Below, piece after piece: positions 1-50,174 of a stretch of 50,174 nt of DNA (within the stretch, counting starts at the first letter, position 1; every line of letters starts with the position of its first letter). Both the position numbers and the translations under genes were made by a program. Below the pieces are notes generated by a model. That model ran no database searches and had not been told where the DNA came from. It saw nothing but the letters and a program-made list of their open reading frames with translations. Source of the DNA: Proteromonas lacertae (taxonomy: Eukaryota). The stretch lies in contig NGBS01000631.1 in the NCBI GenBank assembly GCA_002245135.1, positions 1 to 50,174 of the forward strand. The letters run 5' to 3'.

Positions 1-240
1 ATAATCTTGAATTACTATTAATATCTACTCTCTTTACTATTTCACTATACAATATTCTATTATCAATAACTGTTCCTTTTGGATTAGAGTTAAATTCAAC
101 AGATCTATCACATTCAATAATATAATAATCAGCTGATAAATCAGGAATAAATGCAACTAAGATTTCACTTGCTGATAAAGGTGTAACTGTAAAACTATTT
201 ACTGTCTGTGGATATATTGTAGGTTTAAATGGTTCTTTAC
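1..240. repeat. Terminal direct repeat, copy 1 (matches 49936-50174)
   Basis: ATAATCTTGAATTAC...GGTTCTTTAC occurs at both window ends; the only difference I found is one A (GGAATAAATGC vs GGAATAATGC). Confidence 0.95.
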
Positions 241-3200
241 ATCTTTTCATATTCACTATGACCTATTGTTGTATCACTTCTAACTCTCACATAATAATAA
301 TCTAATGATTTCAAGTTTACTATTTCTATTTTGAACCAAAACATCTACTTGGTGGTATGATCTTTTTAGTAAGCTCTTTTACACTTGTTACAGTTGTCTT
401 TTCACCACTTGCTACTACATTGATTGATTCAATATCTAATGATAAATCTAAGAAAGTAATATAGAATATATTTCCTTCTAAGATAGAATATTGAGTAACA
501 GAAACATTATTAATGAAACTTAATGATTCTAATGCAGATTCTAATGATCCATTACCCTTTTCATCGTATATATTATCTAATTTTTCATCTTTTATATTTC
601 CAACTACTTTTGAGAACAATAATGGCTTTGTTGTTACTTCAAACTGGCTTGTCTTTATATCTAATATAAATGTATCTGTATTATTATCGGATTGCAGTTG
701 TAATGACCAAATAGAGTATTGTGGATAATTACTACATCTTATCACTGTATTTGAATCTATTATTCTATCATCAATACTTATATCATAATCTGTTTCAATT
801 GTCTTAAAGTCGGGATCTTTACTAATTTGTATTGAATATGATTGAACTGTATAACCTCCATTCACACCTGATTCTTCATATGATAATTCTATTGCATTTT
901 CTTTATTTGATGGTGTTAATGTAACATTCACTGGTGATAATGGATTCTTTGTTGAATAATAACCAATTCCTGGAGGTATTGATAATTTGGATGGTGGATA
1001 AACATCTTTATAATACTCAACAATATGAATATTATACTTCACTTGACTTGGCATAATATTAAATATTTCATAAAAACCATTAACATTTGTTGAAGGAATT
1101 TCAAATTCTCTATAACCTGGTGGTAATGTACCTGGTAATGATTCAATACATTCTTTCTTGTATTCTTCTCCATTATCATCATATCTTCCATCACAAGTAA
1201 ATCCATCAACATCTTCATTATCTATTATATGATATTCAATATACACTTTTTCAACATCATCAAAAGATGATATAAAATCTATTAAATATTTGCAACTATC
1301 ATTCATTTGTGTTGTTTTAACAACTTTCACTCTTCCAATATTTGGTAATAAGTTATAACTCCATTCAATATCTTTAATCATTTTATTACAATCTTTATTT
1401 ATTGGTATATATGAACTGTAAATCTTTTCATTATTATCTCTTAATAAGTATGGTCTAAATGTATTACTATTCATATATTTATTCACATACAAAACTTGTC
1501 TTTCATTTTGACCATTTGAATCAATACCATTCTGTATTCTTCTGTAGTTAATTATATAAGAATCATCTGTTGGTGGTATTACTGTCAATAATCTCATACA
1601 TAAATGAGTTCTATATGTTATTGTTAATGTTATTGAATTTAATGTGAATTTCTTTACAACTTCAACATTTTCTAATTCTGGCATATTCTCCAATAGCATC
1701 TTTCTTATTTCAAATGGTTTTGTATCATATTTAAATGTTACATTATATACTTCATTCAGATAATATGTTAATGTATAACTCTCTGATAAAGCCAATCTGC
1801 TCTTATTCTCAAAGTATAATTCATCAATTGTAAATGATGGTTGATCTCTTTCATACATTATTAACTTCAAATGATCAATTTCATTATTTTTATTTGGATT
1901 GTATATTGTTATAAAACTTTCAATATCACTATTTGATACTGATTTTGATTTTACTGTAATATCATATTGATAATCTAATATCTTTGGTAGTTTTAAATAA
2001 CTAGGAGTTGTAGTTATATATTCACTTTCACCTATTTCATTCTTTGCTGCTACTTTGAAATAATATGTCTTTCCTTCCTCTAAACTACTTATATCTATAA
2101 TATATTCATCTACACTTGGTGTTTCAATATTTGGAACTCTTTCTACATCATCACTTCTTACATCATATTCATAACTGTTATTCAAATTATCAATTGATAA
2201 TCCATATTGTATAACATAAGATTCTACTGATTTTCCACCATTTGATAATGGTTCTTGTATTAATAATCTTATCGTGTTTGGATTTAAGAATGAGATTGAA
2301 GCTCCATTTACTACTTCTGGTACAACATCTTGTGTTTTGACTAAATCTAATGTATAACCCCAATGTTCATTATTATCAAATTCTACTTCATTTGCTGCTA
2401 ATACTCTTCCATAATAACTTGTACTTGGAGCTAAATCACTGAATATATATCTATATCCTTGTAATGGATAAACTGTATGTTGTTCTTCAATCACTTTAAA
2501 ATCAGATACTGATGATATTTCTACTACATAATATAATATTGGTTTTCCACCTGTATAAATTGGTTCTTTCCATCTCAATTCTAATGATGTACTGTTTACT
2601 ATAACAAAGTTAACATCAACTGGAGCACCTGATACTTCACATGGTATGATTGGTTCATTAACTGAAACATATTCACTTTCTCCTAACTCATTATATGCAG
2701 AAAGACTTAAATAATGATCATATCCAGTAATTACATTACTAATAATTATACATCCATTACATTTTTCACTTGTTACATGAATTGAACATTTAGGTTCACT
2801 ATTATGTCGTATTTCAAATGTACTATATTTTATTACATTCTCCAAGTGTATATTGTATGTATAAGATTGTACTACTTGAACATTCTGTTTTCCTTCTGTT
2901 GGATATCCTTGATTATAGCAATCTGTAATATTCTCATAATACTTACCTAATAAGCAATACTTTCTACCATTTATATAAATATCAATTGGAGTTCTTATAT
3001 TAAACACTATTTCACCATTATTGCTACTACTAGTGCTTCTTATACTTCTTTCTTCAAATTCAACTTCTCCAATACTAATCTAATATGGTATTCTAATTAT
3101 TGAAACTGCTTTTATTACTGGTATTGATTCAATAACACTTCTCATTTCTCTAATTTCACTTCCTAATGATATTGGATCTGAGATATATTCATCATACACT

Positions 3201-4056
3201 AATTGATATGTTTGTTCCTTTAATAAACACAATGTAATTTCATCATTATTGTTATTAATATCAATAGCATCATATAATAAATTACTCATATCCTGATTTA
3301 CACTTATTTCTATTGTTTGATCATAGTACAAGAAATTAACATCATTATAGTCGACTGTATTAGTATTATCACTTGTATAAAGAGGAGTTGTATCGTATTT
3401 CAATTTATAACCTAATATTGGCAATCCACTATAAACAGATGGAGGTTCAAATGATACTAACAAACTACGTGGAGAATCAACAGCTCCTTTTCTTATCTCT
3501 CTTATATGAATATGTGCATTATCACCTGTTAATTCATTATCAATATATTGTAATAACTCTACATCCTTTGGTTCTTGATTTTCACTAATAAATGTAATTA
3601 ACCATTCAGTTCCACCTTCTGCACCTATTGAAATGTTTCTTACTAATACATCATCAATACCATCAAATGATTCGATAATTTCTTTCATTTCATCAGCTGT
3701 AGCATTGTATGGAATTGATTTAGAAATCATTTGGTTATATAACAAATAGAAATTACCTCCTATTTCATTACCATTTTGAAGTGTTTCAATTTCATAACTG
3801 ACTTTATAACCAAACAAATCTGTTAAGTTACATCTTATTTCTTCATAATTGAATGAATTTTCAATGAATTTAATATCCCACATTCTAGTATTATTCAAAT
3901 TATAGGCCAAATTAACTTCAACATCAACATCAAACTTGTATTTGAAACAATCTTCAATATCTTCTTCAGTTGGTGGATATATTACATCACAATATGTATT
4001 CTTAAATAATATTCTTAAAGTACCTTCAATACTATTGATTTTCTCTTGTACAAATG

Positions 4057-4062
4057 CATTAC
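4057..4062. repeat. Left 6-bp target-site duplication CATTAC
   Basis: Identical to 12863-12868. Removing 4063-12868 restores the host frame ...ETQCN|AFVQEK... Confidence 0.95.
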
Positions 4063-4295
4063 TATATAGTATATAAATGGGACTCTGGGACAATGTCACA
4101 GAGTCCTAACGAGTTTTCATCGATGCAATCGATGAAGCTCCCGTAAAGGTCAACTCTGAATCTAGAAGGGGACGGACTCCTAGAACACTCGTTAGAACTC
4201 TGCGATAATGTCCCATAGTCCCATTTATGTAAGGTTCCTACGGGATTCCTCCCAACAGGGTCTACTTCTCAACGGGGTCTACTTCCCTACGGGAA
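4063..4295. repeat. Left terminal inverted repeat and hairpin region
   Basis: 4063-4106 matches the reverse complement of 12819-12862 at 39/44 positions (first 16 perfect). 4194-4295 matches the reverse complement of 12744-12846. 4073-4116 also pairs with ~4184-4228. Confidence 0.9.
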
Positions 4296-4486
4296 CTCCT
4301 GTAAGCTATTTCTATACCTATCTATGAGACGATCTCCTACGGGTACTCCTGAAAGCTATCTAGAAGTGTTGGTTACCTCGAGGTGATGATTCTAATCATG
4401 CTCTTGACTCTCCTTGCTACGCTGGTGACCTTGTAAGGGCTTTTAATTGAACCGTGGAAACCAATCGTGGAACCGGGAGTTTACAA

Positions 4487-4522
4487 TTGGTAACAAGTTA
4501 ACAATTGTTAACAAATTACCAA
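4487..4522. promoter_or_regulatory. 36-bp imperfect palindrome with perfect 16-bp core GTTAACAATTGTTAAC (candidate origin or promoter)
   Basis: TTGGTAA-caa-GTTAACAATTGTTAAC-aaa-TTACCAA; a related motif is present in the remnant near 21657-21672. Function is inferred. Confidence 0.45.
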
Positions 4523-4807
4523 ATGGTAACTCCGGGAGGTTCTAGCTAGTTGTGGATTTCTCAAGGGCCCTTGAAGATAATGATTAGCAATCTCGGGAGC
4601 TTCCTAGAGGTAAGTTACAATGACCTTATAATTCACCTAGGTAAAGTGTTCCAATGCTCAACAATTGTCCGGGAAAAATGAGACTGCTAGACCGTAGAAA
4701 CTACGGGGGGTTCTACGTTCTGAAGAGCATGGAGGATGCAGAGAAGTCAACACTCGAAGAACTCCATAGTCGTACTTTTCTTGCAATCGCTGATAAGTAA
4801 AATTACC

Positions 4808-5422
4808 ATGGCTAGCAATATTGATTCTAGTAGTCTTGCGAAGCTTTCCAGGGATGAGTTAGAAGCATTGATCATCAAGGTCGAGAAGGAACAACAAGAT
4901 CTGAAAGAGCATAAAGAGAAGACAAAGGGTAAGGCTTCGGAAGTAGCTCCAAGGAAGAGTAAGTTCAATGCTAAGTACTACATCCGATGCATCGATCAGG
5001 AGTCAGCTAAGGAATGTCTCGCGCTTACCAAGGAGATGGGGGAGTACTTCAAAGAGATCACAGGCATGACTGATGAGGAAGATACCGTGATCAACAACCA
5101 GGAGGAAATAATGAAGGCTGTGAAGATAAAGTCCATCGCTGATTACCTATTGAAGTCCTTGACCTTACAAGTACAATTCAAGGAGTCAGAGGATCGCAGC
5201 AAGACTCCATTCCCGATACTACCTTACAACTACGAGGTATTCTTAACTAAACGCAACCAAGGAAAAGCACTCAGCAAGAGGATGAAACTCAAGATGGAAT
5301 CAACTGTTCATGACAACTTACCAAGAGAAGACAACTCCCTTGATAGTAAACCATCGGAAGAAGCAACAACCCAACAAGACAACTTATCAGAAGCAGAAGA
5401 TGACTTTAACGCGGTCTTCTAA
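4808..5422 (+). CDS. Viral orphan protein with N-terminal coiled coil and acidic tail
   Basis: ORF 4736..5422; likely start MASNIDS at 4808; abuts the convergent gene at 5423. Confidence 0.65.
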   Translation: MASNIDSSSLAKLSRDELEALIIKVEKEQQDLKEHKEKTKGKASEVAPRKSKFNAKYYIRCIDQESAKECLALTKEMGEYFKEITGMTDEEDTVINNQEEIMKAVKIKSIADYLLKSLTLQVQFKESEDRSKTPFPILPYNYEVFLTKRNQGKALSKRMKLKMESTVHDNLPREDNSLDSKPSEEATTQQDNLSEAEDDFNAVF

Positions 5423-5950
5423 TTAACAGTACTCCAGGACATAGAAGCAAGGATGAACTAACACCTTAAGTAATGTTTTCTCTTGGCTCTGTTGAACTGT
5501 TTGCTTAAAACACTTCATAAGACTGACAGAGGATAACAGGCACTTGAAGTAATGATAGGAAGAGTCCTTAGAAGTCTCTTGCTCTATGTCCTCCATAGGT
5601 TGATCAGGACTGGTAAGTAGCTCCATCATGTTGAAGTCAAGGGAATCGTAGGAGAGTACCTGATGATCATCCTTCAAGGAGTTGATAAAGGACTGATGAA
5701 ACATCCCTGGCCATTGCACCGGCCTTACATTATTCAACTCAACCTTGATGAAGCCATCGGAAGATGATCGATCGAAGGAGTAAACACTCCCGTAAACAAC
5801 AAAGCTAAAGTTCATACTCAAGGTGTTCACGGTCTTCTCCTCCATACTGTTGATGAACTTACAAGGATAGCTATCTCGGAGAAGCGTAACAAGGTGATCA
5901 TCGTCAGGTAAAGGACTAGAGGAATTGTCAGGAGATTGATTGCAGCTCAT
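5423..5950 (-). CDS. Viral orphan protein, possible OB-fold-like beta domain
   Basis: 175-aa ORF; FSFVVYGSVYSFDRSSSDGFIKVELNNV resembles motifs in the other two minus-strand viral genes. Confidence 0.6.
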   Translation of the reverse strand: MSCNQSPDNSSSPLPDDDHLVTLLRDSYPCKFINSMEEKTVNTLSMNFSFVVYGSVYSFDRSSSDGFIKVELNNVRPVQWPGMFHQSFINSLKDDHQVLSYDSLDFNMMELLTSPDQPMEDIEQETSKDSSYHYFKCLLSSVSLMKCFKQTVQQSQEKTLLKVLVHPCFYVLEYC

Positions 5951-6021
5951 TACAATGCACGATGAAAATCAAGGACTATGAGAAGCTCAATAAATAATTT
6001 CCCAAGATAAAACATAAGGAC

Positions 6022-6432
6022 ATGGACACCAAAGTTATAAGCAATATTGTAATCCCTTCAGCTCACTTGCAACCCAAAGAAGAAGAAGAAGACAAGACCG
6101 AGGATAACCAAGAAGGAGATATCCAAGAAGTTGAAGACCAAGGAACTGCACCTACTTCAACACCATTGACAGAGTCACAATCAAGTGAGTTATCCATGGA
6201 AGTCAAGACTGAAGAAGTTAAACAACCAGAGTTAGAAAGAGACCGAAGTAGTCATCACTTACACGATGAACAAGACCTAGATGCTGAGCTTATTGAAGAC
6301 ATGACTGACGAAGAGATTACAAACTTAAGAAAACACCTTGAGGAACTTATCGAGGTAGAGAAGGAGTCTAAAGATGAAGACAAGGATGAGGATGATAACA
6401 ACGAGATCCAGGAAGTAAAAGAATCTGAGTAA
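6022..6432 (+). CDS. Highly acidic viral protein
   Basis: 136-aa ATG-started ORF, D/E-rich, preceded by the shared pyrimidine-AG motif. Confidence 0.65.
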   Translation: MDTKVISNIVIPSAHLQPKEEEEDKTEDNQEGDIQEVEDQGTAPTSTPLTESQSSELSMEVKTEEVKQPELERDRSSHHLHDEQDLDAELIEDMTDEEITNLRKHLEELIEVEKESKDEDKDEDDNNEIQEVKESE

Positions 6433-6494
6433 AGTACTCATAAGGAGCAACTCGCAAGGAGGTACTTACAATATCTCTTTTCTCAGGAGTAATC

Positions 6495-7397
6495 ATGAAC
6501 AAGTTCAAGAGATTCAACTTAGCTGATAGACGAAGAGTACTTTTCAAAGGCAATGGAGTAGACAAGGATGATTAAAATGACCTTCATGAAGCTTACTTAC
6601 AATCACTAGCAAGAGATGTTCAAGGAGCTATCTCCCGAAGAAGGAATCGAAGGATAGATGAACTCCGAGGAATGCTCAGAGACAACAACACGGAACATCC
6701 GATGATGGGTAAGGATGCAGAACTCCAATGAGCTTACAATGTAGCTAGTGACTATCTTACTGCCTTGGAGAACAATGAGTTGATGAGTCAAAGGATGGCA
6801 AGATCGTTGATCCCCAAGAAGACTAAGAGCAAGAACAAGAGAGTTGCTTACAAGACAGACTCCATCGTAGATGCGATATCAACTCCTGGATTCCTTGTAG
6901 TTCCTACAATCATGAAGAGCATTGAAGCTGACCGTGAAGTAAGTGACTCCTCCGAGGATCTCGACCCTTTAACAATGATGATGATGATGATGAAACAAGG
7001 AGCCAGAGGAAGCTCCGATGATGGTGATGAGAATACAAAGGCCTTACTAGGTCAACTACTTACTACTGCTGCTGCTGCTGATGATGATGATGAATCAAAG
7101 AAACCTACCTCTGAGGATATCAAAAAGGTAATGGACTCACTCAAGACTGAATACTCCGATACAGTCTTCAATGAACTAGCCGACTCCATCCATCCTACTC
7201 CTATTACAGGGAATAAGTATGTTAATGATAGCAAGTATGAATATGGAGAAGAGAAGTCAGAAGTTGAAGCTCCCGAGGATGACTCAGGTAATGAAAATGA
7301 CTCCTTAGACAACTACTTAGACGATGATGAAGAATTCGACCAGGAACTTAACAGTGCTATGAAGAAGAAGAAGAAAGCTCTTAAAGCGATAACATAA
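6495..7397 (+). pseudogene. Viral orphan protein (~300 aa) with two premature stops
   Basis: ATG at 6495 (MNKFKRFNLADRRRVLFKGNG) reads in frame into ORF 6765..7397 through TAA 6573 and TGA 6729. Confidence 0.7.
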
Positions 7398-7443
7398 GCA
7401 TGACTATCCCCAGTAATTCTTTTCCCTTAAGTATAGTCTTGTT

Positions 7444-7638
7444 ATGACTAAGAAACTCAACAAGAAGCAAAAGACAAAGCTCAAGGAGCTGATCATCAAG
7501 AGATTGAAGCAATGTAAAGCAACACCTAGCAGTCACTACTCTGACCTTTACAAGAAGTACTACCAGGCAATCACTGATCATTACAAGGATGTCGATATCA
7601 ATGTCCATGGCAATGAAATAGACTCCTCCGATCTCTAG
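7444..7638 (+). CDS. Small basic viral protein
   Basis: 64-aa Lys-rich ORF with the same upstream motif as its neighbours. Confidence 0.5.
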   Translation: MTKKLNKKQKTKLKELIIKRLKQCKATPSSHYSDLYKKYYQAITDHYKDVDINVHGNEIDSSDL

Positions 7639-7664
7639 TAATCCATTTCTCTCTAGTAAAGACG

Positions 7665-8621
7665 ATGAGAAGCAAGGCAAGTAGCAAGAGTCCCAAGAAG
7701 GTAAAGACAAGTGATGATCCTCTATTGATCATCAAGAAGCAATTGTTGGAGGAGTTCAATAAGAAGGTTGAAGGTATCACCGATGTTAAGAAGCTCTCAA
7801 CAATGACCGTGAAGATGATGGAGAACAACACCAAGGTAATGGAAGGTAACAATCAGCAGATAGTATCGATGAACTTAACTCCCAGCAATATACAATCAGG
7901 TACTATGGTAAACAACTCCCCAGCAAGAGAACTTTACAAGGCCAACATGATTAACCAGTACGGTAAAGCCAACTACTATAACTACCGAGACTTTGCTGGT
8001 AACATCAACACTCCAGCTTCAAGGAACCTCTCAGCACTCTATCCCAATCAATCAACTTACTATCGCAATCCATCGGTAAGTCTTCCTAGCTTACAGCAGC
8101 AGGCTAAACAAAATCAATGGATGAGCAATCCCCATCTAGTCTATCAACAGAACACTGCCCAGATCAACAACGTTCTTAGCAACTTACAATCAATGATCGA
8201 GAAGTACTAGTACGCAGCTCCTGATCAGAAACCATTGATCAGGACAAGCATAATCAGCTTCATCGAGAACTTAAGGAACGCTACCAACACCGGAGCTACG
8301 AACAGTGATGTTACCAGAGCAGTCTTCAATTATATCAACAACCCAGAGATCAAAGGCCTCTTGAACTTCTCCGATGAGATGATCAAGACTTTCTTTGGAC
8401 CGACAATGTACCAGAGCTTCATAGACGTCACCAACAACACGATTGGAGCAGTCGAAACCACTGCAGACTTCGGAAGGAACTTACTTAACCTCAGAGATGC
8501 TTACAATAAAGGAACCTTATGGAGTAACCTTGGTAACTTCGGAACATCCCTGGATAATGGCTTTCCAGCAGTCAAAAGACTCTTAGGATATGGCAAGGTA
8601 GGAAGAAGAATCCCCTTATGA
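7665..8621 (+). pseudogene. Viral protein (~318 aa), candidate core/structural protein, one premature stop
   Basis: ORFs 7665..8210 and 8235..8621 are in frame across TAG 8208-8210 (MIEKY*YAAPDQKPLIRT). Ends LLGYGKVGRRIPL and lies just upstream of the capsid genes. Confidence 0.65.
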
Positions 8622-8700
8622 AAGCTTTACCGAAGACGTAAGTAAGAGACTTATGGTAAATCGTTATTCAATCTTTTCCTTAAGTTCATTTTTCTCGGAC

Positions 8701-9663
8701 ATGTCCAACCAAACAAGAACGATCAGCATTAGCTCAGCTAGAAGAATTGCCCAGAAGAAGAAGTACAAAATGATCATTGCTATCCCCACCGACGTAAGGA
8801 AGGACAACTACAAGTACATTGCCTTGAAGTATGCTAGCATCCCCAACTCCTTCTATGTTGTCCAAGAAGGAGTCAATGACCAGATGACCTATGTCTTCCA
8901 GATCGCTATCCGTACTGCAGGAGATAAGTATGAACACGTAGAGTTCAACTACAACATGACAATCCCTCAAGGAGACTATAGTGGTGATGAGCTCCTTGCG
9001 ATGTTCAACAGTCCCTTTGAGAAACTAACTCAAGGAGAAGTTATCAAAGTGATAAAGACCGTCCATCCAGAGTTAGAAGCAAGTAGTACCGGAAGCAACC
9101 TCCTTATGTTCGATCCATCAACAGCCTTTGGTAAGAAGAAGTGCACGTCCTCTGATCCTCATCATATCCACACAACTAACTTAACCTTTACAGGAGCTAG
9201 TAATGTCATCGGCCTTAAAGCAAACAACATCGCTGGTAATGAGTACACAGGAGCCTTCATCTGCTCTATCAAGTTAAAGTCTCCAGGGATTGCTTATCGA
9301 TTCCTAGGGATGGGAGATACTCAATATGTCCTAGCTGATCATCAACACACTTCATCCGGTCTATTGACTTACAAGTATCCAGAAGTAACATTGCCTGGAT
9401 AGCCTACGATCATCTGGGTAGACTCTGTAAGCATCAGGATAGACATGGTGAACCAAGATCAAGACTCCAAGATCCTAGAAACTTTCCCTATCGTGGATTT
9501 TACCCAGCCTTACATTGCCTTCAACAACAACGATCTCATCTCCCGAGCAAAGCAATTAGGTAACTACACGGAAGGTCAAGTAATCGTTAGCATTACCCAA
9601 CAAGATGGCTTCCAGCTAGACCTCAAGATGCATGACTACAACTTCGAGGTAGCCTTATTCTAA
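8701..9663 (+). pseudogene. Minor capsid (penton) protein of Polinton-like virus/virophage type, one premature stop
   Basis: Typical penton motifs: TISISSARR, IALKYASIPNSFYVV, MTIPQGDYSGDELLAMFN, and C-terminal VSITQQDGFQLDLKMHDYNFEVALF. ORFs 8653..9402 and 9445..9663 are in frame across TAG 9400-9402. Confidence 0.8.
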
Positions 9664-9714
9664 GTTCCTTTCCATTGAATCATTTCCTTTGTGTATTCTA
9701 AGGAGTTATTAGCA

Positions 9715-11085
9715 ATGTCAACTCAAGTGATCATCCCCGAGGAGCAACAACATGCTCCTCTCATCCCAATCATGAATCCACTCTACCAGACTATAAAGCT
9801 TACTCCTACTCAATCTTATCCTAAGGTCGACTGCCCAGAGCAAGGCATGACTCCTGAGATCACATTTGAACTCCCTGGTAATTACTGCAGCAACTTAAGC
9901 AAGAGTTACATCCAGTTCTACGTTGACTATTACGGTAACAATGGAAAAACTATGGAACCTGATATTAAGAATGTTGATAAGTCAGGGGATTGGAAGTTCT
10001 TTTACGATACTTACGTGTTATCCAACTCTTATAACTTAACCGAGATCAAGGTCTACAACTCCAATGGAGTTCAGTTACTGTATGCAGATCATCAGTATGA
10101 GTTGTTCCGACAAATGATGGTTCAAGTGGCAAGGAAGAACATTGATAAGTATAATCAGAAGGTTTACTTTGATGGCTGCTATGCCGAGGAAAGCAAAGAC
10201 ACTGAAGACTAAGAAGTCAAGGAGTTTAAAGTAGAAAAATTAAAGGACGGGCATTACCGACGTCTAGTAAAGATCTTCCTTGGAGAGCTCTTCAATACAA
10301 TACTTAGTTCAGCAACAGATGTCTTCTTCTCGGAGAAGCTATTCATCACTTTGAGATTCGGTAAGGCTGATGGTTTCTACAATCCTAAGGAAAGTAAGAG
10401 TACTAAGTTCAATGAGATGAAGGATAGTACAGCTAGGGAGATGATTGATCTAGTAAAAGCAAAGATGATAGAACCCAATGTAAAAGTTAGCCTAGACAAC
10501 TTCTACTTCTACGTGAAGGTTAACAAGGATCCAGCCTGTAATGACAACACGATCAAGTACTGCCTTAACAAGACAATTGACTTCAATGACTTCCATTGCT
10601 TTACTGTCACTAGCAGCTCCGGTATGGACTTCTTTCGATATACCTTTACCTTGAATAGTAGTCTCGGTAAGTACATCAAGTTCATTGTCTATCGTCCTTA
10701 TGATGGGAACGACAAGATCCAGAAGCTAGATAAGCAAAGTACTAAGTTCAGATGGCTTATCAATGACTTCCAATACAACCCAGACTTTGTTAACCTCAAG
10801 GACTATGATAACTACCACATGATAAAGCCTTTGCTAGCCTGTAGCTGGCACGATCAGTACAACTACGTTCAGGAGGAAGATAAGTTCATCGAGGTACTCA
10901 ACTTTAGTAACTTTGGCTTATTCGATCTCCAAAATAGACAAGGTAAGAGAATGGATCAAGATATTAAGTTTACCTTTGAGATGTACTCCGACACCCTCAA
11001 GACCGAGAACATCTTCCATCGCTTCTACGTGGTCACTGGCCGAGGAGCTACTGTCAATGAAAGTGGTATCGTGAACATCATCTAA
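9715..11085 (+). pseudogene. Major capsid protein (double jelly-roll, ~456 aa), one premature stop
   Basis: PEITFELPGNYCSNLSKSYIQFYV and KIFLGELFNTIL...KLFITLRF resemble Polinton/PLV major capsid motifs; adjacent to the penton gene. ORFs 9691..10212 and 10351..11085 are in frame across TAA 10210-10212. Confidence 0.75.
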
Positions 11086-11537
11086 AGGACGATGATCGGA
11101 GAGATCACCTCATACTTGGGATAGATGATATCGATGGAAGGAGTTCTCTTGATCGTGAGCTGATGGTTCTTTACCCACAAGACAACTTCCTTATAAGTGC
11201 AGTCCTTATCTATCCCGTGTAGATCTTGGGTGACTTTGCTTACAACAACATAGACTTGCTTAACGTTATCGGGAGAGGCTGGTAAAGCAACATTGTACTT
11301 TGCCTGGATCTTGCATTACTTCTCGGCAATCATTAGCATCTGGTTCTTCAACTCCTCGGAGATGTTCCTCCAGCACTTGAGCTCTCCATTGTTGAATCGT
11401 AGGAAGGTAACATTCAGGAGCTGGATGATGAAGTTCTTGTCAGTCTCAATGATCTGGTGAATCGTTCCTCGGAGTTGTACTTGCCATTGAAGTGCATAAG
11501 GAACACTTACAAAGATGTTATTATCGGTGCTATCCAT
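11082..11537 (-). pseudogene. Viral orphan protein (~151 aa), one premature stop
   Basis: ORF 11316..11537 continues in frame after TAA (IAEK*CKIQAKYNVALP...SPIIVL*) to TAG at 11082, which overlaps the major capsid stop. Confidence 0.7.
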
Positions 11538-11608
11538 AGACGATTGAACCCAATATCAAAAGTTAATGATAATCAGTAAAGCCTTAAGAAGAAGTTAAGT
11601 ACTAGGAA

Positions 11609-12526
11609 TTAAGCCGATGTTGAAGTCATTGAAATAGCTGCTGGTTGCTCAGGGTTCTGAGGAGTCTCTTGAGGCTGTTGTTGTTGTTGTTGTTGTTGTT
11701 GAACTCCTTGAGGTGCAACTACTTGAGTAGGAGTAGGAGTAGGAATAACTCCTTGAGGAATCATCCCTTGAGGGAACTGAGGTTGTGGAGGCTGATAAGC
11801 ATTCATGGAGATGTCCTTGATCTCGTAATGAGGAAAGATACGTACAGGTTGAATAAAGTTACCTCCTGTTGTAGTTCCATCGCTAGACACTTCCTTACCG
11901 GGATAGATAACTGAATCCTTGATCACTAGCAAGAACATGAAGACTTTACCGACGTTACTATAGATGTTCTGCTTAAAGGCCAAGAGCTTCTTGGTGCTTC
12001 TCTTCCAGAGAGTTGCACTGAGAGTACCTGATCGAGGAGTTGAAACATAGGTGGTGTTGGTGATCTGAAGATGCTTAGGGAAGGTTGGATCTTGTTGAGT
12101 TGCCATGGCCACGTTGTATCGTAAGCTCTTGATAAACATCTCGGTGTTGTTGGAGTCAATGAAGAAGGACATCACCCTGGTAACATTCAACTGGAGGTAG
12201 TAGTTGGTATCATACTCGGAGATCTTTTCAACCATGGCTTCAACGTAGAAGGGTACTTGATCTTGCTTAAGGAAGTAGTGCCAGTACTTACCACAGATAC
12301 GGAGCTGGGGCTTCTCAGGTTGTAATTGTCGTTGTTGTTGGGCAGCTCCGGGAAATGCAAAGGAATTTGAAGGAGCCGATGGAGACATCATCATCACTGG
12401 CTGGGATATCACGGGTTGATTCATCATTGGTAAGACTGAAGCTGGATTGAAAGAAGGAGCTGTCATAGGAGCAGGCATTGCTAAGTAAGGAACTTGTTGC
12501 ATAGCTGGTTGATTGAAAGAGTTCAT
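11609..12526 (-). CDS. Viral orphan protein with P/Q/M-rich flanks and a globular core
   Basis: ORF 11609..12562; likely start MNSFNQP at 12526; polyQ near the C-terminus. Confidence 0.7.
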   Translation of the reverse strand: MNSFNQPAMQQVPYLAMPAPMTAPSFNPASVLPMMNQPVISQPVMMMSPSAPSNSFAFPGAAQQQRQLQPEKPQLRICGKYWHYFLKQDQVPFYVEAMVEKISEYDTNYYLQLNVTRVMSFFIDSNNTEMFIKSLRYNVAMATQQDPTFPKHLQITNTTYVSTPRSGTLSATLWKRSTKKLLAFKQNIYSNVGKVFMFLLVIKDSVIYPGKEVSSDGTTTGGNFIQPVRIFPHYEIKDISMNAYQPPQPQFPQGMIPQGVIPTPTPTQVVAPQGVQQQQQQQQQPQETPQNPEQPAAISMTSTSA

Positions 12527-12580
12527 AGGAAACGATAAGTAGTGAAAGATAAGATCGACCAAGAAATATATGACTGAAGT

Positions 12581-12622
12581 GAACCTAAGAAGAAACCTAA
12601 GAAGGAACCTAAGAAGGAACCT
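12581..12622 (+). repeat. 12-bp tandem repeat (AACCTAAGAAGG-like, ~3.5 copies)
   Basis: gaacctaagaagaaacctaagaaggaacctaagaaggaacct. Confidence 0.8.
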
Positions 12623-12743
12623 TCAAAGGGATCGTAGAACCATCCTAGTCTTTACAATTGGTTTCCACGGTTCTGTAGATGAACTTTTCTTTGGAAGAGT
12701 TCTTCTCGTAGAATACTCCTTGAAGATCATCCTGTAAGAGATC

Positions 12744-12862
12744 TTCCCGTAGGGAAAGTAGACCCCGTTGAGAAGTAGACCCTGTTAGGAGGAATCCCGT
12801 AGGCACCTCACGTAAATGGGACTATGGGATATTGTCACAGAGTCCTATTTATATACTATATA
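12744..12862. repeat. Right terminal inverted repeat with terminal hairpin
   Basis: Inverted match to 4194-4295 and 4063-4106. 12813-12851 (TAAATGGGACT...AGTCCTATTTA) is self-complementary. Confidence 0.9.
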
Positions 12863-12868
12863 CATTAC
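12863..12868. repeat. Right 6-bp target-site duplication CATTAC
   Basis: Identical to 4057-4062. Confidence 0.95.
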
Positions 12869-15800
12869 ATTGTGTTTCTGCTGTATTATCACTTGCAACA
12901 CATTCAATATGAGTTGGTTCAGATGTAAATGTTATTGTATAATACACAGAACTTGATGTTGAATTATTACTTCTGATTACATTCACCTTTCCTACTGTTG
13001 GTGCATTTTCTAATACTTCTTGTAATTGATATGATGACATTTCATATGGTTTATTTATTGGTTTGTAATCAGTAATAAAAGATGCTGTTACATTTAAATT
13101 ATTTCCTTTTGTTTCTTCATCTTTTGTTTTATTAAATGTTAATACATAATTACTATCTATTAAACATACAAATGTGTAAATATAAGTTGTATTTTCATAG
13201 ATTTCTCTAAATTGATTACATCCATCCATTGTCATTATCCTTCTTGGTTCATTCATATCTAAATTAAAAGTTTTTCCTGTACTACTTTCATAAAATCCTA
13301 TTGTTCCATTTGATAATTCATTATTCAAACCAACTAAGACAATTCTATAGAAATGTGAATATAAATTCACTTCTGTTTCACTACCAGTAACATTCTTAAT
13401 TGCATAAGTCAAATCAATATCAGATATTACTCTGTCAGGATAAGTAAATGCATGAATTACATATACTTCATTTATTATTGGTGCTTTTACTATCAATCTC
13501 TGTATTTCTGGTCTATAATTAGCTGTTAAGGTTATTGACTGTATTTCACTAATCTTTGGTGTTCTTGTTACAGTTAAACTAGTTGGTGGATATGGTAATG
13601 TCATTGGTTTACTGGTAATATATGGACAATAATTACTAAAGTAAATATTTCCATCTGGAGATATTGTTACTGTTCTAATATGGATATAATATATTGTTGG
13701 TTCTAAATTAGTAAGAGTATATTTCAACGGTAAATAACCATTATTTAATTCAGTAATTACTGGATAAAGTGTTTCTTCACCATCTTTAGTTATTCTACAT
13801 GTAAATGGTAATATATCTTCAGCAATATTTTCATAGAATATTTGATATCTTTTACCTGTTTCTCTGTACAATTTCAATTCTTGGTATTTATCTCCAACAT
13901 ATGGTGGATTTATAGTGATTGAATTACTTTCAATATTTATATCAGTTATAGTGTATAATTTTGTCTTTCTATATATAGAAGTATCTTTAATATTCAATGG
14001 ACAAGTGATTGTAGTAATTAAATTATTCTTTTCAATTATCTTAACTTCATCAAAATTAATTTTATTATTATCATCTCCATTCAAACAATAACTATTGTCA
14101 AAGAAACTAACAAAACTATTAATCTTACAATTCTCAGTAGTGTAGCATTTAGTGTCAATGTAATAAACATCAACAATATTATTATTCTCTCTTATATCTA
14201 CATACACTTGGAAGTTAAATATGTTTGTAAATACTGATGATACACCATAATAATTGTTTCTACTTGTTATACAAGAACCAAGATCACCGAACAAAAATGA
14301 TTTAAATGGATTAGTTCTGTTATACTTTGCTTGAATTCTTTTTGTTCCTATTGGACAAACATTCTCTAATTCCAATTTATCTATATTATTTCTATAATTA
14401 CTAATAATGTTAAGTTCAATTGTCTTTTCTTTAACTAATTCCTTCATTATCATTGAATTAGGGAAAGTCTTTTCTGTATCTGTTATTATAGTTATAGAAT
14501 TATTATTATTATTCAAATTACTTTTAAATGTAATATTATCAAATTGAATTGTATTCTTAAAGAATTCTTTTGTTTCACTTTCATCTGATAATGGTTTACT
14601 GTATTTTCCATCATATACTAATATGGTATAATCATCGTTATTTATAGTCATTGTATTATTATTTACATTTGGACAATAATTCACTGATAATAATGAAAAG
14701 TCAATCATATTCATAATATTAGAATGGATTAATTGAATTTCATTTATTTTTGTTGAGTAAGTCATTAGATCATCTACAAATGTCAAATTCAATAAATTCA
14801 CATATAAGTCATTCATATTACTGTTTTTATTAATACAGAATGTACTATATCCATTGTAAGTTAATGAGAACGATTCTTCTTCTTCATTTATGTTAATATG
14901 CAATAACAAGGTATCAATATTATAATATGTAAATGATTTATCACTTTCCATTTTATTATCATTTACTATATAATATTTTGATTTTATACTATGGTTATTA
15001 CTATTGTCATTTGGTTCATAAATATATCTCAAAGCTCTATCATTCATTGTTGATAATATGATATTTATATTCAAATATTCATTTATAACTTCAATACTTG
15101 GTGATTTAAGCGAATGATCTGTAGAATTTGCTAAATATGTTGGAATACCAGTAAAATCAAGATAATATAAATCAGTATATTCAGTTATATTTGTATCTAA
15201 ATATTGATCATTCTGTTTGAATTTAAACTCCATTTCTAAATCACTATCTTTTGGTAAATTACTGGCATATTTGATGATCAATTCAATTTCACTATTCTTA
15301 TTTTCATCTTCATCATCTTCGTTATATATTTCAATATATAATTCATCATTTGGTATTAATTTACTCATTATCTTATAAACACTACTAACATTCACTTTCT
15401 CCATTACATATTCATGTGAATTATATTCAATTGTAAGATTTCTATTAGCAAAAACTCCAGCTTCAATTTGCACCAATTTATTATAACTATAATCAAAAGT
15501 AACAATCTCATTACATGATAGTAAACTAAAATCTTTATTGAATTCACTTTCTTTTATTGACATATTATAGAATATGATAGTTATGTTAATTGAATAAGTA
15601 TCAACTCCTTTTCTGAAGTATGAATAACTATATTCATACTGCGATGTTTCATTTGTGAAATTCATCATCGATTTTAATGTATTAATTATTAACTCATTTT
15701 GGTCATAAGATAAACAATATGACATTTCTGATTTGTATTTAATCATAAAATGTGGTGAAACTATAAATTTATCAATTATCACTTTTTGTGTTTGTAATTG

Positions 15801-17842
15801 TGTAACTGTAAATCTTGGACATTTGTATATCATTGTATTATTCTTTATACTTTCTAAGATACTTTCATCAGCTTCAAAGAAATAAGGATCAGTGAAATGA
15901 ATAGTATATGATATAATGTGACTATCTTCATAATATTTAAGTGTTAAATCAATATCTCTATCAAATAGTAACTCTTTCAATTTCATTAATAATAACGTTG
16001 AATTCAATGGGTTGTATAAACATAAAGTGTCAATTCCATCATATATAATACCAACAGAATAATCCTTTAGATCTTCTAATGAAATATTGATTGTTAGTTT
16101 TGGTGTGTATGTATGTTTAATTTCATATTCAGCATCATTTATCATTACTGTATCATCATCAGTTATATATTTTCTATAGTTTGAATCAAGTGTAATAATA
16201 TTCCTATTATTCTCAGCTTTCTCTGATAATAATATATCACCATTTGTGCCATTTAATTGTTTTGCATTTTCTTCATCACTATATTCTCCTTCTATTCTGA
16301 TTGTATCACCTACAGCCAATACTGAACCAATATTTACATATTTATCTGAATCAACTGTTATTATATTAGATTCTTTAGCTGTTTCTCCTCTTATATTCTC
16401 AATTTCTGTTGTTAAAACAGAATCAATTGTATTTATTCTCACATCACCATATGACATTAAATCAAATAAACTATAAGCAATAAATGATGGATTTGATATA
16501 TTCAAACTATATTCTTTAGACTTCTTACCATTACTATATTCACTTTGGAATTTATACAATGTGGTAAACTCATGAGTACATTCATTAATAATCTGTTGTT
16601 GTTACTTCTACTCTTCCTACATTTGGTAATTCTTCTAAAATCACTTTCATTTCTTCAGCTGTTGTTTCTACTGATATATCTCTTGAATAATATATATTCT
16701 TATCAACACATAATATACATTCTCTTGTATCAAGTAATAAACGATAATAACCTAATAAATGATCAGTACCAGGGTTTGAATAATGTAAAACAACACAGTA
16801 TCATCTTGAATATCAACATTATTGATTGTATATGTTGGACCTTTAACAATTGTTGGAAGTAATTGATGATATTTTGATAATATACCCCACATTAATTTAC
16901 CATCTTCATTCTTTATCATTTCATTATCATTAAATTCTATTGTCCAAGCTTGTAATCCAATATTTGAATCTTCTACTGTTGTTGATACTGTTATTGTATT
17001 ATAAATACCTTTTGCTCCATATAATTCACCAAATTTATAAGCTAAAACATCAATTGTGTCATTCAGATAAAATTCAATTTGTTTTGTTGGGAATTCTGGT
17101 AAAGATAAGATAAACGAACCAGATAAATGTCCTCCATATATTGTATTTACTGTAATATTAACTATTGGCTTGAAATTACTACTTGATAATGTTATTTCAT
17201 CTTGTTTTCCTGTTAAAGATTCTCCAACATATGTAACTATTATTGATAATGATAATTGTCTATTGGGAGGTGTTATTTTTACATCTATATTTCCTTCACC
17301 AAATAACTTATCTAATTGTTCTTGCACTCTTTCTTTTAATCCTAATTGGCCTTCTGTATCATTAAATACTGGTAAAAATGAAATACTATCTGTTTCAAAT
17401 TCTTGATATTTCAATTTAAAATCACCATTTGAATCTGGTCCTTCTTCTAATAATTCATGTTTAATAGTAATCATTTCTTTCTTATCACTAGTAATAGTTG
17501 CAATGGAAGGATGTTTGCCATAATAACCAGTATATTCTATCATTATTACAAATCCACCTAAATAATATTTATCATTATTTTCTTTATTGTATGTCAATGT
17601 AATATCACTTCTTTTTCTATAATTTGGTATTTCAACTGATACTACTTTTCCAATATCATACATAACTGTCATATTGAAAGAATCAACAAAATATCCTTCT
17701 TCAATATTTTCTATACTTGATTCAAATTCAACATCTTTATTCTTTTCAGACAATGATATTGTTGGTATTGGAATAGAACCTTCAAAATTATAATAAATAA
17801 TAAAGTCTTTACCTCCTTTTTCATTTACATTTACAACTACCT
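12869..17842 (-). pseudogene. Giant FN3-repeat surface protein, upstream segment (5' end not seen)
   Basis: ORFs 16752..17753 and 12849..16559 are joined by 1-bp shifts near 16800 and 16590. Repeated LEELPNVGRVEV/LENAPTVGKVNV and FN3 (LTNLEPTIYYIHIRT) motifs. The frame opens near 17842-17860 without an ATG. Confidence 0.8.
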
Positions 17843-18243
17843 TAAAAACAGTGGATTTTACCTAATGAATACAGTTTTAGTTACACTGATGTGATAGAAC
17901 CAAAGAGAAAACTTAGAATTGTCCAAAATGATGTATGGAGTGCTCCTAAAAAGGTATTGTTGATTTAACCAATGAGAAAGTCAAACGTACATTCCCTATT
18001 ATGTGCACAAAAAATATTATTATACTTTTATGAATTATTGAACATTTAGATAAAATATTGTTACTTTTATACTTACTTTGTCATATAACCAATTTCTGCA
18101 ATATATTTTTTGATAACTTTAGTATTGTATATATAAAACATATTTAATTTCATTTTTCGTTTAGTGTTTCATTCACTACTATTTAACTTTTTACATATTA
18201 TTTTAGATAGGTACATCTTCTTTTGTTTTAACCCTTAATGTTA

Positions 18244-19062
18244 TTAAAATTTTAGTGAGTGGTATAATCTATTACAATGAGATGAATTTTTCATTATATT
18301 TTTCCATTCTTCTTTTGATACTCTTGTATTATATGCATATTTATAACCTATATCATTATCGTATATTCTATGATAACTTAAATTTAAAAATAGTGCATAT
18401 TCTACATTTCCATGTTCTGATTGAGTATGAAAATTTCTTTTTAGAAAAGATTTAATTTTATTGCTATACTTTAAGCTCCATCTCTGAATATGTTCACTTG
18501 TTATATATCCTGTTCCATTAAACTTTTCATTTCTATACTTCATATACTCTCTTGTACAACAATAGTACCATACTTTATTATTTTTAAGATACTTTGTAGT
18601 TACTAAATCTGCAGTAATGTTATCATATCTTAAGAAAAAATCATTTATATCTCCTGAATATCCAATATCTTGTTCTAGTATCCAAACATATTTGAATGAA
18701 TATCTCTTTCTTAATCTATTTATACATATTATAATATGTTCGATGTGAAATACCCACATATAATACTGCTTATTTTTTTTCCTACAAATTCCAGTTTGGT
18801 ATAATGATGGATAATGTTTTATTAATTCATCGAATGATATACAATATGTTTGTGAATTATTTACATATTTTTCACAATTTACATCTGTTAAATAAATATA
18901 TCTATATTTCTCATTTGATTTATTTTCCCAACTATTAAATCTATATAGTTGATCAGTTGTGGGATTATGATATCGTATAAGAATTAAGTATTTATAAAAT
19001 ATAAGATTTGATTTATATATAAAAAAGTATGTCATTATAATAAGTGAAATAACAAATATCAT
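18244..19062 (-). CDS. Putative glycosyltransferase-like type II membrane protein
   Basis: N-terminal transmembrane (TM) segment; YVWILEQDIGYSGD and terminal LYHSLK motifs. Confidence 0.55.
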   Translation of the reverse strand: MIFVISLIIMTYFFIYKSNLIFYKYLILIRYHNPTTDQLYRFNSWENKSNEKYRYIYLTDVNCEKYVNNSQTYCISFDELIKHYPSLYQTGICRKKNKQYYMWVFHIEHIIICINRLRKRYSFKYVWILEQDIGYSGDINDFFLRYDNITADLVTTKYLKNNKVWYYCCTREYMKYRNEKFNGTGYITSEHIQRWSLKYSNKIKSFLKRNFHTQSEHGNVEYALFLNLSYHRIYDNDIGYKYAYNTRVSKEEWKNIMKNSSHCNRLYHSLKF

Positions 19063-19210
19063 AGTATTAAATTTAGAATATATTTGCGAAACATGGTTAA
19101 AAGAAACTGCTTATAAGAATTATAGAAGTTTGAAATAGACATTTGTCACAGTTAGTAGTTTGTCAGTATTTGTAAATGAAGGTTTGAATAGCATATTTAA
19201 AATGATCATG

Positions 19211-19260
19211 TGACAAATTAACTATGTATTCTAAAATAACTTACTATAGTTAATTTGTCA
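19211..19260. repeat. 15-bp perfect inverted repeat
   Basis: TGACAAATTAACTAT (19211-19225) and ATAGTTAATTTGTCA (19246-19260). Confidence 0.8.
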
Positions 19261-20223
19261 ACTATACAAGCAGAGATAAACTATACGTTTTTATTCCTAT
19301 TTACAAAAGTGACGGGATGGAACATGTCAAGGGACAAAAAATAAAAAGGGGCAATGTATCACCATTAATTTAATTAATTATTTTTATTTACAACAAATAT
19401 TAATCTGTTATTATTTTTATGTGTCCTCATCAAAAAAACAGATATTTATCTTTGCACAACAAATGAAAATTTGATAATTACAGCATTGAGGTATAATTTA
19501 ATTATTATTTATAATAATAATTACTATCATTCAACTGTTATTAAATATTATCTTGTAAAAGGATTAAAAATGTTATAAATATTACTAAAGAATCAGATAA
19601 TCACAACATAATTTAATATTACTATCCACAATTATATAATATTTAGTATTAATAATAATAATAGTATTAATAATATACTCATTGTAAAATAAAAGAATAG
19701 AAATTCTTGAAAAGGCTTGAAAAGGCTTTATAAAAAGTATAAGTGCAAGGTGGTATATTTATCATGCAACAAATGTTGTTAAGTATAAGTATTATGAAAT
19801 ATTGTATAAGTAAGTTGCAAAACACTGTAATGAATTCAAAATACTCATTTTGATCTAATGTCTCTAGATGTTTGATGTGAATTAACTTCTAATTATCAAA
19901 CTTACATGAAAAGCAATAATAAACTGATATAGCTGACTTTGCTTCTTCTTTAATTTTTTGCTGTCATTATAAGCCAAACTTTGAATATACATTTCGTCAT
20001 AAAATGTCATAATGTAGGTATACATAACCACCTATTGTTTTTTGACCCTTAGAAACATAATTAGACAATAAAAAATACATCAATCGATTTGGAATATTTT
20101 ATTATGGTTTCTAAGGACACCTATAAGTTACGCTAGACTCATACATGCCCTTATATTAAACTTTCGCCTTATTCGATTATCTAATTAGATTTCAAAATAA
20201 ACTAAAACAATCGATACATATAT

Positions 20224-20267
20224 CATGATCACCATATGGTGTGATATTACACCATATGGTGACCATG
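20224..20267. repeat. 44-bp nested palindrome
   Basis: CATGATCACCATATGGTGTGATATTACACCATATGGTGACCATG; each arm contains the palindrome CACCATATGGTG. Confidence 0.85.
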
Positions 20268-20399
20268 CTATGTTATAAAAAACAAAACAAAAAAATAGAG
20301 TTCAAACAAAATTCATTTTAAATACTAACCCAAACAAAACATAATCAATTCAATATAGTTAAAGATTTAATAATCTGATTACATATGAGATTCCATAAT

Positions 20400-21720
20400 T
20401 TCGATTTAGTTAGCTGGCATTAGGATTGGATTTTGAACTGTTGGCTGGGCTATTGGGATTGAAGGAACATAGGAATTCACCTGGTACTCGATTATCGGAT
20501 AGCTGTCTCCTTGAACTTTATTGAGACCTTGGACATTCTCACCGAGTGAATTCCTAGCTCCGATGGCCCCTTCTACCTTCATTCCACGGTTTGTTATTCC
20601 TGACTGATTCTGGGTAAATGAGTTGTTGGCATTACCAAAGGTGTTGATCGCCTTGAGTTGTTGGTATTGCAAGGGGTCATGATGGAGTTCTGATAGTCCA
20701 CATACTTCTGGTAATCATCAGCAAAGTAAGTTGCTGAAGGATGCACACTGAGCTTCTTAAGTTCCTCTTCATCTAGCAACTTTCTAAGGTCGGGGTTCTT
20801 TACGAGGAAATGATCGTTATAGGACTTGCTAGCTATGTACTTCTCCTGAGTTCACCACTCTCCTCTATGTTGTTCTGCAAGGGATTGGTCTTAATGATTG
20901 ATAAGGAATTACATTCTCTGTCTTGAGTATCATCGGTGTTGTTTATCTTGACCTGTAAATCCTTCCTAAGCTTCTGTTGTAGCGCCTTCAAAACTCTTGA
21001 AGTAAGCTTCTTCTTGTTCATTGAGTTGGTTCTTGTGTCGTCAATAGCAACGATGTCGGGGATGGGAATGGGTATTGCTGGACCTTTGGATGTTCTTCTT
21101 CTTCTTATTCTACTAGCATTTATCAGCTTCTGGATGTTGCTTAAGCATTGCTTTGGATCATTGACAATCAGGTTACATTCTTCTTCTTCTTCAGGCTGTT
21201 GTAGTTGTGGATCTTCAAGGGGTTGGTTCATCATTGGGAAAGACTTTACTACTTGCAGACGATAGACAATGACTTTGTTGGTGCTTCTACGGCTCCATGT
21301 TTTACCACCTTTATTTCTCTTGGCCTTATGATGTTATGCTTTACCGTGTATATCACCTTGCTTTTCTTAAAGAAGTTACCTATGTCCTGAAAGCATCCCT
21401 TGCCTTTGACTTTTGCCTTCTTCGATTGTTGGTTCTCAAGGAAGCTGCTATAAAGGGTGGGACTATAATAACAGTAAGATCCTCGTCATAGCATTGATCG
21501 GTAAGATCTTACTTTGGAATTGTAGGCATGGATAGGCATCTTACTTTGACCTTGGAATTAATAAACTGAAATGTCATTCTCAAAAGCTATCTAAACGTAG
21601 AAACCCTCGTGGTTTCTTCAGTCTAGTACTTTCGAGGACTTAACCATTTGGCAGCTTGTTAACAATTGTAAAGATCAGATTCTACGATTAGGTTCCACGA
21701 TTTTATTAAAATCCTTGTAG
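20400..21720 (-). mobile_element. Truncated remnant of a virus related to the 8.8-kb element
   Basis: Same raised GC and codon style. The reverse complement of 21590-21715 matches non-coding motifs at 4435-4530 and 4685-4728. TPLQYQQLKAINTFGNAN resembles SPARELYKANMINQYGKAN of the 7665 gene. Broken ORFs 20833..21234, 20594..20779 and 20406..20672. Confidence 0.75.
21249..21539 (-). pseudogene. Small basic viral protein with GxG plus amphipathic helix (core/membrane-lytic-like); not in the ORF track
   Basis: MPIHAYNSKVRSYRSML*RGSY...KVKGKGCFQDIGNFFKKSK...; in-frame TGA at 21486-21488. Confidence 0.55.
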
Positions 21721-21739
21721 ATAGTATTAAAATAAAATC

Positions 21740-21975
21740 CTTGTTCAAAATCTAATTTATAAAAAGCTGGAATTGGAGTTGGATTAGTTATTGTAAATTC
21801 TTTTGTTTGAGTATCTAAACAAGTTGTATCACCTTATTTCTCATTATTATTTGCTCTTTTTAATGCAAATTCAAAATGATCACTAAATTCACCAAGAGTT
21901 GAACTTGTATAAGATACTTCGATTGTTACACTTTCTTCTATACCTAATTCACCTTCTACACCTCCTAGTACACCA
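21740..21975 (-). pseudogene. Fragment of an ASH-domain (Hydin-like) host gene
   Basis: My translation: GVEGELGIEESVTIEVSYTSSTLGEFSDHFEFALKRANNNEK*GDTTCLDTQTKEFTITNPTPIPAFYKLDF, resembling consecutive Hydin ASH domains. Confidence 0.45.
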
Positions 21976-22006
21976 AATCAAACCAAATCAGATTTTATCT
22001 CAATAC

Positions 22007-23188
22007 ATGAATAATATATTAAAATTTCATTTGTTAAACGTACAAAATATTATTCTTTCTCTATTAATATTATTTATCTATTATGTCTATGTTAATAATA
22101 GATGTATATCCTTGTTAGAGAAAAGTTATACTTGCAATTATGAATATGAATCTAATATTAATTATGAAATAAAAATATATTCTTCAAATATAATAAACAA
22201 TAATGTAATAATTCTAATAGGAGTATCAAATCCAGATAAAAATAAATTATATAATTGTAGTATATTATATAACAACTATATTGCTCCATGTAACTACAGC
22301 TACAAATTTAAGAATAAACTAAATAAAAACAACATATTAACATACATATCAATATTTGTATCATTCAATTATATAAGAATTACACCTAAAGCAATAAAGT
22401 TTAATAACAAAATATTACCATTATTATTTTATAAGCCTTCTAAAAAATATAATATAATATTAGCAATTGTAAATTTTTTTGATATACAAAACTACAAACA
22501 AGTAATTGACGTAATAGAAATATCTAAATTATATGGAGTAGACCATATTGTGATATATGTAACTTCATCAACAGTATTTATAAAATCAATTTTATTTCAT
22601 TATTCCAAAAATAAATATGTTGAATTAATACCATTCTGTTTCAATAAGGAATTAAAATATGTTCATTCACATGGACAGGTTGAAAAAATTAATGATGTAT
22701 TATATAGGTATATGTATTATACCAATTATATTATATATAATGATATTGATGAAGTTATATTACCAGTTAAATCTAACAATTATTTATCATTATTAAAGTT
22801 GACAGATAATTATTCTAGTGATATATACTTGTTCAAATCAAAATTATTTTCTTATTATTCTAAAGAATATCATTCATTCACAAAATATAAAAAATATTGT
22901 TCCATTAGAAAAGGATATGAAAAGTATATTGTAGGTAATTTATACAAATTTTCTATACTTGATGTTCATATATATAAGGAGTCAATATTACCAATAAAAT
23001 TGAAAATTGTGAATGAAACAAATGGATATGTTAGACATACAAGATATAATGGACATATGTGTAAGTTAGACTCAATTGATTTATCATTTAAGAATTTAGA
23101 AGATTTTTTATATTCAAAATATAAAATATTTGAAAATCTCTATCAAATTAATTATAATACTTTTTATTATGGTAAAAATGCTGTTTAA
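22007..23188 (+). CDS. Glycosyltransferase family 92 (DUF23)-like
   Basis: TM anchor; LYGVDHIVIY, GQVEKINDVLYRY, YNDIDEVILP. ATG 22007 preferred over GTG 21899. Confidence 0.8.
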   Translation: MNNILKFHLLNVQNIILSLLILFIYYVYVNNRCISLLEKSYTCNYEYESNINYEIKIYSSNIINNNVIILIGVSNPDKNKLYNCSILYNNYIAPCNYSYKFKNKLNKNNILTYISIFVSFNYIRITPKAIKFNNKILPLLFYKPSKKYNIILAIVNFFDIQNYKQVIDVIEISKLYGVDHIVIYVTSSTVFIKSILFHYSKNKYVELIPFCFNKELKYVHSHGQVEKINDVLYRYMYYTNYIIYNDIDEVILPVKSNNYLSLLKLTDNYSSDIYLFKSKLFSYYSKEYHSFTKYKKYCSIRKGYEKYIVGNLYKFSILDVHIYKESILPIKLKIVNETNGYVRHTRYNGHMCKLDSIDLSFKNLEDFLYSKYKIFENLYQINYNTFYYGKNAV

Positions 23189-23247
23189 GTTACTAATTTA
23201 GCAGTTGCAAATCATTTAAAAATATGTTTAGTTAAATTGACGTGTAA

Positions 23248-23805
23248 ATGATATGTTATAGTTATAAATTTAACATCTTTAAAATTGATGTGCTTGAAGA
23301 AATGAATCATATAACTATCAATATATTTACTATAGTAGATAAAGAACCAATACCTCATTATAGAACTTCAATAGATAAAATATTACATTATCCACATGTC
23401 AAAATATTGTTTTACAAAGAACATTTTATGACAATTACAAAGTTAGAGGCATTTCTAGCACCATAAAATAAGCGTTGTTATAATTACTACACTAGGTGTC
23501 CATGCAGTTTTTATGCTTTATCAGCAGATCAATCATTAAAACTCCACAATGCAACTAGTTGTCAATTACAAAGAGGAGTTATTCGTCAATTCCCACCACC
23601 AGATACTTTCTTGGAATTCCATAAATATAAGTTTATGCAAATGATTCCTGTTGTGTTATACTGGGATACAGAAGCAATACAAGTACCAATCGATCATACA
23701 AAAGGAATACCTGATGGAAAAGGTGTGTTTAGTAAACATGTATAATGTAGTTGATGTATAGATATAAGTTCAACGTATCATGATATTATCAGTGAAGAAC
23801 AATAG
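23248..23805 (+). pseudogene. Relic of a Polinton/Maverick protein-primed DNA polymerase B, N-terminal region
   Basis: In-frame translation through stops: EEMNHITINIF..PHVKILFYKEHFMTITKLEAFL..*..TRCPCSF..LKLHNATSC..FPPPDTFLEFHKYKFMQMIPVVLYWDTEAI, i.e. a zinc-finger-like segment plus an ExoI motif of the PFVIYADFE type. Confidence 0.7.
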
Positions 23806-23975
23806 TTATCTTTAATTATTAACAAATATTCACTTCATATCCATCTTCCTTATTTCTATCATATAACATTATTTTTATTGCATATATCACTGGATGAGAA
23901 TGGAATTATTAATTCTTTGATGATAAGATAAAACAAAATCGGTGTTACGATGATTTAAAATAAAAAATATATATT

Positions 23976-24455
23976 GGCTTGAGGAAGGCTTGAACTTACT
24001 TTCTTTTTTCTTCCATATTTTTTTAAAGGGCACATATATGCATCAATATGTTAATGAGTCATAAATGCTAATATACTCTAGCAATTTAAATAATAAAATA
24101 ATTATAAAGATAAATAATAGATGATGTTGTTCCCCGTATGGCGGAAATCACCGTATGGCGGAAATCTATATTGCAGAATGATTCAATCAAAACTAATATG
24201 ATATTCATGATGTTCGGAGTTAGTTATTAACAAATATATAGTTAGTTTGTCATATGACCTACATCTGTGATATACTTATTTATGAACTTCATTATTATCA
24301 ATATTAAACTAATTTTTGTATATTTTCTATTATAATGTATCAGTCACTACTAGAGTCTAAAATACATTATCTGATATGAATAGAATTCACTATTTTTATT
24401 GTTAAGGCGGTTAAAAAAGAAAAAAGAAAAAATAAGTTCAAGCCTCACTCAAGCC
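23976..24455. mobile_element. MITE-like element (480 bp) with ~35-bp imperfect TIRs
   Basis: GGCTTGAGGAAGGCTTGAACTTA... and ...TAAGTTCAAGCCTCACTCAAGCC; internal tandem CCGTATGGCGGAAATC x2 (24134-24166); no TSD seen. Confidence 0.6.
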
Positions 24456-24925
24456 TGCTCTTTAATTTCCTTTTTTAAATAGAAAGATTTAATAATTATT
24501 ATATTCTAATTATTTCAGCTAATTTATTTTAATCTATATTAGCTAAATATACATTTAGTTTGCTTCAAAAATTTCTAGAAAACAAATGGAGCAAATATTC
24601 AAACTATTTATATTAACAAAAAAGGGGTACTTAACATTTGAGCACATGCTCAATCGATTGAACATGGGGTTTATAGAGGGTTTTCGTCTATTCTAATTAG
24701 ATATTCTTATACATCTTTGTATTTCTTATTTATAAAAATAGTCTCAGCTTCATATGTAAACTACATGCTAATTCAATTAATTTGATTTCGAATATTTCAC
24801 TCAGTAATAGCTTCAAAAAATGCTATAAATTATGTTTAGACAGGATCTCCGTTTTATTTCTTCATATAAAAACTATTGAATGAGAAATCTATAAAAATAA
24901 AAATTGAGCACAAGTTTTGATTTAA

Positions 24926-25684
24926 AAATTTTTCAACATAGACTTAAATTTCAGCACAAGTTTTAATATTAAAATAGATACAGTAATTGCTAATGAATGC
25001 TTCATAGATTATTTTATTATTAATGATAAAATAACAAATTATAATATCAATTTTAACTTTATTAATGATAATGAAAATGAAACAAAAGTAAATAATAATG
25101 AAACAAAAGAATATGAAAATGATAATAGTAGTACATTTATAGAAACTTTTAATGTTAAAATAGTAAAAGGACATAAAATTGAAAAAAGAATAGATGTTCA
25201 TGGCAATATTAGCAGAAAATTAAATAAATTTTTAATATTTAACAAAGAATTACGCTCAAGCAAGTTTATGAAAATCGTTAATATATTAAATATTAAAAAT
25301 ATTACTGATTGCTGTTTAATTCAAACATTTAATACAATTAATATTTATAAATATCAATTTATCCCAATACTATATCACAATCATTACAGCTTATTATGTA
25401 ATTTCAATAACAAATTAACTCATTATGATACAATTGGTTTACATTTGAATGATGAATATATATATAGTAAGTTTAATGTTAAAAATGTTAAATGCATAAA
25501 ATTAAAACAAAAATATGGTTTTACTTGTGGCTATTTTATATTATATATAATATTATTAATTAGTAATAATAAACAAATTGCGGAATTAGATGATGATAAA
25601 ATGTTGGAAGATTTAAAATTAAATATTCAACAAAAATACAATGAAAATCCAGAGAGAGTGATTAATATAATTGAACAAAATTAA
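24926..25684 (+). CDS. Ulp1/C48-like cysteine protease inside the TIR element
   Basis: FIPILYHNHYSLL..HYDTI..KQKYGFTCGYFIL gives the H-D-Q-C catalytic pattern. Frame open from 24926; first ATG at 25268. Confidence 0.65.
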   Translation, partial: KFFNIDLNFSTSFNIKIDTVIANECFIDYFIINDKITNYNINFNFINDNENETKVNNNETKEYENDNSSTFIETFNVKIVKGHKIEKRIDVHGNISRKLNKFLIFNKELRSSKFMKIVNILNIKNITDCCLIQTFNTINIYKYQFIPILYHNHYSLLCNFNNKLTHYDTIGLHLNDEYIYSKFNVKNVKCIKLKQKYGFTCGYFILYIILLISNNKQIAELDDDKMLEDLKLNIQQKYNENPERVINIIEQN

Positions 25685-25774
25685 TATTAATCAATTATAT
25701 TATTATATTACTATTTTTATTATTATTTATGTTATAATTATAATTTATAATAAAAAAATAAACAAAATAGAAAA

Positions 25775-25800
25775 TTAGGGTTAGTTTTAGGGTTAGGGTT
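25775..25800 (+). repeat. Degenerate TTAGGG telomere-like repeats
   Basis: TTAGGGTTAGTTTTAGGGTTAGGGTT. Confidence 0.6.
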
Positions 25801-27169
25801 AACATTGATGATATCTAAATACCACACACAATTCAGAAAAGCTAAAATAATTAATAATAGTCAGACAAATTTCAATATGAGATTCATGGCGCTATCAGAA
25901 ACAACCTGTTCAAAATTTGAGCAGCTGTACAAAATAGAACTTTCCGTTATTCATTGTTTTATTCATATCATTATTTTTAACTTCATATTATACTCTTATT
26001 TGTAACATATTTCTTCTATTATAATCTCTTCATCTTCTTTTAACATATTCAAACTTAAATTACTTGAATAATATGATCTGATGAATTTAAAAGGATAGAT
26101 ATTACATATGTGCAATTTTTGTGAAATTATCTCTTCAACTTAATACCATAACTACAATCTTTCATACAAATTTATGGATTAATAAATCTAAACTTTCTAA
26201 AGGAATAATAAAAATTATAGTACAATATGATTCTACCATCTCTGACGATTTATTCTTTCATCTACAAATTTATATAATAGAAAAGTAATATATTAAAAAT
26301 AAAATGCTATTATGCTATACATGTAGCAACTACAAAAGAAATTAAGAAAAGAAAACTAATAAAAAATTATATTCGTTTCTATGTTTGATTTGAATTTAAA
26401 TAAAAAAACTATTAATATTGAGTCTTCTGATGTAAATTATTATAAATATAGAATTGATACATATAATTTTTGTTGATTAAATAATTTCAATCAGCGTTTT
26501 AAAATAATAAGAAATTAAATAATTTGATTAAATGAAGTTATGAAAATACTATTTTAATCATTCATAATATTTATTGTGAAATATGCAATTGATTGTAATG
26601 TTTATTTTATTAATTTACTTCTTATATGCCCCATGCTCAAAATTTAAATCTATGTTGAAAAATTTTCAAATCAAAACTTGTGCTCAATTTTTATTTTTAA
26701 AGATTTCTCATTCAATAGTTTTTATATGAAGAAATAAAACGGAGATCCTGTCTAAACATAATTTATAGCATTTTTTGAAGCTATTACTGAGTGAAATATT
26801 CGAAATCAAATTAATTGAATTAGCATGTAGTTTACATATGAAGCTGAGACTATTTTTATAAATAAGAAATACAAAGATGTATAAGAATATCTAATTAGAA
26901 TAGACGAAAACCCTCTATAAACCCCATGTTCAATCGATTATTAAAAGTAACAATTTTTCATCAAGACAAGTAAGAATATACATTTAGTTTGTTTTAAAAG
27001 CGTCTGGTAGACAAACGGCCAACTAGACAAACGGCGCACAACATCATTACTTGAAAATTGATTATTAGATATAATATTATCATTAATTGAATATTGATTA
27101 TTATAAGAATTTTGAGTTAACTCTTCCAAATTTAAAACATTAATGAAGAAAATGCTCATAATTTGAATA

Positions 27170-28147
27170 ATGAATAATAGGGTTTTTTATTCTTACTTCT
27201 CTCTTATAATAATTTCTTTTTCTATTTTCTTAGTTGAATACTATAAAAATTATCAAAATAATATATTATCAAAAATAATTATTAAGAAATCAAATAATAT
27301 TTCTAAGATGTTTAGAGATTCTATATATATATATAATCAGAGAATAAAAAATTTAAATCAAGAATATAATTCAAATAAAAAGTGTAAAGGGAATAAAACT
27401 TCAATAATTGTCTTACTGAAATATAAAGAAATAAAAAAATTCATTATTAATAATTATTTGTTTCTTAAACAACATTATCATGATAAACTATTATTTTTTG
27501 TTACAGAAAATATAACTACAGTTGAACAGTATAGAAATATAGAATATAATATTATCGATGTTTCAGTTTATTTTTTTTCATTTCCATATAAGTTCAATTC
27601 ATCAAAATTTAAACCTAATTTTATTAAAAGAGGAACATGGAATTATCAACACATGTGCCGATTCTTTTTTAAAATAATATTTGTTCATCCTTCATTATGT
27701 GATGTTAAATTATATATGCGTCTTGATTCAGATTCAATAATAAACACCACAATTGATTTATTTAAACTAATGAAGAATGATTATATATATATGTATAACA
27801 ATGTTATAAGTGATTCAGAATTTGTAACAATTGGAATGAAAGATTACGTGGAATCATACATTCAAACATTTGAGGTAAAAATAAAAGATCCAATAAGGTA
27901 TGTTAAAAATTTTAAAAATAATGCTTTAATGTATTATAATAATTTTGAAATTGGAAGATTAAATTTCTTCAGAAAAAAAGAAATGTTTCAATTTATAAAT
28001 CTTATAGATTTAAGTTATGGTCAATATATATATAGATGGGGAGATGCACCATTAAGATACATTAGTTTATCTCTATTTGCATATAATTATAGCAAAATTC
28101 ATATACCTAAATCTATAAAATATTGTCATAATAACAGATGCAATTAA
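27170..28147 (+). CDS. GT15 (KRE2/MNT1-like) alpha-1,2-mannosyltransferase
   Basis: NYQHMCRFF, YMRLDSDS, YYNNFEI, RWGDAPLR; N-terminal TM. Confidence 0.9.
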   Translation: MNNRVFYSYFSLIIISFSIFLVEYYKNYQNNILSKIIIKKSNNISKMFRDSIYIYNQRIKNLNQEYNSNKKCKGNKTSIIVLLKYKEIKKFIINNYLFLKQHYHDKLLFFVTENITTVEQYRNIEYNIIDVSVYFFSFPYKFNSSKFKPNFIKRGTWNYQHMCRFFFKIIFVHPSLCDVKLYMRLDSDSIINTTIDLFKLMKNDYIYMYNNVISDSEFVTIGMKDYVESYIQTFEVKIKDPIRYVKNFKNNALMYYNNFEIGRLNFFRKKEMFQFINLIDLSYGQYIYRWGDAPLRYISLSLFAYNYSKIHIPKSIKYCHNNRCN

Positions 28148-28218
28148 TACTTATTATTGTAGCAATAGTAGCAGATCTTTGTATGTGTATATATGTAATA
28201 GATATATTGCAATGAATA

Positions 28219-30069
28219 ATGTTTAGAACTGATATTGAAGGGTTAAGAGGAGTTGCAGTATTGTTAGTAATATTTTATCATTTAGATATTAATTATTTTT
28301 GTGGAGGATTTATAGGGGTTGATATATTTTTTGCAATATCTGGATATTTAATAACAGGAATTATAATAAAAAGTAATGAAAAGAAAGAGTTTAGTTTTTT
28401 AAAATTCTATAACAATAGATGTAAAAGGATATTACCTAATTCTATCTTTGTATTAAATATAATAATTTTAATACTTTATAAATGTAATGATTTACAATAT
28501 AAAATAAAAGTATGTGTTGATTGTGTATGGGCAATTCTATTAAATGCTAATACTAATTACTATATTCAGTCACTCGATTATTTAAAATCTTATCAACAAA
28601 ATTCCCCTGTTCTTCATTATTGGTCATTATCATTAGAAGAACAATTTTATTTTTTCTACCCACTAGTTATATACTTCATTTTTAAATCAAAGTTGAATGT
28701 TATAATCATTATAATAACTATAATATCTTTAAATATATGCATCATATACTCACCATATTATAAATCATTTGCATATTTCACTCTTTTTTCTCGATCATGG
28801 CAATTATTAGCTGGAGGTATAATTAAAATATATGAAAACAATTTTATTGACTTTAAATTTTCAAATATATCATTAATTTTGATTATATTTATATCGAACA
28901 TATATAACAAATATATAAATTATCCTGGAGTATATTCTATAATTCCAATCCTTCTATCATGTTTAATTATAAAAAATAATTTCACATGTAATTCATATTT
29001 AAATCTGAATATATTAAGAAAATGTGGAGCAGTATCTTTCTCTGTGTATTTAGTTCATTATCCAATATTAATAATAAATCACAAGAAAAAGAAAATATTT
29101 AATTGTTTATATATAATACTCAATTCATCATTATTACATATATTTGTTGAAAATCCATTTTATTATAGTAGTGTCATTTACAATTATGTATCTCCATTTA
29201 AATTAGGAGTTACTGCTATTACATTAACACTATATGCTATTATTAAGATAGTATATCAGTCAAATAGAATGATAGCATTGAATAATCGTTTAATAATAAA
29301 TAATTACTATTTTAAAAGTTTGAAAAACAATTTTAACAATTATATAAAGAGCATGAGTAATTTATGTTGTTACTATGAGTTTAAAGGAGTAAAGTTTAAT
29401 AAACACATATTTTTTGTAGGAGATTCTCATTCACTAGTATTTATTTTTTCCATATCTTCATATGCAAAACAATATGGATGGAAAATATATCATTGGTGGT
29501 TTCATAGAAATAATATTATTATAAATAATTTAAAACTATATGAAAAAATATTAGGTAATTTAATATATGATTTAATTGTAAATACATATAAATATCCAAC
29601 AAACTTAAATGAAAGAAAAATATTTCAAAATAATTTCTTAATAAATCTAAAGTTTATATTAGCAAAAACAAAATATATGATTATAGTAAATGATAATCCT
29701 TTCTTCATGAAAAATCCAGATGAAAGTCTTATAAAAAGAAATAGAGTATATGAGTATATTAATAATGGTTGTTTATATTCTCCTCCATTTGTTATACCAA
29801 ATATTAGTAATATAAAGCAGTTAGATTTTTCCCAATATTATTATTATAATAATAAATGTCTACTTGTGTATAACAATACAATTATATATGTAGATAATAA
29901 TCATTTATCTATTGATTTTTTAAATATAATAGTTGGTAAAGAACTATTTAAAACAATTATTTCATTTCCAGAATTTAATAAGTTAAAAGAGTTAAATAAT
30001 TCATCATATTCATGCTTATATTGGATTCCACAAAAAGATCCTCATTACCAAATATATAAAACATGTTAA
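28219..30069 (+). CDS. OafA-like acyltransferase-3 plus SGNH domain (O-acetyltransferase)
   Basis: FRTDIEGLRGVAV, GVDIFFAISGYLI, HYWSLSLEEQFY, VGDSH, DNNH. Confidence 0.9.
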   Translation: MFRTDIEGLRGVAVLLVIFYHLDINYFCGGFIGVDIFFAISGYLITGIIIKSNEKKEFSFLKFYNNRCKRILPNSIFVLNIIILILYKCNDLQYKIKVCVDCVWAILLNANTNYYIQSLDYLKSYQQNSPVLHYWSLSLEEQFYFFYPLVIYFIFKSKLNVIIIIITIISLNICIIYSPYYKSFAYFTLFSRSWQLLAGGIIKIYENNFIDFKFSNISLILIIFISNIYNKYINYPGVYSIIPILLSCLIIKNNFTCNSYLNLNILRKCGAVSFSVYLVHYPILIINHKKKKIFNCLYIILNSSLLHIFVENPFYYSSVIYNYVSPFKLGVTAITLTLYAIIKIVYQSNRMIALNNRLIINNYYFKSLKNNFNNYIKSMSNLCCYYEFKGVKFNKHIFFVGDSHSLVFIFSISSYAKQYGWKIYHWWFHRNNIIINNLKLYEKILGNLIYDLIVNTYKYPTNLNERKIFQNNFLINLKFILAKTKYMIIVNDNPFFMKNPDESLIKRNRVYEYINNGCLYSPPFVIPNISNIKQLDFSQYYYYNNKCLLVYNNTIIYVDNNHLSIDFLNIIVGKELFKTIISFPEFNKLKELNNSSYSCLYWIPQKDPHYQIYKTC

Positions 30070-30097
30070 TACATCAATATAAGAATATTGAACTTAA

Positions 30098-31102
30098 TCA
30101 AACAGACTTTGGAATTGCTAATAAAGAAAATTCACATGCATATGGCTCACATAAATTTGATAGAATATATTTATATGTATAGAATGATGTTAATGAGTCT
30201 ATATATTTTCTTATTTTAAAATATTCTGCGAAATTATGATATATTGAAATGCTTAATATAGGATGGTATTTTATAATAGTATTTTTTGCTCCCTTTATTA
30301 ACTCCAATCCGTTTCCTTCTACATCTGCTTTTATAAAGCCTATATTAATATTATGATCTCTCACTTCATCATCTATTGTTGAAATATTTATTTTTAGATC
30401 CCCTTTACTTTCTATTCCTACACCAGCTAGACCACTATTTGAAATATATGATATTCCATTAAAATGACTAAGCCCTTTTTGTATAATTATATGTTTATTG
30501 TAAGTAGCATTATTATTCTCTATTGTTTTATATATTTCATTAATATTATGTTGTGATATTTCATATGAATATATATATTTGTTAGTGTAATTTTCAAATA
30601 TTAACAAAGAATCACCAATCCATGCTCCTATATCCATTATATCTTTATTTAGTATATAGTTGAGAATTTTATAATCAAAATATATAATTCCATGTTTATA
30701 AAAGAAAACTTCAGGATAGAATATAGTTAATTTGTATTTCATTTTTAAAAGTGGTTGCAACTTTAGATACAAATGATATTTATTAATTTGTTCATCTGTA
30801 AACTCCTTTACTAACTTGTTACATAATATGATGTTAATTAACATTCTCTGTTGTTTTTCTAAATTATTCTTTGAAATAATATCAGTGTTTCTCTTCATAT
30901 ATTCAAATTCTTTTGCTATATACTCTACAGATTTTTTTGTGTTATTGTTATTTATTTTCAATATTTCCATTCGTATCAAGCTTAAGGAATGAAAAAGATT
31001 TACACCATTAATGCAAACAGAATAATCTAGATTAATATTTTCAGAATGTAAGGATAAAAAATATAGCAAAATAATAAATAATAATAAAAGATATAATAAC
31101 AT
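30098..31102 (-). CDS. FkbM-family SAM methyltransferase
   Basis: IMDIGAWIGDS, STIDD, FIKADVEG, LSISIYH; N-terminal TM. Confidence 0.85.
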   Translation of the reverse strand: MLLYLLLLFIILLYFLSLHSENINLDYSVCINGVNLFHSLSLIRMEILKINNNNTKKSVEYIAKEFEYMKRNTDIISKNNLEKQQRMLINIILCNKLVKEFTDEQINKYHLYLKLQPLLKMKYKLTIFYPEVFFYKHGIIYFDYKILNYILNKDIMDIGAWIGDSLLIFENYTNKYIYSYEISQHNINEIYKTIENNNATYNKHIIIQKGLSHFNGISYISNSGLAGVGIESKGDLKINISTIDDEVRDHNINIGFIKADVEGNGLELIKGAKNTIIKYHPILSISIYHNFAEYFKIRKYIDSLTSFYTYKYILSNLCEPYACEFSLLAIPKSV

Positions 31103-31248
31103 CGAGGTTAATTAAATGTGTAAGATGTTTATTATAATTTTACTTCTAAAACAAAATGCAACTTATATTAACCCTAACTGTTTATGAACAAAACTTTAAA
31201 TTTCTTAAAATCTAAATTATACAAATAATATTTACTTTACTTATTTAT

Positions 31249-32445
31249 TTGTTATTTATATGCTTCATTATATTGGAATTTATTTATAATTCCTTTATAT
31301 TTAGTATTTCCAAAATCCCAAAACTCAGAACAAAAAATGTAATTCTATCAACAATAGGAAAAATGAATGGAATTATTATTATTAAATGCAATAATAACAT
31401 AACTAAAAATTATTCTTGTGCTAATGTAAATAATGTATTATCAAATAATAGATTTATTTATATTAAAATGACTAAAAGATTTGTAGTAAAATTTGGAAAT
31501 AATGTAATTAGAAAGAGAAATTTAATTTTTAAAAGAAAGTCATCTACCGTATATGAAAATAAATCATACATGATATATTTTTTCAAAAATATCATCTTAA
31601 ATGAATATGGTTCAATACTAACATTATGCAACGAATATATATCTATTAAAGGAGGTTGTAGATGCAAAAAAGAAATACTAAATACACCAATTTACAATTT
31701 AAAAAAGAATAATACTAACATAATAATCCAAATCACACAATATTTAGGATCTGCAATATATCATTCAATAATTAATTGTCTTACTAAAATTATACCACTG
31801 CTATCAATACTAAATAGTATTTCGAATTATCAAATACATATTCATAACAACAGCGCTATAATACATTATTTAATGTTGCTTGATATATCTGTAAATAATA
31901 TAATTACTGGAAATGTATATTCGAAATATGTAATAATGATGGAAAGAGTGGAATGTACTTCGTCAATATATACATATTCAGTTTTGCAATTAAGAAATAT
32001 ATTATTAGCAAAAATAAAAAAAAATAATAAATATACAACACCAATTATACTATTTATCAGAAGACTTTATACTAGGAGAATAAAACACTTCTTTGACATT
32101 GTTAACAAAATATGTAATGAATACTACTATTATAATTGTAATATATATGAGCCTTCTACTAAGTTCACAGTAATGATAGATATGTTTTCAAATGCAGATA
32201 TAATAGTAGCACCTCATGGTGCAGGATTAACAAACATTATAGTATCAAAAAATGGTATAAAAATAATGGAATTAATAAATGAAAATTTTCCAGTATTATG
32301 TTTTGCTAAACTATCTTTTATTTTAGGATATAATTATTATGGTATTTATTCAACTTACAACAAAAAAGATGATGAATTTGTTTTAAATACATCATCTTTT
32401 TATTATATTTTCAAAGATTTTGTAAAACATTCTAGTATAAAATAA
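31249..32445 (+). CDS. GT61-like glycosyltransferase
   Basis: FSNADIIVAPHGAGLTNII; start codon uncertain. Confidence 0.85.
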   Translation: MLFICFIILEFIYNSFIFSISKIPKLRTKNVILSTIGKMNGIIIIKCNNNITKNYSCANVNNVLSNNRFIYIKMTKRFVVKFGNNVIRKRNLIFKRKSSTVYENKSYMIYFFKNIILNEYGSILTLCNEYISIKGGCRCKKEILNTPIYNLKKNNTNIIIQITQYLGSAIYHSIINCLTKIIPLLSILNSISNYQIHIHNNSAIIHYLMLLDISVNNIITGNVYSKYVIMMERVECTSSIYTYSVLQLRNILLAKIKKNNKYTTPIILFIRRLYTRRIKHFFDIVNKICNEYYYYNCNIYEPSTKFTVMIDMFSNADIIVAPHGAGLTNIIVSKNGIKIMELINENFPVLCFAKLSFILGYNYYGIYSTYNKKDDEFVLNTSSFYYIFKDFVKHSSIK

Positions 32446-32471
32446 TAATTTGGTCAATACAAAGTAATTAA

Positions 32472-33251
32472 TTACAATATTATGTTTGCACTGCAGTCAG
32501 GAGGATAAGGAACATTTTTTTGACCAAACATTGTACTCCAAGTAAATTCCATATAAGAACCTGTTAAATAATTTCTAGATTTTATATTCTCTATATTGTT
32601 TGACATAGCTTTTTTAAACCCATACATAGAAAAATTTTTCAGCGCTTTCCTTAAATTTATATAATATTCTATTTTATGTAGATATATTAGGTTTTTATTA
32701 AAAAGGAATGAAGCACAACAAGGAAATGTTAACTTTTTATTAAAAACGTTACGTATATCAACATGCTCTACATTAATCGACTTTAAATAATCATCTACAA
32801 TTACAGCATTGCGATATGATCCATTTTTATTCCAGTATTTAGCGTTATAATAATAACAATTAACTCCTATAAAGTCATTATGATAAACATACTTTTGTCT
32901 TGAGATATTATTAATTCTATTAATAATTGAAGTTGGATAATGGCTAGATATATCATGATCGTGAATAAAAGACAATATATTATATTTCGTAATACTATAA
33001 GTTTGAATAATATAATCTAACATTAAACCAGCCTCTCTACTATCATATGTATTGCTTTCTTTATTACATTTAATAACTTCAACATCTACTAAAAAAGATG
33101 ATACATTTAGATTTAATGTTTTACCATCTTTAGGACATGCTATTACAATTATCAGCATACTATATTTCTTTCTTTGATATTTAAATATATATAACATTAC
33201 AAATGTCATGTTAAATAGAAATAGAAATAAAAATACAAGTATCTTGTTCAT
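32472..33251 (-). CDS. DUF3431-like putative glycosyltransferase
   Basis: REAGLMLDYII, FIHDH, FPCCASF, GSYMEFTWSTMFG; N-terminal TM. Confidence 0.7.
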   Translation of the reverse strand: MNKILVFLFLFLFNMTFVMLYIFKYQRKKYSMLIIVIACPKDGKTLNLNVSSFLVDVEVIKCNKESNTYDSREAGLMLDYIIQTYSITKYNILSFIHDHDISSHYPTSIINRINNISRQKYVYHNDFIGVNCYYYNAKYWNKNGSYRNAVIVDDYLKSINVEHVDIRNVFNKKLTFPCCASFLFNKNLIYLHKIEYYINLRKALKNFSMYGFKKAMSNNIENIKSRNYLTGSYMEFTWSTMFGQKNVPYPPDCSANIIL

Positions 33252-33267
33252 CAATATAGTTAATTAC

Positions 33268-34197
33268 ATGAATTTGCATGTTTTATTTACTTTAATTATA
33301 TCATTTATTATATTTAATTTAGTTTTTATGAATAGATATAAAAGTACATGTATTATATCTATGTTTATAAATTATAAAAGAGTATATTTTAATGTGTTCG
33401 TAAATTCATTAATCGAAACAAATTATTCTGGGACTTTAATTATATTTTCTGATAAAGATATTGTTATAAATATTAAACATAAATTTCAGTTATTCATAAT
33501 TAAAATCTCAAAAGAATGGCCATTTTTGTTTCAGAATAGTTCATTATATAATTTGGTAAAAGTATGTATATTACCTAAAAATATAACAGAATATAAATGG
33601 GCTATAAATAGATATGGCTTGTATTACTGCTTTTTGATGAAGTATTATTATAAATATGATAATGTGTTTCTACTTGATTTGAGAGATAGTATATTTCAGA
33701 TAAATCCTGAAACTATAAAAATAAAAAATAGAATAATTTTATGTGAAGATGCTAGTTATCCATTTGCAATAAGACAAGATAGATGGAACAAAAAATGGTT
33801 ATTACCATTTTTTAATATTAATAATCCAATATTTAATCAAACTCCATTGAATGGAGGAAGTATATATGGCGATTCATATAATCTACTGATATTTCTTGAA
33901 CAATTTTTAGTTTATTTAAAAAAATTTTATCATTTTACATCAGATCAAGGTGTATTAAACTATATATATTACCAAAATAGAATAAAAAGTACGAATATAT
34001 GTTTAAATCACAATAACAATGGATTCATATTTACCATGGGAATAGAATTAACTTTTAGAAATATATTCCATAATTGTTGTTTCATTATAGAAAATAATAC
34101 AATATACAGAAAAGATAAATCATTACCATTTATTGTTCATCAGTATGATAGAAATAAAACATTACAGAGTATAATTATAAAGAGATTCAACTATTAG
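33268..34197 (+). CDS. Putative GT-A fold glycosyltransferase
   Basis: FLLDLRDSIFQINP, LNGGSIYG, DQGVLNY, IVHQYDR; TM anchor after ATG 33268. Confidence 0.7.
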   Translation: MNLHVLFTLIISFIIFNLVFMNRYKSTCIISMFINYKRVYFNVFVNSLIETNYSGTLIIFSDKDIVINIKHKFQLFIIKISKEWPFLFQNSSLYNLVKVCILPKNITEYKWAINRYGLYYCFLMKYYYKYDNVFLLDLRDSIFQINPETIKIKNRIILCEDASYPFAIRQDRWNKKWLLPFFNINNPIFNQTPLNGGSIYGDSYNLLIFLEQFLVYLKKFYHFTSDQGVLNYIYYQNRIKSTNICLNHNNNGFIFTMGIELTFRNIFHNCCFIIENNTIYRKDKSLPFIVHQYDRNKTLQSIIIKRFNY

Positions 34198-35083
34198 ATT
34201 AGCTGATAGTAATTGTTATTCAACTATTATATTAATTCTTATACTTATATATTCTGTAATTTTCATTTATTTTTATAATATTAGCAACTGCAACAACTAT
34301 TTATCTACAACTATTGAACATTATCATGTAAAAACTCCATCATTGTTTAGAATAATTAAAAACATTAACATAACTCAATTTAGAAGAATATTGATTGTAG
34401 TACCAATATGTTATTCTAATATTTATAGAAGATATTTAATAAGAAATACTTGGAGTAAAAATTTAGATATTTATGATTCTAGAATTATATTCTTTTCTGG
34501 ATTTGATAATGAAATATCACAAGAAACAGATCTTCTACAATTTTCTTTTCATGATGATTATTACAACCTAACTATATCTACACTATTGTTATATAATTGG
34601 ACTAAAAGTGTATATAACAAATTTGATTATATTTTAAGAGTTGATAGTGATGTATATCCTAACTTACAATTAATTATATTATATATTCTAATTTCCAAAA
34701 ATATCCATAAAGTAATTTATGGTTATTTCTACCCTTCAATGAAAACAAAACGAGATAAAAATAATAAAAACTATTTACCTTGTTCTTTATATAATCTAAC
34801 TACTTTACCTGAATTTGTAGCAGGTAATTTTTATATTTTACCTAAGCTACATAACTGGAGTAGTTTCATAAATACATTGGAATTAAATAGCTCCAAATTG
34901 ATATATAGAGAGGATATTCAAATGGGAATATATTTCTATAACTATCACATCAAAATAATAAGAATTAATCAATATTACAAACGTAAAAATAGTTCTTTAG
35001 ATTGCAAAGATTTACAGTTACACTTGGCTGTTCATGGAATAAGTATTAAAAATATGTACTATATTTCTAATCGATGTAGATAA
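34181..35083 (+). CDS. GT31-like beta-1,3-galactosyltransferase
   Basis: RRYLIRNTW, DDYYNLT, LRVDSDVY, REDIQMG. The frame is open upstream of 34343 through a TM segment but has no ATG. Confidence 0.8.
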   Translation, partial: RDSTIRLADSNCYSTIILILILIYSVIFIYFYNISNCNNYLSTTIEHYHVKTPSLFRIIKNINITQFRRILIVVPICYSNIYRRYLIRNTWSKNLDIYDSRIIFFSGFDNEISQETDLLQFSFHDDYYNLTISTLLLYNWTKSVYNKFDYILRVDSDVYPNLQLIILYILISKNIHKVIYGYFYPSMKTKRDKNNKNYLPCSLYNLTTLPEFVAGNFYILPKLHNWSSFINTLELNSSKLIYREDIQMGIYFYNYHIKIIRINQYYKRKNSSLDCKDLQLHLAVHGISIKNMYYISNRCR

Positions 35084-35111
35084 TCTTAAGCTTAATTATA
35101 CAAAAATATTG

Positions 35112-36137
35112 TTATTTAATTAATTTAACAATATTCTCTAATGATTTAACACAATTTAAATTATTCTTTACATTTAAAGCTAATTTTTTTGGATTGTATT
35201 TTATTTTATATATCTCATTTAAATAATATAAAGATTTTGTAATATTAGTATCTAATTCTTTTAATATACTACCATAACCTTCTTCAATAAATTCTTCTTG
35301 ATGTGATATAGGCCATACTCCCATTGCTTTCATTTCAAGTAATGAAAGTGCACCAGTATCATAAAAAGAGAAATATATAACAAATTTAGCATTATTAGCT
35401 AATAACATCATTTTACTTTTGGAATAATTCCCATATTTTATAACTTCTATTGTATATTTTTGTATAAGAAATTCAATTAATATTTTTTCGTCATTTACTC
35501 TTCTACAATCAGAATACTTGGTATAAACTAAAAAATCTACCTTTCTTTGATTGAATGAGTTGATGATATTTATATTATGTTTATATTCTAAGCATGGAGT
35601 AAGTATATAATATTTAGTAATATAAAAATGACAATTTGTGCGATTAATTATGTGATTTTTAACTCTAATCGAATGAGTTGCAAATGCATTTATTTTTTTC
35701 ATTACTAAACACCAATATTTTTCATAAGAATTATTCTTAGGCATAGCAAACCATTTTATAGGAGTAACAATTGGTCCATATATTATTTTTTTAAACATAG
35801 AATCATAGGTAGAATTATTTACAAGATATATGTAATCAGTTCTTTCAAACCATATAAATGTATGCGCTTTCTGTATTATATTCTGAATAGTTTTTAAAGT
35901 AATTGACTCTTTATGAATTAATTTTATTTTTCTTGATATAATACTATCATTATTCCATCTTTTTATTGCGCAGTGGATGTAGTATGATAAAGAATATGGT
36001 CCTCCTTTTCCTTTGCTAGGAAATATTAAATATATGTATATATTATTATTATTATAACTGATAGTTAAATATATAAACAAAGATACAGAAACACTAAAAT
36101 ATAAATAATTTGTTATTAATAATATACAGTACAACAT
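35112..36137 (-). CDS. Putative GT-B (GT4-like) glycosyltransferase
   Basis: GKGGP, YGP, FVIYFSFYDTGALSLLEMKAMGV; N-terminal TM. Confidence 0.65.
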   Translation of the reverse strand: MLYCILLITNYLYFSVSVSLFIYLTISYNNNNIYIYLIFPSKGKGGPYSLSYYIHCAIKRWNNDSIISRKIKLIHKESITLKTIQNIIQKAHTFIWFERTDYIYLVNNSTYDSMFKKIIYGPIVTPIKWFAMPKNNSYEKYWCLVMKKINAFATHSIRVKNHIINRTNCHFYITKYYILTPCLEYKHNINIINSFNQRKVDFLVYTKYSDCRRVNDEKILIEFLIQKYTIEVIKYGNYSKSKMMLLANNAKFVIYFSFYDTGALSLLEMKAMGVWPISHQEEFIEEGYGSILKELDTNITKSLYYLNEIYKIKYNPKKLALNVKNNLNCVKSLENIVKLIK

Positions 36138-36154
36138 GATACTGACATTGTAAA

Positions 36155-37024
36155 ATGAGTGGCATATTTTTATATATTAATTTCTTTATATGTATATCAA
36201 TTTCATTTTTAATATTAAATATATCATTATCTAATCTTCATGTAAAGAATAAGAAATATAATTGTTACAATAACCAAAATTTCTCGTTTATTTCAAATAC
36301 ATATTTTCAAATGTGGTATGAAATAGCTGCAGAAATTGTAAATAGAAACAATCACTTATCAATAAGTAGGTATGGAGATGGTGAATACTCTATCATGATA
36401 GGTAGCAAAGTTGAAGGAATAGATCATTTTCAGTATAAAGGCGGAGAATGCAAACTAAGAAAAGATCTGTTTTTGTCTTTAAATTGTAATAGGAACTGCA
36501 AATGTTATTATGGAGTATATTACAACCATTTAGATTTCTTTTTGAAAAGAAGTAATCAACATCCAAAATATTTTACATCATCAAATATATTTGTTAATAA
36601 GAATTATCCTAAAACAAAATTACTTATTGAGTCATTATTACATGATGATAAAAGCAACATTATTCTATTATGTAATGAAGAAGCAACAAACACTTCATTC
36701 GCAAAAATAGTAATATATTTCCCAAAATATATAGTATCATATTACGAAAATAAAAACAAAGAAATAATAAAAAATATTACTATATTGGCAAAACGATATA
36801 ATAATCATTTGTTTATGCTGTCAATTGGGCCTCTTGCTCCTGTTCTAATATGGTATATGAGAAAAGCTAATTATAATAATAGATATATTGATTTTGGATC
36901 AACTTTGGATTTGTTAATTAAAGGATATTCTAACAGAAATTATGTTAAACATAACTCAATAAATGCTCAATTGATTGATAAAACATGGATTTTATCTAAA
37001 TATGATAATATACATTTTTTCTAA
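36155..37024 (+). CDS. GT-D fold (DUF1792-like) glycosyltransferase
   Basis: ISRYGDGE, LSIGPLAPVL, IDFGSTLD. Confidence 0.75.
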   Translation: MSGIFLYINFFICISISFLILNISLSNLHVKNKKYNCYNNQNFSFISNTYFQMWYEIAAEIVNRNNHLSISRYGDGEYSIMIGSKVEGIDHFQYKGGECKLRKDLFLSLNCNRNCKCYYGVYYNHLDFFLKRSNQHPKYFTSSNIFVNKNYPKTKLLIESLLHDDKSNIILLCNEEATNTSFAKIVIYFPKYIVSYYENKNKEIIKNITILAKRYNNHLFMLSIGPLAPVLIWYMRKANYNNRYIDFGSTLDLLIKGYSNRNYVKHNSINAQLIDKTWILSKYDNIHFF

Positions 37025-37046
37025 AATATCTAATATTGGTAGGTAT

Positions 37047-38246
37047 TTATAATATTTTAAATTCTTCGTATTTTAGAATCTCAACTATTTGTTTTGAAGT
37101 AGTTCCATTCCCATATATATTTTTGTTATTAATCATATATGAATAATATACACCATCAGTCATTAATTTATCAATGTAGTATATTACATTTTTATAATCA
37201 TTTCCGATTAATTTTGCACAGTTATGTATAACTCCTTCCATTCTCTCTGTATTTTTTCGTAATATTAATAGGGGTTTATGTAATGCTACTGCTTCTTCTT
37301 GTATACCTCCTGAATCTGTCATTACAATATGAGACTGATTTAATAAATAAATTAAAGCAAAATAGCTCAATGGTTTAACAATTTTAAATCTATTTAAATA
37401 AATATAAATGCTATTATCAATATATTCATTTGTAATTATTTTATTTATAATATTAGGAGGTAATGTTTGTTTTAAGCACAACATGACATTTGGATTGAGA
37501 TGTATGGGATAAATGACAAGAATATTGCTGTATTTATTAAATATATAGTATATTGCTTTCATTATACTAACAAATGGCTTTCCATAATTTTCTCTTCTAT
37601 GAACAGTTAGTAGAATTATATAATTAATTTTTTTATCCTTGTATAATGATTTTACTATATGCTTTATTCTTAACACATTTTCAGTTTTATTCATTAGTGG
37701 ATATGATTCTTTTAAAGTATCAATGACTGTATTTCCTACTACATAAATTGTAGTGGTGTTTTTTCTCTCATATAATAAGTTCATTTCAGATAGTTTAGTA
37801 GGACAGAAGTTATATTTAGCAATATTACTAATAATTTGTCTATTTAGCTCTTCTGGAAAAGGAAAATAAATATTTCTTGTTCTTAATCCTGCTTCTATAT
37901 GAGCAACAGATACTTTATGGTAGAATGAGCATATAGTACTTACTAAAGCAGTAGTAGTATCGCCTTGTACAATTGTTAAATCATGTATAGATTTTGAATA
38001 TATGATTTCTAGTTTATTAAATAATTTCGATGATAATATTGACAATGACTGATTTTTTTGCATAATATGAAAAGAAATATCAGGTTTAATATGAAAATCT
38101 TCTAATATTTGTTTAACCATCTCTTCTTGTTGATATGTGCAAATTGTTTTTACTAAAAAACTATCTTTATAATTTTTAATTTCTTGAATGAGGGGATATA
38201 ATTTAATAACCTCTGGTCTTGTACCGAATATAATATAAGAGAAAAA
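37047..38246 (-). CDS. wecB: UDP-N-acetylglucosamine 2-epimerase (WecB type), start missing
   Basis: The frame extends upstream to IFGTRPEVIK; VQGDTTT, HIEAGLRT, TVHRREN, TDSGGIQEEA, TERMEG. No ATG before GTRPE. Confidence 0.85.
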   Translation of the reverse strand, partial: FFSYIIFGTRPEVIKLYPLIQEIKNYKDSFLVKTICTYQQEEMVKQILEDFHIKPDISFHIMQKNQSLSILSSKLFNKLEIIYSKSIHDLTIVQGDTTTALVSTICSFYHKVSVAHIEAGLRTRNIYFPFPEELNRQIISNIAKYNFCPTKLSEMNLLYERKNTTTIYVVGNTVIDTLKESYPLMNKTENVLRIKHIVKSLYKDKKINYIILLTVHRRENYGKPFVSIMKAIYYIFNKYSNILVIYPIHLNPNVMLCLKQTLPPNIINKIITNEYIDNSIYIYLNRFKIVKPLSYFALIYLLNQSHIVMTDSGGIQEEAVALHKPLLILRKNTERMEGVIHNCAKLIGNDYKNVIYYIDKLMTDGVYYSYMINNKNIYGNGTTSKQIVEILKYEEFKIL

Positions 38247-38258
38247 TTAGAAATTAGA

Positions 38259-38654
38259 TTGCTTACTTTAGATGATATATACAATCACAAACAAAATATA
38301 TTATTACTCAAAATTGATGTAGAAGGATATGAATATAATGTGCTGGTTGGAGCAAAAAATCTCTTAAAAAGACATATAATTAAAATAAAATATATAGAAA
38401 TAAACTGCTATGGTATAATAAATTCTGGATTAAATGAAAAGAATATTTATAAAACCCTTACATTTTATAATTATACTATTTTTAATAAAAGAATTTGTAA
38501 CAGTGTTGGTATATTTGACATTTATGCAGTATGTAATGAATTTCTATCATGTTTATTATTTACTTTAAAATTTTTATATTATTTTACATTTCCTTTTCCT
38601 TCTATGTGTTTCAACATGATCTATTACCTCACCTTCATTCCAAAAATTATATAA
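38259..38654 (+). pseudogene. C-terminal half of an FkbM methyltransferase
   Basis: TLDD..LLKIDVEGYEYNVLVGA present; SAM-binding N-terminus absent. Confidence 0.7.
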
Positions 38655-39628
38655 TTTTGATATACATTTTCTGTAATTCTTATAATATCCGTTATATAAT
38701 ATTAACAATGAATATGTAGAATTTCTACTAAGTAATAAAAAATTGGATTTACTAGTTATATAAATATCTAATACAATTTTATCTATATCTTTTTGTCTTA
38801 TATTTTTTGACAAATATGAATGTTTTATTTCAGAATTATAATTATAATTATATACATTTTTATTCATTGTCATGAATAATGAGGAGAAATTTCTATTAAA
38901 ACTTGTGAGAAAGATGTAACATTTTCTGTTACATATTTTTTGAGATAATTTTTTGATTTTGTATATATTACTTTTATTAATTTTACATAATTTTAGGCAA
39001 TGATCATCTAATCTAACATGTACACCTATTTTAATATATGCATTAAATCGTTTTAATATTTTATTACCAATATTAATATGATTTTTATGAAATAAAAAGT
39101 ACTTACTATATAATATATAATTAACCTCAAGTATTTGTTGTAATATTTCATTTTTCTTTGAACATTTTAGAAAATGTAGTGTTTTTAAGTTAGAATAATA
39201 CTTCTTTGATTTTATTATTGTAGGAACAATATCATGAATACTAGTAATTGCTATTGAGTATGATTCTGTTTCAATAATTTTCACAATCAAGTCGACTGGC
39301 TCAATACAATAACTATAATAAGAAAAACAAAATGATTGATTAATATCATATTTACCTTTTATAGGATATGGATCCACATATTTGAAGTTATAATAATCAT
39401 TCAGATTAGTACCAATAACTAAGTTTAGAATAAAAACATACTATGATATTCTCTATTAGAAAGAATTGATAAAAGAAAACTACCAGATATTCCTGTAACT
39501 CTATTTCCTAATCCTCCACCTGAAATAACTCCATATAATATACCTCGTTTTTTATTAGTATTATATATCTTTTTATAATATACAGATATTAGCATGATAA
39601 ACAGAATTATTAAAAATAACATATTCAT
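38574..39628 (-). CDS. Putative fucosyltransferase (NodZ/GT23/GT37-like), two exons
   Basis: GGGLGNR, IGVHVR, IFLTS, STYS. A 23-nt intron at 39419-39441 (GTATGT...TTAG) joins ORFs 39425..39628 and 38574..39377 in frame. Confidence 0.8.
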
Positions 39629-39651
39629 CTATACTATTTTAAACATATTAT

Positions 39652-40689
39652 ATGAAATCAAATTACTTCGTTTATGTATATATATTTTTATATAATGTTA
39701 TTATACTATATTCATATTATTATGTTAATGAATGTGATAATTATTATATGAAAATAATTACTAAAATAAATGCAACTATTATAAAACATATAAATGCATA
39801 TATAAAATGTGGAAATAATTTCAATATTACATGCGGGAGAAGATTAATAAATTATACATTTCCAAAAGTAAATTATATACCTCATAATACATTCTTTTTA
39901 AACAGACAATTGGTTTTGTGTAATAGTGAATATAGTAAAATTAAAAATTGTTATAATACAACTGTATTAGTAGGAATACTATCAAGACCTGAGTGTTTAT
40001 ATGAAAGACACATTATGAGATGGTTTTTAAGAAAGTTAGGAAATATTAAATATGTATTTATTTGCGGAAATTCCTATTACAAAAGTGTACGTACAATACT
40101 AAAAAAAGAAATACTACTTTACAATGACATATTAGTGTTTAATGTTATTTCTAATTATTATAACTGTTCATTAATTATGATATGTTTTTATAAATATATT
40201 TTCGCCCATTGTTATAACATAGAATGGATATTAAAATTGGATATAGATACTTACTTTAACAATAATATGATGTTTAATATAATCAATTCAAGTGACAAAC
40301 AAATTTCTGTGATAGGATCTATGCATATTAATCCAAAACTAATATGTAATACAAATTATAAATGGTCAATAACATGTAAAAACAAAAGTATATTTAGTAT
40401 TAGTTATCCATCATATCCATATGGACCTGCATTTTTGTTTAGATCCTCTACACTGAATTGCATTAATAAATACATTAGAAATAGTAATAATTTCATTTGG
40501 ATTGAAGATGTAATGTTCGGTATATTCATGAAGCATTGTCAGTTAAAGTATTTAGATATATCCAACATTACTGAAATAACATACAGAAAGAAAAATGATT
40601 TATCAATAGTTAAGAATAAAGTATTTATACATGGTCTTTTTCCGATTGAAATATTATTATTAAATATGATGAATAATAATACATCTTGA
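39652..40689 (+). CDS. GT31-like galactosyltransferase
   Basis: VGILSRP, EILLYNDIL, LKLDIDTY, YPSYPYGPAF, IEDVMFG. Confidence 0.85.
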   Translation: MKSNYFVYVYIFLYNVIILYSYYYVNECDNYYMKIITKINATIIKHINAYIKCGNNFNITCGRRLINYTFPKVNYIPHNTFFLNRQLVLCNSEYSKIKNCYNTTVLVGILSRPECLYERHIMRWFLRKLGNIKYVFICGNSYYKSVRTILKKEILLYNDILVFNVISNYYNCSLIMICFYKYIFAHCYNIEWILKLDIDTYFNNNMMFNIINSSDKQISVIGSMHINPKLICNTNYKWSITCKNKSIFSISYPSYPYGPAFLFRSSTLNCINKYIRNSNNFIWIEDVMFGIFMKHCQLKYLDISNITEITYRKKNDLSIVKNKVFIHGLFPIEILLLNMMNNNTS

Positions 40690-40727
40690 TTTTATTTTTT
40701 TAAATGCATATATAAAACTATATTTAA

Positions 40728-41528
40728 GGGAAAATTTACCTATTTTTTACATTTCTCTTTTTAAATTTTATAATTCTTTTTACTCTATATATAAAACCAG
40801 TTATTAAATTAATACCTTTTTGCCTCTCTTTAATAATACCAACAACTTTTGAGGATATTAATAGATGTAGCAATATTTTGATAAGAAGTATATGTAGATC
40901 AATAAAATATCCCCAAGAAATTGTTATAGTAATGTCAGGAATTCTTTCAAATAATATTAGCCGAGTTGTTAAAGATACAAAAAAATTAAAAAAATGTACA
41001 AATAGTCTAATAATTATATACAGAAAAAAAAAACACAATGCTGCTTCAAACAGAAATATAGGTTATATTTATTCACACTGCTCTATTATATCTTATTTTG
41101 ATATTGATGATACAATGTCAATTTACAGGATTTATACTCTATACAGAATATTTTATGAAAATAGAAACATTGATGTTGTATTTCATCCTTCCACAAGAAA
41201 TTATAGTAGGTTGGATTCTCAAAACATATCTATGGTATTTAACAAATATGTAGTTGCTAATCAATTTGGAATTATAACAGAGAGGTGTAGAAAAACATTT
41301 ACATTTGATAATAGAATATATAAGTGTGATGTATCAAATAGATTCTATATAACAAATGGTTGGCCTACCATAAAAAGGAATATTATGTATCATATAAAAT
41401 ATAATGACACACTTACTGCAACAGAAGACTTAGATTTTATATCTCGTATAGTGGTTAAAGGATATAAAGTAGCTTTGTTTAAAGAGCCATTGGGATTCTA
41501 TATTAAAGATAATAACTGTAAATCTTAA
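40728..41528 (+). CDS. GT2-like glycosyltransferase
   Basis: The upstream frame gives TM plus SLIIPT; NAASNRNIG, YFDIDD, TEDLDF; start uncertain. Confidence 0.75.
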   Translation, partial: GKIYLFFTFLFLNFIILFTLYIKPVIKLIPFCLSLIIPTTFEDINRCSNILIRSICRSIKYPQEIVIVMSGILSNNISRVVKDTKKLKKCTNSLIIIYRKKKHNAASNRNIGYIYSHCSIISYFDIDDTMSIYRIYTLYRIFYENRNIDVVFHPSTRNYSRLDSQNISMVFNKYVVANQFGIITERCRKTFTFDNRIYKCDVSNRFYITNGWPTIKRNIMYHIKYNDTLTATEDLDFISRIVVKGYKVALFKEPLGFYIKDNNCKS

Positions 41529-41551
41529 TTACTATTTATAAACATCATATT

Positions 41552-43285
41552 ATGAATTACAGAAATGATATTCAGATACTTAGAGGATATATTATTTTTA
41601 TTGTTATTCTATATCATTGCAATATTTTAAAGTTTGGATACATTGCCGTTACTGTGTTTATTGCAATTTCAGGATATTTGTTACATTCAAATATACTATT
41701 TATTAGTTTATATAAGAGATATATCAGATTAATTTTCCCATGTATAACAAATATGTGGATTATAGTTTTATATTATTATAATGAAATATATAAACAGCAT
41801 TATATAGTTTTATATACAGAAATATTATCAACCACATTTATCTGCACTAATTATTATTATATATACTGTTTAACTGACTATTTTAATCCACCTGATAATT
41901 CTCTATTTTTACATAATTGGTATATTTCTGTGGATATGCAATTATTTTTGTTTCACATATTAAGCGTTAATTCCTCTAAAATCATAAATATAATTATATC
42001 ATTATTTTCAATGTTTATATATTTCATTACATTTAATGCATTTATTTCATATAATTATTTTTCATATGTTCCTAGGATTTGGGTATATTTTTTTCCAAAA
42101 ATTATTCCGCGAACAAGTAAAAGTAAAAGTCTAAAGTATATTTCTATTGTTATGTTATTAAGTATATTGATATATACCAATAATTACTTTGATGAAAGAT
42201 TATATCAAATGGTTATTGTAATTTTCGCATATGTATATTTGTATAATTCAATAGAAATTAGATTTTATTCTCTTGAAGTGATAGGATTAATTTCATTTTA
42301 TTTATATCTTGTTCATTATCCTGTTATTAAAATTGAATATAATGATGATTGTTTTTTTATATTAAATATTATCATTATAACAATGATTATATATTTAATA
42401 TACGGAAAAAATCCTTTCCTCAGAATTAAGTCTAACAAATATATTTACATCGGGTTATTAATATGTGAAATGTACAGTTTTTTATATGTTTATGTAAATA
42501 TTATGAAATATAGCACTAATATTACCGCTAATGCTACTTATTTATATACTTATAAGAGAATTGATAGAAATTCTTACTGTTGCTACAATGAAAGAGAAGA
42601 TTATAAGATAAAATCTGTATTAGTTGTAGGTGATTCTCATGCATTTAATATCATAGGAAATTTCTATAATATACTAAATATTAATAATTATGTTATATTC
42701 TACAAATATATTCATACTTCATTCATCATATTGAATGATAGTAATCTTTATGATATTTCAGATTCTTTCAAATTAATCATAAATATGAATTTATTTTATG
42801 ACAATATACATACTGAATATCTTAAACATTATTCAACTAAGATTATTTTTTATTTAGATTATTTAAAAAAGAAATCAAAAAATGTATTGTACTTTATACC
42901 AACACCAGTACTTAAACGTAGATTATCATGTAAAATACAAATGAAATATATTGCAAAAAATGAAATAGACATACTAATATACCCAAATATAAACCAACAT
43001 ATAAACGGCATTGTAGTAATAGATATAACTCAATATATATGCAATAATAATTCTTGTAATTTAACTTTTAATAACAATTGTATATACTCTGATGAACATC
43101 ATTTTACTATGAATTTTTATAACAACATATTCAACTACACAATGAATTTAATAAAACCATACATACAATATACTTCAAATTATACAAAGCATAGTATGAA
43201 ATGTCAATATATACTTTATAAAAATAAAATACTTAAAGCATGGAAATACCCTAATAAAAAATGTAAACTACATTTGTATTACTGA
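41552..43285 (+). CDS. OafA-like acyltransferase-3 plus SGNH domain
   Basis: YRNDIQILRG, FIAISGYL, HNWYISVDMQ, VGDSH, DEHH. Confidence 0.85.
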   Translation: MNYRNDIQILRGYIIFIVILYHCNILKFGYIAVTVFIAISGYLLHSNILFISLYKRYIRLIFPCITNMWIIVLYYYNEIYKQHYIVLYTEILSTTFICTNYYYIYCLTDYFNPPDNSLFLHNWYISVDMQLFLFHILSVNSSKIINIIISLFSMFIYFITFNAFISYNYFSYVPRIWVYFFPKIIPRTSKSKSLKYISIVMLLSILIYTNNYFDERLYQMVIVIFAYVYLYNSIEIRFYSLEVIGLISFYLYLVHYPVIKIEYNDDCFFILNIIIITMIIYLIYGKNPFLRIKSNKYIYIGLLICEMYSFLYVYVNIMKYSTNITANATYLYTYKRIDRNSYCCYNEREDYKIKSVLVVGDSHAFNIIGNFYNILNINNYVIFYKYIHTSFIILNDSNLYDISDSFKLIINMNLFYDNIHTEYLKHYSTKIIFYLDYLKKKSKNVLYFIPTPVLKRRLSCKIQMKYIAKNEIDILIYPNINQHINGIVVIDITQYICNNNSCNLTFNNNCIYSDEHHFTMNFYNNIFNYTMNLIKPYIQYTSNYTKHSMKCQYILYKNKILKAWKYPNKKCKLHLYY

Positions 43286-45027
43286 TAGATATTATATTTT
43301 ATAATTAATCTATTCTTTTTATTTCCCTTGCTTAGTATTTTCATGCAATATTTATTAAAATATCTAGTTAGGAGAAATGAAAAGGATAAAGTTAAATGAT
43401 TGAAATCTTTATAAATAATAGTTCTATTATTAAATAGAAAACTACATTTATTCTTAGGACATATATATTTGTTCATATTGCAATAGTGAATATTACTTCT
43501 TGTAATGAAAGGCAGTGAGTGTTGTGAAGCATTTATTCCAATAATAGAATAACAATACTCTTTAGGTTTATCTGAGTATATACATTTAGATGGATCTGAA
43601 TTTAAATAAGGAATATCTTGAATAAATATTACATATTTAACAATAGTTGATAATGTCTTTCCATAATCTATAAATGAAGAATTAAATAATTCATTGTCTT
43701 TAATGTATGTTTTTGATAGGAAGAATGATGATAGTACTACATTATTGCATATATATAATTTACATCTAACTACTCTAAGTATACTACCATAAAGCCTCTT
43801 TTCAATGAAATCTGCATGAAAATATATGTGTAATAAATTATAATTAAGGGTTTTAGTAATACTTAAAATTGATGGAAACCATTGTTGACCATGAGAATCA
43901 CAAAATAAATAAATTGTATTATTATTAACACATGAATATGACTTTTGTAATTTAAACAAACTAAATACTTTATAGTATTCATAGATTGGATCTTTATGTG
44001 GAAGAAAATGTAATTCCGCTTTCTTTTTTATGGTTAAATTAATTTTATGGGAATATAGTTTATAAAAAGAATAAATACTTATCATAATTATAATTGTAAG
44101 ATTTAAAATACTAAAACTCTTCGATATATAATGTGCTGTATAATGTATAGAGATTGATAATAAATACAAGCATAAAATTCTAAGTAATATATTGTGTGGA
44201 AATATATACATAAATGGATAATGAATTAAATATAACTGATAGGAATACTTTCCAAGTGAATTTAACACTAATGATTTATCAAATATAGATGATTTATTTA
44301 TCAATAACTCTAATAAGACAAATCCAAACACAGAAGTTATTGAAATAACAACATATGAATAAGAATAATCACCTATAATAGATAAACATAATAAAAAGAA
44401 AATGATAAAGTAGATAAATACATAATTATATTTTGTTATTCCTATCCTTCTATTCATTATAATAAATCCTAAAGAAAATTCATATATTCTGCATTCTATC
44501 ATATAATATGATCTATTTATGTTGTGTAGACTATTATAACTAAAAATAACATAACTAAAAACAATTATCAAAATAATATATCTTGTTGATAAAAACTTCA
44601 ACAGAGGGAAGATAATATATAATTGCATTTGCAAGGATATATACCACATATTAAGAATATAAGACGCAGAATTATACTGATTAAAATAGTCTAAACTATT
44701 TTTATAAAAATGATAATTTAAATAACCAATTAATGAATATTTACACTCTTTGTAATAGTTAATTAATTCATTGTATGAGATATCCTTTATAATGAAATTC
44801 AATATAGCAATTACTATTAGTAATGAAGGATAAATAGAATTAATTCTTTTTAAATAGAAATTAATTATACAAAATTCTTTTCCAACTATATTATTAACAA
44901 CTCCTGATATCTCTAAAAACAAAGTAACACCTAAATATCCACCTCTAAATATTCTGTTATAATAATGATATACTATAATAATAAAAATTGAAAAACCTCT
45001 TAATGATTGTAATGATTTTATATACAT
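43279..45027 (-). CDS. OafA-like acyltransferase-3 plus SGNH domain
   Basis: LQSLRG, GVTLFLEISG, NMWYISLQMQLY, CDSH, DFNH. Confidence 0.85.
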   Translation of the reverse strand: MYIKSLQSLRGFSIFIIIVYHYYNRIFRGGYLGVTLFLEISGVVNNIVGKEFCIINFYLKRINSIYPSLLIVIAILNFIIKDISYNELINYYKECKYSLIGYLNYHFYKNSLDYFNQYNSASYILNMWYISLQMQLYIIFPLLKFLSTRYIILIIVFSYVIFSYNSLHNINRSYYMIECRIYEFSLGFIIMNRRIGITKYNYVFIYFIIFFLLCLSIIGDYSYSYVVISITSVFGFVLLELLINKSSIFDKSLVLNSLGKYSYQLYLIHYPFMYIFPHNILLRILCLYLLSISIHYTAHYISKSFSILNLTIIIMISIYSFYKLYSHKINLTIKKKAELHFLPHKDPIYEYYKVFSLFKLQKSYSCVNNNTIYLFCDSHGQQWFPSILSITKTLNYNLLHIYFHADFIEKRLYGSILRVVRCKLYICNNVVLSSFFLSKTYIKDNELFNSSFIDYGKTLSTIVKYVIFIQDIPYLNSDPSKCIYSDKPKEYCYSIIGINASQHSLPFITRSNIHYCNMNKYICPKNKCSFLFNNRTIIYKDFNHLTLSFSFLLTRYFNKYCMKILSKGNKKNRLIIKYNIYQ

Positions 45028-45031
45028 TTAA

Positions 45032-46012
45032 TTATATAAAAAATAGACATCGTTTATTCATAATATCATTACTTAAATTGAAAATCTTATTATTGTGACG
45101 AAATTTTGATTTTTTTACTTTGATGTATAAATTTTGATTTGTTTCAATAATGCCTTTAAAATTATAGAAATTCTTTATTTGTTTTATAGCAGTTGATCTA
45201 CTATTTGTTATGACTGTTGAATTGCCTATAATTGATATTTTATGATAAGCTGCAGATATATCGCTACATGCACACAATGAAGGTTTTTCATTTGTAGATT
45301 TAGGAAAAGGGCATTTAGGTACTTTAGTTTTAATTTTATAATATTTTCTCAAAACAACACTAATCCATAAATCTTCACAATTTATTAATGTTGGTGAAGG
45401 ATGTTGCCAAGCTAATCTTAACCATTCTATTTTTCCTGCCCATATATGACCTCCAAAATCATATTCTAAATCCTCTTCCCATGTAACAAATCCTCTAATA
45501 AATTTGTCTGTAGATAATTCCTCATAATTTTTAGTGATGTATCTACCATTTCTAGTAGCAAGATATCCATCATTTACTACTCTTATCATATTTTCGAAAT
45601 ATTTAGAACCAAAAATAATATCATCATCACATATAATAAAATAAGAAATGGAACTGTCACATGTTAAAGGAACTAAAAATCTCCCATAATAACCTGTTTC
45701 AAATATAGTATTGATAAGATTAATATGCAAGTTTTTATTTTTTCTATTCCACTCAACTATTATTTGATTAATACTTAAATGATTAGAATTTTGATAAACA
45801 ATAATAGTTACATTCATACTCCTCATAATAGTTTGATGTTTTATTATATTGAGTTGCATTAACAAATTATTTCTCTTCCACACAGTAAGTATAATTGCTA
45901 TTGATTTCTTTTTACTATTATATATATTATTTTCTATATTTAATACTTTCTCTCTAATGTATTTGACCAATATAATTAATAAAATAATTACTATAATATA
46001 ATATAAATTCAT
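45032..46012 (-). CDS. Putative GT-A (GT2-like) glycosyltransferase
   Basis: TM anchor; ILTVWKR, YYGRF, ICDDDIIFG, CEDLWIS. Confidence 0.7.
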   Translation of the reverse strand: MNLYYIIVIILLIILVKYIREKVLNIENNIYNSKKKSIAIILTVWKRNNLLMQLNIIKHQTIMRSMNVTIIVYQNSNHLSINQIIVEWNRKNKNLHINLINTIFETGYYGRFLVPLTCDSSISYFIICDDDIIFGSKYFENMIRVVNDGYLATRNGRYITKNYEELSTDKFIRGFVTWEEDLEYDFGGHIWAGKIEWLRLAWQHPSPTLINCEDLWISVVLRKYYKIKTKVPKCPFPKSTNEKPSLCACSDISAAYHKISIIGNSTVITNSRSTAIKQIKNFYNFKGIIETNQNLYIKVKKSKFRHNNKIFNLSNDIMNKRCLFFI

Positions 46013-46060
46013 TATGTTTATGATTAAATCAAATGTTTTGTGAATTATATTGTTGAAATA

Positions 46061-46330
46061 ATGAAATCTTTTACCTACTTCATATTATTTTTATCACTAT
46101 TCTCAATTTCTATCATACGTTTATATACAGCTACAACACAGAATAGATGTAATTGGGATATAAACTACCCAACAATGAAATATGACTATAATAGAAAAAG
46201 CGAATGTAATGATGTGCTTCATTTTCTTAGAACAATAAATGTAACTTATTTTTTTGGTGAAGGAAGTGCTTTAGCTGCATATAGGAACCACGGTGTGATA
46301 AAAAAAGATCATGATTATGATACAAGCATT
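46061..46330 (+). pseudogene. Truncated LicD-family phosphotransferase
   Basis: YFFGEGSALAAYRNHGVIKKDHDYD matches the LicD GT/SxLGAxRxxGxIPWDxDxD motif; sequence switches to an unrelated gene right after it. Confidence 0.7.
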
Positions 46331-48495
46331 CAACGAATGGAAAGGAATAATTCAACATAATAAACAACTGAAGAATCATTTACAAATATTATTTTCAAGG
46401 CAATTTCGTGATCCAAAACAGATTATTTTAAGAGTATTTAAAGCATGGAAGGAGATTATAATCACAAAGAAATCAAAAGCAAGTCAATACAATTATGAAG
46501 CATTAGTTAAATATAAAGATGACACTATTAATAATATCGAATTAACAAAAAGTAAATTGATTGAATTGAAAGAGGACTTAGAAGATTATTTAAAACAAAA
46601 ACAATTAATTGATTATGAATATGAAAGAGTATCTAGTAAGATTGATATTAGACCAAATCAGTTTTATTGTGATGATAAATCAATCTATGGTGTAACGGGT
46701 AGTTTTTATATTCATTGAGACATACTCGTCATGCATTAATAACAGTTACACCAATATTATCAAGACATTATGGTAATATAAATCCAATTAAGCCATCTAA
46801 TTATGTATATATATTTATATATATATATATGAATAGCCAAATTCTGATTCTTATAATATAAATGAATTATTATGCAATTGGTATAAGTATTTAACTGGAG
46901 GAGAATTGAATGATTTAAGTGAATTAGCTGATGAAAGAGATTATTTAAAGTTATTAGCTTCAATATTAATGCACACAGAATCAGTAGATACTTCTGATGG
47001 TTATAAGTATTTATTAAATAAAACTTTAGTTCATGAAAAGAGTATATTTTTATTTTTATTATTGTAATTATTATTATATTATTAAATAGATACTGATAGT
47101 GTTTGGGAAGATGTGAATAATAGTAATATTGCATTTAATGTATGTAAATATATATATATAATGTAATAGTATACTTTATTATCATCATTGTTTTTATCAA
47201 AACCATATTTACCTTCTTCATTAGCTCCATATCGAACAGTACAGTCACATTTCAAACAATTACAGAAAGTAGAGTATGTTATTATTACAATATTATTATT
47301 ATAAATAGTAAAATAACAACATATTCAGATGAAAATCTTTCTAAAGAACATAATGAAACTACTCAAGCTTTGAATCAAACTATCCCCTATATATCTTCAA
47401 TGATGGATTTAATACAGAATAATGTGAATGATTCAAATAAAATAAGTGAATGTCTATTTGGAGAATGTTGGAAAAAATCAATAGAAGTTTCAAAAAATAT
47501 CCGTTTTCTTCTGATATATTAAATGAATTTGATGCATCAATGTATGGATTGGATATACCAAAGTCAATATTATGTGAGAGAAGCTTTACAGTTTTAAATC
47601 TATTTACTTCATTTTTAAGAGATAATTCATTATGTATTAATGAATATTGGTTTATTATTAAACATTTGAGATTAATAAGTAAAATATCTGAAACTGCACT
47701 ATTTGAATTGTTATTATATAACGTTGGAATTAATAAGAAGATTGTAGAGAAACTAAATCACATGAATTGTATATATAATAATAAATAAATATTAATATGT
47801 TTATAGTGATACAATTGAACCAACCAAATTATTGTTGATATTTTTAAAGACATTAGAAATGATTGAACCAAACATATCTGTTGGAACTTTATTTTGTATA
47901 TTATTATTATTATTATTATATATTTTGTATTATATGAATAGCCCAAGAAATGAAAGAATCAATAATTCCTTTTACATCAAAACAGATTCTATCATTACAA
48001 GATAAACATCATCCCAAATATTATTGTAAAGAAGTACAATATAAATATCACGATTCTCTATTACTTTTATGGAATCAATACTCAACATATAAAAAAGAAA
48101 TTGATATAAGAGTATTAGAAAAGGAGAGTTGGGAAAAATTGGGAAATGATAATCATTTAATCAATGATAGTTATAAACTAGAAGATCATAATCATATATG
48201 GTTAGAAGTTCAACATACACTACCAATGAAAGGTGAAATTATTTTATCAATGTTATATCCTGAGTTTGTAGAGAGTATAATAGTTTTAGCTTTACATCAA
48301 ATTCGTGATCCATTTAGAAGTGTAATTGATATAACAGGAGTATTTTTAAGTAGTTTGTTAAGTTCAGGTTCTACATCGTTTATAAAGAAGAGATCAGTAT
48401 CTCCAAGAGAATCATATATAATTGAAGATGCTGTTGTAGAAGAAGGTAGTACAATTTCAATAAACATATGGATGAAACTGATGGAAGAAGAATGA
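46322..48495 (+). CDS. 3' part of an intron-containing host gene of unknown function
   Basis: Coding-like blocks (46311..46718 with AFNEWK/VFKAWK and a coiled coil, 47450..47788, 47950..48495) separated by short AT-rich GT..AG stretches such as 47274-47308. Exon structure not resolved. Confidence 0.45.
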
Positions 48496-48619
48496 GTAAA
48501 ATGATTGTTCATAATGAGAGTCAATTAATACAAACCTGATTTCTAATTCTTTATTTATTAGTTATATTATATTTAATTTATTTTGAAAAAAAAAAACAAT
48601 ATATAATAAATAATAATAT

Positions 48620-50174
48620 TTAGAATAAAAATTCTTCATCTTTTCCTAATTTCTTCTTTTTATTTGTTTCAGTTTTATCATCATCTGATGATGTATAATC
48701 ATTCTCTTCATCTTCATCAGTCAATTTCTTTTTCTGTTAATACATCATCTTCTTCATCTGTTAATATTTCTTCTTTTGTTGTAGTTGTAGTTGCTGTAGG
48801 TGTTGTTTTAGTATCTTCCTTTTCAGTAGTATGATCATTCTCTTCATCTGTAATTATCTGCTCTTTTGTTATTGATTCTTCTTCTGTTGTGATTCCTTCT
48901 TCATTTGTTGCTATTTCTGTATGATCAATTTCTTCTGTTCTTTCTGTTTCAACTGTTTCTGTTGGTTCAGTAGTAGGAATTTCTGTTGTTGGAGGAATTG
49001 TAGTTGGATAAGGAGGTAAAGGAGTTGTTGGTTCTTCAGTTGGTTCATCTTCAACATCAGAGTTGATGGTGGTAGTAAATGATCATTTGTATTAGAAACA
49101 GTAACAACTAATTCTTTACCATTACATTCATTCTTTGCATCACACATTCTATTACATGATTTGTAACTTCCATATAAATTCTCACAATACACACGAATAT
49201 ACCATATTCCATCATATGGTAAATCAAATATACCTGTTACTTTCATCGTACTTTTATCTACAGGTATAAATCTAGTAATATTTGGATTAATAAAATCAGG
49301 AGATATTGAATATTCAACTATATATGATAATATAACACTACCACCATCAGCTATTCCATTCGTAAAACTAGATTCTATTGGACAATTTTCAGCATTACTC
49401 TTACCACTACACCATATTCCATGATAAGGTATAACTGGTGGTTTTATTGACATTCTTAATGTATTTCTTGATAAAGATATTTCAGATATTAATGGTTTAC
49501 CTGGTGGAACTAATCTTGTTCTATAACCATTATCACTAACATAATATTCACTTTCACCTAAATCATTCTTTGCACATGCTCTAATATAATATTCTTCACT
49601 TTCTTTCAGTTTTGTAATTGTTATTGATGATGTGATAGCTATTTTATAAGAATATCTCATTGGTGATGTAAATTCTTCATCTGTTGATATTTCTATCACA
49701 TATTCATCAATTCTTTCATTTCTCAATGGTAATGGTATGGATATTGTAAGTGAATTTGAACTAGTAATTCCAACTTCTATTGATTCAGGTTTACTTGGTA
49801 ATCCATATACTGAAATATCTTTTGAAGTTGATGGTACACTCCAACCACCGATATTATTCACACTTGTTAATCGAACATAATATGTTTCACATTCTATTAA
49901 ACCACTAATCTCTATTGATAATGATGAGTCTTGCAATAATCTTGAATTACTATTAATATCTACTCTCTTTACTATTTCACTATACAATATTCTATTATCA
50001 ATAACTGTTCCTTTTGGATTAGAGTTAAATTCAACAGATCTATCACATTCAATAATATAATAATCAGCTGATAAATCAGGAATAATGCAACTAAGATTTC
50101 ACTTGCTGATAAAGGTGTAACTGTAAAACTATTTACTGTCTGTGGATATATTGTAGGTTTAAATGGTTCTTTAC
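48620..50174 (-). pseudogene. C-terminus of the giant FN3 protein: FN3 domains plus T/E/P-rich mucin-like tail
   Basis: ORF 48911..49987 has FN3 motifs; a 1-bp shift near 49060 leads into DVEDEPTEEPTTPLPPYPTTIPPTTE..., ending near 48620. Confidence 0.8.
49936..50174. repeat. Terminal direct repeat, copy 2
   Basis: Matches 1-240, lacking one A. Confidence 0.95.

Follow-up and report, generated by a model that had tools for sequence, protein, structure and literature searches.

Polinton-like viruses (PLVs) are united by a core trio of capsid protein, penton and ATPase, on which their discovery and classification are based, and an A32-like ATPase belongs to this stated core (10.64898/2026.06.19.733378). 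Gene losses have been reported for Polintons, in which capsid, ATPase and protease disappear jointly while the transposon half stays (PMC4028283). No integrase could be detected in Ca_PLV1, an integrated PLV that parallels the element described here, and its provision in trans was suggested (PMC11296320). Partial copies of PLVs and virophages in Halocafeteria seosinensis retain their ends and possibly rely on complete ones; those discussed in the main text lost structural genes, and the supplement may list a capsid-only case (10.64898/2026.07.28.741278). The MELD virus of Blastocystis, which carries PolB and integrase, represents a helper type in at least one gut stramenopile, and the figure legends of the same report include protein-VI-like genes in other MELD viruses (PMC8502044). 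For the prokaryotic Odin and FLiP groups, assembly around the genome was proposed (PMC5894146).

The window, which is the whole stretch of DNA that was analysed (50,174 nt), contained an insertion with the reverse of the Polinton losses. The capsid was kept and no enzyme, the ATPase included, was recognised; this pattern and the capsid lineage appear to be new. Precedents existed for core-gene-poor PLV copies with inverted repeats and duplications (10.64898/2026.07.28.741278), for an integrase-less integrated PLV (PMC11296320) and for palindromic PLV ends. Neither a capsid-only, ATPase-less endogenous PLV family nor this capsid lineage was found in full-text searches, which covered mainly open-access papers and the main text of bioRxiv preprints.

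Insertion, target site and host context

The element occupied positions 4063–12862 (8,800 bp) with exact ends and was flanked by CATTAC at 4057–4062 and 12863–12868, a 6-mer match with a chance of about 0.001 at host composition.

4057–4062, + strand: left copy of the target-site duplication (TSD), 6 bp, identical to 12863–12868
4063–4078, + strand: outermost 16 bp of the left end, resembling a TA repeat and identical to the right end in inverted orientation
4070–4231, no strand assigned: left subterminal fold-back, 49-nt arms, 86% complementary, with an imperfect palindrome copy of ~28 bp in each
4193–4287, + strand: inner inverted-repeat arm, 91% against 12753–12847 (9 differences in 95 bp, 8 of them transitions)
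4438–4719, + strand: left non-coding motifs common to the decayed relative at 21594–21714 (blastn, 70–85% identity, best E 4e-10)
12753–12862, − strand: right inverted repeat, one palindrome copy and the terminal 16 bp
12863–12868, + strand: right TSD copy, identical to 4057–4062

The terminal inverted repeat was exact over the first 16 bp and 89% over 44 bp, and no other exact copy of the terminal 16 bp was found within the window. The exact ends, the 6-bp CATTAC duplication and the inverted repeats had all been described in an earlier, sequence-only reading, and they were reproduced here. The left fold-back (~115 bp; arms 4070–4118 and 4183–4231) had a folding energy of −39 kcal/mol with DNA parameters and a z of −9.2 against 200 base shuffles. 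This extra fold-back was located on the left only, and the unequal ends of the element may mark a rearrangement. Polinton-like AG...CT termini were rejected, because the five outer bases of the element were inverted rather than duplicated.

The GC content was 0.42 in the element and 0.26 and 0.24 in the flanks, and the host was an AT-rich eukaryote, likely a protist. When the element and one TSD copy were excised by script, 1,571 host codons were open up to a stop, and the other two frames contained 164 and 303 stops. The host frame was thus restored by excision, as had been claimed, but it was also open with both copies kept, so the test does not single out the TSD. The host had been named an FN3 gene. 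A Pfam FN3 match was found in the host stretch 326–3079 (E 1.5e-17), and an in-frame stop (3080–3082) separated this stretch from the interrupted one; we infer that the two belong to one gene. The first 240 bp of the window were repeated at its end with a 1-bp indel, which indicates a circularised or untrimmed contig.

Gene content and state of the copy

About ten compact genes had been noted earlier. The element contained ten ORFs, which covered 83% of its length with spacers of −4 to 79 bp; all had a start and a stop, none was truncated and none of the ten required a frameshift.

4808–5422, + strand: ORF A, 204 aa, charged, acidic tail, orphan, intact, no significant match
5423–5950, − strand: ORF B, 175 aa, orphan, intact, hydrophobic globular composition, chance-level matches only
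6022–6432, + strand: ORF C, 136 aa, 35% Asp/Glu, likely disordered
6495–7397, + strand: ORF D, acidic except for a basic tail, either 300 codons interrupted by stops at 6573 and 6729 or, read from 6783, an intact gene of 204 aa
7444–7638, + strand: ORF E, 64 aa, Lys-rich (22% Lys/Arg)
7665–8621, + strand: ORF F, 318 codons including a stop at 8208, with an N-terminus that is basic and an amphipathic C-terminal helix
8701–9663, + strand: ORF G, 320 codons, stop at 9400, directly upstream of the major capsid gene
9715–11085, + strand: ORF H, major capsid protein (MCP), predicted double jelly-roll, in-frame stop at 10210
11082–11537, − strand: ORF I, 151 codons, stop at 11316–11318, orphan, hydrophobic globular composition
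11609–12526, − strand: ORF J, 305 aa, orphan, intact, Gln/Pro-rich ends flanking a core of ~160 aa

When ORFs B, C, D, E and I were kept out of training, the expected frame had the highest codon-bias score along most of each ORF; the signal was weak in the first 80 codons of D and at the ends of B and E. Places that might conceal a deletion scar are the 745 bp of non-coding sequence on the left, the weakly coding region 6433–6782 and an in-frame fusion.

In-frame stops were located at 8208, 9400, 10210 and 11316–11318; a start of D at 6495 would add two more, at 6573 and 6729. The description of the locus as a complete virus therefore holds for its ends, but four genes, perhaps five, carried in-frame stops, and the present copy is probably dead after four to six nonsense changes. 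All three stop types occurred internally if D is one gene, and two otherwise. Reassignment of stop codons was considered unlikely, because these codons also serve to terminate genes and Gln was encoded by its ordinary codons 139 times in 2,429 codons.

ORF E would likely be a DNA-binding core protein. ORF F is likely a core or entry protein, with a predicted resemblance to adenovirus protein VI: a weak phmmer match (E 1.1, third of four) linked positions 8451–8555 with pre-protein VI (7rd1), and the hydrophobic moment peaked at residues 288–309. The sole site of the adenovirus-protease type among the ten ORFs was at residue 306 of F. By its position and size only, ORF G is likely a penton (minor capsid protein), for which a single jelly-roll would be expected, and no relatives of it were found in Pfam, a word-index search of near-length proteins, IMG/VR or JGI metagenomes. 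Pentons lie directly upstream of the MCP in virophages and some Polintons (PMC4028283).

ORF B, ORF I and the core of J were 150–175 aa long and globular in composition. Pairwise tests gave no support for B, I and J as paralogous OB-fold proteins, with scores reached by 23, 128 and 5 of 200 shuffles. The match of ORF B to a DNA polymerase II model was at chance level (E 0.033; 12.8 bits against a cut-off of 1435), and B is big enough for a small nuclease or integrase core. Ten window proteins (eight from the element, two from the host) were looked up by exact sequence in a protein collection, and none was present; Rfam gave no match.

Major capsid protein and its relatives

The AlphaFold2 model of the MCP, built with 29 sequences, had a pLDDT of 77.4 and a pTM of 0.78, against a pLDDT of 29.6 for the single-sequence model. 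Foldseek matched it to iridovirus and PBCV-1 capsids (E 1.6e-12), and comparison with the PBCV-1 capsid gave a VIA Z of 24.1 (rmsd 6.0, 380 aligned). Entries for viral capsids or capsid scaffolds filled the top 16 rows of the structural matches, and the highest Z of any other row was 7.3. The mavirus and Sputnik MCPs (Z 17.4 and 19.1; 7–8% identity) ranked under the nucleocytovirus capsids (24.1), and FLiP gave a Z of 9.8, against 24 for eukaryotic-virus capsids. The MELD virus protein A0A8S5L5M3 was a structural neighbour with 10% identity. The double jelly-roll expected for 9715–11085 was confirmed in the predicted structure; this capsid fold is the criterion of Bamfordvirae.

A full HMMER search returned 61 unnamed relatives of the MCP in at least seven deep branches. 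All of the 59 that were looked up came from Logan assemblies, and no named or NCBI protein was among them; these relatives thus gave no support for kinship of the element with MELD viruses. The longest contig among these 59 was 7,818 bp, which is weak evidence for a compact form because Logan contigs are usually short, and the genes may sit inside larger viruses with enzymes. A word-index search, restricted to near-length proteins, gave no relatives, and the MCP was missed by sequence searches of Pfam, PHROGs, NCBIfam and PDB. No related loci were found in scans of IMG/VR (including the end pattern), JGI metagenomes or GTDB genomes, and the window held no second MCP gene. The MCP family was invisible to Pfam, PHROGs and the IMG/VR scans, yet it has these 61 relatives. 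The proposal of an undescribed group held for the capsid lineage, for which the searches gave no named relative, but core-gene-poor PLV copies were already in the literature. On sequence comparison the capsid lineage appears undescribed, and it would serve as a new lineage marker even if the present copy is a deletion remnant.

Enzymes not recognised in the element

No strict Walker A motif was found in any coding frame read through stops, and the only match in six frames was in a stop-ridden non-coding frame. With one mismatch allowed, the ten ORFs gave a single match, inside the MCP. Judged by motif, the packaging ATPase is absent from the element, in agreement with the earlier reading. The longest ORFs besides MCP and penton had 300–318 codons and were low-complexity or compositionally biased; a protein-primed PolB is too large for this length. 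PolB motifs were not found in six frames of the element, nor were integrase, tyrosine-recombinase, HUH or adenain motifs found, and the absence of PolB, integrase, tyrosine-recombinase and protease motifs noted earlier was thereby upheld. For integrase there was neither a motif nor a Pfam match, and a divergent integrase core would fit by size into ORF B, ORF I or the central part of J. The adenovirus-like (Ulp1-family) cysteine protease likewise gave no motif and no family match.

Pfam, PHROGs, NCBIfam, PDB sequences, GenBank phages and the ESM Atlas gave no significant match for the element ORFs tried, and the ESM Atlas gave no usable match for J or B. The silence of family searches on A, B, I and J is weak, because the same searches also missed the MCP; these four may be divergent small enzymes, for example a hidden small integrase.

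A decayed relative in the window

20400–21720, − strand: decayed, diverged family-member fragment, 41% GC, with left-end motifs, short ORFs and an ORF-F-like stretch

The fragment was located ~8 kb from the element, was itself truncated, and contained no terminus, duplication or capsid gene. Its F-like score was reached by 1 of 500 shuffles and by none of 114 host control frames, which represents a modest match and one of 12 comparisons. The shared left-end motif and the F-like gene were within ~1 kb, with no enzyme between them.

Proposed life cycle and alternative explanations

Since a capsid was present without an ATPase motif or a recognisable polymerase, integrase or protease, the element likely depends on a larger helper virus. 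We tentatively favour, at somewhat less than an even chance, a compact helper-dependent virus that makes its own particle and relies on a full-size polinton-like virus in the same host for polymerase and integrase. The window contained a single full copy of the element, no helper was found, and satellite status is our reading of the gene content. A retroviral-type integrase, suggested by the 6-bp duplication of Polintons, would act in trans on the terminal repeats. Replication could start at the ends, primed either by fold-back of the observed subterminal palindrome or by a protein bound to the TA-repeat termini, with the polymerase of the helper or the host. In packaging, the basic proteins E and F might condense the genome and the capsid form around it without an ATPase encoded by the element, as has been proposed for the Odin and FLiP groups (PMC5894146); alternatively, the ATPase of the helper would be used. 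More weakly, the protein-VI-like end of F may be cut by a helper or host protease during maturation or entry.

A one-off internal deletion, rather unlikely in our view, would have turned a 15–25-kb polinton-like virus with its own integrase into a decaying remnant by loss of its replication, integration and ATPase genes in one or more steps. The single copy, the nonsense changes and the unequal ends are consistent with it, and the ends and the duplication would look no different had a deletion followed the insertion, so that movement of the 8.8-kb form as such is inferred. The 30 fragments of Halocafeteria PLVs and virophages, some of which keep both inverted repeats and duplications (10.64898/2026.07.28.741278), provide a precedent, and the truncated relative 8 kb away indicates that truncation happens in this region. 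However, no gene was truncated at a coding density of 83%, and a clean loss would be needed of polymerase, integrase, ATPase and any protease alike. Behind the left end of the second relative, too, there were no enzymes. Ten abutting genes without truncation and an enzyme-free decayed relative both favour the compact helper-dependent element over a one-off deletion.

A minimal virus without a helper, in which small unrecognised proteins among A, B, I and J nick and integrate, host polymerases replicate the hairpin-primed DNA and capsid assembly takes place around it, is improbable. The strong subterminal hairpin, the size and composition of B, I and the core of J, and the escape of this lineage from profile searches would suit it; palindromic ends accompany non-pPolB replication in Halocafeteria elements (10.64898/2026.07.28.741278), and prokaryotic double jelly-roll viruses without an ATPase exist (PMC5894146). 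Against this, no catalytic motif and no significant database match was obtained for the ORFs tried. The cleanly structural gene set would also fit the capsid segment of a bipartite virus whose partner has matching ends and carries replication and integration genes, an arrangement as in bidnaviruses. The PolB of segmented bidnaviruses is of the Polinton type, and replication modules of such viruses appear to move alone. We consider this very improbable: the window contained no partner, the fragment at 20400–21720 shares the end motifs yet carries F-like rather than replication cargo, one preprint knows of no segmented dsDNA element or integrating segmented element, and the reading has no evidence of its own. 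An assembly artefact, in which collapse of several related insertions shortened the element or made the stops, is barely credible. The window-end repeat and reports that stop codons of endogenous viruses can be consensus errors point towards it, but both junctions were internal and unique, the host frame was restored, no ORF needed a frameshift, and near-identical Logan copies of one relative were also broken at shared sites. The stops are more readily explained by an artefact than the length is.

Comparison with known systems

The element resembled Polintons/Mavericks (Polintoviricetes) in its 6-bp duplication, inverted ends, double jelly-roll MCP and likely penton directly upstream. However, it was about half their size, had short and unequal ends, and lacked pPolB, a packaging ATPase and a detectable integrase or protease. 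It shared with polinton-like viruses the form of a small integrated double jelly-roll virus with inverted ends, and the A32-like packaging ATPase, which with MCP and penton defines them operationally, was not found. In VC40, a reduced PLV group, replication genes were likewise not detected, but VC40 is 15–20 kb and keeps an A32-like ATPase (10.64898/2026.06.19.733378), whereas the element was 8.8 kb with no Walker A. The Halocafeteria PLVs and virophages also have palindromes in their terminal repeats beside the duplication, for which hairpin priming was proposed, while their complete elements are ~24 kb with full enzyme sets (10.64898/2026.07.28.741278). The Blastocystis MELD virus (PMC8502044) is similarly a protist virus with highly divergent virion proteins; unlike the element, it encodes PolB and integrase, and it is a candidate helper type only. 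The MCP, ATPase and protease set of virophages (Virophaviricetes) was not present, as there was no ATPase motif and the mavirus and Sputnik MCPs ranked lower.

A recurrent 9-kb form with a capsid but without an ATPase would mean that packaging in a eukaryotic double jelly-roll virus can do without a self-encoded motor. It would also mean that a virion module is able to persist as an independent mobile unit, mirroring the capsid-less transpovirons. The prokaryotic Odin/FLiP groups (PMC5894146) are alike in their small genomes, double jelly-roll MCP and lack of a packaging ATPase; however, FLiP is a circular ssDNA virus with a rolling-circle Rep, and the MCP of the element was nearer to eukaryotic-virus capsids. 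With considerable doubt, a family of ~9-kb eukaryotic double jelly-roll viruses may be proposed, with the element as its first member, which would encode only virion and small accessory proteins, with no polymerase, integrase, protease or packaging ATPase, and assemble a capsid around a hairpin-ended genome. Such viruses would live in protists as satellites that bear their own capsid and exploit larger polinton-like viruses, as parasites a level beneath the virophages, and would be a eukaryotic counterpart to the ATPase-less Odin/FLiP groups.

Insertion site and terminal structures

The virus-like element spanned 8,800 bp (4063–12862), with a GC content of 42% against 26% and 24% in its flanks. 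The sequence CATTAC was present at both flanks as a 6-bp target duplication (chance match ~0.001), and the outermost 16 bp formed an exact inverted repeat between the ends, which bore out the sequence-only reading of an integrated element with exact ends. With the element and one duplication copy taken out, the minus strand read open over 1,571 codons, where the other frames carried 164 and 303 stops. Excision thus restored the host frame, as had been proposed, although the frame was also open with both duplication copies retained.

The adjoining host stretch (326–3079) contained fibronectin type III (FN3) domains (E 1.5e-17) and probably forms one gene with the interrupted stretch. The host itself is AT-rich and eukaryotic, probably a protist and, from the general look of this repeat protein, possibly a stramenopile. 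Interruptions of the host gene at 3080–3082 and 16602–16751 may be short introns or decay. Apart from a 1-bp indel, positions 1–240 were repeated at 49936–50174. The FN3-type gene appears to continue across the join of the window ends; the contig is circularised, untrimmed or else a tandem unit that was collapsed. Elsewhere, a dense and apparently intron-poor run of ~18 long ORFs (27167–46084) resembled glycan-modifying enzymes, and the two ORFs tested matched an acyltransferase-3/SGNH fusion (E 2.3e-25) and UDP-N-acetylglucosamine 2-epimerase (E 1.1e-84). The run is possibly a laterally acquired surface-glycan cluster.

The two ends of the element were unequal. The left end contained a fold-back (4070–4231) with 49-nt arms (86%), at −39 kcal/mol and a z of −9.2 against 200 base shuffles. 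An imperfect palindrome of ~28 bp occurred twice in this fold-back and once at the right end, and positions 4193–4287 were matched by the right end at 91%, with eight of the nine differences being transitions. TA repeats formed the outer bases. [quoted passage not shown]

Gene content and capsid proteins

Ten ORFs (A–J), separated by −4 to 79 bp, occupied 83% of the element, in agreement with the earlier count of about ten compact genes, and the terminal non-coding DNA measured 745 and 336 bp. In-frame stops were present in ORFs F, G, H, and I, and D contained two more when its start was placed at 6495; a frameshift was needed in none of the ten. Stop-codon recoding is unlikely; stops in endogenous viruses may also be assembly errors (PMC10120064).

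A search of 1.84 billion representatives with ORF H (9715–11085), read with X at its stop, recovered 18 relatives (best E 4.5e-73), the eight best of them at 31–38% identity. Follow-up searches extended these to at least 61 proteins, of which 38 measured at least 400 aa and 23 were shorter; one cluster was represented by 15 of its 19 members among those listed. The 59 looked up (all except P0017 and P0018) were proteins without names from the Logan assembly collection. Their contigs did not exceed 7,818 bp, the length of the one encoding P0021; P0044, P0060, P0051, and P0045 came from contigs of 7,154, 6,255, 5,962, and 5,409 bp. Judged from sequence, the lineage is nameless in the collections searched, and to that extent the suggestion of an undescribed group was sustained. 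A tree of 18 rows, from which near-duplicates and most fragments were excluded, had at least seven deep branches and placed the ORF H product on a long branch, where joins may be false, as the tool cautions.

The structural model predicted from 29 sequences (pLDDT 77.4, pTM 0.78) matched double jelly-roll capsids in Foldseek at 6–12% identity, with E values of 1.6e-12 (PDB) and 1.1e-13 (BFVD). In VIA-align the model was aligned with PBCV-1 at Z 24.1 (r.m.s.d. 6.0, 380 aligned), followed by faustovirus (22.7), ASFV (20.9), Sputnik (19.1), mavirus (17.4), and FLiP (9.8), and the best non-viral row gave 7.3. The predicted fold confirmed the expectation that ORF H encodes a major capsid protein (MCP) of the double jelly-roll type. 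This protein was missed by Pfam, PHROGs, NCBIfam, and PDB sequence searches, so the silence of the same searches on other ORFs has limited meaning.

ORF G (8701–9663) has the position and size of a penton and is a putative penton on those grounds (for placement, compare PMC4028283); sequence searches found no relatives. The C-terminal end of ORF F (7665–8621) contained an amphipathic helix that weakly matched adenovirus pre-protein VI, non-significant alone (E 1.1). After this helix lay the sole adenovirus-protease-type site in the ten ORFs. The basic virion proteins are putative core proteins.

Fragments of MCP relatives that were 93–100% identical to an intact protein numbered ten, of which three extended to the C-terminus and seven stopped early. 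Five of these seven early ends fell at three sites within one cluster, where the intact copy had a codon type one transition away from a stop. P0014 and P0033–P0040, near-identical copies of one MCP relative, broke again and again at three sites that they had in common, never at Gln; either decay driven by transitions or a variant genetic code in their host would fit this pattern. These fragments suggest that related copies elsewhere decay too.

Enzymes not detected

The enzyme motif patterns, the pPolB size, and the protease consensus used here are background assumptions. A strict Walker A search of six frames read through stops gave one match, which lay in a non-coding frame full of stops. 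When one mismatch was allowed, the ten ORFs gave a single match, within the MCP. By these scans the packaging ATPase is firmly missing, in line with the sequence-only reading, which had seen no Walker A; PMC5894146 describes such ATPases as easily spotted from these motifs. The claimed lack of PolB also stood firm on size, pPolB being too large for any ORF of the element.

Motifs of integrase, recombinase, HUH, and protease were absent from the element. The earlier claim therefore held for integrase, recombinase, and protease motifs but not fully for the enzymes, since a divergent small enzyme is possible among the orphan ORFs A, B, I, or J core (150–200 aa). Family and sequence searches with these gave chance-level matches only, such as ORF B with a DNA polymerase II model (E 0.033).

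A 300-bp inverted repeat, 99% identical, was located at 24652–24951 and 26640–26939, with no flanking duplication seen. Within it lay a 252-codon ORF (24926–25684) without a Pfam match, whose His, Asp, and Gln-x5-Cys spacing presumably resembles an Ulp1-type cysteine protease. The unit (24652–26939) is possibly a transposon remnant, and its ORF a possible source of protease in trans.

Compact design or deletion

A diverged, decayed relative was present in the same window:

~20400–21720, minus strand: second relative, 41% GC; left-end motifs and an ORF-F-like stretch; no terminus and no capsid gene

Its left-end motifs were shared with the element (best E 4e-10), and the F-like stretch followed them within ~1 kb with no enzyme gene between. 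The F-like score, the best of 12 comparisons, was reached by 1 of 500 shuffles and by none of 114 host frames. The adjoining stretch (21760–22000) was apparently a piece of a host gene.

The element is a real feature, and its lack of enzymes can be stated firmly for the ATPase and pPolB but may not extend to a small integrase. Intact ends cannot distinguish design from accident, because a later deletion would leave them in place. A one-off deletion of a larger virus is unlikely but carries real weight: the window holds a single full copy, decayed by stops and unequal at its ends, with two stretches where a scar might hide, and published partial PLVs retain their ends (10.64898/2026.07.28.741278). 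The sequences searched yielded no helper, further full copy or empty site. Compact design is favoured because no gene of the element was truncated and because the second relative also lacked an enzyme between its left end and F-like stretch; weak support also comes from the 59 MCP relatives looked up, none of whose contigs exceeded the element in length.

We lean, at something short of an even chance, towards a helper-dependent capsid-bearing virus, a putative satellite of a presumed helper. A retroviral-type integrase supplied in trans would insert such a virus, a helper or host polymerase would start replication at the ends, and packaging would proceed around the basic core proteins, either ATPase-free or with a borrowed ATPase. 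That the virus is minimal yet self-sufficient, with enzymes that escaped recognition, is improbable. Still less probable is one segment of a bipartite virus, for which the segmented bidnaviruses (PMC11071308, PMC11071296) offer a comparison and against which one preprint states that segmented dsDNA elements are not known (10.1101/2025.08.03.668216), and an assembly artefact is the least probable reading.

Comparison with known viruses

The element was similar to Polintons and PLVs in integration signature and capsid (for the 6-bp duplication of Polintons, see PMC3014272). However, Polintons have pPolB and the operational PLV core includes an ATPase (10.64898/2026.06.19.733378), and the element, lacking both, falls outside either group. 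Further comparisons are the Blastocystis MELD virus (PMC8502044) and PLV core genes and transpovirons (10.64898/2026.10.13.758929); PMC12129017 and 10.1101/2024.03.23.586382 are related papers. A capsid-only, ATPase-less endogenous PLV family was not found in the full texts searched.

VC40 has no detectable replication genes, retains the ATPase and measures 15–20 kb (10.64898/2026.06.19.733378). Ca_PLV1 is integrated without a detectable integrase (PMC11296320), the Halocafeteria elements show partial copies and palindromes (10.64898/2026.07.28.741278), and the Odin and FLiP groups, which are prokaryotic, also have no ATPase (PMC5894146). Each of these nearest precedents matches only part of the pattern of the element.
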